This document shows positions 1 through 46,353 of a stretch of DNA of 46,353 nt, piece by piece; the first letter of the stretch is position 1; every line of letters starts with the position of its first letter. A model generated the notes under the pieces. That model was not told the DNA's origin, did not search any database, and was given only the letters and a program-made list of their open reading frames with translations. The stretch is from a virus (lineage: Duplodnaviria > Caudoviricetes), in IMG/VR virus record IMGVR_UViG_3300031965_000053, positions 1-46,353 of that record. One strand, written 5' to 3'. The position numbers and the translations under genes were made by a program.

Positions 1-3000
1 AGGGCGCGCACCGCGCCGCGCACGACCGTGTCGAGCGCCCCCCGAACGCCGAGCTGGTCGGCCACGGTTTCGATGGGCCCGCCGCGCACACGCACCCCGC
101 CGAAGGCCTGGAGGAGCGCCTCGCTCGAGGTCACGATTGCGCCGGACCGCGTGGGCGGGCGCTCCACGTACCGCTTTGCTTGGGTGGCCTGGCCGCCCAG
201 GAAGGGCGTCGGAGATGGAATGAGGAGGCGCGCGAGCTGCCCGCCCGCGTTCGCCAGCGCGTCGGTGCGGTCCTTGAACGGCCGCCCCGTGAAGATGTCG
301 CGGCCGGACAGCGCCGTCATGCCGGCGTTCAGAAGGGGGTTGCCCAGCACGAACTGCCCGCCGGCGTGGACAGCCATGCGCATCGCGTCCCCCGGCAGGG
401 TGTCGGGGAGCTCGAGCTCGTCGGCGATCCGGCCGGACAGGCCCATGGGGGACCGGAACAGGGTCCAGGGGTTCACGCCCGGCAGGGACAGCGAGAAGAA
501 CTGCCCGGTGTCCCCCAACGGCAGGGTCAACGTCGAGCTCATCGCCATCCAGCCCGGCATCCCGCCGCTCTGGCTCTCCATGATTTCCATGGTCGCAACC
601 GGGTCGACCCCGCTCGCGGCGAGCGACACGAGGTTGACGGCGGGGGTGACCGCTGCCATACCGGCCGCGCGCATCGGCATGAAGCGCGCCCAGTTCGTGG
701 CGATTCGCCCCATTTCCCAGGGGAAGCTCGTGACCGCGGAGCCCAGCGGATTGCGGCTCAGGCGTCGCACGGCGCGCGGCACGGCCGAGTAGTTCTGCAT
801 GAACCGATTGATGTGCTTGGCGGCGTCTTCTGGACTCCACCCCTTTTCGAGCAGGTACTTGAAGCCCGCCACGCGGTGGACGTTCGAAATGCGCGAGTAG
901 ACCTCGCGGCTCGTGGACCGCACGGACCCCTGTAGGCCGGTGGGCGCCCCAGAGATCCGCAGCGCCAGGGTTTCGGCGGCCTGGAGGACCCGGCGAATGC
1001 CGGTCTTGCGCGAAATTTTCCCCAGCGCGTGCGTCAGGGTGGCCCGCTCTGCTTCCAAAGCCTCGAGGGCCTTGGGGCCGGCGCGCACCGAGAACGCCTT
1101 CGGGTCGGAGATCAAAGCATCGACCTCGAGCAGGCGGTCCGCGATCTCCACCTCGCGCGCGGTGCGCGGTGCCCCGATTCCGTCCACGAGGTCCTCAATC
1201 AGCGAAGCGTGCTGTATGCCGTCCGGGGCGGCCTCGTCGCCGCCGAACATCCGCGCCAGCGCGTTGAACTGGTGCTGCCGGTTGAGGTTCGCGGACCCAA
1301 TGACCGTGTCGTCCAGGACGCCGTGCTCGACCACCAGCGCGTAGAAGGCGCGCTCGTCGTCCGTGAGCGGCCCGGGCAGCTTACCGCCCGTCTTCCCGAT
1401 GCGCCGGAAGTGGGCTTTCGGAATCGCGTGCGGCCCGCTTTCCCCAAAGAGCACGCGCCACGCCAGCGTGCGGGACTGGCGGCCGAGGTTCGAGTACAGG
1501 TAGTCGCCCCCGAACGCCATGCGGGCGAAAATTTCGCGGTCCATCAGAATGTTCGACGAGATCGTGACGGGGTTCCGAGCGATCGCGTTCGTGCCGATCA
1601 AGGCCTTCGCGAACTCGGCGGCGCGCCCGCCCGCGGCCAGCACCCGACCGACCGCAGTGGCGCCCAGGCCGCCCCCGAGCGCCGACTCGCGAAGCGCAGC
1701 GGCCACTTCGGACAACGCGTCGAAACTTTCGAGGAAGTGCTGTACCTCGCGGAACACGCGCTTGGGCACGAACTTGCCCTTGATCGGGCCGAACATCGGG
1801 GAGTCGGGCACCTGCGTGAAACTTTTCTCCCGCGACACGTTTCGCGGGATCGCCTTCCACGCCGAGAATTCGTCCTTGCTCATCGCCCACTTGGGGCGGT
1901 CAAACGCCCCCAGGAAGCGCGCGAGCGACGTATCGCGCGCCAGAGTTGAAATGCGCGAGAGGGTGGACTCACCGGCGGGCAGGAGTTGCAGAAAATCCGC
2001 AAGCTCGCCGACGGGGGGCAGAATTTTGACGGTGTTGCCGAGGTCGGTAAGGCCGGCGCGGCCAGCCTTCCCCTCCAGGTCTCCCAGGTCGCGCAGTCCG
2101 TAGTGCTGGCCGACCCAGTCGATGGCCTGCGCCTCGGTGTCGTGCTCCACAATTTCTTTCCCGGCCCGTCCGCGGTCGATGACCGTTCGGAAGCGGGTCA
2201 GGTGGCGCTGCGGCAAGAACTCGTCCATGCTCGCACCGGTCAGCGCCTGAATCTGCTGGACGCCCGGCTGCTCGGCCAGGGCCGCGCGGGCGTGCTTCGA
2301 CAGCAGCCGCGGGGTCTCGAAGGCCCGGAACAGGTGCGGGAAGTAGGGCTCTTTGAGGCGCGCAAGCTCAGTTTTTTCGACGATCCCGGTGCTCGCCGCG
2401 TCGTCGAGTAGGCGCATCAGGAATTCTTCGTTGTCGAACAAAAGCCGCTCGACCGCATCGTTAGGCGAGAGCGTACCCAGGTGTTGGGCGATGTCGGGTC
2501 GCTGTGCCAAGAACTCGCGCATCGATGAGTAGTCGCCCTCCGCGGCACTCTTCACTGCGGAACCGTAAGCGGTACGCTCGCCGGGGGACATGGCATGGTA
2601 CGCGGCATCGAGCTCCTCCACGCGCAGGCCGAAAATCTGCATCTGTAGCCGCGTGGTTTTTTGCGCGTCGGCGGAGGCCCGAATAGCCTGGTTCAGGTTG
2701 CCGTCCCCCAATTCCAGGGTGCGGACACGAAGTCCCGCGGCCTTCGCGTTCTCGGTGCGCCGTACCCAGGCGCGCACGTTCGCGACGCGCTCTCCGATAG
2801 GGGCAACTTCCATGCCAAAACCATCATCCGGCGTAAAGACGGCGTTTTCCGGATCGGCAATAAATGCGGCCTCGCGCTCTTTCAGAATGCGGCGCGCGAC
2901 ACCGGGCAGCATCACGCCGCCCGACTCGTCAAGATACGCGACGGTGTTGTCGAGGAGCCCAGGGGCCCGCAAGAATTCGGCGCCGAACCTTCGGCGAACC

Positions 3001-6000
3001 TGCTTTACTGCCGTGAGATGGCCGTCGACTGCCTTCCGCCACGTCTTTGCCCACTTGCCGGGGTCTGTGCTCTGCGCGAGTCGATCCCGCAAGCTCCAAC
3101 CGGACGAGAACCCCCCGGATTGAGAGTAGAGAAGCTCGAGGTCCGCGACGTCGAGCTCTTCCATGAGGCCCGGCACCTTGTCCAGTTCTACCGGGTGGTC
3201 GAACGACTGGCGGCGAAGGTCCTGGGCGAGGTCGAACCAGCGCGTCTCCTTCCTCGTGACGTCCTGGAGTAGAAAATCGATTTCCGGGTGCTCCGCCGGG
3301 GTGGCCAACTGGCGTAGCACCCGAAGCTCCTCGCCTTTAATGAAGGTTCGCTGCCGCAGGTACTTCAGGGCGTCGAGTTGCTGCGTCCGTACGGTTTTTT
3401 GCAGGATACGCCAGTCGTTCACGATCGGGAGCCACTTGGCCCCGAACTCTACCAGGTCCGCCCCGACAGTCGCCGCCCCCGACTCGAGCTTTCCGAACGC
3501 GCGATCCCAGGCCTCGAAGACCGGGCGCGTGCCGGGCGTGGAGCGGAGCCATTCGCCAACTACACCGCCCTCGCGAAGCCCGAACAAGGACATCGGCACG
3601 TCCTGGAGCATATCGTCGGTGATCGGAATGTTGAGCTCCGCGAGCTGTGCGAGCCGGTCCGCGACGTTCTCGGATTCCGTCGCGATCGACGCGTAGAGCT
3701 TGGGCCCGCGCCCGCCGGTTCGCGCCCCGATCGTTTGTGCGATCGTACGGAGAGCCCCCGGTGCGTCCGGCCCCGTGACCGCCGACCAAACTTCTTGCGG
3801 CAACGAAAGCTCGTCCGAGAGCTTCGCGAGGGTGCGCCGGTCGACGCCGGCGAGATTGCGCCGCACCTCGTGTACGTGCTTTCGCAGGCTCGAGATTTTT
3901 TCTCGCCTCTTCAGGTCGTCGAGCCCCAGAAACTCGACCTCGTGGTCCTTCATTGCGGCCTCCGCCGAGGCCCGAACCTTCGTCAGGGCGTCGCGCGTGC
4001 GCTCTGGGGTGGTGTTCGTGAGAACCGTGGTCGCGGCGTCGCGGAGCCGCTGGGCGCGAGCCGGCGACCAGTGCGCCAAGTCCGATACGGCGGTGCGCAT
4101 TCGGCTGGCGGCGAGCGCGCTCCGTACGATCTCGCGCCCCGGGACGTTCTGAGAGAAATCTGCAACGGCCTTCCCCAGTGCCCGGACCGGCCCAAGGGCC
4201 GCCCCAAGGACAACGCCCTCGACCACCTCCTGCGCAACGAGTTCCGAGGGATTTGACATCGCGGTCTCGAGGGAGTCGCGCATTCCCGCTCCGAACACGG
4301 CCCAAGCGACCCGCAGGCTGGCGCGGAAGTGATCGCCCGACCAAAAGCCGGAGCTGGAGCGCGCGCGAATGGCGTCGGCCGACATGTCGGACACGTCTTG
4401 CCCCGTGGGGAGCGGGCTTTTTTCCAGCACCCGAACGCGCTCCTCCTCGCGCAGCCGTCGAGTTTCTTGCATGAAGAGTTCGGCGGTCAGAAGCGTGGGG
4501 TCCTCGCGCGCGATCCCCTGAAGCGCGGCGGCTGCGGCCAGGCCGGCGCTGGCGCCGTCGGGTAAGAATAGATGCGTTGCGGCGTCGAGGAAGCCCTCCT
4601 GGTCGGATGCTGAAATCAGCTTGCGGACCAGGTTGCGGTCCATCGTTCCGTCGGCGACCTGCTGGCGGAGCAGGCCCAGGTCGTCGCGCGAGAAGACCTC
4701 TCCAAGAACGGAGGGCGCGGGCTCGAGGCCCGACTTCTCCCGGACCACGCGTTCGAACTCGTCCTCGGGCGCGGCGAGCAGGCCGGCACGCGCCATGCGC
4801 CCGACGTCCTGCACCGCGTCTACTGCCTCCGTGACGCCCCCCATAATGGTGCTGAGGAGCTGCACCGCCGACGAATCCATGAAGGTGCGTTCGCCCACGT
4901 CGGTGCGCTGGTCGAGCTGGGAGACGCCGAGGTCCGCCTGGACGAGCTGCGGGTAGCGGTCCTCGAGCTTCTTGTCGGCCCAGCGGGTCAGGGAGAATCG
5001 AGTGTTGGGCGCACCCGCGCGCGCGAGGCGCTCCAGGTGCTGCTCGGTCAGGCGCGACACAAGCGCGGGGTGCGTGCTCTGAATCGAGGTGGCGTGGTTT
5101 TCGGCCTGCGGGGCCCCGAGCGCAGCGAACCGAGAGCGCTCTACCGCGGAAACCCACAAGCGGCGCAGGGCCCCGTCTGCGTCGTTCGCGGGGCTGTTGG
5201 CGTCCCCCGCATAGGCCTCGAACAGCCAGGCGTGTAGGTTGTGGCCCAGCTTGAAGCTGTCGGAGATGTTCCCCGCCTCCCGGTCGAACCGCTGCAACTT
5301 CTGTGCCGACAGGGCCTGGACGCGCTCCTCTGGTAGCTGTTCGGGGAACCACATCCAGTCGATCAGGCGTCGAGCGGAGCCGGCGCGGTCCGCCGAGATG
5401 TGCTTCTCGCTCTCGTCGGATCGGTCGAACGCCCACGCGGCGCGCAGCTGGAACGCCTCCTGCACGTCAAAGTCCCCGGCGCGGGCCCCTGTGACTTGCA
5501 GTCGGTTCGACAGCTCCGCCAGCCGAACGAGATCCCGGTCCTCGGGACCCTTGCCGGCGAGGCGCAGCCGGGTCATTTTCTCATTGATGACGCTGCGGGC
5601 GTCTTCGACGACACGAACCGCAAATTCCCGGGCGATCCGCGGGTGCTCGTCGGGCATCACCTCGCCCTCGGTGGAGTACAGGTTGTGGCGGTAAGCGGCC
5701 ACAAGGTCCCCAAAATCTCGAGGCGTGAGCGTGTCCACGCCCCCCAAGGCGCCTGCGAACTGCGCCGCGAGTCCGCGGGCCCGACGCTCCACGGAGGCCT
5801 CCAGGCCCGGGAACGGTCGGATCAGGCGCCCCGCAGAGGCCAGCCCGCGAACCGCCTCGGCCCCGGTGCGGGGCAGCGGGCGGTCGTCGCCCCCCAAGGC
5901 CTGGTTTTGCAGCGCAAGCTGCGCCGTGTCTCCGGGCGCACGGCCGGCGGGGAGGGCTGCCTCCTCGTCGTGGCGCGCGGTCTCGAGCAGGGAGCCCAGC

Positions 6001-6155
6001 CGCCCCATCGGGACACGCGGAGCCCCGGCGCCGCGGAACCGGTCCAGGTCGCGCGAGACCGCGTCGTCTACGCTGGACGGGGCCGGCAGCGGGCCGGGCT
6101 GTGCGCCGCGGAACTTGCTGAGGTCTTGCTTGATGAGTTCTTCGGGGAGCGGCAT
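1..6155 (-). CDS. Giant internal virion/DNA-ejection protein (>2050 aa, 3' end outside window), large-polyvalent-protein-like C-terminal region
   Basis: Not in the ORF track. ATG at 6155 (MPLPEELIKQDLSKF). Manual translation of most of this frame found no stop down to base 1 (...VADQLGVRGALDTVVRGAVRA), and the track lists no closed ORF in this frame. Contains YFPHLF, FGPIKGKFVP, NPVTISSN and NPLLNAGMTALSGRDIFTGRP. Last gene of the ejection-protein block. Confidence 0.85.
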   Translation of the reverse strand, partial: MPLPEELIKQDLSKFRGAQPGPLPAPSSVDDAVSRDLDRFRGAGAPRVPMGRLGSLLETARHDEEAALPAGRAPGDTAQLALQNQALGGDDRPLPRTGAEAVRGLASAGRLIRPFPGLEASVERRARGLAAQFAGALGGVDTLTPRDFGDLVAAYRHNLYSTEGEVMPDEHPRIAREFAVRVVEDARSVINEKMTRLRLAGKGPEDRDLVRLAELSNRLQVTGARAGDFDVQEAFQLRAAWAFDRSDESEKHISADRAGSARRLIDWMWFPEQLPEERVQALSAQKLQRFDREAGNISDSFKLGHNLHAWLFEAYAGDANSPANDADGALRRLWVSAVERSRFAALGAPQAENHATSIQSTHPALVSRLTEQHLERLARAGAPNTRFSLTRWADKKLEDRYPQLVQADLGVSQLDQRTDVGERTFMDSSAVQLLSTIMGGVTEAVDAVQDVGRMARAGLLAAPEDEFERVVREKSGLEPAPSVLGEVFSRDDLGLLRQQVADGTMDRNLVRKLISASDQEGFLDAATHLFLPDGASAGLAAAAALQGIAREDPTLLTAELFMQETRRLREEERVRVLEKSPLPTGQDVSDMSADAIRARSSSGFWSGDHFRASLRVAWAVFGAGMRDSLETAMSNPSELVAQEVVEGVVLGAALGPVRALGKAVADFSQNVPGREIVRSALAASRMRTAVSDLAHWSPARAQRLRDAATTVLTNTTPERTRDALTKVRASAEAAMKDHEVEFLGLDDLKRREKISSLRKHVHEVRRNLAGVDRRTLAKLSDELSLPQEVWSAVTGPDAPGALRTIAQTIGARTGGRGPKLYASIATESENVADRLAQLAELNIPITDDMLQDVPMSLFGLREGGVVGEWLRSTPGTRPVFEAWDRAFGKLESGAATVGADLVEFGAKWLPIVNDWRILQKTVRTQQLDALKYLRQRTFIKGEELRVLRQLATPAEHPEIDFLLQDVTRKETRWFDLAQDLRRQSFDHPVELDKVPGLMEELDVADLELLYSQSGGFSSGWSLRDRLAQSTDPGKWAKTWRKAVDGHLTAVKQVRRRFGAEFLRAPGLLDNTVAYLDESGGVMLPGVARRILKEREAAFIADPENAVFTPDDGFGMEVAPIGERVANVRAWVRRTENAKAAGLRVRTLELGDGNLNQAIRASADAQKTTRLQMQIFGLRVEELDAAYHAMSPGERTAYGSAVKSAAEGDYSSMREFLAQRPDIAQHLGTLSPNDAVERLLFDNEEFLMRLLDDAASTGIVEKTELARLKEPYFPHLFRAFETPRLLSKHARAALAEQPGVQQIQALTGASMDEFLPQRHLTRFRTVIDRGRAGKEIVEHDTEAQAIDWVGQHYGLRDLGDLEGKAGRAGLTDLGNTVKILPPVGELADFLQLLPAGESTLSRISTLARDTSLARFLGAFDRPKWAMSKDEFSAWKAIPRNVSREKSFTQVPDSPMFGPIKGKFVPKRVFREVQHFLESFDALSEVAAALRESALGGGLGATAVGRVLAAGGRAAEFAKALIGTNAIARNPVTISSNILMDREIFARMAFGGDYLYSNLGRQSRTLAWRVLFGESGPHAIPKAHFRRIGKTGGKLPGPLTDDERAFYALVVEHGVLDDTVIGSANLNRQHQFNALARMFGGDEAAPDGIQHASLIEDLVDGIGAPRTAREVEIADRLLEVDALISDPKAFSVRAGPKALEALEAERATLTHALGKISRKTGIRRVLQAAETLALRISGAPTGLQGSVRSTSREVYSRISNVHRVAGFKYLLEKGWSPEDAAKHINRFMQNYSAVPRAVRRLSRNPLGSAVTSFPWEMGRIATNWARFMPMRAAGMAAVTPAVNLVSLAASGVDPVATMEIMESQSGGMPGWMAMSSTLTLPLGDTGQFFSLSLPGVNPWTLFRSPMGLSGRIADELELPDTLPGDAMRMAVHAGGQFVLGNPLLNAGMTALSGRDIFTGRPFKDRTDALANAGGQLARLLIPSPTPFLGGQATQAKRYVERPPTRSGAIVTSSEALLQAFGGVRVRGGPIETVADQLGVRGALDTVVRGAVRA

Positions 6156-6201
6156 GCTTTTGCTCTAAGTCTATTGGGTGCGGGACTTGCTTACTTGATG
6201 G

Positions 6202-7224
6202 TTATCGCTGCGAGCTGGTGGTCAGCCCGTCGATGAGCTCGCCCACGAAGGAGTCGGCGGCCTCGCGGTCCGGGATTGTTTTGCGAATCGCGCTCAGTAG
6301 GCGACCCAGGCGCTCCTCGTCCACCGTGCCGTCGGGGCCCCGCAGGCGAGCAGAGTACGACCGGAGCAGGGAGTTCGGGCGCCGGCGTGCGATGTCGGAC
6401 GCGATGCGAAACACATCCATCGAGCCCTGCCCCTCGCCCAGCGTTCCGGGGTTGATCGCGAACGCGGACAGGATGTCGTCCTCGACCGTCGCGGTCTGCG
6501 CCCCCAACATGATTTCCTCGAACCCGGCGTCCGACCCGGTAAGCAGGTGGAACCCGTCGCGCTGGAATCGCTCCAGCGGGCGGGTGCCGGAGAGGTCGCG
6601 CACCGCGGTCTCAAACTCCTCGACGGTCTGCTTGAGCTGGTCGGCACTGGTCGCGTCGAACAGGTTCAGCGCCTTCGCGACCTGCTGCTGCAACATCGCA
6701 TCCAGCGGGTTCTGCTCCGCCTGCAGGAGCTTCTGGCGGAGGTCCCGCACGTCCTTCAAAGATGCGTTCTGGAACGGCGTGAATCGCGCGTCGTTTCGCG
6801 CGATGGTGCGGGCGGCCTCCTGCTCTTGGAGGTCGAGCGCACGGGCGTTCGTCTGCGCGCGCAGCTGGGACTGGTCCCCCGTCCCAGAGCCGGCCAGGGC
6901 TGCCCGCACCCTCTCGTTGTCCAGCTGTTGGGCAAGCCGCGTTTGACGAACATCCTCGGCCTCCGCGGTTTCTCCTCCAGCCAGTTCGCGCACACGGGCC
7001 TGGCGCGCCGCCTCCTGCACCTGGGCGTTGAGCTGCGCCTCCTGGATTTTCGCGAAGCGGTCACGGGACGCGAGCTCTTTCTCGCGCATCGCCATGAGCT
7101 TTTCGGCTTCCTGGAGTTGCTGCTCGAACGAAATGCGCTGGATCTGGAATTCCTGTTGCCGCTGAAAATTTTGCACGAGTACCTGGGAGGCCTCGAGCAG
7201 GGTACGGCCGATGTCGTCTGCCAT
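6202..7224 (-). CDS. Putative internal virion (ejection) protein, coiled-coil, 340 aa
   Basis: Q/E/A-rich helical ORF with AGGA RBS, between pilot-like genes and the giant ORF. Confidence 0.75.
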   Translation of the reverse strand: MADDIGRTLLEASQVLVQNFQRQQEFQIQRISFEQQLQEAEKLMAMREKELASRDRFAKIQEAQLNAQVQEAARQARVRELAGGETAEAEDVRQTRLAQQLDNERVRAALAGSGTGDQSQLRAQTNARALDLQEQEAARTIARNDARFTPFQNASLKDVRDLRQKLLQAEQNPLDAMLQQQVAKALNLFDATSADQLKQTVEEFETAVRDLSGTRPLERFQRDGFHLLTGSDAGFEEIMLGAQTATVEDDILSAFAINPGTLGEGQGSMDVFRIASDIARRRPNSLLRSYSARLRGPDGTVDEERLGRLLSAIRKTIPDREAADSFVGELIDGLTTSSQR

Positions 7225-7232
7225 TTTGTGTC

Positions 7233-8594
7233 CTACGTGAAGAACGGTACGTCGGGTGAAAACAGGTCCGTGCGAAACCTACCGATGTCCGCGATGGACG
7301 ACGACAGGCGCTGCCGCTGTGCGTCGAGCTCGGCCTGCGGGATGCCCGTGCGGTCTTGCACCGTTCGCCGATTCCCGGTGAGCGGGCTGCCCACCGTACG
7401 CGACGCCGTGCGCGTGGTCGGCAGTCCGGCCAGCTCGGACTGCTGCCGGCGAAGCAGGTCGATGTCCCGCGCGCTCCCGCCGATCTGCCCTTGAAACTGC
7501 TGTAGCTCTCGCAGGGTCTGAAGGTTTTCGCGCACTCCGGACTCGAAGACCTCGCGCCGCGCAAAGCCGCTGGACGATAGGCCGAGCACGAGCTCCGCCT
7601 GGCTCGCGAGGTCCGCGCCCTCAAACGCCAAGAAGGCGGTGCCTTCGGCGCGGCCCCTACCAATACTGCTCGTGCCGCTTACGATCTCGGCCGTTACATT
7701 CTCTGCGCCGCCAAAGCTGACACCCAGGCGCTCTTGTGCGAGCTGCGCAAGCTGGCGGGGGTCGATGCCCGCGAGAACGTTGTGGAACCCGCCCGCCTCC
7801 TGGAACGTCCGCAGCCCCAGGCGCCGGAGGAGCTGGTCGTTTATCTCCAGGTTCAGCCCCGTCGTTTGGCCTGCGCGAAGTCCGATGTCGAGCTGGGGGT
7901 GGGGGGAAAGCCGCCCGCCCTCGGGCGACAGGACTCCGATCTGCTCGCGAATGGACCGCTCGACCGCCCCGATTTGCCCTTGGATGGCCGACTGGGGGTC
8001 GAGAAACGGCTGTAGGGTTTCGAGCGAGGTCGTGCCGAAGAGCTGCGCGAACGCCGCCGCGCGATCCCCCCCAGCGCCGGCGAGGGCGCCCTGTACGCGT
8101 CGGTTGACCGCGGCGCCCCCCTGGCTCAAGCCCAGGGCCCGCAGGCCCGCAAGCTCGGTCGAGAACGCCCCGAAAGGCGCGGTGTCCTGGGCGCGCACGC
8201 CGCCGGCCAGGTCGATGAACGCGGCGGACGGACCTTCCCCGAACCGGGTCCCCTCGTCCTGCACCGACCCGGCCCCCAACTGGGGCAGGATATTCCGCCC
8301 CAGAGACTGGCCGAGGAATTCGGCTGCCGACACGCGGTTGGACGCCGAGAGCTGCTCGCGCAGCCGGGTCGCGGCGTCCTCGGCAGCAGCGCCGCGGAGC
8401 CCGCGAGCGAGCCGGTTTTTCACCAACGAGCCCGCGATGCCCTCCTGGCGCCCAGAAAGTTGACCGCTGAAAAGCTGCTCGAACGCCGCGCCGGTTGCCA
8501 GCGAGCGCTGCGCCGCGCCGCCGCCAAGCACCTCGTCGAGGCGGGACTGACTGCCGGCCTCGAGCCTGAGGCCTGGAGAGGCTACCGGGGGCAT
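7233..8594 (-). CDS. Putative internal virion (ejection) protein, 453 aa
   Basis: G/A/Q-rich ORF tightly packed in the operon; position matches podovirus core proteins. Confidence 0.7.
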   Translation of the reverse strand: MPPVASPGLRLEAGSQSRLDEVLGGGAAQRSLATGAAFEQLFSGQLSGRQEGIAGSLVKNRLARGLRGAAAEDAATRLREQLSASNRVSAAEFLGQSLGRNILPQLGAGSVQDEGTRFGEGPSAAFIDLAGGVRAQDTAPFGAFSTELAGLRALGLSQGGAAVNRRVQGALAGAGGDRAAAFAQLFGTTSLETLQPFLDPQSAIQGQIGAVERSIREQIGVLSPEGGRLSPHPQLDIGLRAGQTTGLNLEINDQLLRRLGLRTFQEAGGFHNVLAGIDPRQLAQLAQERLGVSFGGAENVTAEIVSGTSSIGRGRAEGTAFLAFEGADLASQAELVLGLSSSGFARREVFESGVRENLQTLRELQQFQGQIGGSARDIDLLRRQQSELAGLPTTRTASRTVGSPLTGNRRTVQDRTGIPQAELDAQRQRLSSSIADIGRFRTDLFSPDVPFFT

Positions 8595-8597
8595 GAA

Positions 8598-9323
8598 CTA
8601 TCCTCCGAACAAGCTGCCGAAAAAGCCACCGCCGCCGGCGCTCTGGTTCTGGTTTTGTCCCCGGCGCGACCGCAGGGCGTCCAGCTCTTGCTGGTTTTGC
8701 TGCATCTGCTGAAAGCCGAACCCGATGTTCGCGCCACCGAGAAGGCCGGAAGCCGCGCCCGACAGGATCGCAGACGTGCTGCCCCCGGACGCAAAGCCTG
8801 CTTCGAGGCCCGGGGCAACGCCCAGGCCCGACACGTTGAGGCCCGTGGCCCGGCCGATGTGAATCGGGAGCTCGAAGCCCAGGATCGACTGGCGCAAGGT
8901 CTCGGGGAGCGTGCCAAACTGCTGCACCGCGGGCAGCAGGGACGACCGCAGGTTCTGCGTGAATGCGCCCAGCGCGCGCGCCTCCGAGACCGCCCCGATC
9001 GTGGAGCGCCGCAGCCCGCGCGACTCCTGTGCGACCCGGAGCCCCTTCGTCAGGCTTTCCGCGAGCGGAGAACTCTCGGGGTCCGAGAATGTACCGCGCA
9101 GGAACTCGGTGCCCAGGCCGAGCAGGGTGCCCGGCCCGGTGAGCGCGGCAATGCGCTCGTCCGTGAACTCACGCGCCTTCGTGATCGCCCCCGCTTGGCG
9201 TTTTCGAAAACGCCGGAAGGCCTTTTTGCTTTCTCGGGCCCCAAAGAAGGAGCCCAAGCCGCCCGTGATCCCCCCCAGAATAGAGGTGATCAGGGCCGCT
9301 TCATTTCCGCCAGATTCTGCCAT
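8598..9323 (-). CDS. DNA pilot/ejection protein (P22 gp7-like architecture), 241 aa
   Basis: ATG at 9323 with AGGAG RBS. N-terminal Gly-rich hydrophobic segment ALITSILGGITGGLGSFFGA followed by a basic helix; Gly-rich C-terminus GGGGFFGSLFGG. Confidence 0.7.
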   Translation of the reverse strand: MAESGGNEAALITSILGGITGGLGSFFGARESKKAFRRFRKRQAGAITKAREFTDERIAALTGPGTLLGLGTEFLRGTFSDPESSPLAESLTKGLRVAQESRGLRRSTIGAVSEARALGAFTQNLRSSLLPAVQQFGTLPETLRQSILGFELPIHIGRATGLNVSGLGVAPGLEAGFASGGSTSAILSGAASGLLGGANIGFGFQQMQQNQQELDALRSRRGQNQNQSAGGGGFFGSLFGG

Positions 9324-9331
9324 TTCTCCTC

Positions 9332-10096
9332 CTACACAATAAATCGGGCGCCGCCGCCCCACTTCACCCTGGCATAGGTATAAGTCATGCCCGAGTAGTT
9401 AGACACGAAAAAACAGCTCTGCCCGATGTTGCTGTCGCACGTCAGGTTCCCGTTATTCGGCGCACCGATCAGGCCACCGAACCTCGGACCCCCAAGAACG
9501 CCCTGATGGTGCGTGCCGTTGAATCGCCCTGAGTTTCCAAAGTGCTGCGTACTGACCCCAGTGTCGGGGGCCGGGTAGCACACCCTGGGTAGCCCGTCGA
9601 TTGCTACGCGAATCCATGCCCCGGACTGGGCCGTCTCGCCCTCCACGTAGAACGTGTTCACCGGGGGCAAGCCGGACTGGTTCACACCGATGTAGGTCGG
9701 GCGGTTTTGCCCCGCGATGAGCGACGCGTTGCTTGCGTTCCCCAGAAACACGCGACGGTCAAACCAGGGCGACACGACGGCCCCGGCCGGGATCGGCTCC
9801 CCCGCCAGGCACGCGCACTCGAACACGTCCGGTCCGATCGCGAGCCACAGCGAAACTCCCGTCCCGTCGATCTCGTCGTGGTAGCAGTACATCAACTGCT
9901 CGCCCTTAGAGAAGAACAAGGTGCCGGGCGTCGGGGACCCGCTGGCTTCGGACAGCGACGAGCCGACTTGCACGGACAGCGTGTCCGCCGAGAAGTCACT
10001 CGCCTGGACGTCCGCGATGGCCGCGTCAGTCCAAATGTCTTGCAGCGTCTGGCGCGTAATCGCGCCGGTGAGGTCTGTGAGGACGGAAAGTCTCAT
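9332..10096 (-). CDS. Fibre/spike-like virion protein (paralog 3), 254 aa
   Basis: ATG at 10096 overlaps the upstream stop (ATGA). PGTLFFSKGEQLMYCY motif shared with 10842..11618. Confidence 0.65.
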   Translation of the reverse strand: MRLSVLTDLTGAITRQTLQDIWTDAAIADVQASDFSADTLSVQVGSSLSEASGSPTPGTLFFSKGEQLMYCYHDEIDGTGVSLWLAIGPDVFECACLAGEPIPAGAVVSPWFDRRVFLGNASNASLIAGQNRPTYIGVNQSGLPPVNTFYVEGETAQSGAWIRVAIDGLPRVCYPAPDTGVSTQHFGNSGRFNGTHHQGVLGGPRFGGLIGAPNNGNLTCDSNIGQSCFFVSNYSGMTYTYARVKWGGGARFIV

Positions 10097-10842
10097 GGGC
10101 CGTAAACTACTCCTGCGTGCAACCACCACCCGCCCATCGCCGTCACCGCCGTGGTGCCGCGCTGGTACGAGCGCCCGATGGCGGTGGCGAGCCCGTACCG
10201 CCCGCCGGCCCCGGCGTTCGATTGCTGGAACGAGAGCTGCTGCCAGGCGCCCGAGCTGTTCCTAATTGCTCGCGCGTCGTCCTGCTGCCCCTCGGTGGCG
10301 AACCCGAGGTCGCGAATCGTAGCGGGGCCGCGCAGAATCACCACCGCGCGGGAGCCAGACGTGCCGGTCTCCCAGTTCAAGCCGAGGCAGCGGCCCCCGT
10401 CGCTTGCGCCGTTCGTGTTCGTTTCCCCCCAGACATGGAACCGCTCGTCATTATCATGTCTGGTCGTCGTCGTTATGTTAGTACCAATCTCGGTAGTTAT
10501 AGCTGCCAGGCGCCACCGTACCGAGCCGTACCCACCCTGAGGGCGGAACAACGGACACGCGATCCGCTGCTCAGAGGTCCCGCTTGCGGCCCCTATGCCC
10601 GGCAAGAGCCAACGCGTCTCGACCCAGAGCTCGCCCGCCGGCGTGTACCACATCCAGCCCTCTGCGGGCAGCGAGGAGCCGGTCGAGCCGGAGACCGTGC
10701 CCGTGACCATCGCGATGAGGTCCGCGGGCAGGTCGGCCAGCCCCAGGTCGGCAATTTGTAGCCCGAGGGCGGCCTGGAGCATCTTGTTGAACGTGGGCAC
10801 CTCGGCGGCCGTGAAGTCATAGCCCGGCGTAATCGTTGCCAT
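10093..10842 (-). CDS. Fibre/spike-like virion protein (paralog 2), 249 aa
   Basis: ATG at 10842 in a TGATG overlap. Starts MATITPGYDF, a tail-fibre-anchor-like N-terminus; EGWMWYTPAGELWV motif. Confidence 0.65.
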   Translation of the reverse strand: MATITPGYDFTAAEVPTFNKMLQAALGLQIADLGLADLPADLIAMVTGTVSGSTGSSLPAEGWMWYTPAGELWVETRWLLPGIGAASGTSEQRIACPLFRPQGGYGSVRWRLAAITTEIGTNITTTTRHDNDERFHVWGETNTNGASDGGRCLGLNWETGTSGSRAVVILRGPATIRDLGFATEGQQDDARAIRNSSGAWQQLSFQQSNAGAGGRYGLATAIGRSYQRGTTAVTAMGGWWLHAGVVYGP

Positions 10843-11618
10843 CAGGAGACGTCGAACCTCCGCGCCTCGGTGAAAATGAAGGCCCGGTAGCGCGTCCCGA
10901 TCGCGGTGCTCGCGACGGACTCGGTAACGTGCGCGAAATATTGTCGCGTTGAGGCGTAGGGCGCGCTGGAGAAAACAACCCCAGTCCAGGCCGTGGAGTC
11001 GAAGCACCCGGCGCCCGGAGCCTGCTGCCCGGGCAGCGCAAAGATCTGACCATACCCCACGTCCACGAGGCGCTCGTACTTGTACGCGGTCGCGCCGGCA
11101 GAAATCGTCACATAGCTCGCGTCGAAGCCGTCAGAGAGGCCGCCGAAGAGCGCGCTGCGGATGTCACCGGAGCGGCCCGTGTGCGACACGTCCTGCCTCG
11201 GGTGGCCGCGCGAGCCCGTGTCCCCAGAGGCCAGCATCGCCCCGTTGCGAATATCTCGTTCCGTGGTGAATGCCGCAAACGAGCGGTTGCGGTTGATGAA
11301 TTCCTTTCGGTCGGAAACAGAAACCCACATGCCCTGTCCGGAATACTGCGTGTCGATGGACAGCTCGGCGACGCCGTGCCATGCGGTGTCCCACATGTAC
11401 AGATGCCCCTCGCCGCGACGAAACCAGAGCGTGCCAGGGTCGCGAAGAAGCGTCGCCGGGGCGTCGGTCTGCGAGTACGTGAAGTTCAGCTCGGTTCCGA
11501 ACTCCTCCGCGCTGAGCCCGGCAATGTGCGTGGTCTGCACGAACTTTTTGAGGTCCCGGTCGGGCTTGAAGCCGGGTCCCTCGGCGCGCAGGAAACCCGG
11601 GGTTACTACGAGCGCCAT
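10842..11618 (-). CDS. Fibre/spike-like virion protein (paralog 1), 258 aa
   Basis: Starts MALVVTPGF; PGTLWFRRGEGHLYMW motif; GAGG RBS; directly downstream of the nozzle gene. Confidence 0.65.
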   Translation of the reverse strand: MALVVTPGFLRAEGPGFKPDRDLKKFVQTTHIAGLSAEEFGTELNFTYSQTDAPATLLRDPGTLWFRRGEGHLYMWDTAWHGVAELSIDTQYSGQGMWVSVSDRKEFINRNRSFAAFTTERDIRNGAMLASGDTGSRGHPRQDVSHTGRSGDIRSALFGGLSDGFDASYVTISAGATAYKYERLVDVGYGQIFALPGQQAPGAGCFDSTAWTGVVFSSAPYASTRQYFAHVTESVASTAIGTRYRAFIFTEARRFDVS

Positions 11619-11619
11619 A

Positions 11620-13302
11620 TCACACCTCGTTGTCGTATTCGAACTGCCCGAGCTCGGCCCGGAGCCGGAGGTTGTAAAACACGGGGCGCGCGAAGTCCGT
11701 TGAATTGATCAGGCGGAACTGGACGAAGAACCCAGGCGCGACATCCTCCAGGCTGACGTGCCTCGTGACAAATTGCTTCTCGGGCAGCGCCCAGGGCAGC
11801 GGCGTAGTGCCGAACACGATGCCGGGGTCGGGCACGGACACGGCAACCGAGGCAATTGTGCTCCAGTCCTTCAGGTCCACGGCCGCCAGCAGCGTCACGT
11901 AGTGCGTCTCCCCGGCGTCGAGCGAGGCGGAAAAGCTCAGCTCGTGCCAGTGCTTTTTGGTGAGCGGGTCCCCGAACGAAAACGCGCGGGTTCGGAAGTC
12001 GTACGAAGGCAACGAGCCGCCCGGCCGCGCGTCGCCCGCGAAGGCCCGGTAAACTTGGAAGGTCCCGGAGTCCGCGACGCCGGTGGTCGAGCAGTCGCCG
12101 GCCGCATCGATCGCCTGATAGAACAGGCGGTCCTCATTCGAGAACGGCACGATGCGCATGTCGCGCGCCGAAATGTCGAAGAGGGACCACGAATTCTGGA
12201 ACAGGTCGAACCGCAGCACATGGGTGTTTTCGACCGCCCCGTCAAGGGGCACAGCCAAATGGTAGGCGTTCTCGAAGATCGCGCCGACTGCCTTGTGGGC
12301 CGCATCGAAGTTGATGCGCTCAATGAAGTCCGGGATGTTATAGGTCAACGGCAACCCCGCGCCGAGCTGCTCGTCCCCGTCCGCGCGCTGGAGGCCGCGC
12401 ACACCGTCGCGCGCCAGGAACAGAACGTCGATGCCGGGCAGCCCCGGAACGGTAGCCACACTGCGCGTCGCGACGCACCCCACGCCCGACGTGAGGACGC
12501 GCACGCTCGAGTTCACCGTGTCCAGCTCGTCGCCGAGTCCAGGAATCAGGCTGCCCGCCGTGCCCCACTGGGGGCGAAGCAGAACGATCGCCGACTCCTT
12601 CAGAATCCACAGGTTCGGTGAGTTGTCGCGCGAGGGCAGCAGGGCCGTAATGCGCCCCCCGAGGCCCGCCTCGATCGTCAACTCGTTCGCGGGAGAGAAC
12701 GTCAGGCCGTCGTCGAGCTCCGACCAGGCCAGGTCGTTCCCGTCTCCGCGAGTAGTGTCGTTCGCCTTCCACAGGCGGTTCTGAAAATAGGTGATGCACA
12801 CGGGCGTGTAGCTGGCCTGCTGCGAAAAGTCCGCAGCGTTCACGCCCTTGAACGCGACGATCCCGCTGGCGAGCGTCTGCCCCGAAGAAGGCTCGGCCTG
12901 CGCCGCGTACAGTGCGCGCTGGTCCCCGGACGCCCCGAACCAGTTGCCCTCCACGAACATGTGGAGGCGGTCCGAGACGAACGAGACGCCGCACGCCGAC
13001 CGCAGCCAGAGCGAGTCGCCGTCGGACCGGTAGAGCTCGGAGCCGAACACGGCCCAAGCGACCTGCTCGCTGGTAGAGTGATCGCGAAACTGCCCCAGGC
13101 CTCCGGGGGCGCCCACGATTCCGCCGAACGGGGTGTCGCCGCGCGTGCGCGACCACTGCCCAAGGCGGTCGATCTCAATGTTCGTGCCGTCCGAGAACTC
13201 CTCGGCCCCGAGCTTCCACGCCCGATTCCGAGTATTCACCCCCTTGTGGACCGTGTCCATCGCCTCGGGGGCTACGGGCGGGGTTTTCTGTGCCTCAGCC
13301 AT
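11620..13302 (-). CDS. Tail nozzle / stabilisation protein (P22 gp10 / tubular protein B-like), 560 aa
   Basis: Beta-rich; LAWSELDD, GVGCVATRSV and VLFLARDGVRGL motifs typical of podovirus stabilisation proteins; follows the adaptor. Confidence 0.85.
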   Translation of the reverse strand: MAEAQKTPPVAPEAMDTVHKGVNTRNRAWKLGAEEFSDGTNIEIDRLGQWSRTRGDTPFGGIVGAPGGLGQFRDHSTSEQVAWAVFGSELYRSDGDSLWLRSACGVSFVSDRLHMFVEGNWFGASGDQRALYAAQAEPSSGQTLASGIVAFKGVNAADFSQQASYTPVCITYFQNRLWKANDTTRGDGNDLAWSELDDGLTFSPANELTIEAGLGGRITALLPSRDNSPNLWILKESAIVLLRPQWGTAGSLIPGLGDELDTVNSSVRVLTSGVGCVATRSVATVPGLPGIDVLFLARDGVRGLQRADGDEQLGAGLPLTYNIPDFIERINFDAAHKAVGAIFENAYHLAVPLDGAVENTHVLRFDLFQNSWSLFDISARDMRIVPFSNEDRLFYQAIDAAGDCSTTGVADSGTFQVYRAFAGDARPGGSLPSYDFRTRAFSFGDPLTKKHWHELSFSASLDAGETHYVTLLAAVDLKDWSTIASVAVSVPDPGIVFGTTPLPWALPEKQFVTRHVSLEDVAPGFFVQFRLINSTDFARPVFYNLRLRAELGQFEYDNEV

Positions 13303-13852
13303 TCTTGCAAACCTTGGGAGGGGGCGGGGGCGCGAAGCCGAAGTGTTTGATCACGTCGCACGGCGCCAGGTCCGTCAGACAGGCGAACTCGAGGCTCACA
13401 CCGAACCTGCCGAGCCGGTCCGCCGCGCGCTTCGACACCAGGCGACTCAGCTCCCCGCTCGCGTTCGTGTCCAGTACGTGCTCGAGCGTCATGTTCGCCA
13501 GGCACTCGGCCACGGACACGCACGCGATGTCCCCGATCGTGTCGTCGATGTCCACAGTTTTTCCAACAGCAAGCGCCGGCTGCGGGATCGTGTACACCAG
13601 AACGGCCGACACCGCAATCGTGCGGCCCTCTCGCGTCGTCAGGACCTGGGTCTCCACGTTGTAGGTTGTTCGCGCCGTTGGGATCAGGGTGACGGACGTC
13701 ACGAGCGGCCAGTACACGTGCAGCCCGGGCGGGTGGACGCGCATGTGCCGGCCCATCCGGAAGGACACGAGCGCGTGGGTGCTGCGAATGATCACGAGGC
13801 GCGGAAAAATCAGCAGGAGCGTGTCGAGCGCTTTGGACAGCCAGTCTAACAT
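13295..13852 (-). CDS. SPFH/Band 7 domain protein, 185 aa
   Basis: N-terminal hydrophobic segment, FRMGR..PPGLHVYWP and QVLTTREGRTIAVSAVLVY..FGVSLE: classic SPFH pattern. Confidence 0.85.
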   Translation of the reverse strand: MLDWLSKALDTLLLIFPRLVIIRSTHALVSFRMGRHMRVHPPGLHVYWPLVTSVTLIPTARTTYNVETQVLTTREGRTIAVSAVLVYTIPQPALAVGKTVDIDDTIGDIACVSVAECLANMTLEHVLDTNASGELSRLVSKRAADRLGRFGVSLEFACLTDLAPCDVIKHFGFAPPPPPKVCKNG

Positions 13853-14817
13853 TCGTACAAGTCCTCACCCTCGAGCCGGAAATAGATCTGCCGCGGGGAG
13901 ACGAGCTTCAGCCGGTCCCCGCGCCCCTCCTGCGCAAGCGCCTCTTCCTGCATGAGTCCGTCGGCCTTCTGCCAGGCGAGTTGCGCCTGCTGCGGCTCGT
14001 TGTCGATCCAATGGACGTCCCCCACGACGCGCCAGATGAGGTAATCGCGCTGGACGGCCGAGGGCAAGGCGGACTGCTCGTTGACGACCCGGTCTGGGTG
14101 CGTGTAGTATTCGACGCGCAGGCGCCGTCCAGCCGGTGGGATGTACAGGAACTCGATGCGCGCATAGGCCGCGGATCGCGCGTCTGCGGGAATGCGCGAC
14201 AGCGGGGCAGAGCTTTCCGAGTCGCGCACGATCACGTCAGCGTCGCCGTCGAGGGAAGACTTCTCGATCGACTCGACCCGGGTGTAAGACTGCGCGGTAG
14301 TCGTGGCGCCGGTCCCCGTGATCAGGAACGATTCCGTGACCAACGGGAACTCGAGCGCGGTGCCGGATGCGAGGGTGTCAAGCCCATACCCCGTGATGAA
14401 AATCGTGAGGGCCTCGCTTACGGAGGCCTCGATTTCGAGCGGGGCGTAGGTGGACGGCTCGGAAATTACCGGCACCACGCCGAGCTCGCGAAACTCCCAC
14501 GGCGTATCGTTGGTGACCGAGCGCGACCACGTGTTCGTCGCGCTGAGATTCCAGTCCGTGCCGCCGCGAACCGCCTGCTTGTTGTCCAGGTCGGTCACCG
14601 ACAGGGGCTTCTGGACGCGCCGCGGGAACACCATGAACCGCGTGCCGTTCGCGGTGAAGTCCTCGTATCGCTTCAGGCCGTTCCAGGGCCGACGGCTTGC
14701 CCAGTGGTCCACGGCGCGGTCCACGGCCGGCACAAGGCGCGTCCGCATCGCCGTGTCGCTCTTGCGACCCGTGATGCCGAGCACCTCGTCAATGATCTGT
14801 GAAACCAGGGTGCTCAT
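13846..14817 (-). CDS. Head-tail adaptor (tubular protein A-like), 323 aa
   Basis: Helical N-terminus (QIIDEVL..W..RPW), beta insertion, then LYIPP..VEYY..P..LP..DYLIW; GAGGAG RBS. Confidence 0.8.
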   Translation of the reverse strand: MSTLVSQIIDEVLGITGRKSDTAMRTRLVPAVDRAVDHWASRRPWNGLKRYEDFTANGTRFMVFPRRVQKPLSVTDLDNKQAVRGGTDWNLSATNTWSRSVTNDTPWEFRELGVVPVISEPSTYAPLEIEASVSEALTIFITGYGLDTLASGTALEFPLVTESFLITGTGATTTAQSYTRVESIEKSSLDGDADVIVRDSESSAPLSRIPADARSAAYARIEFLYIPPAGRRLRVEYYTHPDRVVNEQSALPSAVQRDYLIWRVVGDVHWIDNEPQQAQLAWQKADGLMQEEALAQEGRGDRLKLVSPRQIYFRLEGEDLYEC

Positions 14818-14828
14818 TTCTTCTCCTC

Positions 14829-14876
14829 AAAAAGAGCCCAGGGCGCCGGCCCGCCATTCCGGCTTACCCCGGGCCC
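14829..14876 (-). terminator. Probable intrinsic terminator after the glycosyltransferase gene
   Basis: Minus strand GGGCCCGGGGT..GCCGG..CCGGC GCCCTGGGCTC stem (with G-U pairs) followed by TTTTT. Confidence 0.5.
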
Positions 14877-17371
14877 AGAATTCTCTCCAGCCACTCGTTG
14901 GCGAGCGGCTCAATGTCGAACTCCGATTTCGCGCGCTCGGACAAGCCGCGTCGAATCGGGTCGTCGGCGGGGATTTTCGATGCGCGCAACACGGTCTCGG
15001 CAGCCTGATGGACCCACTCGTCTGGGGTCGGCGTCGGCAGGGGCGGCAGGGCGAAGGTTTTGTCCTTGACGGTTTCGCGCAGTGCTCCGAAGAGCGTGCA
15101 AATCGGCACGCACCCGGCCGCCTGGGTTTCCATCGCAGCCATGCACGAAATTTCCGGGAAGCGCGTCGGGTAGAGCCAAATGCCGGCCTGGTTTTGCAAC
15201 TCGGCGCAGCGCTCGAAACTGACGCGGTGGTGCATGCGGGCGCCGGTACGATCGATCAGGGCGTTCACGTGTCGCTCGTAGTCGTCGCGGCTGGCGTCGC
15301 GCCCAAGGTCCGGGATGGTGCAGTGAGTGCGCTGCGCCGTGATGCGGCGGTAAAAGGGCGTGAACCCATAGCAGATGTCGAACTCGAGCTCGGGGTCAAG
15401 GGTTTTCGCCACGTAGAACACCGACAGCGCGGTGAATAGGCCGCGGTCCGGGCTGCTACAGTAGACGATTTTCTTCGGGTTGGACAGCTCGGGCCGATAG
15501 AGTTCGGACCGAATCGCGTTGCGTCCCTGCCATAATGGCAGGTCAAGCCCGGCCAGCGGACGCTCGTGGAATTCTGACTGCACCTGGATCGCGTCCAGGG
15601 CGCGCAGGGGCGCGGGATCGGTGTTCGGAGACTGTACGTCATGCAGCCACAGAAAGCGCCGCTCGGCCGGGATGCGGGTGCTGGCGATCAGGTTGTGGTT
15701 GCGCCAGTAGATCACGGCCCGGCGCGGCCTGCGGTCGTCGACCTCGGACCAGTGCCGCCACGCCACACCGTCGGCCGCTACGCCGCGGTGCGCGAACGGA
15801 ACGTTGGCGTACACCGTGACGTTCAGGCCCCGCGCTTGCAGGGCGCGCGATAGAAGCAACACCATCTTCTCGCTGCCGCCGATGCCGGTCTGCTCGCTGT
15901 ACGGCCCCCAGGGCTCGAAGGTGTGCCCGCACAAAATGGCGAGCTCGGGCCGGCGCGGCCGGGAGTCAGGCGGCTCGGGGCGGCCCACCCCGATGGTCTC
16001 AAGGCCCTCGGGGATCGCAGACAGCCGCTGCGCGAGTTCCCGGGCCAGGAGGCGTGAATTCGGCACGTCGCGCGCGTTGCGCAACACGGTGGTAGCAGCG
16101 GAGGCCAGCTCCTGGCCGGCCGCCCAGTTCAGCAGGGCGTCGAAGCGCGGCCTGTCCTCTTCGTAGTTCGGGCGCGCGGCCCGGGCGCGCTCAACCGCGG
16201 CGCGCACCTCTGCCACGCGGCCGAGTTCTTTTGCGCACACCGCGGCGAGCAGGTGCGGGTGGTATCGGACCTGCTGCGGGTCCACACTGCCCGCGGACTC
16301 CTCAGGGAAGGGCAGGGTCAGCCCGACGCGGTACCAGTGCAGCGCCTCCTCCCAGCGGCACAGCGCGGTGTAGCAGCGGAGCAGGCCAAAGTAGCCGCGC
16401 GGGTCGTGCCCGCGAATCTCGATGCACTTGCTGTACCAGTCGGCGGCCTCGAGCGGGCGCTGGAACGCCGGGGTCATGTAGATCCCTGCGATGAAGTAGG
16501 CCGCGCCGAAGCGGTCGTCGGGCGAGCCGGACAGGGCCTCGAACCGGCGGTACAGGTCGATGGCCTCTTGAAGACGCAGCAGTCCGCGACACGCGTTTCC
16601 CAGGTAGAACAGCGTCCGCGGGTCGGGCTGCTCTTCGTCGGACATCTCCTCGATCTCGCGCCGCAAAATCACGTAGTTGCGGATGTCGGAGGTCCCGCCC
16701 TTGCCGCGGTCCTTCGTGTGCCGAATGCACGCGGGGAGGTCCGACCAGTAGCCCGTCCCCCGTACCTCGATCCCGGGACGCGGGATCAGCGTCTCGTGGC
16801 AGCGGCCCACCCAGTAGAACTTGCTGCGACGCACGAAACGCTCGCGCTTGAGAACGGTGGTGCAGGAGCCGTCGGTGTCGAAAGCATACTCGTAGTTCAG
16901 GAAAATGCCGTCCCCACTGCCCCCGCCGATGTAGTCGTCAACCAGCTTTCGCAGGCCGCCGCGCGTGCTGTCCACAATGACGTCGTCGCTGTCAATCCAG
17001 CAGATGACATCGTGGGCGGATTGATCGGCAACATATTGACGGATCTCCGCGAAGTCCAGGGTGCCGCGCAGGGTGGCATACTGCGGGTCGGCCCGGAAGC
17101 GCGCAAGCTCGTCCTCTCCCAACCAGCGACGCACGTAGGGCTCGAGGTCCTGGCTGAAATCCTTCTGAAGCAGCCGCACGCCCGGCACTTCGCCGAGCAG
17201 CTCGCGCAGCCGCGAAAGGTTTTCGGGCGAGGACCCGGTGTCGAGGACGAGCACCTCGTCGCCGTCGCGGTACACCTGGTCGAAAATGGACCGCACCGCA
17301 GTGACGGTGTTTTCGGGGGTGTCCTTGGTGACGATGTTGAACGAGACGGGGACGGGGACGGGGATCTTCAT
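14864..17371 (-). CDS. Bifunctional glycosyltransferase: GT2 (GT-A) + TPR + GT4-like (GT-B), 835 aa
   Basis: GT2: VLVLDTGS, WIDSDD (DxD), RER, WVGRCHE (SunS/TPR-GT2-like). TPR: DPRTLFYLGNA..EAIDLY. GT-B: GIGGSE, YCSSPDRGL, YPTRFPEISCMAAMETQAAG. Confidence 0.93.
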   Translation of the reverse strand: MKIPVPVPVSFNIVTKDTPENTVTAVRSIFDQVYRDGDEVLVLDTGSSPENLSRLRELLGEVPGVRLLQKDFSQDLEPYVRRWLGEDELARFRADPQYATLRGTLDFAEIRQYVADQSAHDVICWIDSDDVIVDSTRGGLRKLVDDYIGGGSGDGIFLNYEYAFDTDGSCTTVLKRERFVRRSKFYWVGRCHETLIPRPGIEVRGTGYWSDLPACIRHTKDRGKGGTSDIRNYVILRREIEEMSDEEQPDPRTLFYLGNACRGLLRLQEAIDLYRRFEALSGSPDDRFGAAYFIAGIYMTPAFQRPLEAADWYSKCIEIRGHDPRGYFGLLRCYTALCRWEEALHWYRVGLTLPFPEESAGSVDPQQVRYHPHLLAAVCAKELGRVAEVRAAVERARAARPNYEEDRPRFDALLNWAAGQELASAATTVLRNARDVPNSRLLARELAQRLSAIPEGLETIGVGRPEPPDSRPRRPELAILCGHTFEPWGPYSEQTGIGGSEKMVLLLSRALQARGLNVTVYANVPFAHRGVAADGVAWRHWSEVDDRRPRRAVIYWRNHNLIASTRIPAERRFLWLHDVQSPNTDPAPLRALDAIQVQSEFHERPLAGLDLPLWQGRNAIRSELYRPELSNPKKIVYCSSPDRGLFTALSVFYVAKTLDPELEFDICYGFTPFYRRITAQRTHCTIPDLGRDASRDDYERHVNALIDRTGARMHHRVSFERCAELQNQAGIWLYPTRFPEISCMAAMETQAAGCVPICTLFGALRETVKDKTFALPPLPTPTPDEWVHQAAETVLRASKIPADDPIRRGLSERAKSEFDIEPLANEWLERILGPG

Positions 17372-17386
17372 GGCGGGAAGCTCCTG

Positions 17387-17734
17387 TTATTCTGCGCCGA
17401 TGCGCTTTCTCATGGCGCGCGGCATCAAGTCCGGGAAGTCGGTGACCAGGGTGCGAATGTCCGCGTCGTCGTCTCCCCACTTAGGGAAAATACGCCGGAT
17501 CGCCCAGAACAGCGTAGCGGGGAAGCGGAGTTTCACGTGCCCGTCGGCGCTGTCCTCCGATCCCATGTCTTTGTATTTTCCGCTGGAGTGGATGTCCTGT
17601 GCGGTGACCTCGCGAATGAACCGAATGGCCTCCTTGGCGGCCCTGGGGTCTCGGCGATGCCACTCTTCCAGGATGTCAGAGATGATCGTTCGCTCGGCAG
17701 CGCGCTTTACAAGCACGACAATGTCGTTAGACAT
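17387..17734 (-). CDS. Hypothetical protein, 115 aa
   Basis: ATG at 17734 (MSNDIVVLVK) overlaps the LamG stop; fills the gap in the operon. Confidence 0.65.
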   Translation of the reverse strand: MSNDIVVLVKRAAERTIISDILEEWHRRDPRAAKEAIRFIREVTAQDIHSSGKYKDMGSEDSADGHVKLRFPATLFWAIRRIFPKWGDDDADIRTLVTDFPDLMPRAMRKRIGAE

Positions 17735-18509
17735 AGGACACGAACCCTGAAATCCAAATGCGGGAATGGCCGCCGCCACCAAGGGAACCGTCTTCGGGAT
17801 AAGGCCGAGGGGGGGCGGCCGGAACAAGCGGAACCGGAACGACTCGGGTCCTAAGACGCGGGGCGTAAATGCGAACCACGGACGGGTTATCGCCCGCACC
17901 ACCGTCACCGCTGACTGTCAAGTCGGGCGTCCCCACAATCGCGGGCTCGTCCGCGGTGCCGGTACGGCCGAACAGGGGCCAGAAAGCGACAAGGTTTGCG
18001 CGGCGGATCAGCAACGGGGACACCCCCTTCGCCAACGCCGCATGCTCTGCGGCGCTGAGACCGACATTCCAAACGGCCACACACGCGATTCGGCCGTCGT
18101 TGAACGAGCCCATTGCCGCGAACGTGTCGGTTGCAGCGATTCGCGTACGCGACAGGGACTCGTTTGCGGATGTTGCGCTCGTGCCGACAGAAACCCCATT
18201 CACAAAGGCCTCCGTACTGTCTGCTGCGTAGGCGCTCATCCCCACTGCTACCCAGGTGCCGGTTACGAGAAATGCGTCGGCAGAGACGATGTTCACGAAC
18301 CCGGTGCCGTCGTAGCGAATAAATTGCGCATCGCCAAACGCGCGGTGGAGCGTCGCCTGTTGCCCAGCGCTGTTGAGAACGACTATCGCTCCCTGCGTAA
18401 GGTTGGTATCGTTTTGGTGCCAGGCGAACAGGGTGAACGGCGGCCCCGAGACAGGCGCGCTCGCAGCGAGCAGGTGTTGTGAACTGGCAGCGACAAAGTT
18501 TCGAGCCAC
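17727..18509 (-). CDS. LamG/concanavalin A-like lectin domain virion protein
   Basis: PFTLFAW, TGTWVAVG, AFVNG, FNDGRIACVAVWNVGLSAAE and LVAFWPL are Laminin_G_3-type motifs. Probable GTG start at 18509 just after the upstream stop. Confidence 0.85.
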   Translation of the reverse strand: MARNFVAASSQHLLAASAPVSGPPFTLFAWHQNDTNLTQGAIVVLNSAGQQATLHRAFGDAQFIRYDGTGFVNIVSADAFLVTGTWVAVGMSAYAADSTEAFVNGVSVGTSATSANESLSRTRIAATDTFAAMGSFNDGRIACVAVWNVGLSAAEHAALAKGVSPLLIRRANLVAFWPLFGRTGTADEPAIVGTPDLTVSGDGGAGDNPSVVRIYAPRLRTRVVPVPLVPAAPPRPYPEDGSLGGGGHSRIWISGFVSYV

Positions 18510-18510
18510 G

Positions 18511-19005
18511 TTACGTTTCTCGAACCTCCACCTTGAAAAGTTCGGCATCTCCTACCATGTCGTCTCCGACATCAGCAACAGCGCGAGCCACCGAAAGCCG
18601 AAACGACTCGCCGGCCAGAAGGCCGTCTATCTCCGCGCCGTCCGTGAAGGCCACAGAATCAACCCCCACCTCGCCAGAGGCGGAGGGGGCGGTAGACGTA
18701 ACCGTCTTGGCTGACGCGAAACCGTTGGCGTCCAGGTCAAACGCGTCGTCTTCGTGCCGCTCGAGGGCTACGGACCAAACAACCGCCCCGGAGGTGGCGG
18801 AGGTCGCCATCCAATAAAGCGTAACCGTCAGGCCCCCGCCAGCGTATCCGCGAGGAAGAACCGCCTCCAAATAGGTGGTCTCTTGGGTAGCCGCGTCGAA
18901 GTCGATGACCGGGTGATCGTTGCGAACATCGTGCGTCGCTCCGTTGCTTGCGGGCGAACGACAATCGTCGGAAGTGAAAACCAGTAACGTGTCGCCGGAC
19001 GCCAT
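18511..19005 (-). CDS. Beta-sandwich virion-associated protein, 164 aa
   Basis: ATG at 19005 with AGGAG RBS; beta-rich (DFDAATQE..LPRGYAGGGLTVTLYW). Confidence 0.7.
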   Translation of the reverse strand: MASGDTLLVFTSDDCRSPASNGATHDVRNDHPVIDFDAATQETTYLEAVLPRGYAGGGLTVTLYWMATSATSGAVVWSVALERHEDDAFDLDANGFASAKTVTSTAPSASGEVGVDSVAFTDGAEIDGLLAGESFRLSVARAVADVGDDMVGDAELFKVEVRET

Positions 19006-19007
19006 AC

Positions 19008-19256
19008 CTATGCTCCTACCGCAACTCGGCGCGCCACAACGGCCTTTAGCAGGGCCGCCTTTTGTGCCGCAGACAAACCGTTGCGGGCACGAAGGGGGAT
19101 TGCGGCGTTGAGGCCTGCGGCGTTGGCGTCTACCCATGTATCAATAGCATCAATCGCCTCGCGAAGCTCAGCCTTGTTGATGCCAACACTTCCGACCAGG
19201 GTCTGCATAGCCTGCGACCAGGTAGCAACTCGATCGGCGGCGGACAGTTCGGCCAC
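19008..19256 (-). CDS. Small helical hypothetical protein, 82 aa
   Basis: GTG at 19256 with GGAG RBS; KAELREAIDAIDTWVDAN. Confidence 0.65.
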   Translation of the reverse strand: MAELSAADRVATWSQAMQTLVGSVGINKAELREAIDAIDTWVDANAAGLNAAIPLRARNGLSAAQKAALLKAVVARRVAVGA

Positions 19257-19261
19257 GGGCT

Positions 19262-19600
19262 CTACTCCGTTCTGTAAACAACTGTGAGGTCGATGAGGTG
19301 CGTGTCGCCGAGGTGGCGTTCCACGTAGACCCCAGAGGTGAAAAACTTGGGCCGGCCCATCCAAGAAATCTCGCGCGTGCCCTCACCGAGCAGGTACGCG
19401 CCCTTGTAGGCACTGTCCGTTGTGCCGTCGCACAATAGCAGTGACGTCAGGGACCCGGACGGGCTGTCGATTTCGACTCTGTAAACGTTCACCGGCGTTG
19501 CAAACAGCGTCGCGGACGTGTTGTTCGTCACGTGCAAGACGGCAAGCTGCTCTGCGAACGCCTCGAGGCGATCGGTGATGTCCTTGAGGTTCGACGACAT
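19262..19600 (-). CDS. Putative capsid decoration protein, 112 aa
   Basis: Beta-rich small ORF downstream of MCP; ends FTSGVYV..LTVVY. Confidence 0.6.
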   Translation of the reverse strand: MSSNLKDITDRLEAFAEQLAVLHVTNNTSATLFATPVNVYRVEIDSPSGSLTSLLLCDGTTDSAYKGAYLLGEGTREISWMGRPKFFTSGVYVERHLGDTHLIDLTVVYRTE

Positions 19601-19601
19601 G

Positions 19602-19778
19602 CTACTTCACCTTGGCCGTCCGCTGCTTGTGCGTGTCGATGCGCTTGCGCGCCTGGCTCTCGGTGTTGAACCCACCGGTGTCGATGAGGCCTCCGGCCTT
19701 ATCGCGAGCGGGCGAGCCGGACTTGTCGACGACGCGCCACTTCGAACCCAGCTGCTTGACGTTCAAACCATTCGGCAT
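19602..19778 (-). CDS. Small basic protein, 58 aa
   Basis: ATG at 19778 (MPNGLNVKQLGSKWRVVDK) with AAGGA RBS. Confidence 0.6.
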   Translation of the reverse strand: MPNGLNVKQLGSKWRVVDKSGSPARDKAGGLIDTGGFNTESQARKRIDTHKQRTAKVK

Positions 19779-19798
19779 GAGAATTCCTTTGGTAAATC

Positions 19799-19848
19799 GC
19801 AGCGGAGGCGCTACGGATTTTTGAATATTCCATAGCGCCCCCGACTGC
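19799..19848 (-). terminator. Strong stem-loop just after the MCP stop (terminator or mRNA-processing/stability hairpin)
   Basis: GGGGGCGCTATGGA / TCCGTAGCGCCTCC arms on the minus strand; only a weak U-tract. Confidence 0.5.
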
Positions 19849-19855
19849 CGCTGAA

Positions 19856-20803
19856 CTACTGCGTGATGTTCGCGACGTACGAGGTCGCGGACCCGCCGGC
19901 CTTCGCGGTCCGGTAGGTCAGGGTGCACTGTCCGGTCTCCTGGAACCGGTTCGAGAAGCCCGCGCGCGACAGCTGCTCGAAAGTCGGCAGCTTGAACCAC
20001 GAGACCTTGAACATCTCCCGATCCAAGTAGATCACCGAGTTGCCCTGCGCGGTGACCGTCGCCGACTGCGGAACGTCCTCGCTGTACACGACGTCGACAT
20101 CCCCGAAGTCACTCGAGTGCCGCTCGACCACGAGGAGCTGCATGCGAGCAGAAGCCTCGATGTTGCGCGTGACCTTCGTCGAAAACTCCGAGATCGTGCG
20201 CTTCAGGCGCGCGCCGACGATCGCGGTGTTGATGTGCACGTCGTACTTGTTGTCCGGGAACACCTGGAGGTGGTCCACGAGAACGCGCTCGGTGTAGGTC
20301 GTGCCCGAGCTATCGGTCGTGGTGACCGTGCCCGTGAAGATGTTCAGCAGGCCCTGAAGCTGCCGCGCCGTGCCGGACGTGCCCGTGACCGCCGAGCCGC
20401 GGATGACCGCGAGCTCGATGTCGTTGAGCAGGTGCTGCATCTGCTTCGCCGCCTGGTACGAGAACGGGTCGCGCGTGTAGTGCGCCGTATCCCGCTGCTC
20501 GTCGGACACCTGCCCCCAGCGCGCGAACCGCTGGACGATGAACTGCAAGCGAACCGGCTGGGTCAGGTCCGGAGCGGTGAAGTCCGCCCCCTCCTGGACC
20601 GCATTGTGCGCGCGCGCCTCAAGCGTGTCCTCGAGCCGCTCGAAAAACAGGGCCTCGGCGGCCTCCGTCCCGAGCAGCGCCTGGACCGGGCGCCGCGCGC
20701 TGACGACGTTCACAACGTCGCCCATAACGATCTCGCGGAGCGTCTGCGCGCCCTGTCCGGGCCCGCCCGCTGCGATCTCGTCGTAAGTTACCAGAGTAGC
20801 CAT
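19856..20803 (-). CDS. Major capsid protein (SU10-type/DUF5309-like), 315 aa
   Basis: YQAAKQMQHLLNDIELAVIRG, RQLQGL and HSSDFGDV motifs; follows the scaffold; AAGGAG RBS. Confidence 0.92.
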   Translation of the reverse strand: MATLVTYDEIAAGGPGQGAQTLREIVMGDVVNVVSARRPVQALLGTEAAEALFFERLEDTLEARAHNAVQEGADFTAPDLTQPVRLQFIVQRFARWGQVSDEQRDTAHYTRDPFSYQAAKQMQHLLNDIELAVIRGSAVTGTSGTARQLQGLLNIFTGTVTTTDSSGTTYTERVLVDHLQVFPDNKYDVHINTAIVGARLKRTISEFSTKVTRNIEASARMQLLVVERHSSDFGDVDVVYSEDVPQSATVTAQGNSVIYLDREMFKVSWFKLPTFEQLSRAGFSNRFQETGQCTLTYRTAKAGGSATSYVANITQ

Positions 20804-20821
20804 TTTCTCTCCTTGGTGGGC

Positions 20822-21628
20822 TTAGGACCAGTCAGTGTCGTCCTTCTGTTCCCCACCCAATTGTCGAGTGATGTCGGTGGCGAGGCTGAGCTTGATCAGC
20901 TCCGCGAACCCCGATTCGTCGAGGCCGCGCTCGGCACCCGCAGCCGCGAGAGACTTCTGCTTCTCTACGGCCGTTTCGAACGAGCCCTCCGTCGGTGCGC
21001 TTGCGAACTGCCGCGGTGCGCGGCTCGGCGTGACGGAGGCCTGCACCTTGCGAGCGGAAACGTCCGCGCGTTCGGTGCGGTGGCCAGCCAGGACCCCGCG
21101 CGCCACGAGCGCGGCCACATACGGGCCGTCCTCGAGCTCTTGTAGGTCGGGCCGACCGTCCCAAATACGCTCGAACACCTGAAACTCGGTGCTCGAGTGG
21201 TCGCGCAGCGCGGCCAGCTCCTTGGTCGCCTTCGCCATCGACGCCGCGTGAGCGCGCTGAAGCGCAGTTCGGGCATCGTGGTTCTCGAGGCGGTCGACTA
21301 CAGGCTTCAGGGCCTGGCCGACGATGCCCGCAATCAGTCCCGAAAGGGACGCGGCATCCAGTGGGGCAGCGGTTGCGGTCGTCACACCGGCCTGTCCAAC
21401 GAACGGGTTTCCCGGGGACACCGTGGGCGTCGCTGCGGGCGGTCGGGACACAAACTGGTTCAACGTCGCAGCGATCTGCGAGACCTGGGTAGTCAGTGCT
21501 TGGTTGTCCGCCAGCAGGCGCTGGACGGAATCGTCGCGAGAGGTGTTCGACTGAACGAGCGCAGCGATGCGCTGCTCCAAAGTCGGACTCTCGGCGGGCT
21601 TCTTCGGGGCGACGGGATCAGGGGGCAT
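20822..21628 (-). CDS. Capsid scaffolding protein, 268 aa
   Basis: Helical, Pro/Ala-rich ORF between portal and MCP. Confidence 0.75.
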   Translation of the reverse strand: MPPDPVAPKKPAESPTLEQRIAALVQSNTSRDDSVQRLLADNQALTTQVSQIAATLNQFVSRPPAATPTVSPGNPFVGQAGVTTATAAPLDAASLSGLIAGIVGQALKPVVDRLENHDARTALQRAHAASMAKATKELAALRDHSSTEFQVFERIWDGRPDLQELEDGPYVAALVARGVLAGHRTERADVSARKVQASVTPSRAPRQFASAPTEGSFETAVEKQKSLAAAGAERGLDESGFAELIKLSLATDITRQLGGEQKDDTDWS

Positions 21629-21857
21629 TTTTACTCTTTCTGTGAGCGAGCGAGACTGAGTTCGTAATCACACGGCGCAGTCTGCGCAGTTCCTTGAAGC
21701 GGTCCACCAGCAGTGCGGCCTCTTGTACCGCATCCGTGGGGAGGTTTTCCATCTGTCCGAGGAGGGCGCGCTCCTCTTCATCAAGCAGGCCGGTGAGGCC
21801 GGAAAAGTCCGGGAATGTGCTAAGGCGGGCGAGGGACTCGAGGTGCCCGTTGTTCAA
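21618..21857 (-). CDS. Small helical protein between portal and scaffold, 79 aa
   Basis: TTG overlapping the portal stop (TTGA); a small gene is common at this position in podoviruses. Confidence 0.6.
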   Translation of the reverse strand: MNNGHLESLARLSTFPDFSGLTGLLDEEERALLGQMENLPTDAVQEAALLVDRFKELRRLRRVITNSVSLAHRKSKNAP

Positions 21858-23857
21858 AATTGCGGAAGCTCTGCGGAAGCCCCTCCTTGCGCCGACGCGA
21901 TCTGCGCCGCCTGCATGACGAGCTGCGCCTGCGCGGTCTGCTCCGGGGAGCGGACCACCGACTCGGCGAGCTTCGGGTCGATGAGCTGTACCCACTTCCG
22001 CAACAGCGCGGAGCGGTCGAAAATCCCACTTTGGTCTTGCAGGATCAGCGGCAAAATGCGCTCGATGTTGCCGAGGATGAACGCCCTGTTCGTGGACGAG
22101 GGCGTACCTGCCGGCTTCAAGTCGAAGTGTTTGCCGATCTCTGCCTTTCTCGCAAGGCGTGGCTTTTCGTCCCCAGTCACCCGGAAGTATTCCTCCTCGG
22201 GGCCGAGATCGAGCCAAATAGACCAGAGGTTTGACAGCGTGCGGCCGAACGCAACCTGGAACATGCGGGCATCCAGTCCGAACACGTTCGCGGCGAGCTG
22301 CGTGATCGCGTTCACCTCGGACGCGGTGCGGCGCTCTCGGCCAGCTGAAAGGTTGGTGATCGTCGCGTCGAAAGTTCCAATGTAACTTTCGGCAATTCGT
22401 TGGGTCTGGTTCTCCTCAATCAGAAGCTGGCTGAGCGGCCGCAGGTCCACCTGAACCTGCCCGAACGCGCCGCGACGGTGAACCGGGAACACGGCTCCCG
22501 GCCGCCACTGCGGCATGGTGTCGAAGTCCAACCCCGCGAGCTCGTACTCCAGCGGAGGGTTGAGGAGGAGCTGCCCCAAGTCGACGCGCATGTTGTGGTG
22601 CGAATTCATGAGGCGCTGTAGGTCGTACAGCAGCTCCGGGATTCCGCGCGACTCGATCGGGCGCTCAGCGTGGGCCTCGAACTGGTACAGCGTCACGGGC
22701 CAGCTCGTGATGCTCAAGGAAAAAGGCTGCAAGGACAGGACGGTCTTGGTGGCGGGCGCGTACCAAAGGACCACGCGGTCCTTGACGCCGTCGCCGTCCA
22801 CGTCGACTCGCGCGAATATTTCCCAAATAGAGGCGGTGGGGACGCCGGCGTCCTTGCGCGAGAGCTTGTCCAAGCCTGCGCGCTGGTTGCGCATTAGGCG
22901 GATCTGCTCCCGCAGGCCGTCGGACGTGTCGCCCGCGAGCTCGTTGCCCGCCTGCTTCTGAATGTTCTCTTGTACGGCGCGCGCCTGCTGGGGCACAAAC
23001 TTGCCGTCGCGCACCATGCGCGCAATGGCGTCGGAGGACAGGTGGTGGACGATCACGAAGAACTCGCCGTCTTGCACGTCCTGGTCCTGGTCCGCGATGA
23101 CGTTGATCGGGTCAAGCGCGATCATCTCGGGGCGGTCTTCGATCACCTCGCGGTACCGAATGCGAACGTACTCGCGCCCCTCCAGAATACCGCGGGCCGC
23201 AGCCAGCAGCTCGGGGCCCTCCGCGTCAGAGGCTACCTCGAGGGGGTACTCGGACTCCAGAACGCGCACGATTTCGTCCACCGGGTCAAACGAGCGCTGC
23301 TCCTGCTCGGCCGCCTGGCGCCGACTCTCGAGCCACTGCTGGACCGTCGGGGGGAAAAGCTCTTGCACCCGGACGGTACGGACGGTAAAGTCCGTCTCGT
23401 AACGCCAGCCCTCCCGCGTGTAGGCGTGGCCGCGACGGGCGTACAGGTCCACCAGCCTCAGGATTTCCTTGGCGGAGTTCATCTTCTCGGTGAACTTCCA
23501 GTGCCAGTACGGCTCGGCCTTTCGCGCAGCGTCATCGTCGCGCTCATCGGCGCTGGTGAACGTCGCGACCGGGGAAGCGTCAAGGACGAGCGAACTGATG
23601 CCGGGCCGGAAACGGCGCACGATGCCGTCAATCAGCGGAATGCTGATGTTGCTGGCGTCGGGCCAAGGGAACTCGCGCTTGCGGCGCGGGCCGTACTGGA
23701 GCTTGATGAGCTTCTGCTGCTTGCGCAACCAGGGCGCGTTCGCCTTGTCGGTCTGCTCGATCTGCCGCACGAGCGCCGCGACCTGCTCGAGGACGGGCGG
23801 GGTGCGCAGCTCTCCGATGGCCTGCAATCCGATCGGGTTACCCCGGGACAGTGGCAT
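21854..23857 (-). CDS. Portal protein, 667 aa
   Basis: FPWPDASNISIP, SRGIPELLYDLQRLMN, WRPGAVF and RRTASEV are P22/SU10-type portal motifs. Confidence 0.93.
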   Translation of the reverse strand: MPLSRGNPIGLQAIGELRTPPVLEQVAALVRQIEQTDKANAPWLRKQQKLIKLQYGPRRKREFPWPDASNISIPLIDGIVRRFRPGISSLVLDASPVATFTSADERDDDAARKAEPYWHWKFTEKMNSAKEILRLVDLYARRGHAYTREGWRYETDFTVRTVRVQELFPPTVQQWLESRRQAAEQEQRSFDPVDEIVRVLESEYPLEVASDAEGPELLAAARGILEGREYVRIRYREVIEDRPEMIALDPINVIADQDQDVQDGEFFVIVHHLSSDAIARMVRDGKFVPQQARAVQENIQKQAGNELAGDTSDGLREQIRLMRNQRAGLDKLSRKDAGVPTASIWEIFARVDVDGDGVKDRVVLWYAPATKTVLSLQPFSLSITSWPVTLYQFEAHAERPIESRGIPELLYDLQRLMNSHHNMRVDLGQLLLNPPLEYELAGLDFDTMPQWRPGAVFPVHRRGAFGQVQVDLRPLSQLLIEENQTQRIAESYIGTFDATITNLSAGRERRTASEVNAITQLAANVFGLDARMFQVAFGRTLSNLWSIWLDLGPEEEYFRVTGDEKPRLARKAEIGKHFDLKPAGTPSSTNRAFILGNIERILPLILQDQSGIFDRSALLRKWVQLIDPKLAESVVRSPEQTAQAQLVMQAAQIASAQGGASAELPQF

Positions 23858-24548
23858 TCACAGGCTCCTTCAGCAGGGCGAGGGTGTGGGCGTCTACCTT
23901 CCCGGAGCGAAACGCTCGACGGGCGGAGCAGAGGCGCTCTTCCCTGGTTCGGTATCCGACGTTGGTCGCAGGGGCGGACAGTCGCGCCCATTTTCCATTC
24001 AGCACAATGTGCTCGGGGGCGTGGACCATCAGGCCGCTGGCGTTGAAGCCGGCCCCGAGGCCGGGCTGGCAGCGCCAGACGAAGTGTCGGACGTGTTCCG
24101 GAATACTGGGGTTGGTTTCCTGGTCTTCTGTGGGGAAAGCCGAAGCAAGAAGCGTGCCATCGAGGTCGTCGGGCCAGTCTCGCAACAGGGCCGCGACCTC
24201 CGAAACCAGAGCGGGCGACAGGATCTCGTCATCCTCCAACAGTACCCCGAAGTCGGGCTCGGTCGGGAAGCGGGCGCGGGACCAGTGTGCCGCGAGGTCC
24301 TCCATGAAGTGCTCTCCGGTCTCGTCGACCAGCGGGCGCAAGGCGGACAGGGCGCACCATTCTCCGAGCCGCGAAAGGGCTGCGCCGGCGCGATGACGAA
24401 GCGCTTTCGCCGAGCGGTCGAACTGCACGACCACTCGTAGGCGAACTGCCTCGCGCAGCGCCGATAGGGCTTGCTCAATGTATTGCAGGCAGTCGTCGCG
24501 CGCGTGCAAGCGCAGCAGAACGGCGAGCAGTGGGCGGGCTTTGCTCAT
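23838..24548 (-). CDS. GT-A fold glycosyltransferase-like protein, 236 aa
   Basis: VVVQFDRS and FGVLLEDDEIL resemble the GT2 DxD region; late VHAP..NVGY motif. Confidence 0.6.
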   Translation of the reverse strand: MSKARPLLAVLLRLHARDDCLQYIEQALSALREAVRLRVVVQFDRSAKALRHRAGAALSRLGEWCALSALRPLVDETGEHFMEDLAAHWSRARFPTEPDFGVLLEDDEILSPALVSEVAALLRDWPDDLDGTLLASAFPTEDQETNPSIPEHVRHFVWRCQPGLGAGFNASGLMVHAPEHIVLNGKWARLSAPATNVGYRTREERLCSARRAFRSGKVDAHTLALLKEPVNATVPG

Positions 24549-25222
24549 GCGGGTTCCTTGTAAACCTCTCGAAAGCGCTGTGGGGCCCGGGCAATCCAGC
24601 GGTCAACGCGGGCATCGTGCTTCGCTTGGACGTCCCCAAGCGAAATGCCCGAAACACGCCGCTCGGGCGGGTCGTGAAGGTGACGAGACCAGAACAAATG
24701 GACGCCGACGGGGTACTCGATGCCATAGTGCGCAGGATATCCGTCCTCGCCGGGCATCAGGATCAGGCGTTGTGGCGCGATTTGGTTCTGTAGTCTGTTT
24801 CCGGGGTCGGGTCCGCTGAAGTCCAGGCTGGATAGGTCGTCGAGGTGTGTGTTGAAAGCCAGGTACCAACCACCGACGATACCGCGATCGTTGTCGAGCA
24901 TTCGAAACGCACCGCGCATGCGGTACGAGCAGGCTACCAGGTGCGCCCCGGACAGAGTGTGCTCTGCGCTGCACCAGTCCGAGTCGAGGTTCGGTAGGAA
25001 ATCCTCTTCGGTAAGGAGCAGTATGGGCGCGGTCGCGGGAATCAGGGTCGCGGCTTCCAGGAACTGCCGGTGTCCGCCCCGGTCGGCCTGCGGCTCAATG
25101 CGGACCTGGGGCTCGCAGGCCGCGATGGCGCGCCAAATTGCGCGGAGGCGCAGGTGGCGAGGGCCGTTGCCGTGCTCGGCGAACCGAACTACCGCAGTGG
25201 GGGCCGGGCTCACAGCGGCCAC
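24545..25222 (-). CDS. GT-A fold glycosyltransferase-like protein, 225 aa
   Basis: ILLLTEEDFLP (ExD), GGWYLAF, DPG and GVHLFWSRH motifs. Confidence 0.55.
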   Translation of the reverse strand: MAAVSPAPTAVVRFAEHGNGPRHLRLRAIWRAIAACEPQVRIEPQADRGGHRQFLEAATLIPATAPILLLTEEDFLPNLDSDWCSAEHTLSGAHLVACSYRMRGAFRMLDNDRGIVGGWYLAFNTHLDDLSSLDFSGPDPGNRLQNQIAPQRLILMPGEDGYPAHYGIEYPVGVHLFWSRHLHDPPERRVSGISLGDVQAKHDARVDRWIARAPQRFREVYKEPA

Positions 25223-25407
25223 AAGTCGTCGGTGTCGCGATCGGGAAACGGACCCACGATGGGGATGTCGGCAACGTTCTCGATCGTAATCTCAGGCGTA
25301 GTCTCTGAGACAAGCCGTTCGGGGGGGCCGTCCGGGTTCCGGAAGTCGAGATACCTCACGATGAAGTTCTCCCAAACTTCCAGGATTTCGTGCGCGTACT
25401 TACTCAT
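25210..25407 (-). CDS. Small acidic hypothetical protein, 65 aa
   Basis: ATG at 25407 in an ATGA overlap (MSKYAHEILEVWENF). Confidence 0.6.
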   Translation of the reverse strand: MSKYAHEILEVWENFIVRYLDFRNPDGPPERLVSETTPEITIENVADIPIVGPFPDRDTDDLWPL

Positions 25408-25706
25408 GGCCGCACCGCAGACTTGCGAACAGCCGCCGCCGCGCGCCGGCGGTTCCACTCCGCGAACCCCGCAGCCAGCAGGCCCGCGATGCCGATGACG
25501 GCTCCGGGAACGCTCGTCGGGGGGTTCTCCACCAACTTGGCGCCCTGCTCCGCGGCCACATCGAGGGCGTCGCCGAGGGGGCTGCCGACTACGACAGGCG
25601 CAGTCTCGCCAGGGCCAGGTGGAAGGATGTCGGGCTCCAGCGCCGCGCACCCGGAAACGAGTGCGAGGGCCAGCGCAACGAAAACGACGCGGGGTACAGC
25701 GCTCAT
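25404..25706 (-). CDS. Lipoprotein with C-terminal transmembrane helix, 100 aa
   Basis: Signal peptide with lipobox VSGC; C-terminal GAVIGIAGLLAAGFA followed by RRR. Confidence 0.7.
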   Translation of the reverse strand: MSAVPRVVFVALALALVSGCAALEPDILPPGPGETAPVVVGSPLGDALDVAAEQGAKLVENPPTSVPGAVIGIAGLLAAGFAEWNRRRAAAAVRKSAVRP

Positions 25707-27319
25707 AGGTCCGCCAAATCGTAGTTGTTCTCAACACGGAGGGAGTCAGAACGGGCAGCCCCCCACACATTACCGTTCGCAAACCCCGTCGGCTCGGCCG
25801 GCAAAACGAGGTAACGGAGGGTGTCGATGGGGTCCTTGAAGGCTTCGAGGGTCTTTTCGTCCAGGACGGCATCGTCGCGCGCCTGCGGGGGCACGAAGGA
25901 GTAGTTCTGCATGGCCTCAATCAGGTTGCGGCAGTTGCGGCAGATCAGCAGACGGGGCGGGACCAGAACCTCGCCGGTGTGCGGGTCCCGTTCGGTGCGC
26001 AGCAGGTCGCGCACCCGCACAATTCCCGTCTCGATGCGCCCGGACCCGTCAATATCGGGCGAGAAGTACATGCGGTAGCGCGCGAAATTTTCGATCACAG
26101 ACGTGAGGCGGCGCCCTTGAACGCTGTACTCGGCCGGCCCGAATTTCGGGTCGATGAACCGCTGCCGGACGCGCCGATCGCCCTCGGACGCCACGATCAT
26201 CGAAACGTAGTCCACGATGCCGTAGGACGAGGAGCGCATTTTGATGTAGGACTCGCGGGGCCATTCGTCGTAAATTATCCAGGTACGACGAACGGGGTCG
26301 AAGGCGCCCCACAGGAAGAAGAACGGGCGGCGGTTCGCGGGGTCGCAGGCGAGCCGCGCGGGCCAGTGGAGCGGCGGCTTGATCGGGTCGATGATGTGCG
26401 CCGCGGGGTCGAACGTCGGGAAGGCGCGGTGCGTCAGGAACCCCCAGCGCCCGAACTTGCGGGCCTCGAGCTCCTCCTGTGAAAACTCGATCGTGTCCTC
26501 GAAGCCCTCGAGCGCGGCCTCCATGAGGTGGGGGTTCTCGGACTGCGCGCCCGAAACCGCGCGCACGTCGCGCCGCTGCCCGGAGACGAATTCCTTGTAG
26601 ACCCAGGGCGCGTGGGCGCCGAGTGGGGTAAAGCCCATGACGAAGCGGCCGAATTGGTCGATGAGGCCGCGCCAGCACGCCGTGAAGACTGCCCGGGAAG
26701 GCGGCTCGTCGAAGATCACGAGCGAGTAGGCGTCGCCCTCGAAGGCCATGCTGCCCTGCTCAATTGAACCGAAACGCGAGACGGAGCCGTACTCGTCGGT
26801 GCAGTGGATGGGGGTGGAGCCGGGGCCGCGCCGGACCGACAGGCGCGAGCGCGCAGCAGCGGGGCACGCGTGCTCGAACTTCGGCCAGTAGATCGCGCCG
26901 ATTCCGCGGTCCATCGTCAGGCCGCTGACCACCAGAATGTTAGCGGGATGTGCGGTGGGAAGATCGTCGGGGCGCCGCGTCCAGGCCTCGACGGGGATCT
27001 GGTCTCGGTGGGGGTAGTATCCCGTATCCGTGAGAACGCGCAGTTCGGGCGGAACGAGGTGGGGCCAGTAGCCGAGGAGGTGGGACCAGTGGATGTAGGC
27101 GTTCCACCAGGTCTTGCCCCAGCGGTTCCCCGCGATCGCTAACACCCCGCGTACATCGGGCTGGCGGAGCGCGTTGATGCCCTCGAGCTGTCCGCGGTGG
27201 GGCTCGGCGTAAAAGAGCGGGGCCGCGGTGCGACGGCGGCGCTGCTCCCGAATCGCGGAGTATTTGGTCTCGAGGGAGAGGCGGGTTTCGCGCGCTTGGC
27301 TTTCGCTCACAGGTGCCAC
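25703..27319 (-). CDS. terL: Terminase large subunit, 538 aa
   Basis: Walker A AGNRWGKT, Walker B LVIFDEPP, motif III GFTP, ENPHL, nuclease residues ACDPA, FIDP and DPIDTLRY. Confidence 0.96.
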   Translation of the reverse strand: MAPVSESQARETRLSLETKYSAIREQRRRRTAAPLFYAEPHRGQLEGINALRQPDVRGVLAIAGNRWGKTWWNAYIHWSHLLGYWPHLVPPELRVLTDTGYYPHRDQIPVEAWTRRPDDLPTAHPANILVVSGLTMDRGIGAIYWPKFEHACPAAARSRLSVRRGPGSTPIHCTDEYGSVSRFGSIEQGSMAFEGDAYSLVIFDEPPSRAVFTACWRGLIDQFGRFVMGFTPLGAHAPWVYKEFVSGQRRDVRAVSGAQSENPHLMEAALEGFEDTIEFSQEELEARKFGRWGFLTHRAFPTFDPAAHIIDPIKPPLHWPARLACDPANRRPFFFLWGAFDPVRRTWIIYDEWPRESYIKMRSSSYGIVDYVSMIVASEGDRRVRQRFIDPKFGPAEYSVQGRRLTSVIENFARYRMYFSPDIDGSGRIETGIVRVRDLLRTERDPHTGEVLVPPRLLICRNCRNLIEAMQNYSFVPPQARDDAVLDEKTLEAFKDPIDTLRYLVLPAEPTGFANGNVWGAARSDSLRVENNYDLADL

Positions 27320-27864
27320 CTCGCCAGACGCGCCAGGTTCGCCGTGGCTGCGCGCGAGGGTAGTGTGGCTACCCCCCTCGCCAAAGCCCCCCGATCGTTC
27401 CGGGGCGGGGCCTTTCCGGCCCGCAGGCGGGCAACCTCAGCGCGCAGGTTGGTCAGCTCGAGGGACGCGGATTGGTTTTCGGCGTACGAGACGGCCTGTA
27501 AATTTTCGACGCGGTTGTCGCCGGGGTCGTGGTTTCTGTGGTGCACAACCTGGTCGGGTCCCAGCGGGCCCACAAAGGTCTCGTACACAATTCGATGAAT
27601 GCTCGTTTTGAAGGCGCCCAGGTGGCCGCGCTGCCCGCCCGTGGCCCGCACGGGGCCGGGCGGAGACAGGGCCAGGTGGGGCCTGCCGGGGCCCATGCGC
27701 ACAAAGGCGGACCCCAAATTGTACAGGCGGCCGAGGCTGGACACCAGGACGTGGGGGCGCGCCGGCCAGCAGGCCCAGCGCTCCCCCGAAATGGGCGCGA
27801 GGGGCGCGGTCGCCCTCCCCCCCAGACCCCCCCACTCCGCAAGGTTCGTACTGAAATTTTTCAT
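27307..27864 (-). CDS. HNH endonuclease (NUMOD4-like + HNH_3), 185 aa
   Basis: VSSLGRL; IHRIVYETFVGP..VHHRNHDPGDNRVENLQAVSYAEN. Confidence 0.92.
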   Translation of the reverse strand: MKNFSTNLAEWGGLGGRATAPLAPISGERWACWPARPHVLVSSLGRLYNLGSAFVRMGPGRPHLALSPPGPVRATGGQRGHLGAFKTSIHRIVYETFVGPLGPDQVVHHRNHDPGDNRVENLQAVSYAENQSASLELTNLRAEVARLRAGKAPPRNDRGALARGVATLPSRAATANLARLARWHL

Positions 27865-27876
27865 GAGGTATGCGGT

Positions 27877-27930
27877 TCCCTACTCTTATAACATAGATAA
27901 CATCTAACTTTTCTATGAGGTCTTGGAATC
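27877..27930 (-). promoter_or_regulatory. AT-rich 54-bp dyad element, copy A (upstream of HNH-terL)
   Basis: Minus strand GATTCCAAGACCTCATAGAAAAGTTAGATGTTATCTATGTTATAAGAGTAGGGA; 42/54 identical to 35929-35982. Confidence 0.7.
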
Positions 27931-27969
27931 TGAGACTAACCTTTCCCAAATCTCTGGGTCTGTGGCACT

Positions 27970-28146
27970 GTCCGGGTCGGTCCAGATGTTCTCATGGGGC
28001 TGAGCGGTCCGGGTCGGTCTGTGTACGGCCTTGTCGGTACGTGACAGTTCGCGCGGTACACATATGTGGGGCAGGGGTGCAGTCGACCTGCACATGCATG
28101 GGCGGTACGTGCCTGTTCGTTCCGGTACCGGTACCGGTACATGTAC
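27970..28146. repeat. Palindrome-rich, GTAC-rich non-coding tract with a 13-bp direct repeat
   Basis: GTCCGGGTCGGTC at 27970 and 28007; eight GTAC; (CCGGTA)x3; palindromes CACATATGTG, CATGCATG and GTACATGTAC. Confidence 0.7.
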
Positions 28147-28156
28147 ACTGTCCTCC

Positions 28157-28741
28157 TCACGTCCGCGACTCCGCCTCGACCAGGCGTTCGAGGTCCGCGT
28201 CCGAGAGCTTCGTGACGTCGATCGCACCGGGCTGGTGCGCGTGCAGGTGCAGGTGCGTGGCCGCCAATTTGTCGAACCGCTCCATCAAAAGTCGGGCCGC
28301 GGGCACGTTGCCCCCCAGGGCGCGCGCGAGCATGGAGGCGTGGACCAGCCCGATGGTCTGCCGGACCGCGTGCGTCAGCTCTCGGCTGATCCAGGCCGCG
28401 CGCACCGGGTCGCGCAGGCGCTTGCTGACCGTGGGCGCGCTGACCTCCACCGATTCTGCCACGGCTTTCCCGCTCACGCAACCCAAAAGCATCGCCTGGA
28501 CCATTTGCACGTCGAGGTCGTCGGGCACGAAGGCCCGCACGTCGTCCTCGCGCGCGCGCACGGCACGGTCCGCCAGACCCAGAACCAGCGCGCTCGGGGC
28601 GCTGCGCACCGGCTCCTTTGGGGCGGGCGGGGGCGGCAGGGCTGTGGCGTCGGGGCCCGTGCCCTCGCGCACCTTGGGCGGGCGTCCGCGGCCTCGGCGG
28701 GGCGCGGGCGGGTCGGGGATTTCGCTTGCTTCGGTGGTCAC
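28157..28741 (-). CDS. terS: Terminase small subunit (putative), 194 aa
   Basis: AT-hook RGRGRPPK, HTH-like segment (GKAVAESVEVSAPTVSKRL), GNVPAARLLME and DVTKLSDADL; upstream of terL. Confidence 0.75.
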   Translation of the reverse strand: MTTEASEIPDPPAPRRGRGRPPKVREGTGPDATALPPPPAPKEPVRSAPSALVLGLADRAVRAREDDVRAFVPDDLDVQMVQAMLLGCVSGKAVAESVEVSAPTVSKRLRDPVRAAWISRELTHAVRQTIGLVHASMLARALGGNVPAARLLMERFDKLAATHLHLHAHQPGAIDVTKLSDADLERLVEAESRT

Positions 28742-29124
28742 TATCTGCTACCCTTGCTGCTGAGGAATTGGAGCTCGTACACCGAGCCGTTCGCCCGCAG
28801 CCCGAGCTTAATTGCGCGGTTGTGGCGCGGGCGATGCCGGAGCACGAGCACGGTCTCGGCCGTGAGTCGAGCGTCTTCGCCACCGGGCAGCAGGCAGTAG
28901 CGCCACTCGGCGACCTGCGGGGCCCAGGGCTTGTCGGCATGCTGTTTTACCCGGAGCAGCACGTGCCCGCTCTGCCCGACGTACAGGGCCCGGCAGTCCG
29001 CGTCGAGGGCGACGTACAGTCCGGGACCGTCGATTATGGGACGTGTGGCCGTGAAGTTCGAAAGAGAGAAGCTGAAAAGGTCTGTGGGCGGAAGTGAAGT
29101 TCCGCTTGAGGTTGTTGCGGGCAA
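28741..29124 (-). CDS. GIY-YIG nuclease (start uncertain)
   Basis: GLYVALD..LYVGQS..LRVKQH..AETVL..PRHN; stop overlaps the terS start. Confidence 0.85.
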   Translation of the reverse strand: MPATTSSGTSLPPTDLFSFSLSNFTATRPIIDGPGLYVALDADCRALYVGQSGHVLLRVKQHADKPWAPQVAEWRYCLLPGGEDARLTAETVLVLRHRPRHNRAIKLGLRANGSVYELQFLSSKGSR

Positions 29125-29329
29125 GGACGATACCTCCTACAATGAGCTCTTGTTGGATGTGGAAAGCGGGCTCGAAAAGCTGCGCGCTGCTCGAGGGGAG
29201 CGTGTGGTCCGAGCAGTGCGGAGGGTGCTGGAGGGCGAGTCCAAGGCCGCTGTTTGTGCCGCTTCGGGCATGTCGCACCACACACTATTGAGCGCGCTGG
29301 CCTATTTGCGGAGGTTTTTGGATGCTTGA
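29036..29329 (+). CDS. HTH protein resembling sigma-factor region 4
   Basis: DVESGLEKL..VRRVLEGESKAAVCAASGMSHHTLLSALAYLR; GGAGG in its 3' end serves the next gene. Start uncertain. Confidence 0.6.
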   Translation: MGRVAVKFEREKLKRSVGGSEVPLEVVAGKDDTSYNELLLDVESGLEKLRAARGERVVRAVRRVLEGESKAAVCAASGMSHHTLLSALAYLRRFLDA

Positions 29330-29678
29330 CCTTTGGAAACTCCTTACGCGCATGCAAGTGACGTACAACCGGACGTACGAGGGGCACCGGCCGCGTGTGC
29401 AATTGGTAGTCCGCTTCGGCTCCTACAACCAAGCGACGTGCGCAGCCCGGACCGTAGGCTGTGGGCGTGTGCGGGACGGCTCGTGGATCATCGAAGGGCA
29501 ATCGCTCATCGACGCATTCGAGGCGCTTGGGTGCAAAGACTCGGTACTTCTTGACGCTTGCCGAGGTCTCGAGTCGGAGCTCGCCGCACAAGCGCCGCTC
29601 GAGAAGGTTCGTGACTGGAGTACGCGAGTTTGGGTGGCGTACAACAAGGCGACTCGAGATCCCGATTCCGCGCCTTGA
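29322..29678 (+). CDS. Hypothetical protein, possibly a degenerate LAGLIDADG-like fold, 118 aa
   Basis: GGAGG RBS; RPRVQLVVRF..VGCGRV..SWIIEGQSLIDAFEAL. Confidence 0.55.
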   Translation: MLDLWKLLTRMQVTYNRTYEGHRPRVQLVVRFGSYNQATCAARTVGCGRVRDGSWIIEGQSLIDAFEALGCKDSVLLDACRGLESELAAQAPLEKVRDWSTRVWVAYNKATRDPDSAP

Positions 29679-29743
29679 GAGATTTGGGGCGTTCCCCTGC
29701 ACATCAATTATGCAGTCTGAGAGGGTGCCCCGCCCCACCCCCC

Positions 29744-29885
29744 TGCAAAACGCATGCCACCCCCCCGGCACGCCCCTTGCTACGCAACGGGCCAGCAAGC
29801 CCCATGCCAAAGCAGGCCCAGCAATTCCCATACCGAACGGTATGGCACGGCGATTGCAGGGAGCGGGACGGGCACGGAGGTTGCA
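29744..29885. promoter_or_regulatory. Cluster of six sigma54 (RpoN)-type -24/-12 boxes on both strands
   Basis: Plus: CGGCACGCCCCTTGCT 29766, TGGCACGGCGATTGCA 29843, GGGCACGGAGGTTGCA 29870. Minus: TGGCATGCGTTTTGCA 29744-59, TGGCATGGGGCTTGCT 29794-809, CGGTATGGGAATTGCT 29820-35. Confidence 0.8.
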
Positions 29886-30102
29886 GTAGGGGGGCGGGGC
29901 CGACGCGTAGCGTGGTGGGGGTCAAAAAGTCGTAAAAATTACGATTCCTGGCCGTGGTGGTAGGTAGGGGGTGATTCGCGCCCTTCTGACGATTTTCGTC
30001 GGTCTCGACACAAAGTGACACCACGTCGCGTCACTTTTCCCGATCGACGGGCCGCTAACCCGCATTCTACTGTTCGGCACGGGGGTTGATGCGTTTACCG
30101 GC

Positions 30103-30309
30103 ATGTGCGACACACAGAACACCGCTACGATACGCCGCGCAATCCGGGACGCGATCGACTTGCGCGATTCCGGCACGGTCGACTTGTCGGGCTTCCCGAT
30201 AGACGACGTCCTCGCGGTGCTCGCTGCGGAAAGCGACGACATGGTCCGCGCAAGCGGGGTTGACGAAGACGGCCAGTATGTTGTATACATACTGTATAAA
30301 GGAGCCTGA
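30103..30309 (+). CDS. Small acidic early protein, 68 aa
   Basis: First ORF after the non-coding region; no clear RBS. Confidence 0.5.
   Translation: MCDTQNTATIRRAIRDAIDLRDSGTVDLSGFPIDDVLAVLAAESDDMVRASGVDEDGQYVVYILYKGA
30274..30294. promoter_or_regulatory. Operator-like palindrome overlapping a possible sigma70 promoter
   Basis: CAGTATGT-N5-ACATACTG; TTGACG at 30260 with TATACA 18 bp downstream; AAGGAG RBS follows. Confidence 0.45.
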
Positions 30310-30310
30310 C

Positions 30311-30631
30311 ATGACCCGCAAAGACTTCCTCGCGTTGACGATTACTCGCCTCAAGGCGCAGACGGACTCCGGACTCTACCCGTCGTGTTACCTTCGCGCA
30401 CCAAACGGCTACTGTTGTGCCGTCGGAGTCCATACTCCGGAGTACAATGGCAACGGCAATTTCGATTTCTGGGCTCGTGCCATCTCGAATGAGCATGGCG
30501 TTTCGGCCTACTTCGTGAAATCAATAGCCGCGGCGCACGACGATTATGTCTGCGCTAACCCCCGGGTGCGGCCCGAGGAGTACAACTGGGACACGGCATT
30601 CGAAACGATCGATTGTGGCGCCGCATGGTAA
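30311..30631 (+). CDS. Early hypothetical protein (paralog A), 106 aa
   Basis: AAGGAG RBS; FLALTITRL..RAPNGYCCAVGVH..AAAHD. Confidence 0.8.
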   Translation: MTRKDFLALTITRLKAQTDSGLYPSCYLRAPNGYCCAVGVHTPEYNGNGNFDFWARAISNEHGVSAYFVKSIAAAHDDYVCANPRVRPEEYNWDTAFETIDCGAAW

Positions 30632-30642
30632 GGAACACGAGC

Positions 30643-30927
30643 ATGACACCGAACGAATTCCTCGATTTGACGATTACCCGCCTCGACGCGCAAGGGTCGC
30701 TGGAGCGAAGCTCAGAAATGCGCGCCCAGAACGGGTACCGCTGCGCGCTCGGAGTACATTTCGAGGATGGCACGACATTCGAGAAAGCCTTTGACATACT
30801 GTCAGAAAGGCACAGCCTTCCGCGCTGGTTCCTGGCGGACGTCGCGTCCGCGCACGATTGCGCGATAAACTGCGGGTCGCATCGTTCTTGGGTCTCAGTG
30901 TTCAAACACCTTAGGAGCAAGAAATGA
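30643..30927 (+). CDS. Early hypothetical protein (paralog B), 94 aa
   Basis: AAGGA RBS; FLDLTITRL..RAQNGYRCALGVH..ASAHD. Confidence 0.8.
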   Translation: MTPNEFLDLTITRLDAQGSLERSSEMRAQNGYRCALGVHFEDGTTFEKAFDILSERHSLPRWFLADVASAHDCAINCGSHRSWVSVFKHLRSKK

Positions 30928-31280
30928 GCAAATCTTGGCCTTGGATCGACCCTCCGCGCAACGATCGCGACCGTGCCTTTGGCGAATGGCGAGTCTCGCT
31001 TGCTGGCCGAGAAGTGTCCCATGGCACGCTCCGGGACCAAGATTTGGCCGACGCGTTCGCAAGCGTGCTGCGGGAAAAGCCGGAAGGGCACGATACGTGC
31101 AACTGGCGCTTGTTGCGGAGCCTTGAGGAACGGGATTTCGAAAAGGAAGACAACGGCACGATTCTTGAGGAAGCATTCGACGAACTCGAGTCTCTGGCAC
31201 CGCCCGGCTACTACTTCGGCGCCCACGAAGGCGACGGCTCGTGCTTCGGATTCTGGCCGATTGAAGGAGAGCAAGAATGA
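30924..31280 (+). CDS. Conserved phage hypothetical protein, 118 aa
   Basis: AGGAG RBS; SHGTLRDQDL and C-terminal APPGYYFGAHEGDGSCFGFW, a motif I recognise from phage hypothetical proteins. Confidence 0.8.
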   Translation: MSKSWPWIDPPRNDRDRAFGEWRVSLAGREVSHGTLRDQDLADAFASVLREKPEGHDTCNWRLLRSLEERDFEKEDNGTILEEAFDELESLAPPGYYFGAHEGDGSCFGFWPIEGEQE

Positions 31281-32065
31281 ACCGCCAAAAAATCGCCGAA
31301 TGGGCACGGGCCCGCGGCTTGCACACTCGCCCCGAATTCCGGACCGTCTTCGACCTAATAGCCAGCGGCGCAAAACCTAAGCTGCTCACAAGCTCGGTGA
31401 AAACCCGGAAGGGCGAGAAATACGGAATTTTGACCGGCATTCAGTACCTGGCACCCGCGAGCGAAAGCGGAATCCAGGTTTGCCCTTGGCATTCGGCCGG
31501 GTGCGCAAGCGCCTGCCTTGGGCATTCGTCCGGCCGGATGCGCATTCCCGCCCACAAGGTTTCGCGCATACTGCGAACTTGGTGGGCCTTCGGCGATCGG
31601 CCCAGTTATCGTCAGGTCCTTCTCGCCGAACTACAGGCGATTGTGCGCCGCGGGAAGAAGCACGACATGGCGGTATTCGTCCGCCTGAATGGCACGTCCG
31701 ACTTGCCGATCGATTTTTTCCTGCCCGAAAAGGAACGGGCACAGTTCAAGCACACAATCCGCTTCTACGATTACACAAAGTACGCTATACGTGCCGAATA
31801 TCCCCCCGCGGACGTCCACTATACGTTCTCGCGATCCGAAACGACATGCGACGACACGTGCCGGCGCCTGCTCTCGGCCGGCCGCAACGTCGCCGTCGTT
31901 TTCGCCGGGCCGCTTCCCGAAACATACCTCGGGTTCCGGGTCGAAGACGGTGACGACAGCGACGCGCGGCCGTCCGACGCGCGCGGTGTCGTGATCGGAT
32001 TGTCGCCCAAGGGCCCATTGGCGAAGCGCGACATGAGCGGTTTCGTCGTTCGAACAGGAGCATAG
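31277..32065 (+). CDS. GP88-like protein (radical-SAM-like Cys motif), 262 aa
   Basis: CPWHSAGCASAC, VRLNGTSD, FYDYTK, TFSRSE, NVAVVF and DGDDSDAR..GVVIGL motifs. Confidence 0.85.
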   Translation: MNRQKIAEWARARGLHTRPEFRTVFDLIASGAKPKLLTSSVKTRKGEKYGILTGIQYLAPASESGIQVCPWHSAGCASACLGHSSGRMRIPAHKVSRILRTWWAFGDRPSYRQVLLAELQAIVRRGKKHDMAVFVRLNGTSDLPIDFFLPEKERAQFKHTIRFYDYTKYAIRAEYPPADVHYTFSRSETTCDDTCRRLLSAGRNVAVVFAGPLPETYLGFRVEDGDDSDARPSDARGVVIGLSPKGPLAKRDMSGFVVRTGA

Positions 32066-32066
32066 C

Positions 32067-32240
32067 ATGGTATCCTATTCTGTAGCCTACGGAACCCTTC
32101 GCGCCCGTATGCTCCGCGACGAACTCCGTCGCCAGCTGCCCCGCGAACGCGTTCGGAAAACACGCCCTGTGCCCGGACAATTGACGATTTTCGACCGGGC
32201 CCTTGCCCTACGTGCCGTAAGAAACGGCACGGCACGATAG
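32067..32240 (+). CDS. 57-aa basic microprotein with QLTIF clamp-binding-like motif (not in ORF track)
   Basis: AGGAG RBS, ATG 32067, TAG 32238-40; MVSYSVAYGTLRARMLRDELRRQLPRERVRKTRPVPGQLTIFDRALALRAVRNGTAR. Confidence 0.7.
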   Translation: MVSYSVAYGTLRARMLRDELRRQLPRERVRKTRPVPGQLTIFDRALALRAVRNGTAR

Positions 32241-32245
32241 TAGCT
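32230..32245 (+). promoter_or_regulatory. Possible sigma54-type promoter upstream of the DUF932 gene
   Basis: CGGCACGATAGTAGCT keeps GG-N10-GC spacing and ends about 41 bp before the ATG at 32287. Confidence 0.45.
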
Positions 32246-32286
32246 TCTGTCGTTCGTTCCCCCAACCCACTTTCCGGAGAAACGTA

Positions 32287-33048
32287 ATGTTTACGATACT
32301 GCCGAAGCACGGAAAATTCCGCTTGATAGAATCGAACCAGCTGCGCGGCATACCCGTTCCTACCCGCGAAGCGGTTGGTGCGGGACGGCGCTGGGAGCCT
32401 ATCCAGCACGGCGCCTTGGTCAACGCACTACGGTGCCGGCTTGACCGGCATTTCGGCGAACCGGGCCGCGAACAGTTTTGCATTTCGAACGACGGTGCGG
32501 AATGCATAGGCGCCTTCCAATTCTCGGGACCGAATCTCGACGTCCGCGTCCCGGGCGGAACCGCGTTCGCGGTAGGATTTTCGCACGCGAACGACCGGTC
32601 TCGGGCGCTTCGCTTGGCGCTTGGATACCGCGTTCTCGTCTGCTCTAACGGCGTTACCGCCGCGTATGGGAACGCGGCGACGAACGCTCGCCACCTGCAC
32701 GTTCGGGGCGCCGGAAACCTCGAGGATCAGGTCAACGATTTGGTCGACCGATACCTCGCGCAGCTGGACAAGGTTGCCGACAGCGTAGAAGACTTGGCGC
32801 ACCGCGAGTTGTCCAACACCGAGAGCGAACGCCTGTTCGTGCAGCTGGGGCGCCGCAACGTGCTGTCCTGGAAGCACGTCGGAAATGCTGTCGAGGACTG
32901 GTACACCCCGCGGCACGCGGAATTCTCGCCACGGACCGCGTGGTCCTGGTACAATTGCGTAAATGAGCAGACGAAGAGTCTGCCAGTGGCGCGACAGCCG
33001 ATCGTACAGCACGCCGCGTTCCGGCTCGTGTCGGCCGACTTGAATTAA
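32287..33048 (+). CDS. DUF932-family protein, 253 aa
   Basis: GGAG RBS; WEPIQH, SHANDRS..LGYRVLVCSNG and TAWSWYNCVNE motifs. Confidence 0.85.
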   Translation: MFTILPKHGKFRLIESNQLRGIPVPTREAVGAGRRWEPIQHGALVNALRCRLDRHFGEPGREQFCISNDGAECIGAFQFSGPNLDVRVPGGTAFAVGFSHANDRSRALRLALGYRVLVCSNGVTAAYGNAATNARHLHVRGAGNLEDQVNDLVDRYLAQLDKVADSVEDLAHRELSNTESERLFVQLGRRNVLSWKHVGNAVEDWYTPRHAEFSPRTAWSWYNCVNEQTKSLPVARQPIVQHAAFRLVSADLN

Positions 33049-33101
33049 CCCGAAAACCAAGGGCGCCCGGGCCCGTGTCGGGCGCCCGAAAGGAGCACAC
33101 A

Positions 33102-33311
33102 ATGGACACGAAAGAAGAACTCGAGGCTTTCCGAAGGACCCTGGAAAACCGGTCCTTGTACTCGTTACTTCATACGTGGCGCTTTTCCCCACCCGGAGAA
33201 AACGAAGAGCTTAGGGGCGACAAAGGCGAAATTTTCGGCAAGGTTTTGTTTGCCAAGCGAGACGCCAACCAGGACGAATGGGTCGCAGCGAGCAAGCGCT
33301 TGGGGTGGTAG
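33102..33311 (+). CDS. Hypothetical protein, 69 aa
   Basis: AAGGAG RBS; LLHTWRFSPPG..AASKRLGW. Confidence 0.8.
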   Translation: MDTKEELEAFRRTLENRSLYSLLHTWRFSPPGENEELRGDKGEIFGKVLFAKRDANQDEWVAASKRLGW

Positions 33312-33319
33312 GAAAGTCA

Positions 33320-34312
33320 ATGCAACCACGCATTTCCAAAACGGCAATCCGTCAAGCGGCACGCGAAGCCTTGGGTAAGACGGACTGGCCTATCGCGTGC
33401 TACATTATGGACCGAGCCCGCGAACTATCCGGGCTTCCGGCGATCGACGATAACCCGCAACCGGACGAATTGCATGGCGGCCCGCATGGGCAGCTGGCCG
33501 AACTACTGAGCTCGTGTTCGCCGGGTGTCGCGGAATTGTTGTCCGTCGCGGATATCGGCGACGACGGCACCCTGATAATCGGCGAGAATCGAATTGACAG
33601 AATCAACCTTTCCGGAGCGCGTTTGAACGACGTGTCGTTTCGCGACGCGCGGCTATATGGCGCGAAGTTTGCGCGTGCAAACTTGCGACGGGCGGTTTTC
33701 TGTCACGCGAGACTGGCGGACTCGGTGTTTGACGGCGCGGCATTGAATAACGCAAGGTTCGACGGCGCCCTCCTGCGTCGTGCTTCGCTCGCGCATACTA
33801 CGCTCATTTGGTCGACTTTTCTCGACGCGGACCTAACCGGAGCCTCGTTTTTAGAGGCGTCGCTTTACAACGCGGCGCTTGACCGGGCTGTGATAGACGG
33901 GGCTACGCTCGACGGCGCCACGTTCAACCTGGCGTCGCTCGCCGGGGCGTCGCTGCGGCGTGCGTCGCTCGTCAATGCGTCGTTCAGAAAAGCAAATCTC
34001 GAAGACGCAGCGCTTAGCCTGGCGTACCTCCACAAAACGCAATTCCTTGGGGCACGGCTCACGCGCACGGTGTTCGTCAGCGCCGGCGCCACCAAGGCGA
34101 GGTTCGACGGGGCGTCGCTCGACGGCGCCGACTTCTCTGGCGCATGGCTCGACGGGGCGACGTTCGACGGGGCGTCGCTCGACGGCGCGAAGTTCGAAGG
34201 GGCATCGCTCAAGGGAGCCCGGTTCCCCGCGAACTACGACAGCTTGCTATCCTGCGAACAACTTGAGTCGTGCACCTTGGTAGACCTTCATAGGACGAAA
34301 AAACAACAATGA
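33320..34312 (+). CDS. Pentapeptide-repeat protein 1 (~42 repeats), 330 aa
   Basis: Pentapeptide repeats (GARLN, RANLR, GASLD...); N-domain and C-cap shared with the next two genes. Confidence 0.9.
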   Translation: MQPRISKTAIRQAAREALGKTDWPIACYIMDRARELSGLPAIDDNPQPDELHGGPHGQLAELLSSCSPGVAELLSVADIGDDGTLIIGENRIDRINLSGARLNDVSFRDARLYGAKFARANLRRAVFCHARLADSVFDGAALNNARFDGALLRRASLAHTTLIWSTFLDADLTGASFLEASLYNAALDRAVIDGATLDGATFNLASLAGASLRRASLVNASFRKANLEDAALSLAYLHKTQFLGARLTRTVFVSAGATKARFDGASLDGADFSGAWLDGATFDGASLDGAKFEGASLKGARFPANYDSLLSCEQLESCTLVDLHRTKKQQ

Positions 34313-34857
34313 CGACCCCGCTCATTTCCGCCGACATCATCATCGGTGCGGCTCGCGCCGCGATCGCCGATCCGACGTACGACCAGCGAGTTTGGGCGCC
34401 GCCTGCCGAGTGCGCGACCGCGTGCTGCGTGCTCGGGCGCGCGCGCGCACTCGCCGGCGTGGAGCAGATCAACGGCGCGCCGCAGCCCGGCGAGATCCCC
34501 GGCGGGCCGGACGGCCCACTCGGACGGCTGCTGCGATGTCAGTCGCCCGGCGTCGCGCGCCTCCTCGGCCAGTGCGATGCCGACGCGATGTCCGACGGCG
34601 GGCGGATCGTCGCCGACGGCGCGTCGCTCCGCGGCGCGACGCTCCGCGGCGCGAAGCTCGACGGAGCGTCGCTCGTCGACGCGTCGCTCCGCAGAGCGTC
34701 GCTCGTCGGCGCGACGCTCCGCGGCGCGTTGCTCGACTTCGCGGACCTCGACGGCGCGGACCTCCGCGGCGCGGACATCCGTGGCGCGCGCTACCCCCGC
34801 GCGTACGCGGACCTGCTCGACGACGCGCAGCGCGCCGCGTGCATGCTCGTCGACTGA
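34309..34857 (+). CDS. Pentapeptide-repeat protein 2 (12 repeats), 182 aa
   Basis: GASLR GATLR GAKLD...; 15-bp periodic DNA; ATGA overlap. Confidence 0.9.
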   Translation: MTTPLISADIIIGAARAAIADPTYDQRVWAPPAECATACCVLGRARALAGVEQINGAPQPGEIPGGPDGPLGRLLRCQSPGVARLLGQCDADAMSDGGRIVADGASLRGATLRGAKLDGASLVDASLRRASLVGATLRGALLDFADLDGADLRGADIRGARYPRAYADLLDDAQRAACMLVD

Positions 34858-34907
34858 CCCTCCCCCCGCGCCGGCGCAACCCACCAACACGATCAGGAGA
34901 GACGACG

Positions 34908-35603
34908 ATGTCCACGACCATCTCCGCCGACATCATCATCGGTGCGGCGCGCGCCTCGGTCGGTTACTTCGCATACTGCACAGCCTACTTTCGGCATTTG
35001 TGGGCCCAGCGGCCGGCCGAAAGCGTACTGAGCCGCGCCCGCGCGCTCGTCGGTATAGAGCCGACCCGCGACGGACCGCTGCCCGGCGAGGTTCCGGGCG
35101 GGCCGGATGGGCCGCTGGGGCTGCTACTCCGCGGCGCGGTTCCGGGAATAGCACAACTGCTCGCGCAATGCGACGCGGACGCGCTGTCCAACGGCGGCCG
35201 AATCGTCGCCGACGGCGCGGTTATGGACGGCGCGGTGCTGGATCGTGCGTCGCTGTGCGGGGCGTCGCTCAGTTGCGCATCGCTCCACGGGGCGTCGCTC
35301 CGCGGGACGTTGCTCAACGGCGCACAGCTGCACGGCACGGCGTTCAACGGTGCGCGGCTCAACGGCGCACGGCTCGACGTCGCAACCCTGGACGACGCCT
35401 CTTTCTGCGGGGCGACTCTCGACTTGGCAACCTTTAACGGCGCCTACCTCGACAACACTACGTTTGACGGGGCCTCACTCGTCGGCGCCGAGTTCGACGT
35501 GGTGTCACTCTGCGATGTATCGCTTCGAGGGGCCCGGTTCCCACGGACATACGCGCACCTGCTCGACGGCTACCAACGTGCTATGTGCACACTGGTAGAC
35601 TGA
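34908..35603 (+). CDS. Pentapeptide-repeat protein 3 (22 repeats), 231 aa
   Basis: AGGAG RBS, ATG 34908 (MSTTISADIIIGAARA). Confidence 0.9.
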   Translation: MSTTISADIIIGAARASVGYFAYCTAYFRHLWAQRPAESVLSRARALVGIEPTRDGPLPGEVPGGPDGPLGLLLRGAVPGIAQLLAQCDADALSNGGRIVADGAVMDGAVLDRASLCGASLSCASLHGASLRGTLLNGAQLHGTAFNGARLNGARLDVATLDDASFCGATLDLATFNGAYLDNTTFDGASLVGAEFDVVSLCDVSLRGARFPRTYAHLLDGYQRAMCTLVD

Positions 35604-35604
35604 A

Positions 35605-35793
35605 ATGGACCACTTCGGACCACCGTTCGAGCCCTGGGAAATCGACGCGGCGGCGCATAGGGCCGACTGCGAAGAGCGTGCCAGGGAACTTAAGGCCGAC
35701 GAGCTCGCCCGAACGAGCGAAGGATTGACATGCTCGAACCCAACAGCCCCGTATGGGCCTGGTTCGCCTCAGAATGGCGACCCGCGAAAGTAG
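35605..35793 (+). CDS. Small hypothetical protein, 62 aa
   Basis: ATG 1 nt after the upstream stop; overlaps the next ORF. Confidence 0.45.
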   Translation: MDHFGPPFEPWEIDAAAHRADCEERARELKADELARTSEGLTCSNPTAPYGPGSPQNGDPRK

Positions 35794-35912
35794 TGCGTTA
35801 CCTTTCCCGCGGCAAGCGCAAGGGGTGGGCGCTTGTCGAGCTCGGGTGGCAGTGCAAGAAACGTGCCGTGCCCCCGCAGGCCCTGAGACTCAGAAAGTCC
35901 AACCCCCAGTGA
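35730..35912 (+). CDS. Small SH3/Tudor-like beta protein, 60 aa
   Basis: AAGGA RBS; VWAWF..EWRPAKVV..WALVEL..AVPPQALRLR. Confidence 0.55.
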   Translation: MLEPNSPVWAWFASEWRPAKVVRYLSRGKRKGWALVELGWQCKKRAVPPQALRLRKSNPQ

Positions 35913-35928
35913 CAAAGACCTTGTCATG

Positions 35929-35982
35929 GAATCCAAAAGGTTATACAAAAGATAATGGTTATCTATTGTATAAGAGTAGGGA
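35929..35982 (+). promoter_or_regulatory. AT-rich 54-bp dyad element, copy B (upstream of the DNA-metabolism operon)
   Basis: GAATCCAAAAGGTTATACAAAAGATAATGGTTATCTATTGTATAAGAGTAGGGA; arms TTATACAA/TTGTATAA and AGATAA/TTATCT. Confidence 0.7.
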
Positions 35983-36024
35983 TTCAGGTGACCAAATTTT
36001 GGCCGCTTTTTGAAAGGAATCGAC

Positions 36025-36660
36025 GTGTCTGAAAATCGAACGCTCACGCTGCGCGCCCCTACCAAGCACATCTACACCGGCGGCGCCGGCGCGTCTGGCG
36101 ACTTCTGCCCCCAGAGCGAGCCTCCCGGCGTGCGGTCGGCAAGGTTCCTGGACGCGCTCTCTGTCGCCTCCTTCCAGCTGCGCCGGGTGCTCTTGAGCGC
36201 ACCACGAGACACGGAAATAGACTACACCGTCGACGTGAAAACGCACATGCTCATGCCCGGTCAGCTACCGTGCATCCCGGGGTGGCACTGTGACATGGTG
36301 CCCCGCGAAGAGGGCCGGCCCGTGTTCGAGCACCTGCTCGGCTCGACCTCACCGGACATGCTCGTCTGGATATCAGGGTGCCCGCGAACGGTGTTCCTGG
36401 AGGAAGACGTTCCCGTGGCCGATCTGCCGTCGCGGCACGCCGACCTTGAGTACCTGGAATCCTTTCCGCACGCCGAAATAGACCCGCACACGTGGTACAC
36501 GATGTCCTGGAACACCCCCCACCGTGGCGGCGCGGCGCACGAAAGATGTTGGCGAACTTTCGTGCGTATGGTAGACTCGCGCGTCTATCCTCCGCTGCAC
36601 GCGGACCAAATCGTCCGCCGCCATTCGCAAGTCTACGTTCGCCAAGGGCTCGACTGGTAA
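36025..36660 (+). CDS. 2OG-Fe(II) oxygenase-like protein, 211 aa
   Basis: GTG with AAGGA RBS; HMLMPGQLPCIPGWHCD (HxD), distal PHRG and WRTFVR. Confidence 0.8.
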   Translation: MSENRTLTLRAPTKHIYTGGAGASGDFCPQSEPPGVRSARFLDALSVASFQLRRVLLSAPRDTEIDYTVDVKTHMLMPGQLPCIPGWHCDMVPREEGRPVFEHLLGSTSPDMLVWISGCPRTVFLEEDVPVADLPSRHADLEYLESFPHAEIDPHTWYTMSWNTPHRGGAAHERCWRTFVRMVDSRVYPPLHADQIVRRHSQVYVRQGLDW

Positions 36661-36664
36661 CGAA

Positions 36665-38134
36665 ATGAGCACCGCCCCCCTGATCGCCGCCGCCGGTGAT
36701 TATCACGTCTATGAACTCCCGAGCTGGGGCCGCTTCCTGGTCGTGCAGGCGCACAGCCCGCCGCGCCCCGGGCCGCCGTCGGTGGGGTGGGCGCCCGAGC
36801 TCACCGCCCTCTTGCGGCGCGTGCTGGGCGGGCAGAGCCTGCTTTACCGCGCCGGCTCGCACCCGGTGTTTCTGCTCGACGGCGTCCCGACCCTGTGCTC
36901 GTGCCCCGAAAATTCGTGGGCCGAGCTTCACCGCCTCGCCCCGCCGGCCACGGCCAGCGACGAGGCGCCGGCCGAACTCGACATTACGAGTCTGGCGGCC
37001 TCGGCCGGCACCTTCGACCAGGCGTGGCGCGAGGTCTGCCGCGTGAACCAGCTGCGGCCCTGCCAGTATAGCCTGAGCAATTCGCCGAGAATGATCCACG
37101 CGCTCGGCTCGAGCGAGTCCATCACGGTTTGGGGGGGCCTGCTGCGCCATCCGATTGTGGGGACGCTTCCGCCCGGGTGGTTCGGGGTGGGCGCGCCCGA
37201 CCGCCCGCCGCTCTGCGCTTTCCGGGCGCTGCGGAGCCTCTTCGCCCCGCTACCGCTGGATGCAGCCTCGCACGCGCGCCTCTACTCCTACCTGCTCGCG
37301 TGTTTCGCGGCCGAGTCCATCACGTGCCCCATGCCGCTCTTGGTTTGCGACTCCTGGACGCAAGGTATCGGGAAAACCGAGTGCTGCTCCGCAATCGCCG
37401 AGCTCGTGAACGGGTGCCGCTCGTCGCTGTCGCCCCCGCAAGGGACGAACGTGGACGAACTTGTGGCGCACTACAACGCCGGGCACCGGCTCGCGTGCCT
37501 CGACAACCTGCAATCGTCGCGCCCGTACACGTCCGCCTGGCTGTGCACGCTGCTGTCCGACCGCACGGCGGCGGCACGGGCGAAGTATTCGGCGACCACC
37601 GCCTCGTTCGCGGGGCGCCTGGCGACGCTTACCCTCATCTGGGGTGACGCGACGCTACACCCCGACCTGATCTCGCGCACCTGGCGCGTGCAGCTGTGGG
37701 GTGGCAAGGCGCAGGCCCTGGCGCACCGCCCGAACGCCTTCGCGGCGCTTCATCGACGAGAAATGCAGGCGGCATGTTACTGGACGGTCCGGGACGCCGC
37801 GCCCTGGCCCGACGACGACCCGATCACCGACAACCGTTGCGGCGAAGCCGAGCGCGTCGGGGCCGCCGCCTACGCGCACCTTTTCGGCTTGACCCCCGCG
37901 GACGTGCGTGCTACACTGTCCGCAAGTGAGCGCGACGTGCGCGCGCTGAGCGCCGGTATGGCGCGCTTCCTGCGGCGCACGGTGCCAGAGCTGAGCGGGC
38001 CCGTCTCGTTCGGCGCAGTAACAAGTAGGGAAGATGTGTCCTACGTTCTGGGGGCGCGAGCAATGGGCTATCGCGCCGCCGTGAAAGACGGAAAGCCCCA
38101 TGCAGAGGAGTGCAGTGTCAATGTCAGAGTATGA
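36665..38134 (+). CDS. P-loop NTPase, probable replicative helicase or primase-associated ATPase, 489 aa
   Basis: Walker A QGIGKT, Walker B ACLDN, DLISR arginine-finger-like motif. Confidence 0.7.
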   Translation: MSTAPLIAAAGDYHVYELPSWGRFLVVQAHSPPRPGPPSVGWAPELTALLRRVLGGQSLLYRAGSHPVFLLDGVPTLCSCPENSWAELHRLAPPATASDEAPAELDITSLAASAGTFDQAWREVCRVNQLRPCQYSLSNSPRMIHALGSSESITVWGGLLRHPIVGTLPPGWFGVGAPDRPPLCAFRALRSLFAPLPLDAASHARLYSYLLACFAAESITCPMPLLVCDSWTQGIGKTECCSAIAELVNGCRSSLSPPQGTNVDELVAHYNAGHRLACLDNLQSSRPYTSAWLCTLLSDRTAAARAKYSATTASFAGRLATLTLIWGDATLHPDLISRTWRVQLWGGKAQALAHRPNAFAALHRREMQAACYWTVRDAAPWPDDDPITDNRCGEAERVGAAAYAHLFGLTPADVRATLSASERDVRALSAGMARFLRRTVPELSGPVSFGAVTSREDVSYVLGARAMGYRAAVKDGKPHAEECSVNVRV

Positions 38135-38471
38135 TATGAACGAACGGGACGGGAATGTGGAGAGCGTGAACGCCTTCGGTGGACGGCAGTCCGAGATACC
38201 CTGTCGATTCGACCTCATTCCGGCGTGCGCACTGCACGAGGTAGCCAAGGTGCTCAAAGAGGCCGCCAAGAAGTACGGCGAGGGCAACTGGCGAAGGATC
38301 ACGCTTGAAGATCACCTCTCGCACGCACTTCGGCACGGCTACAGGGCCTGCGAAGCACACCGAACCGGAAGCGAAGACCCGCGCGGAGACCTTGTTAGGC
38401 TGGCTTGCCGAGCCTTGCTGGCCTTAGAAATCGGCTTGGTGGGGTTTGAGTTCGGGGATGAAAATGTTTAA
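38121..38471 (+). CDS. dATP/dGTP diphosphohydrolase-like protein (DUF5664), 116 aa
   Basis: GAGGAG RBS; RFDLIP..ALHEVAKVL..AAKKYGEGNW..HALRH..LACRAL. Confidence 0.88.
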   Translation: MSEYDMNERDGNVESVNAFGGRQSEIPCRFDLIPACALHEVAKVLKEAAKKYGEGNWRRITLEDHLSHALRHGYRACEAHRTGSEDPRGDLVRLACRALLALEIGLVGFEFGDENV

Positions 38472-38523
38472 ATCGTGGCTGCCTTGGTCGACAACCCCTA
38501 CACTTACGTCACAGGAGAGCACC

Positions 38524-38700
38524 GTGGATACCTCGACCGACGAGAAGGACTGCTGTTGCGAGGAGCTGGGCCGCCTGGCTGATCTGTTCTACGTGTTCGC
38601 GTCCGCCGCGCTGACGGCCGCACACGGCGGAAAGCTCATCTCGACGGAGGAGACCGTACGCCGCCAGCTGGAACTGGACAACGCCAACAAGAAGGACTGA
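38524..38700 (+). CDS. Small hypothetical protein (alternative ATG at 38464)
   Basis: GTG at 38524 with AGGAG RBS. Confidence 0.6.
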   Translation: MDTSTDEKDCCCEELGRLADLFYVFASAALTAAHGGKLISTEETVRRQLELDNANKKD

Positions 38701-38705
38701 GTGTC

Positions 38706-39365
38706 ATGCAGAAGATGTACGCCCCGTGGAAGCGAAACGGAAAGGGTTCGCTCTACAACCTCGACGACCCGATCCCCGAGAGCGCCTGGGTGCTGGAGGG
38801 GCAGGGTTTTTGTTTCGGCAAGATCGACGGCGCAGCTGCCATGATTCGCTCGGGACGACTGTACCGGCGTCGGTGCATCACGAGCAGTTCTCACGTGCCT
38901 CGGGATTTCTTGCCCGCTTCTCGGCAGGATGCAGAGCTCCTCGAGAGGCGGCGCCTGGCGGTTGTGGGCCCCGTGGCGCACGACAAAATTTTCGGTTGGT
39001 TGCCCGTGGACCTGGAGTTCGAAAACGATCCCCACTGGCGCGCCGCGGCGCGCGTGCTGGGCGGACCGGACGGCACCTATGAGCTGCTGGCCCCCACGTT
39101 GAACGGAAACCCGCATCACGTCGAGGAGCCGGTGCTTGTGAATCACAAGGGGACCCTGGTGCACGGCGCCGTGGTTCTGCTGGTGGACGAGGACGGAAAC
39201 CCCCGCCGGCACCGGACCGCGCAGTCTATCAAGAACGACCTCGCACGGTGCCCACAATACGAGGGTTTCGTCTTCCGTCATGAAGACGGGGAGCGCCTCG
39301 TCAAGGTCCACCGACATGGGTTCGGCCTTCCCTGGCCGCTCGCGATCGAACCATGCTGCTCGTAG
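38706..39365 (+). CDS. DUF5565/RLIG1-like ATP-dependent RNA ligase, 219 aa
   Basis: Motif I KIDG; GWLPV, DGTYEL..NGNP, EGFVF and LVKVHRHGFGLPWP. Confidence 0.8.
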   Translation: MQKMYAPWKRNGKGSLYNLDDPIPESAWVLEGQGFCFGKIDGAAAMIRSGRLYRRRCITSSSHVPRDFLPASRQDAELLERRRLAVVGPVAHDKIFGWLPVDLEFENDPHWRAAARVLGGPDGTYELLAPTLNGNPHHVEEPVLVNHKGTLVHGAVVLLVDEDGNPRRHRTAQSIKNDLARCPQYEGFVFRHEDGERLVKVHRHGFGLPWPLAIEPCCS

Positions 39366-39859
39366 TAGGAAGCTCACCAACGCCGCGCTATCCCCGCCCC
39401 TGGTCCGGCCGGCTTCGAACAAACCTGTGCGGGATTTTCGACGTCACCGACAAGGACCTGAATTTCCGGGTCCGCCTGGTCAACCTGTTTACCGCGCCCG
39501 GAAAATCATGGTCTGCGCCAGAGTGGCGTCAGGCAGCGCGGCGGGTGTCTCGAGTAGGGCACCCGAACATTGTACTTCTTGGGCGGAAGGTGGCGCAGGC
39601 TTTTGGCTTGCCCGCGGGCTGGCCCGAGCTTATTCCATACCCCCGGCTGGAGGGCTCACGAGAACGCCACTACTACGTTCTGCCACACCCCAGCGGAAAA
39701 AACCTCTGGTGGAACAGCGAGGAAAACACCCGCGCTGGGACAGAACTCTGTCGCCGGTTGCTGGCGGCGGCCGAGGAGCGCCCGGTGATCCTTCCCGAAA
39801 CGCTACGCGGCGCACTCGATGCGGCGCAGCGCAGAGCGCTTTGCAAGAGAGATGTGTGA
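39353..39859 (+). CDS. Uracil-DNA glycosylase superfamily protein, 168 aa
   Basis: LVVGSSP, VNLF, IVLLGRKVAQAF and VLPHPSGKN motifs. Confidence 0.8.
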   Translation: MLLVVGSSPTPRYPRPWSGRLRTNLCGIFDVTDKDLNFRVRLVNLFTAPGKSWSAPEWRQAARRVSRVGHPNIVLLGRKVAQAFGLPAGWPELIPYPRLEGSRERHYYVLPHPSGKNLWWNSEENTRAGTELCRRLLAAAEERPVILPETLRGALDAAQRRALCKRDV

Positions 39860-39865
39860 GCTGAC

Positions 39866-41890
39866 ATGCCGAACACGTACGCCATCGATACCGAAACCAC
39901 GCTCATCCCCGACCTCGGGGGCGCACCGCTCGCGCGCGCAACGCCCGAGTTCGTGTGTCTCAGTTATTGTGGGCGTCAGGCCCATGGGGTGCTGCAAGGG
40001 GAGGCTGCCCGGTCCTTCGTGCTGTGGGTTTTGGAGCAGGATGACTCGATGGTCGTCATGCACAATTCAGCCTTCGACATCGCTGTGCTGTGTCGGGCCT
40101 TTCCAGAGCACACCGAGCTGTGGAAAAAGCTGTTACGGGAGGGCCGGTTGCGCGACACGCTGCCGATGTATGGGTTCCGCGACGTCTCTGAGGGCCGCCG
40201 GCTCGCCCTCGACGCTGCCGCGTGGCGTGTGCTGGGGGTGCGGCTCGAAAAGGGGGACGTGCGCACCTCATTCAGGGTCGGGCAGACGCTGAGCCCCGAG
40301 CAGGAGCGATACGCGGCGCGAGACGCCGAGGTCACATTGCGCCTCTACGACGCCCTGCTGAGGACGCCGTTCGGAGAACTCACGCGGCTGCGCGTCAAGC
40401 ACGTGACGCCCTATCCTGTAGCGCCCGCGCTGTTGGCCCAGGAACTGAACTGGGATGAGGTGTTTTCGTGCGCGAGCGCCTGGAAAGCCTTCGTTCTCGA
40501 GGCCACCGGCCTCGGTGTCGACCTGGACATGTGCCGGCAACTGGCCGGCGAGCAAGAGGCCAAGACGCTGGAGCTACAAGATTCCTTGATTCGCGCCGGC
40601 CTGGCCGAGCGGGTGCGCGACACCAAGAGCCCGAAGACCGTCGCGCCGGGCCTCCCGTATCCCGCCCGAAAGTGGGCCTGGTGCGACGCCCTGAAAGCCT
40701 TCGCGCGCGGCACCGAGGTGCAGGCCGCGCGCGTCAAGCTCTGTGCTGGGTCGCTGCGGGACGCCTACCGCGAGGCCGCGGAAGAGCTCGAGCTGGACGA
40801 CGTCCCCACGTCCCCCAAGACCGGCGAAATTTCCCTCGATTACAACTACTGGAAGCAGTTCTCGCGCGAGCTGCCCGAGAAGTGCCGCGCGCACATGGAT
40901 TTTCAGCGAGCTACGAAGCTGCTCGGCACGTACTTTCGGCCGATCCTGTCGCAGTCGGCGGTGGCGGGGAGGCGCCGCGCGGTGGTGTTCGGTACGTACG
41001 GCGTGGGGTTCGCGGAGACGGGCCGCTGGACCAGCTGGCGGCCCAACATGCAGAACCAGCCCAAGGCCCTGCGGAAAATGTACGTGGCCCCCGAAGAGGG
41101 TAACGTCCTGGTGAGCGCCGACTACAAGAGCCTCGAGATCTACACGCTCGCGCAAGCGCTGGCGAGTTTCGGGATCGAGGGGCCGCTGCTGCAAGCCCTG
41201 CGCGACCAGAAGGACATCCACACGCTCTCGGCCGCGCGGGTCTACGGTATCGACGAGAGCGAGGTAACCCCGGCCATGCGGCAGGGCGCGAAGGCCTGCA
41301 ACTTCGGCCTGCCTGGGGGGATGGGCGCGCGGCGCTTCCATGCCCTTTGTCGGCGTCAATACGGGCTCGACTGGACGTTCTCCGAGGCCGCCGAGGCCCG
41401 CGAGAATTGGTTCCGCGCGTACCCCGACGTCGAGGAGTTCCTCGCCCGCTTCCGGATTAGCCCGTCGTTCGTGTTCCGCGAGCCGGGGCAATCGTACCGG
41501 GACTGGCTGCTGTCTGTCGGCCTGGACCCCGACGAGCAGTACACGCGTTGGGACCTGGGGCGGTACCTGAACGATGGGCGAATCTACGACGTTACGCTGC
41601 CGTCGGGGCGGCGGCTGCCGAACCGCCGTTTTTCTCAGGCCGCGAACCTGTACTTCCAGGGGCCGGGCGCTGAAATCGTGACCCTGGCGTTCGTCCTGCT
41701 GGCCGAGCTCGACTGCTCCGTGGTCGCCGTGGTGCACGACTCCATCACGTTGCAGTGTCGTCCGGAGGACGCGCAGCGACAAGCAGAGCTGCTGTCGATG
41801 TCTATGGTCACTGCGCAGGCGCGGTGCTGCCCGGCGATTCGCTATTGCCTTCCGTCCCCCGAAGTGGTAATCTCGGAGCACTGGAGCTGA
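39866..41890 (+). CDS. polA: Family A DNA polymerase with 3'-5' exonuclease, 674 aa
   Basis: ExoI AIDTET, ExoII HNSAFD, ExoIII YAARDA; TGRWTSWRPNMQN; motif A SADYKSLE, motif B RQGAKACNFG, motif C VHDS. Confidence 0.96.
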   Translation: MPNTYAIDTETTLIPDLGGAPLARATPEFVCLSYCGRQAHGVLQGEAARSFVLWVLEQDDSMVVMHNSAFDIAVLCRAFPEHTELWKKLLREGRLRDTLPMYGFRDVSEGRRLALDAAAWRVLGVRLEKGDVRTSFRVGQTLSPEQERYAARDAEVTLRLYDALLRTPFGELTRLRVKHVTPYPVAPALLAQELNWDEVFSCASAWKAFVLEATGLGVDLDMCRQLAGEQEAKTLELQDSLIRAGLAERVRDTKSPKTVAPGLPYPARKWAWCDALKAFARGTEVQAARVKLCAGSLRDAYREAAEELELDDVPTSPKTGEISLDYNYWKQFSRELPEKCRAHMDFQRATKLLGTYFRPILSQSAVAGRRRAVVFGTYGVGFAETGRWTSWRPNMQNQPKALRKMYVAPEEGNVLVSADYKSLEIYTLAQALASFGIEGPLLQALRDQKDIHTLSAARVYGIDESEVTPAMRQGAKACNFGLPGGMGARRFHALCRRQYGLDWTFSEAAEARENWFRAYPDVEEFLARFRISPSFVFREPGQSYRDWLLSVGLDPDEQYTRWDLGRYLNDGRIYDVTLPSGRRLPNRRFSQAANLYFQGPGAEIVTLAFVLLAELDCSVVAVVHDSITLQCRPEDAQRQAELLSMSMVTAQARCCPAIRYCLPSPEVVISEHWS

Positions 41891-41894
41891 AAAA

Positions 41895-42677
41895 ATGAAA
41901 CACGTTTACGTCATCGGCGGGGCGGGGTACATCGGATCGCACGTGGTGCGGTCCCTTCGGCTGAATTCTGCGTTTCCGGAGGTCATAGACCTGGGCATTC
42001 ACGGGAACGTAGAGGCCCCGCAGGACGTTCGCGACATGGACCCCCCGGATGTCCCGGGCGTGGTGCTGTGGCTGGCGTCGCAGCACTTGGAGCCCGCGTT
42101 TCTCGCAGAGAACGAGAAAATTGAGTGGCAGCGGTACGCCTGCGACATGGAGGACGCTGTAGAGAACTGGAAAGCCGCGGGGCACGACATGGTGTATGCG
42201 TCCAGCATGCAGGTAGTGGCCCGGCCGCTGTCCATATACTCTCGCCACAAGTTGGAGATCGAGCGTATTCTGCTCGGCAAGAACGGCAGCGTCTCGATAC
42301 GCCTCGGGACGGTATACGGGGGCCTGAACAGGGACCCCTGTCGGCCGCACACCCTACCGAACCGGCTGCTTCTGGAAACGGCACTGAGCGGGAAGTGGGC
42401 GCGAATGAGGGAAGACGTCTCTACTCCTATGTACTGGACAACCCTCGGCCGCGCCGTCGGCACCCTCACCGGAGCGTGCTTGGACCCCTTCAGCCGAACT
42501 GGGCAGGTAGTGGATGCATCGCAGTGTGTCGACTACACGTCGCCGGGAAGACACTTCAACTCAGAAGACTTTAGCATTTCTGCGGCGCGTGTCGCAGTGC
42601 TGCGGTCACTCCCACATCCAACCAAGCTCCTCGCCGAAAAGGTGGGGCTACCCTACCCATGTCCGAAGCAAGATTGA
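41895..42677 (+). CDS. NAD-dependent NDP-sugar epimerase/dehydratase (extended SDR), 260 aa
   Basis: GGAGYIGS, YASS, YSRHK (YxxxK) and RLGTVYG. Confidence 0.9.
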   Translation: MKHVYVIGGAGYIGSHVVRSLRLNSAFPEVIDLGIHGNVEAPQDVRDMDPPDVPGVVLWLASQHLEPAFLAENEKIEWQRYACDMEDAVENWKAAGHDMVYASSMQVVARPLSIYSRHKLEIERILLGKNGSVSIRLGTVYGGLNRDPCRPHTLPNRLLLETALSGKWARMREDVSTPMYWTTLGRAVGTLTGACLDPFSRTGQVVDASQCVDYTSPGRHFNSEDFSISAARVAVLRSLPHPTKLLAEKVGLPYPCPKQD

Positions 42678-42859
42678 ATTCCGCGGGCCACTGGATTTTC
42701 CTCTCTGTTGCGATGCTCAGTGTGGCCTGGGTCTGTCAGAGCGGGTTTTCGGCCGTCACCGCGCGCGAGGCCCGCATCGAGGAGTCGCGTCGATGGGACA
42801 AGATGCTCGAGCTTCAGACGCAAAGCCTGCGTCGCGCCGGTGTGAGCATTCAAGGATGA
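42659..42859 (+). CDS. Small membrane protein, 66 aa
   Basis: Hydrophobic WIFLSVAMLSVAWVC; stop overlaps the next ATG. Confidence 0.6.
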   Translation: MSEARLNSAGHWIFLSVAMLSVAWVCQSGFSAVTAREARIEESRRWDKMLELQTQSLRRAGVSIQG

Positions 42860-43137
42860 GTGTGTTCGACATGTCTTTTCAGCCGGCGTACCTACACCTG
42901 GAGCTCAAAAAGGCGGGCCGACCGTATGACATCCTGGTCATGCTGCATCACGTAATCAAAGTGGAGGGCCCGCGCGGAAAGAAACAATGCCTTTTGTCGC
43001 TGTCTTCCGGTGAGCAGATCGAGTTCACCGGAAAGTCAGCGTCCGAAATGTCGGACGACATCATCAACCACTGTACGGTGCAGCCGTGGGGCGCCACCGA
43101 CGACGACGACCCCAACCACGAGGTCAAAAATGTTTGA
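42856..43137 (+). CDS. Hypothetical protein, 93 aa
   Basis: ATGA overlap at 42856; acidic tail. Confidence 0.65.
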   Translation: MSVFDMSFQPAYLHLELKKAGRPYDILVMLHHVIKVEGPRGKKQCLLSLSSGEQIEFTGKSASEMSDDIINHCTVQPWGATDDDDPNHEVKNV

Positions 43138-43933
43138 GTTGCCCGTGCTGACTCGTCCGCCGCGACTCAAGCACTCGTTTTCGCGCATCTCGACTTTCGC
43201 GGAGCAGTGCGAGCTACGCTACGCCCTGGACGCGGTGATGCCGCGGACGCCGTCGTCTCCGGAGCAGGCGCGCGGCACGCACGTCCACGCGATGGCTGAG
43301 GCCGTCGCGCGGGAGCTGTGCCGCGAGCCGCCGTCCGGCTTGACCGCCGCACTCGAGGCGGGGGCGGCAGTGGCGGGGCCGATCGAAGGCGACACCAAGG
43401 ACCTGTACCTGTCCCGGCTTGCCGTGTTTTTCGCCGCCCACCTTCCGCAGCGGGGCTCGATTGAGTTCTGGGTGGACGCGCTCCGGGCCCCAGACGGGCG
43501 AGATGCGCAGAAGTTCCTTGCGCGCCCGTGGTGTGGTAAGGTAGACCTGGTGGCCGTCGACGGCGAGGGCCAGTTGATATGCGATTTCAAGACCGTGTCC
43601 GGCCCGCGGAACATGAAGACCGCGTCGCAGGCGCAGCGGTCTCTACAACTCGGATCGTACTGCCTGGCGACTGGACAGAAGCGCGCGGCGTTCGTCTACT
43701 TGCACCCCTATCACGACCTGACGGTCGTCAAGGTGAAGTTCTCGGACGGCGAGCTCAACAAGATGTTCGACCGGCTGGTCGTGTACTGTCGCACTGCCGA
43801 GAAGCGCTGGGAGACTGGTGGTTGGTCCGTGGCCCCGCCCGACCATCCGCTGTGTAGCAGCAAATGGTGCCCCTGGTGGTCGTCGTGTGGCGGCACCGGA
43901 AAAGGGGTTGCGGAATTGGTGGCGGGGCTGTAG
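43130..43933 (+). CDS. PD-(D/E)XK (RecB/Cas4-like) exonuclease with 4-Cys cluster, 267 aa
   Basis: SFSRI..CELRY, RGTHVH, GKVDLV, ICDFKT, QLGSY and CSSKWCPWWSSC; GAGG RBS. Confidence 0.9.
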   Translation: MFELPVLTRPPRLKHSFSRISTFAEQCELRYALDAVMPRTPSSPEQARGTHVHAMAEAVARELCREPPSGLTAALEAGAAVAGPIEGDTKDLYLSRLAVFFAAHLPQRGSIEFWVDALRAPDGRDAQKFLARPWCGKVDLVAVDGEGQLICDFKTVSGPRNMKTASQAQRSLQLGSYCLATGQKRAAFVYLHPYHDLTVVKVKFSDGELNKMFDRLVVYCRTAEKRWETGGWSVAPPDHPLCSSKWCPWWSSCGGTGKGVAELVAGL

Positions 43934-43945
43934 AATGGTGCTGTA

Positions 43946-44128
43946 GTGGCAAGTGACGATATTGAGAGGCTTACCGAACGAGTTGACCGCCTTTCGTTTG
44001 TTCTGAGAGAGGCGATAGTCGAACTCGAAAAGCACATCGATGAGGTTGAGTTTCGTTTCCACCTGCTGAAGAACGAAGACGGACCGGAGTCCGGAATCGG
44101 AATCAGCACAAACCCCCTTACGGAGTGA
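43946..44128 (+). CDS. Small coiled-coil protein, 60 aa
   Basis: GTG start; fills the gap in the operon. Confidence 0.55.
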   Translation: MASDDIERLTERVDRLSFVLREAIVELEKHIDEVEFRFHLLKNEDGPESGIGISTNPLTE

Positions 44129-44132
44129 GTCA

Positions 44133-44447
44133 ATGCCCACCGCTGTCGAACTGTCCAGGAACCAGGAAGGCTACTTCACGATCGAGGACGTCGGTGCCGA
44201 CGAGCTTACCTTCACCATTCGCGCTGTCGCGACCAAGGAAGTCGGCAAGGACAAGGACGTGAAGATGGTGGTCTCCTTCTCGGAAACCCCCCGCGGCCTG
44301 ATCCTCAACAAAACCCGAACCGAGCAGCTCGTGGACGCCTTCGGGAAGTCCGAGCTCATCGGCAAGCGTGTGACGCTGTACACCGACGAGCTCGATGTGC
44401 AGGGCCGCAGGCACAAGATGATCTGTTTGCGCGGGGCGACCGCGTAG
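44133..44447 (+). CDS. Putative OB-fold ssDNA-binding protein, 104 aa
   Basis: GGAG RBS; FTIRAV..VVSF..LILNKT..IGKRVTLY, a pattern common next to phage exonucleases. Confidence 0.65.
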   Translation: MPTAVELSRNQEGYFTIEDVGADELTFTIRAVATKEVGKDKDVKMVVSFSETPRGLILNKTRTEQLVDAFGKSELIGKRVTLYTDELDVQGRRHKMICLRGATA

Positions 44448-44478
44448 ACTCTCCTTTCTCTCCTCCTTCCTTTAGCGT

Positions 44479-44510
44479 GGCGGACCGGGGTTTCCCGGTC
44501 CGCCGATTTT
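44479..44510 (+). terminator. Intrinsic terminator
   Basis: Perfect 11-bp stem GGCGGACCGGG-GTTT-CCCGGTCCGCC followed by GATTTT. Confidence 0.7.
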
Positions 44511-44522
44511 CTCGAGGTAAGC

Positions 44523-44855
44523 ATGGCCGAAAACGACGACCGCAGTGCGCGAGAGGTGCGTAACCTTCATGTGCGCGTAGATCAAATCGAGGCGAAACTG
44601 AACCGACTTGCCGGACTATGGAACACGACGAAGGACAGAAACACAGAAGCGTGCAATCGGGCGTTGTCTGCGCACGCTGTAGTCAATTTGCTTCTGGGGC
44701 TCGGGGCGCTGGAGCGCGACCAGGCTGGCTCAGTCTGTGCGTCTCAGCGGCTTCTGAATCTGCTGTCACTCGACTTGTCGGATCACTTCACGCAGGCTGG
44801 TGGGCTCCGTCGCAGCACGGCGCAAGCCAAGAGCTCAGAGAAGAAATCGCCGTAA
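44523..44855 (+). CDS. Hypothetical coiled-coil protein, 110 aa
   Basis: GAGG RBS; overlaps the start of the DegT frame. Confidence 0.6.
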   Translation: MAENDDRSAREVRNLHVRVDQIEAKLNRLAGLWNTTKDRNTEACNRALSAHAVVNLLLGLGALERDQAGSVCASQRLLNLLSLDLSDHFTQAGGLRRSTAQAKSSEKKSP

Positions 44856-45718
44856 GGCTCGAAGTAGACCCCGACTGCGTAGTGCTGACGAAGAGCTGTA
44901 CCGCGGCCTTGTATGCAGCGGCGAATGTGTTGCCGGCGTTTGTGCCAAGCGCACCTGTCCTGACCTTTCCAGGTACGCACACGGCGCTCAACCCCGACGA
45001 TCCGCGGTTTGTGGAATGCGGCGATGACGGATGGCCCCTCAAACCCGTCTCGATAGGGGTCGACCTGTGGGGGCGGGATTTTCTAAATGTCAAGGATTGT
45101 CGGATACTCGACGCTGCGCACAATTTCCTTTCGCCGCGACACAGGCTATTTTTGTGCGAACTGGACCGGGCCGTCTGCTACTCCTTTGGCCCGCAGAAGG
45201 AGCTTTCCGCCCCGCTTGGGGGCGCGGCGGTCTTCGGCTCTTCTTTCTTGGCGGCAAAGGCATCCCGGATGCTTTCGGCCGGAGCGGAGAACCGGGGGCC
45301 GGTGTCGGACTCCGATCCGACTTTGCGGTTGCGCGCACAGAAGGGGCTGATGCCCGAGCCTATCGCGGCGTTCTTGCTGGGACAACTGGAGTGCTTGCAG
45401 TCTCGGCAGAGGGTGCGGAAAGACGTGCTGAGATACTACTCCAAGACTCTCAATCTGCGAGTCAAGCTGTACACTACCCCCAACGAAGCCAGCGGACACC
45501 TATGTGTGGTCCGAGTGCCGGCCTGCGCTGAGGCCCGGATACGGCTCGCTCTACGTGACGCGAGAATCGAAACCAGCAAGCACTACCGAGTCAGCGAAAA
45601 CTTCTTGCTCACATACCCGGCCACGAAGGGGCTCATCTCGTTACCGTGTCATCACGCGATGGAGCCGCGAGATGTCGAAGAGGTTGTGTCCATCATTCAA
45701 GCGGAGATGGAAAAATGA
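44618..45718 (+). CDS. DegT/DnrJ/EryC1/StrS PLP-dependent sugar aminotransferase (start uncertain)
   Basis: KSCTAALY, LTFPGT, VDLWG, ILDAAH, YSFGPQKEL (catalytic Lys), GGA and LISLPCH. Confidence 0.9.
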   Translation: MEHDEGQKHRSVQSGVVCARCSQFASGARGAGARPGWLSLCVSAASESAVTRLVGSLHAGWWAPSQHGASQELREEIAVRLEVDPDCVVLTKSCTAALYAAANVLPAFVPSAPVLTFPGTHTALNPDDPRFVECGDDGWPLKPVSIGVDLWGRDFLNVKDCRILDAAHNFLSPRHRLFLCELDRAVCYSFGPQKELSAPLGGAAVFGSSFLAAKASRMLSAGAENRGPVSDSDPTLRLRAQKGLMPEPIAAFLLGQLECLQSRQRVRKDVLRYYSKTLNLRVKLYTTPNEASGHLCVVRVPACAEARIRLALRDARIETSKHYRVSENFLLTYPATKGLISLPCHHAMEPRDVEEVVSIIQAEMEK

Positions 45719-46353
45719 ACACGTACTGGCAAGACCCCGCGCACCTCCGTGACGCTACCTACGGGTGCAAGGACAAGTATTTGCACGAGCAGGAGTGGGA
45801 GGAGATTCGTAAGCTCATCTGGGCTTATTTACCGGACGACCGGCCCTTCTCCGTGCTGGACGTTGGGTGCCGGCGTGTGGAAGACACGGAAGCGGCGCTG
45901 GGCCCCAGGGCCATTGTAACCGGTGTGGACGCTGACCCCATATCAGACAGAACTATGAGGTGTACCGCTGCCGACCTGCCGAAGGTTTACCCCAGCAAAA
46001 AGTTCAACCTGGTAATGTGCAAGCGGCTGCTGTGCAACTTGCCCCCCGACGAGCAACGTTCGGTTGTGCGCGAGATGCGGCGGAGAACTGCCGAGGGCGG
46101 GTGTACCCTGCTGTGTGAGCCGGATGCAACGTGTCACAGCAACGTGTCACAGGCCCGCTACGAGGCCGGAATGCCGGCGATGTGTCGGCCGTCCTTCAAC
46201 CACCCTGTCGACTTGGAGGGGCACGCAACCGTGTTCGGGCGCGGGAGCGTCGTCGTCAGGTACGTGGCGCCCGCGTATTACTACTGGACGCGATTTCTTC
46301 TGCCCTTTATGCTGGGGAAAGAAATCAGCTACGAGAAGGAGTATTTGCGCCGG
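45715..46353 (+). CDS. Class I SAM-dependent methyltransferase (3' end outside window; not in ORF track)
   Basis: ATGA overlap with the DegT stop; MNTYWQ..SVLDVGC..VTGVD..KFNLVMCKRLLCNL..GGCTLLCE. Confidence 0.85.
   Translation, partial: MNTYWQDPAHLRDATYGCKDKYLHEQEWEEIRKLIWAYLPDDRPFSVLDVGCRRVEDTEAALGPRAIVTGVDADPISDRTMRCTAADLPKVYPSKKFNLVMCKRLLCNLPPDEQRSVVREMRRRTAEGGCTLLCEPDATCHSNVSQARYEAGMPAMCRPSFNHPVDLEGHATVFGRGSVVVRYVAPAYYYWTRFLLPFMLGKEISYEKEYLRR

Follow-up and report, generated by a model that had tools for sequence, protein, structure and literature searches.

What function could a dense cluster of sigma54 (RpoN)-type -24/-12 boxes serve in the non-coding DNA of a phage? Such a cluster, comprising six boxes, is found in the window analysed here (the whole stretch of 46,353 nucleotides), which is an IMG/VR virus record of a podophage with SU10-type capsid and portal proteins, a large terminase and a family A DNA polymerase. 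The window is probably near complete, because a complete relative of 47.8 kb, G116, has genes mapping along it from 69 to 46293; the CheckV completeness of 37 % is doubtful given this mapping. The array of boxes sits between the packaging block and small early-type genes, the positions of which are as follows.

19856..20803, - strand: major capsid protein, SU10 type (PF17236, E 1e-40)
21854..23857, - strand: portal, SU10 type
25703..27319, - strand: large terminase (phrog_2, E 3e-12)
28157..28741, - strand: helix-turn-helix protein, likely the small terminase judging from its position and HTH look-alikes (PF13022-type clusters, score 0.94)
30103..32065, + strand: first small early-type genes, the last of which is a GP88-family gene (31277-32065)

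The start of terL lies 2.4 kb from the array and the gene is directed away from it, while the product of 28157..28741 also matches phrog_12540, a PHROG without known function. Neither a PF00158 activator nor an RpoN DNA-binding domain was found in the window record, so that the preliminary description was right in reporting no AAA+ sigma54 activator, and no RNA polymerase was detected among the 65 window ORFs scanned. ORF 28931-29329 was considered as a sigma factor and rejected, having a weak ECF-sigma/HTH-like end (E 0.002), no homologues and a negative codon score; it overlaps a GIY-YIG-like gene in antisense. Other features of the phage include three tandem pentapeptide-repeat genes sharing an N-terminal segment in the early region (33278-35603), two small paralogous early genes about 330 bp apart (30311-30927), and genes encoding a glycosyltransferase-TPR protein (14864-17371), a dATP/dGTP diphosphohydrolase (38100-38471), an epimerase-like protein (41895-42677) and a DegT aminotransferase (44618-45718), which possibly constitute a DNA or virion glycosylation set.

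The array, its surroundings and the additional boxes of the window are listed below.

29679..30102, no strand: gene-free gap of about 420 bp containing the array
29727..29743, + strand: C-rich run immediately left of box 1, G-rich in the terS-ward reading
29744..29759, - strand: sigma54-type box 1, TGGCATGCGTTTTGCA
29766..29781, + strand: sigma54-type box 2, CGGCACGCCCCTTGCT, back-to-back with box 1 (gap 6 bp)
29794..29809, - strand: sigma54-type box 3, TGGCATGGGGCTTGCT, face-to-face with box 2 (gap 12 bp)
29820..29835, - strand: sigma54-type box 4, CGGTATGGGAATTGCT, tandem with box 3 (gap 10 bp)
29843..29858, + strand: sigma54-type box 5, TGGCACGGCGATTGCA, back-to-back with box 4 (gap 7 bp)
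29870..29885, + strand: sigma54-type box 6, GGGCACGGAGGTTGCA, first base G, tandem with box 5 (gap 11 bp)
29828..29845, no strand: 8-bp perfect inverted repeat CCATACCG-AA-CGGTATGG, overlapping boxes 4 and 5
29886..29902, + strand: G-rich run following box 6, the counterpart of the C-run on the left
24144..24159, - strand: isolated box without mismatches, within an ORF and some 290 bp upstream of the start of the portal gene
35853..35868, - strand: isolated box, antisense in the early region, with a one-mismatch box at 35668
5293..5308, - strand: isolated box

The six 16-mers of the preliminary description, three per strand and the sixth beginning with G, were thus all recovered, as were both of its back-to-back pairs (boxes 1/2 and boxes 4/5). 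The inverted repeat is perfect, as had been described, but it is not centred on the second pair, its centre (29836.5) lying 2.5 bp left of the pair midpoint (29839); its right arm is a copy of the first 8 bases of box 4. The array had also been placed near a strand switch. The switch itself is found some 400-600 bp further left, since the array and the - strand packaging genes are separated by at least one small ORF on the + strand (29322-29678). Flanked by the C-run on the left and the G-run on the right, the array is roughly symmetric. To its right, an A+T-rich tract (29916-29950), which has an 18-bp inverted match at 32279-32296, and small palindromes (29995-30040) were noted.

The pattern YGGYAY-N5-TTGCW matches the window eight times, compared with 0.19 matches expected, and eight matches were reached in none of 100 shuffles; with the first base freed, there are nine matches, six of them inside 150 bp. 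Shuffled controls, which the preliminary description had called for, bore out the clustering, with a maximum of one box per 150 bp in 300 shuffles versus six boxes in 142 bp, and at most one box in 5000 shuffles of the local 500 bp. These counts rule out chance. Coding sequence was excluded as well, and the description of this DNA as non-coding confirmed, by the codon model, which scored the five array-spanning ORFs at -0.12 to -0.26 and 12 confident genes at +0.03 to +0.28. An assembly artefact was rejected on the basis of a Logan contig from a soil metagenome, possibly the source sample, that covers the array with zero differences. The array has no match in Rfam and its folding as a whole is no better than that of shuffles (z -1.2), and a hairpin, cruciform or structured RNA was rejected given these results and the non-complementary arms.

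Do the boxes follow a rule that would disclose what binds them? Arrays of at least four boxes numbered 166, of which 77 were retained after the removal of shared 18-mers, related families remaining among them. The consensus of 421 boxes in these dereplicated arrays is tTGGCAYR-n4-TTGCWW, in which positions 7-8, 0 and 17 had been left free in the search. As had been claimed from the window alone, the boxes fit the sigma54 consensus (TGGCAC-N5-TTGCW, with -24 GG and -12 GC at 10-bp spacing), and they agree with Vibrio RpoN sites: the RpoN consensus reported for V. parahaemolyticus matches that of the arrays, and purified RpoN shifted flgB and fliE probes (PMC9817140).

The distances between boxes are constrained too. 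Gaps between back-to-back boxes measure 5-10 bp in 84 of 140 cases, 15-21 bp in 38 and 25-29 bp in 12, with none at 0-4 bp and one at 11-14 bp, though the seed allowed 2-30 bp. Face-to-face gaps measure 1-6 bp in 132 of 153 cases and tandem gaps 9-13 bp in 26 of 51; periods between boxes on one strand are commonest at 41-43 and 52-54 bp. In inverted neighbours, 1.08 of 4 variable spacer positions are complementary, versus 1.26 when shuffled. The spacing and the non-complementary spacers match adjacent proteins bound in helical phase along duplex DNA rather than hairpins. The window array follows the same rule, and only its face-to-face gap (12 bp) lies one helical turn above the mode. Judging from footprints, boxes placed face to face would exclude each other as holoenzymes. 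In the window, boxes 2-5 aim into other boxes, which leaves boxes 1 and 6 as the only outward-facing ones, each directed at a G-rich run. The earlier view that the array is too crowded for six independent promoters was supported.

Such arrays are a recurring phage element, present in hundreds of phage sequences and almost never in bacterial chromosomes. The back-to-back pair pattern was found in 126 IMG/VR stretches in 12 of the 64 parts of the collection (about 700 extrapolated to all), whereas its complemented control yielded 18 stretches in the whole collection; 57 of the 126 pair loci, redundant records counted, are clusters of at least four boxes. A three-box pattern was found in 121 IMG/VR stretches in 28 of 64 parts (about 280 extrapolated), and a tighter box pattern in about 470 metagenome stretches. 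Among 185,579 prokaryotic genomes of GTDB, the three-box pattern has 13 matches, mostly on short MAG contigs, several of which carry phage genes; two (L155 and L157) are apparently chromosomal, with three boxes. These matches are labelled as Bacteroidota, Deltaproteobacteria, Desulfovibrionaceae, Gemmatimonadota, Nitrospira, Planctomycetales and Gammaproteobacteria, although binning may be wrong, and RpoN is present in 10 of the 13 genomes. A search of plasmids with the array found nothing. The G+C content of array-bearing loci ranges from 31 % to 65 %, which runs against the suggestion of the preliminary description that the array points to a GC-rich host. Several larger phage records (L013, L030/L031, L034-L036, L067 and L342) contain several separate arrays or box pairs repeated over kilobases, and one array-bearing record encodes an N4-like RNA polymerase (L245:7764-9395).

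The presence of the array varies between relatives. The expectation that it would recur in other phage contigs held for hundreds of phage sequences and failed for the three nearest relatives of the window phage (capsid 52-56 % and TerL 39-46 % identical), in which no array was found: G118 (92 % complete) and the fragment G117 contain zero boxes, and G116 contains scattered boxes only, one of them beside a G-run, with single boxes at the junction. A TerL search for close relatives of the window phage returned none. The array is also absent from 18 of 19 annotated phages checked, including seven other Zobellviridae, so that conservation among phages that share a packaging motor was not observed, and the array is therefore not an obligatory part of any packaging motor. 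Its patchy occurrence fits dependence on the host. BLAST searches of cultured phages with the window array and with the arrays of L032, L156, L153 and L154 gave chance matches only; the array of L068 led to Vibrio phage VpV262 at E=9, where a box scan then confirmed an array. Phage YuA, which is said to carry sigma54 sites, has no match to the strict box pattern. In Pseudomonas phage PA11 (42939-43066; L302:1440-1567), two boxes 112 bp apart follow a C-rich run in a gene-poor stretch.

The location of the arrays associates them with packaging genes. A TerL gene was detected at E<1e-10 in 51 of 80 flanked loci, being directed away from the array in 50 and lying within 2.5 kb in 44; these 51 proteins form 17 clusters at 60 % identity, a single cluster accounting for 26 of the loci. 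PHROGs added six TerL loci, all directed away (43 ORFs in 25 of the remaining loci were scanned), which brings the total to 57 of 80 loci with a terminase, 56 of them directed away from the array; in a metagenome sample of 75 loci, 13 of 13 TerL genes were directed away. The same location and orientation would, nonetheless, be expected of any non-coding element in the gap upstream of terS, because the non-coding DNA of a phage is often concentrated there, and the array may just use free space. There are exceptions, such as Alteromonas phage V22, in which five boxes with one 2-bp face-to-face pair (69888-70263; L326:3889-4264) occupy a 1.6-kb gap with convergent genes on either side, 22 kb from terL, and the arrays of L008 and L042, which adjoin the downstream side of helicase or primase genes. 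Among 43 dereplicated loci, 22 lie between divergent gene blocks and 21 do not.

Several observations relate the arrays to genome ends. In VpV262 (NC_003907.2; L166:173-346), six unannotated sigma54-type boxes occupy nt 173-346, and the first of them begins 35 bp inward of the annotated left terminal repeat (1-138), at the early-gene end. Of 18 terminase lineages, 10 have a G-rich run flanking the array towards terS, and none has one towards the early genes. C-runs open the annotated left ends of RIO-1 and ICBM1, as at 29727-29743 of the window, where the run is likely the hallmark of a physical left end. Among 43 contigs of at least 15 kb, 10 have an end no more than 1 kb away from the array (2.5 expected), and among metagenome contigs 15 of 75 have one within 100 bp (5.1 expected); these ends fall on either side of the array and may be assembly breaks. 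Three contigs (L223, L227 and L236) begin at the array and then run into terL. The preliminary description had suggested that the array lies on first-injected DNA, which agrees with its position being equivalent to the known left end of VpV262; that the genome end of the window phage lies here as well is likely by this analogy.

One array belongs to a satellite-like element rather than to a phage. In a Desulfovibrionaceae MAG that has RpoN (G044:C235; L329:6819-12753), a 5.9-kb integrated satellite-like element is flanked by 19-bp direct repeats and encodes a P4-type integrase, an AlpA-like protein, a GIY-YIG protein, an AAA_25 RepA-like protein and two ORFs without assignment, and no capsid gene. 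At the 3' end of its sole operon lie 11 boxes that obey the same spacing rule (gaps of 7, 2, 7, 2, 7, 25, 2, 19, 3 and 6 bp). No gene follows the boxes in the integrated state, and the array therefore has the appearance of a cis-acting element used in packaging or replication. The small ORF preceding it was not identified as TerS or a terminase subunit. The element is the single such case, no further array-bearing satellites occurring among 151 loci, and the box pair is absent from 60 relatives of its host. On this contig, the flgB gene of the host is preceded by one perfect box (4379, - strand). The element resembles the PICMI satellites described in PMC10803314 in its size of about 6 kb, integrase, AlpA-like protein, replication gene, short direct repeats and lack of capsid genes. 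It differs from them in belonging to Desulfovibrionaceae and in not lying beside fis, and its mobility is putative; the account of the PICMI satellites (PMC10803314) leaves their packaging signals unassigned.

What, then, occupies the boxes? The binder is very probably host RpoN, either free or with core polymerase, because the motif is constant across unrelated terminases and across G+C contents from 31 % to 65 %, and a phage protein common to array-bearing records was not detected. With most of nine other array-bearing records, neither the window nor VpV262 has any protein in common (BLASTP E<=1e-4), and a shared phage binder was rejected at BLASTP sensitivity. No PF00158 activator scored above the cut-off in the 43 array- or pair-bearing records, 12 of which are at least 90 % complete, and no RpoN domain did so in the same 43; a phage-encoded sigma54 or activator was thus rejected, the sole PF00158 trace being a sub-cut-off match in G006. 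Sigma54 has also been reported to bind DNA without core in vitro (PMC4591121).

It is highly improbable that the boxes are instead a cruciform, or binding sites of a phage-encoded protein (TerS, for example), with only a resemblance to sigma54 boxes. Repeats beside terminal sites are typical of terminase signals, and the R1-R3 repeats of lambda and the short repeats of T7 are such signals near termini. Nevertheless, one and the same motif accompanies at least 17 terminase clusters and is absent from phages with homologous terminases, most array-bearing records that were compared share no protein with the window or VpV262, and the inverted neighbours lack the complementary spacers of a cruciform. 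A replication origin, in which the phased boxes in both orientations would act like iterons and sigma54 complexes would distort the DNA or prime synthesis, is very unlikely. It would suit L008, L042 and the satellite, where helicase or primase genes precede the array, as well as the DnaA boxes found alongside some arrays (see below); most arrays, however, flank packaging genes rather than replication genes, the DNA polymerase gene of the window is 10 kb from the array, and the GC skew has no origin signature. Control of transcription, with one or two boxes acting as promoters fired by a host activator, or with sigma54 occluding early or late promoters and thereby coupling lysis to the state of the host, is in our view improbable. 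The divergent setting of about half of the loci, the lack of a sigma70-like promoter in the gap 29679-30102, the isolated perfect box upstream of the portal gene and the single boxes at the junction of G116 speak for such control; on the other hand, no activator above the cut-off is encoded in the 43 array- or pair-bearing records, although the host may supply one, the other half of the loci are not divergent, the integrated satellite array has no downstream gene, and face-to-face gaps of 1-6 bp would place each start site in the opposing box. Moreover, bound sigma54 is reported to be no roadblock to transcription in E. coli (PMC4591121).

Titration of sigma54, which the preliminary description had proposed as a decoy function, is possible yet unlikely. 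Hundreds of replicated genomes with 6-11 sites each would withdraw sigma54 and damp stress responses of the psp/chaperone type, and dense, phased packing would maximise occupancy; sigma54 binds silently at sites for which a decoy role has been proposed (PMC4591121), and an RpoN site is located at pspA in Vibrio (PMC9817140). Titration needs no fixed place, yet the arrays gather at the packaging locus, often with the G-run on the terS side, and mutually exclusive face-to-face pairs would waste sites; both the tie to this locus and the presence of an array in a small satellite would be left unexplained. The explanation ranked second, though still rather unlikely, assigns the array to the first-entering DNA, onto which host proteins would clamp, preventing back-sliding and slowing degradation; any tight-binding host protein would suffice, and sigma54 would be one choice beside Fur- or DnaA-type sites. 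In accordance with this, the VpV262 array lies just inside the early-gene end, 8 of 130 arrays have words that we take to be DnaA boxes at a distance of 300 bp or less (0.6 would be expected, and the control word gave 3 of 130), and presumed Fur-like words lie near 9 of 130 (3.5 expected; control 0). The injection-stop region of T5 (AY543070 misc_feature 9140-10149), likewise non-coding, terminal and dense in host-protein-type sites, contains six such Fur-like words and one DnaA word; in contrast to the arrays, it has no sigma54 box, even with up to two mismatches, and lies about 9 kb inside a 10-kb repeat rather than at the end, while the window array has neither a Fur-like nor a DnaA word within 300 bp. 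If the starts of L223, L227 and L236 at the array are real ends, the array would belong to the end that is packaged first and ejected last. RecBCD, in addition, strips tandem RNA polymerases from DNA (10.1101/142224), which also weakens the earlier idea that the array shields the DNA end, just as the idea that it pulls DNA in is weakened by closed complexes that do not translocate without an activator (PMC4591121). DnaA boxes were seen beside the arrays of L242, L268, L287 and L398, Fur-like words beside those of L218, L234 and L391, and six LexA-type words beside the sigma54 array of L243.

The task of the array probably concerns the DNA end and not transcription, and the explanation ranked first, which is put forward tentatively, is that host sigma54, bound without transcribing, labels the junction of genome ends for cutting by terminase or for packaging, a role absent from the preliminary description. 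The spacing suggests that several molecules may sit together on the array, with face-to-face neighbours being mutually exclusive as holoenzymes. Closed complexes of sigma54 require an activator and do not translocate without one, and because of this requirement most sites would stay closed and silent, with no RNA made. On concatemers, the bound complex could act as a landmark or bending scaffold adjoining the cut site. It would be a helper rather than an essential signal, because related phages manage without the array, and given the many terminase types, no specific contact between sigma54 and terminase is implied. It is conceivable, albeit doubtful, that unrelated phages and at least one satellite independently adopted a parked sigma54 closed complex as a landmark for terminase, satellites copying the array for packaging by the helper.

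Parts of this scheme have known counterparts. Bacterial sigma54 -24/-12 promoters and silent intragenic sites have the same consensus and GG-N10-GC spacing (PMC4591121; PMC9817140; PMC12316311), and silent occupancy by sigma54 without an activator has been described in bacteria (PMC4591121). Chromosomal sites, however, are single, whereas the phage arrays comprise 4-11 boxes in alternating orientation and helical phase, with no encoded activator and at a packaging or terminal locus. In T7, gp18/gp19 are recruited by RNA polymerase that pauses where concatemer units join (PMC3276506, with reference to Zhang and Studier 2004), and the T7/T3 pause places a stalled polymerase beside the terminal repeat, much as the VpV262 array begins 35 bp inward of the left repeat; T7 uses its own elongating polymerase together with lysozyme, while the window phage would use a host closed complex with a putative link to terminase. 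A site for a host DNA-binding protein likewise serves as a helper in the packaging locus of lambda, where IHF aids packaging at cosB (PMC9611059), although lambda has one IHF site between TerS sites with a proven role in packaging and the phage arrays have 6-11 putative sigma54 boxes. Sigma54 sites are thus known in kind, and host-factor sites at phage ends have precedents; the structural use of a sigma54 closed complex in packaging might be new in kind, which we regard as possible rather than likely. A description of such phage sigma54 arrays was not found in the literature covered, which included few subscription papers.

The arrays, which occur in hundreds of uncultured phage sequences, suggest that phages employ a host sigma factor in a way not described before, as a component of the DNA end and not of transcription. 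The occurrence of the array in a cultured phage, VpV262, together with the exact spacing rule, makes binding and function directly testable. An rpoN deletion strain has been published, and rpoN mutants may lack the phage receptor (PMC11877940). If the proposed role is true, the array would be a sequence marker of genome ends and of RpoN-positive hosts in metagenomic phages, as well as a candidate packaging signal of minimal satellites.
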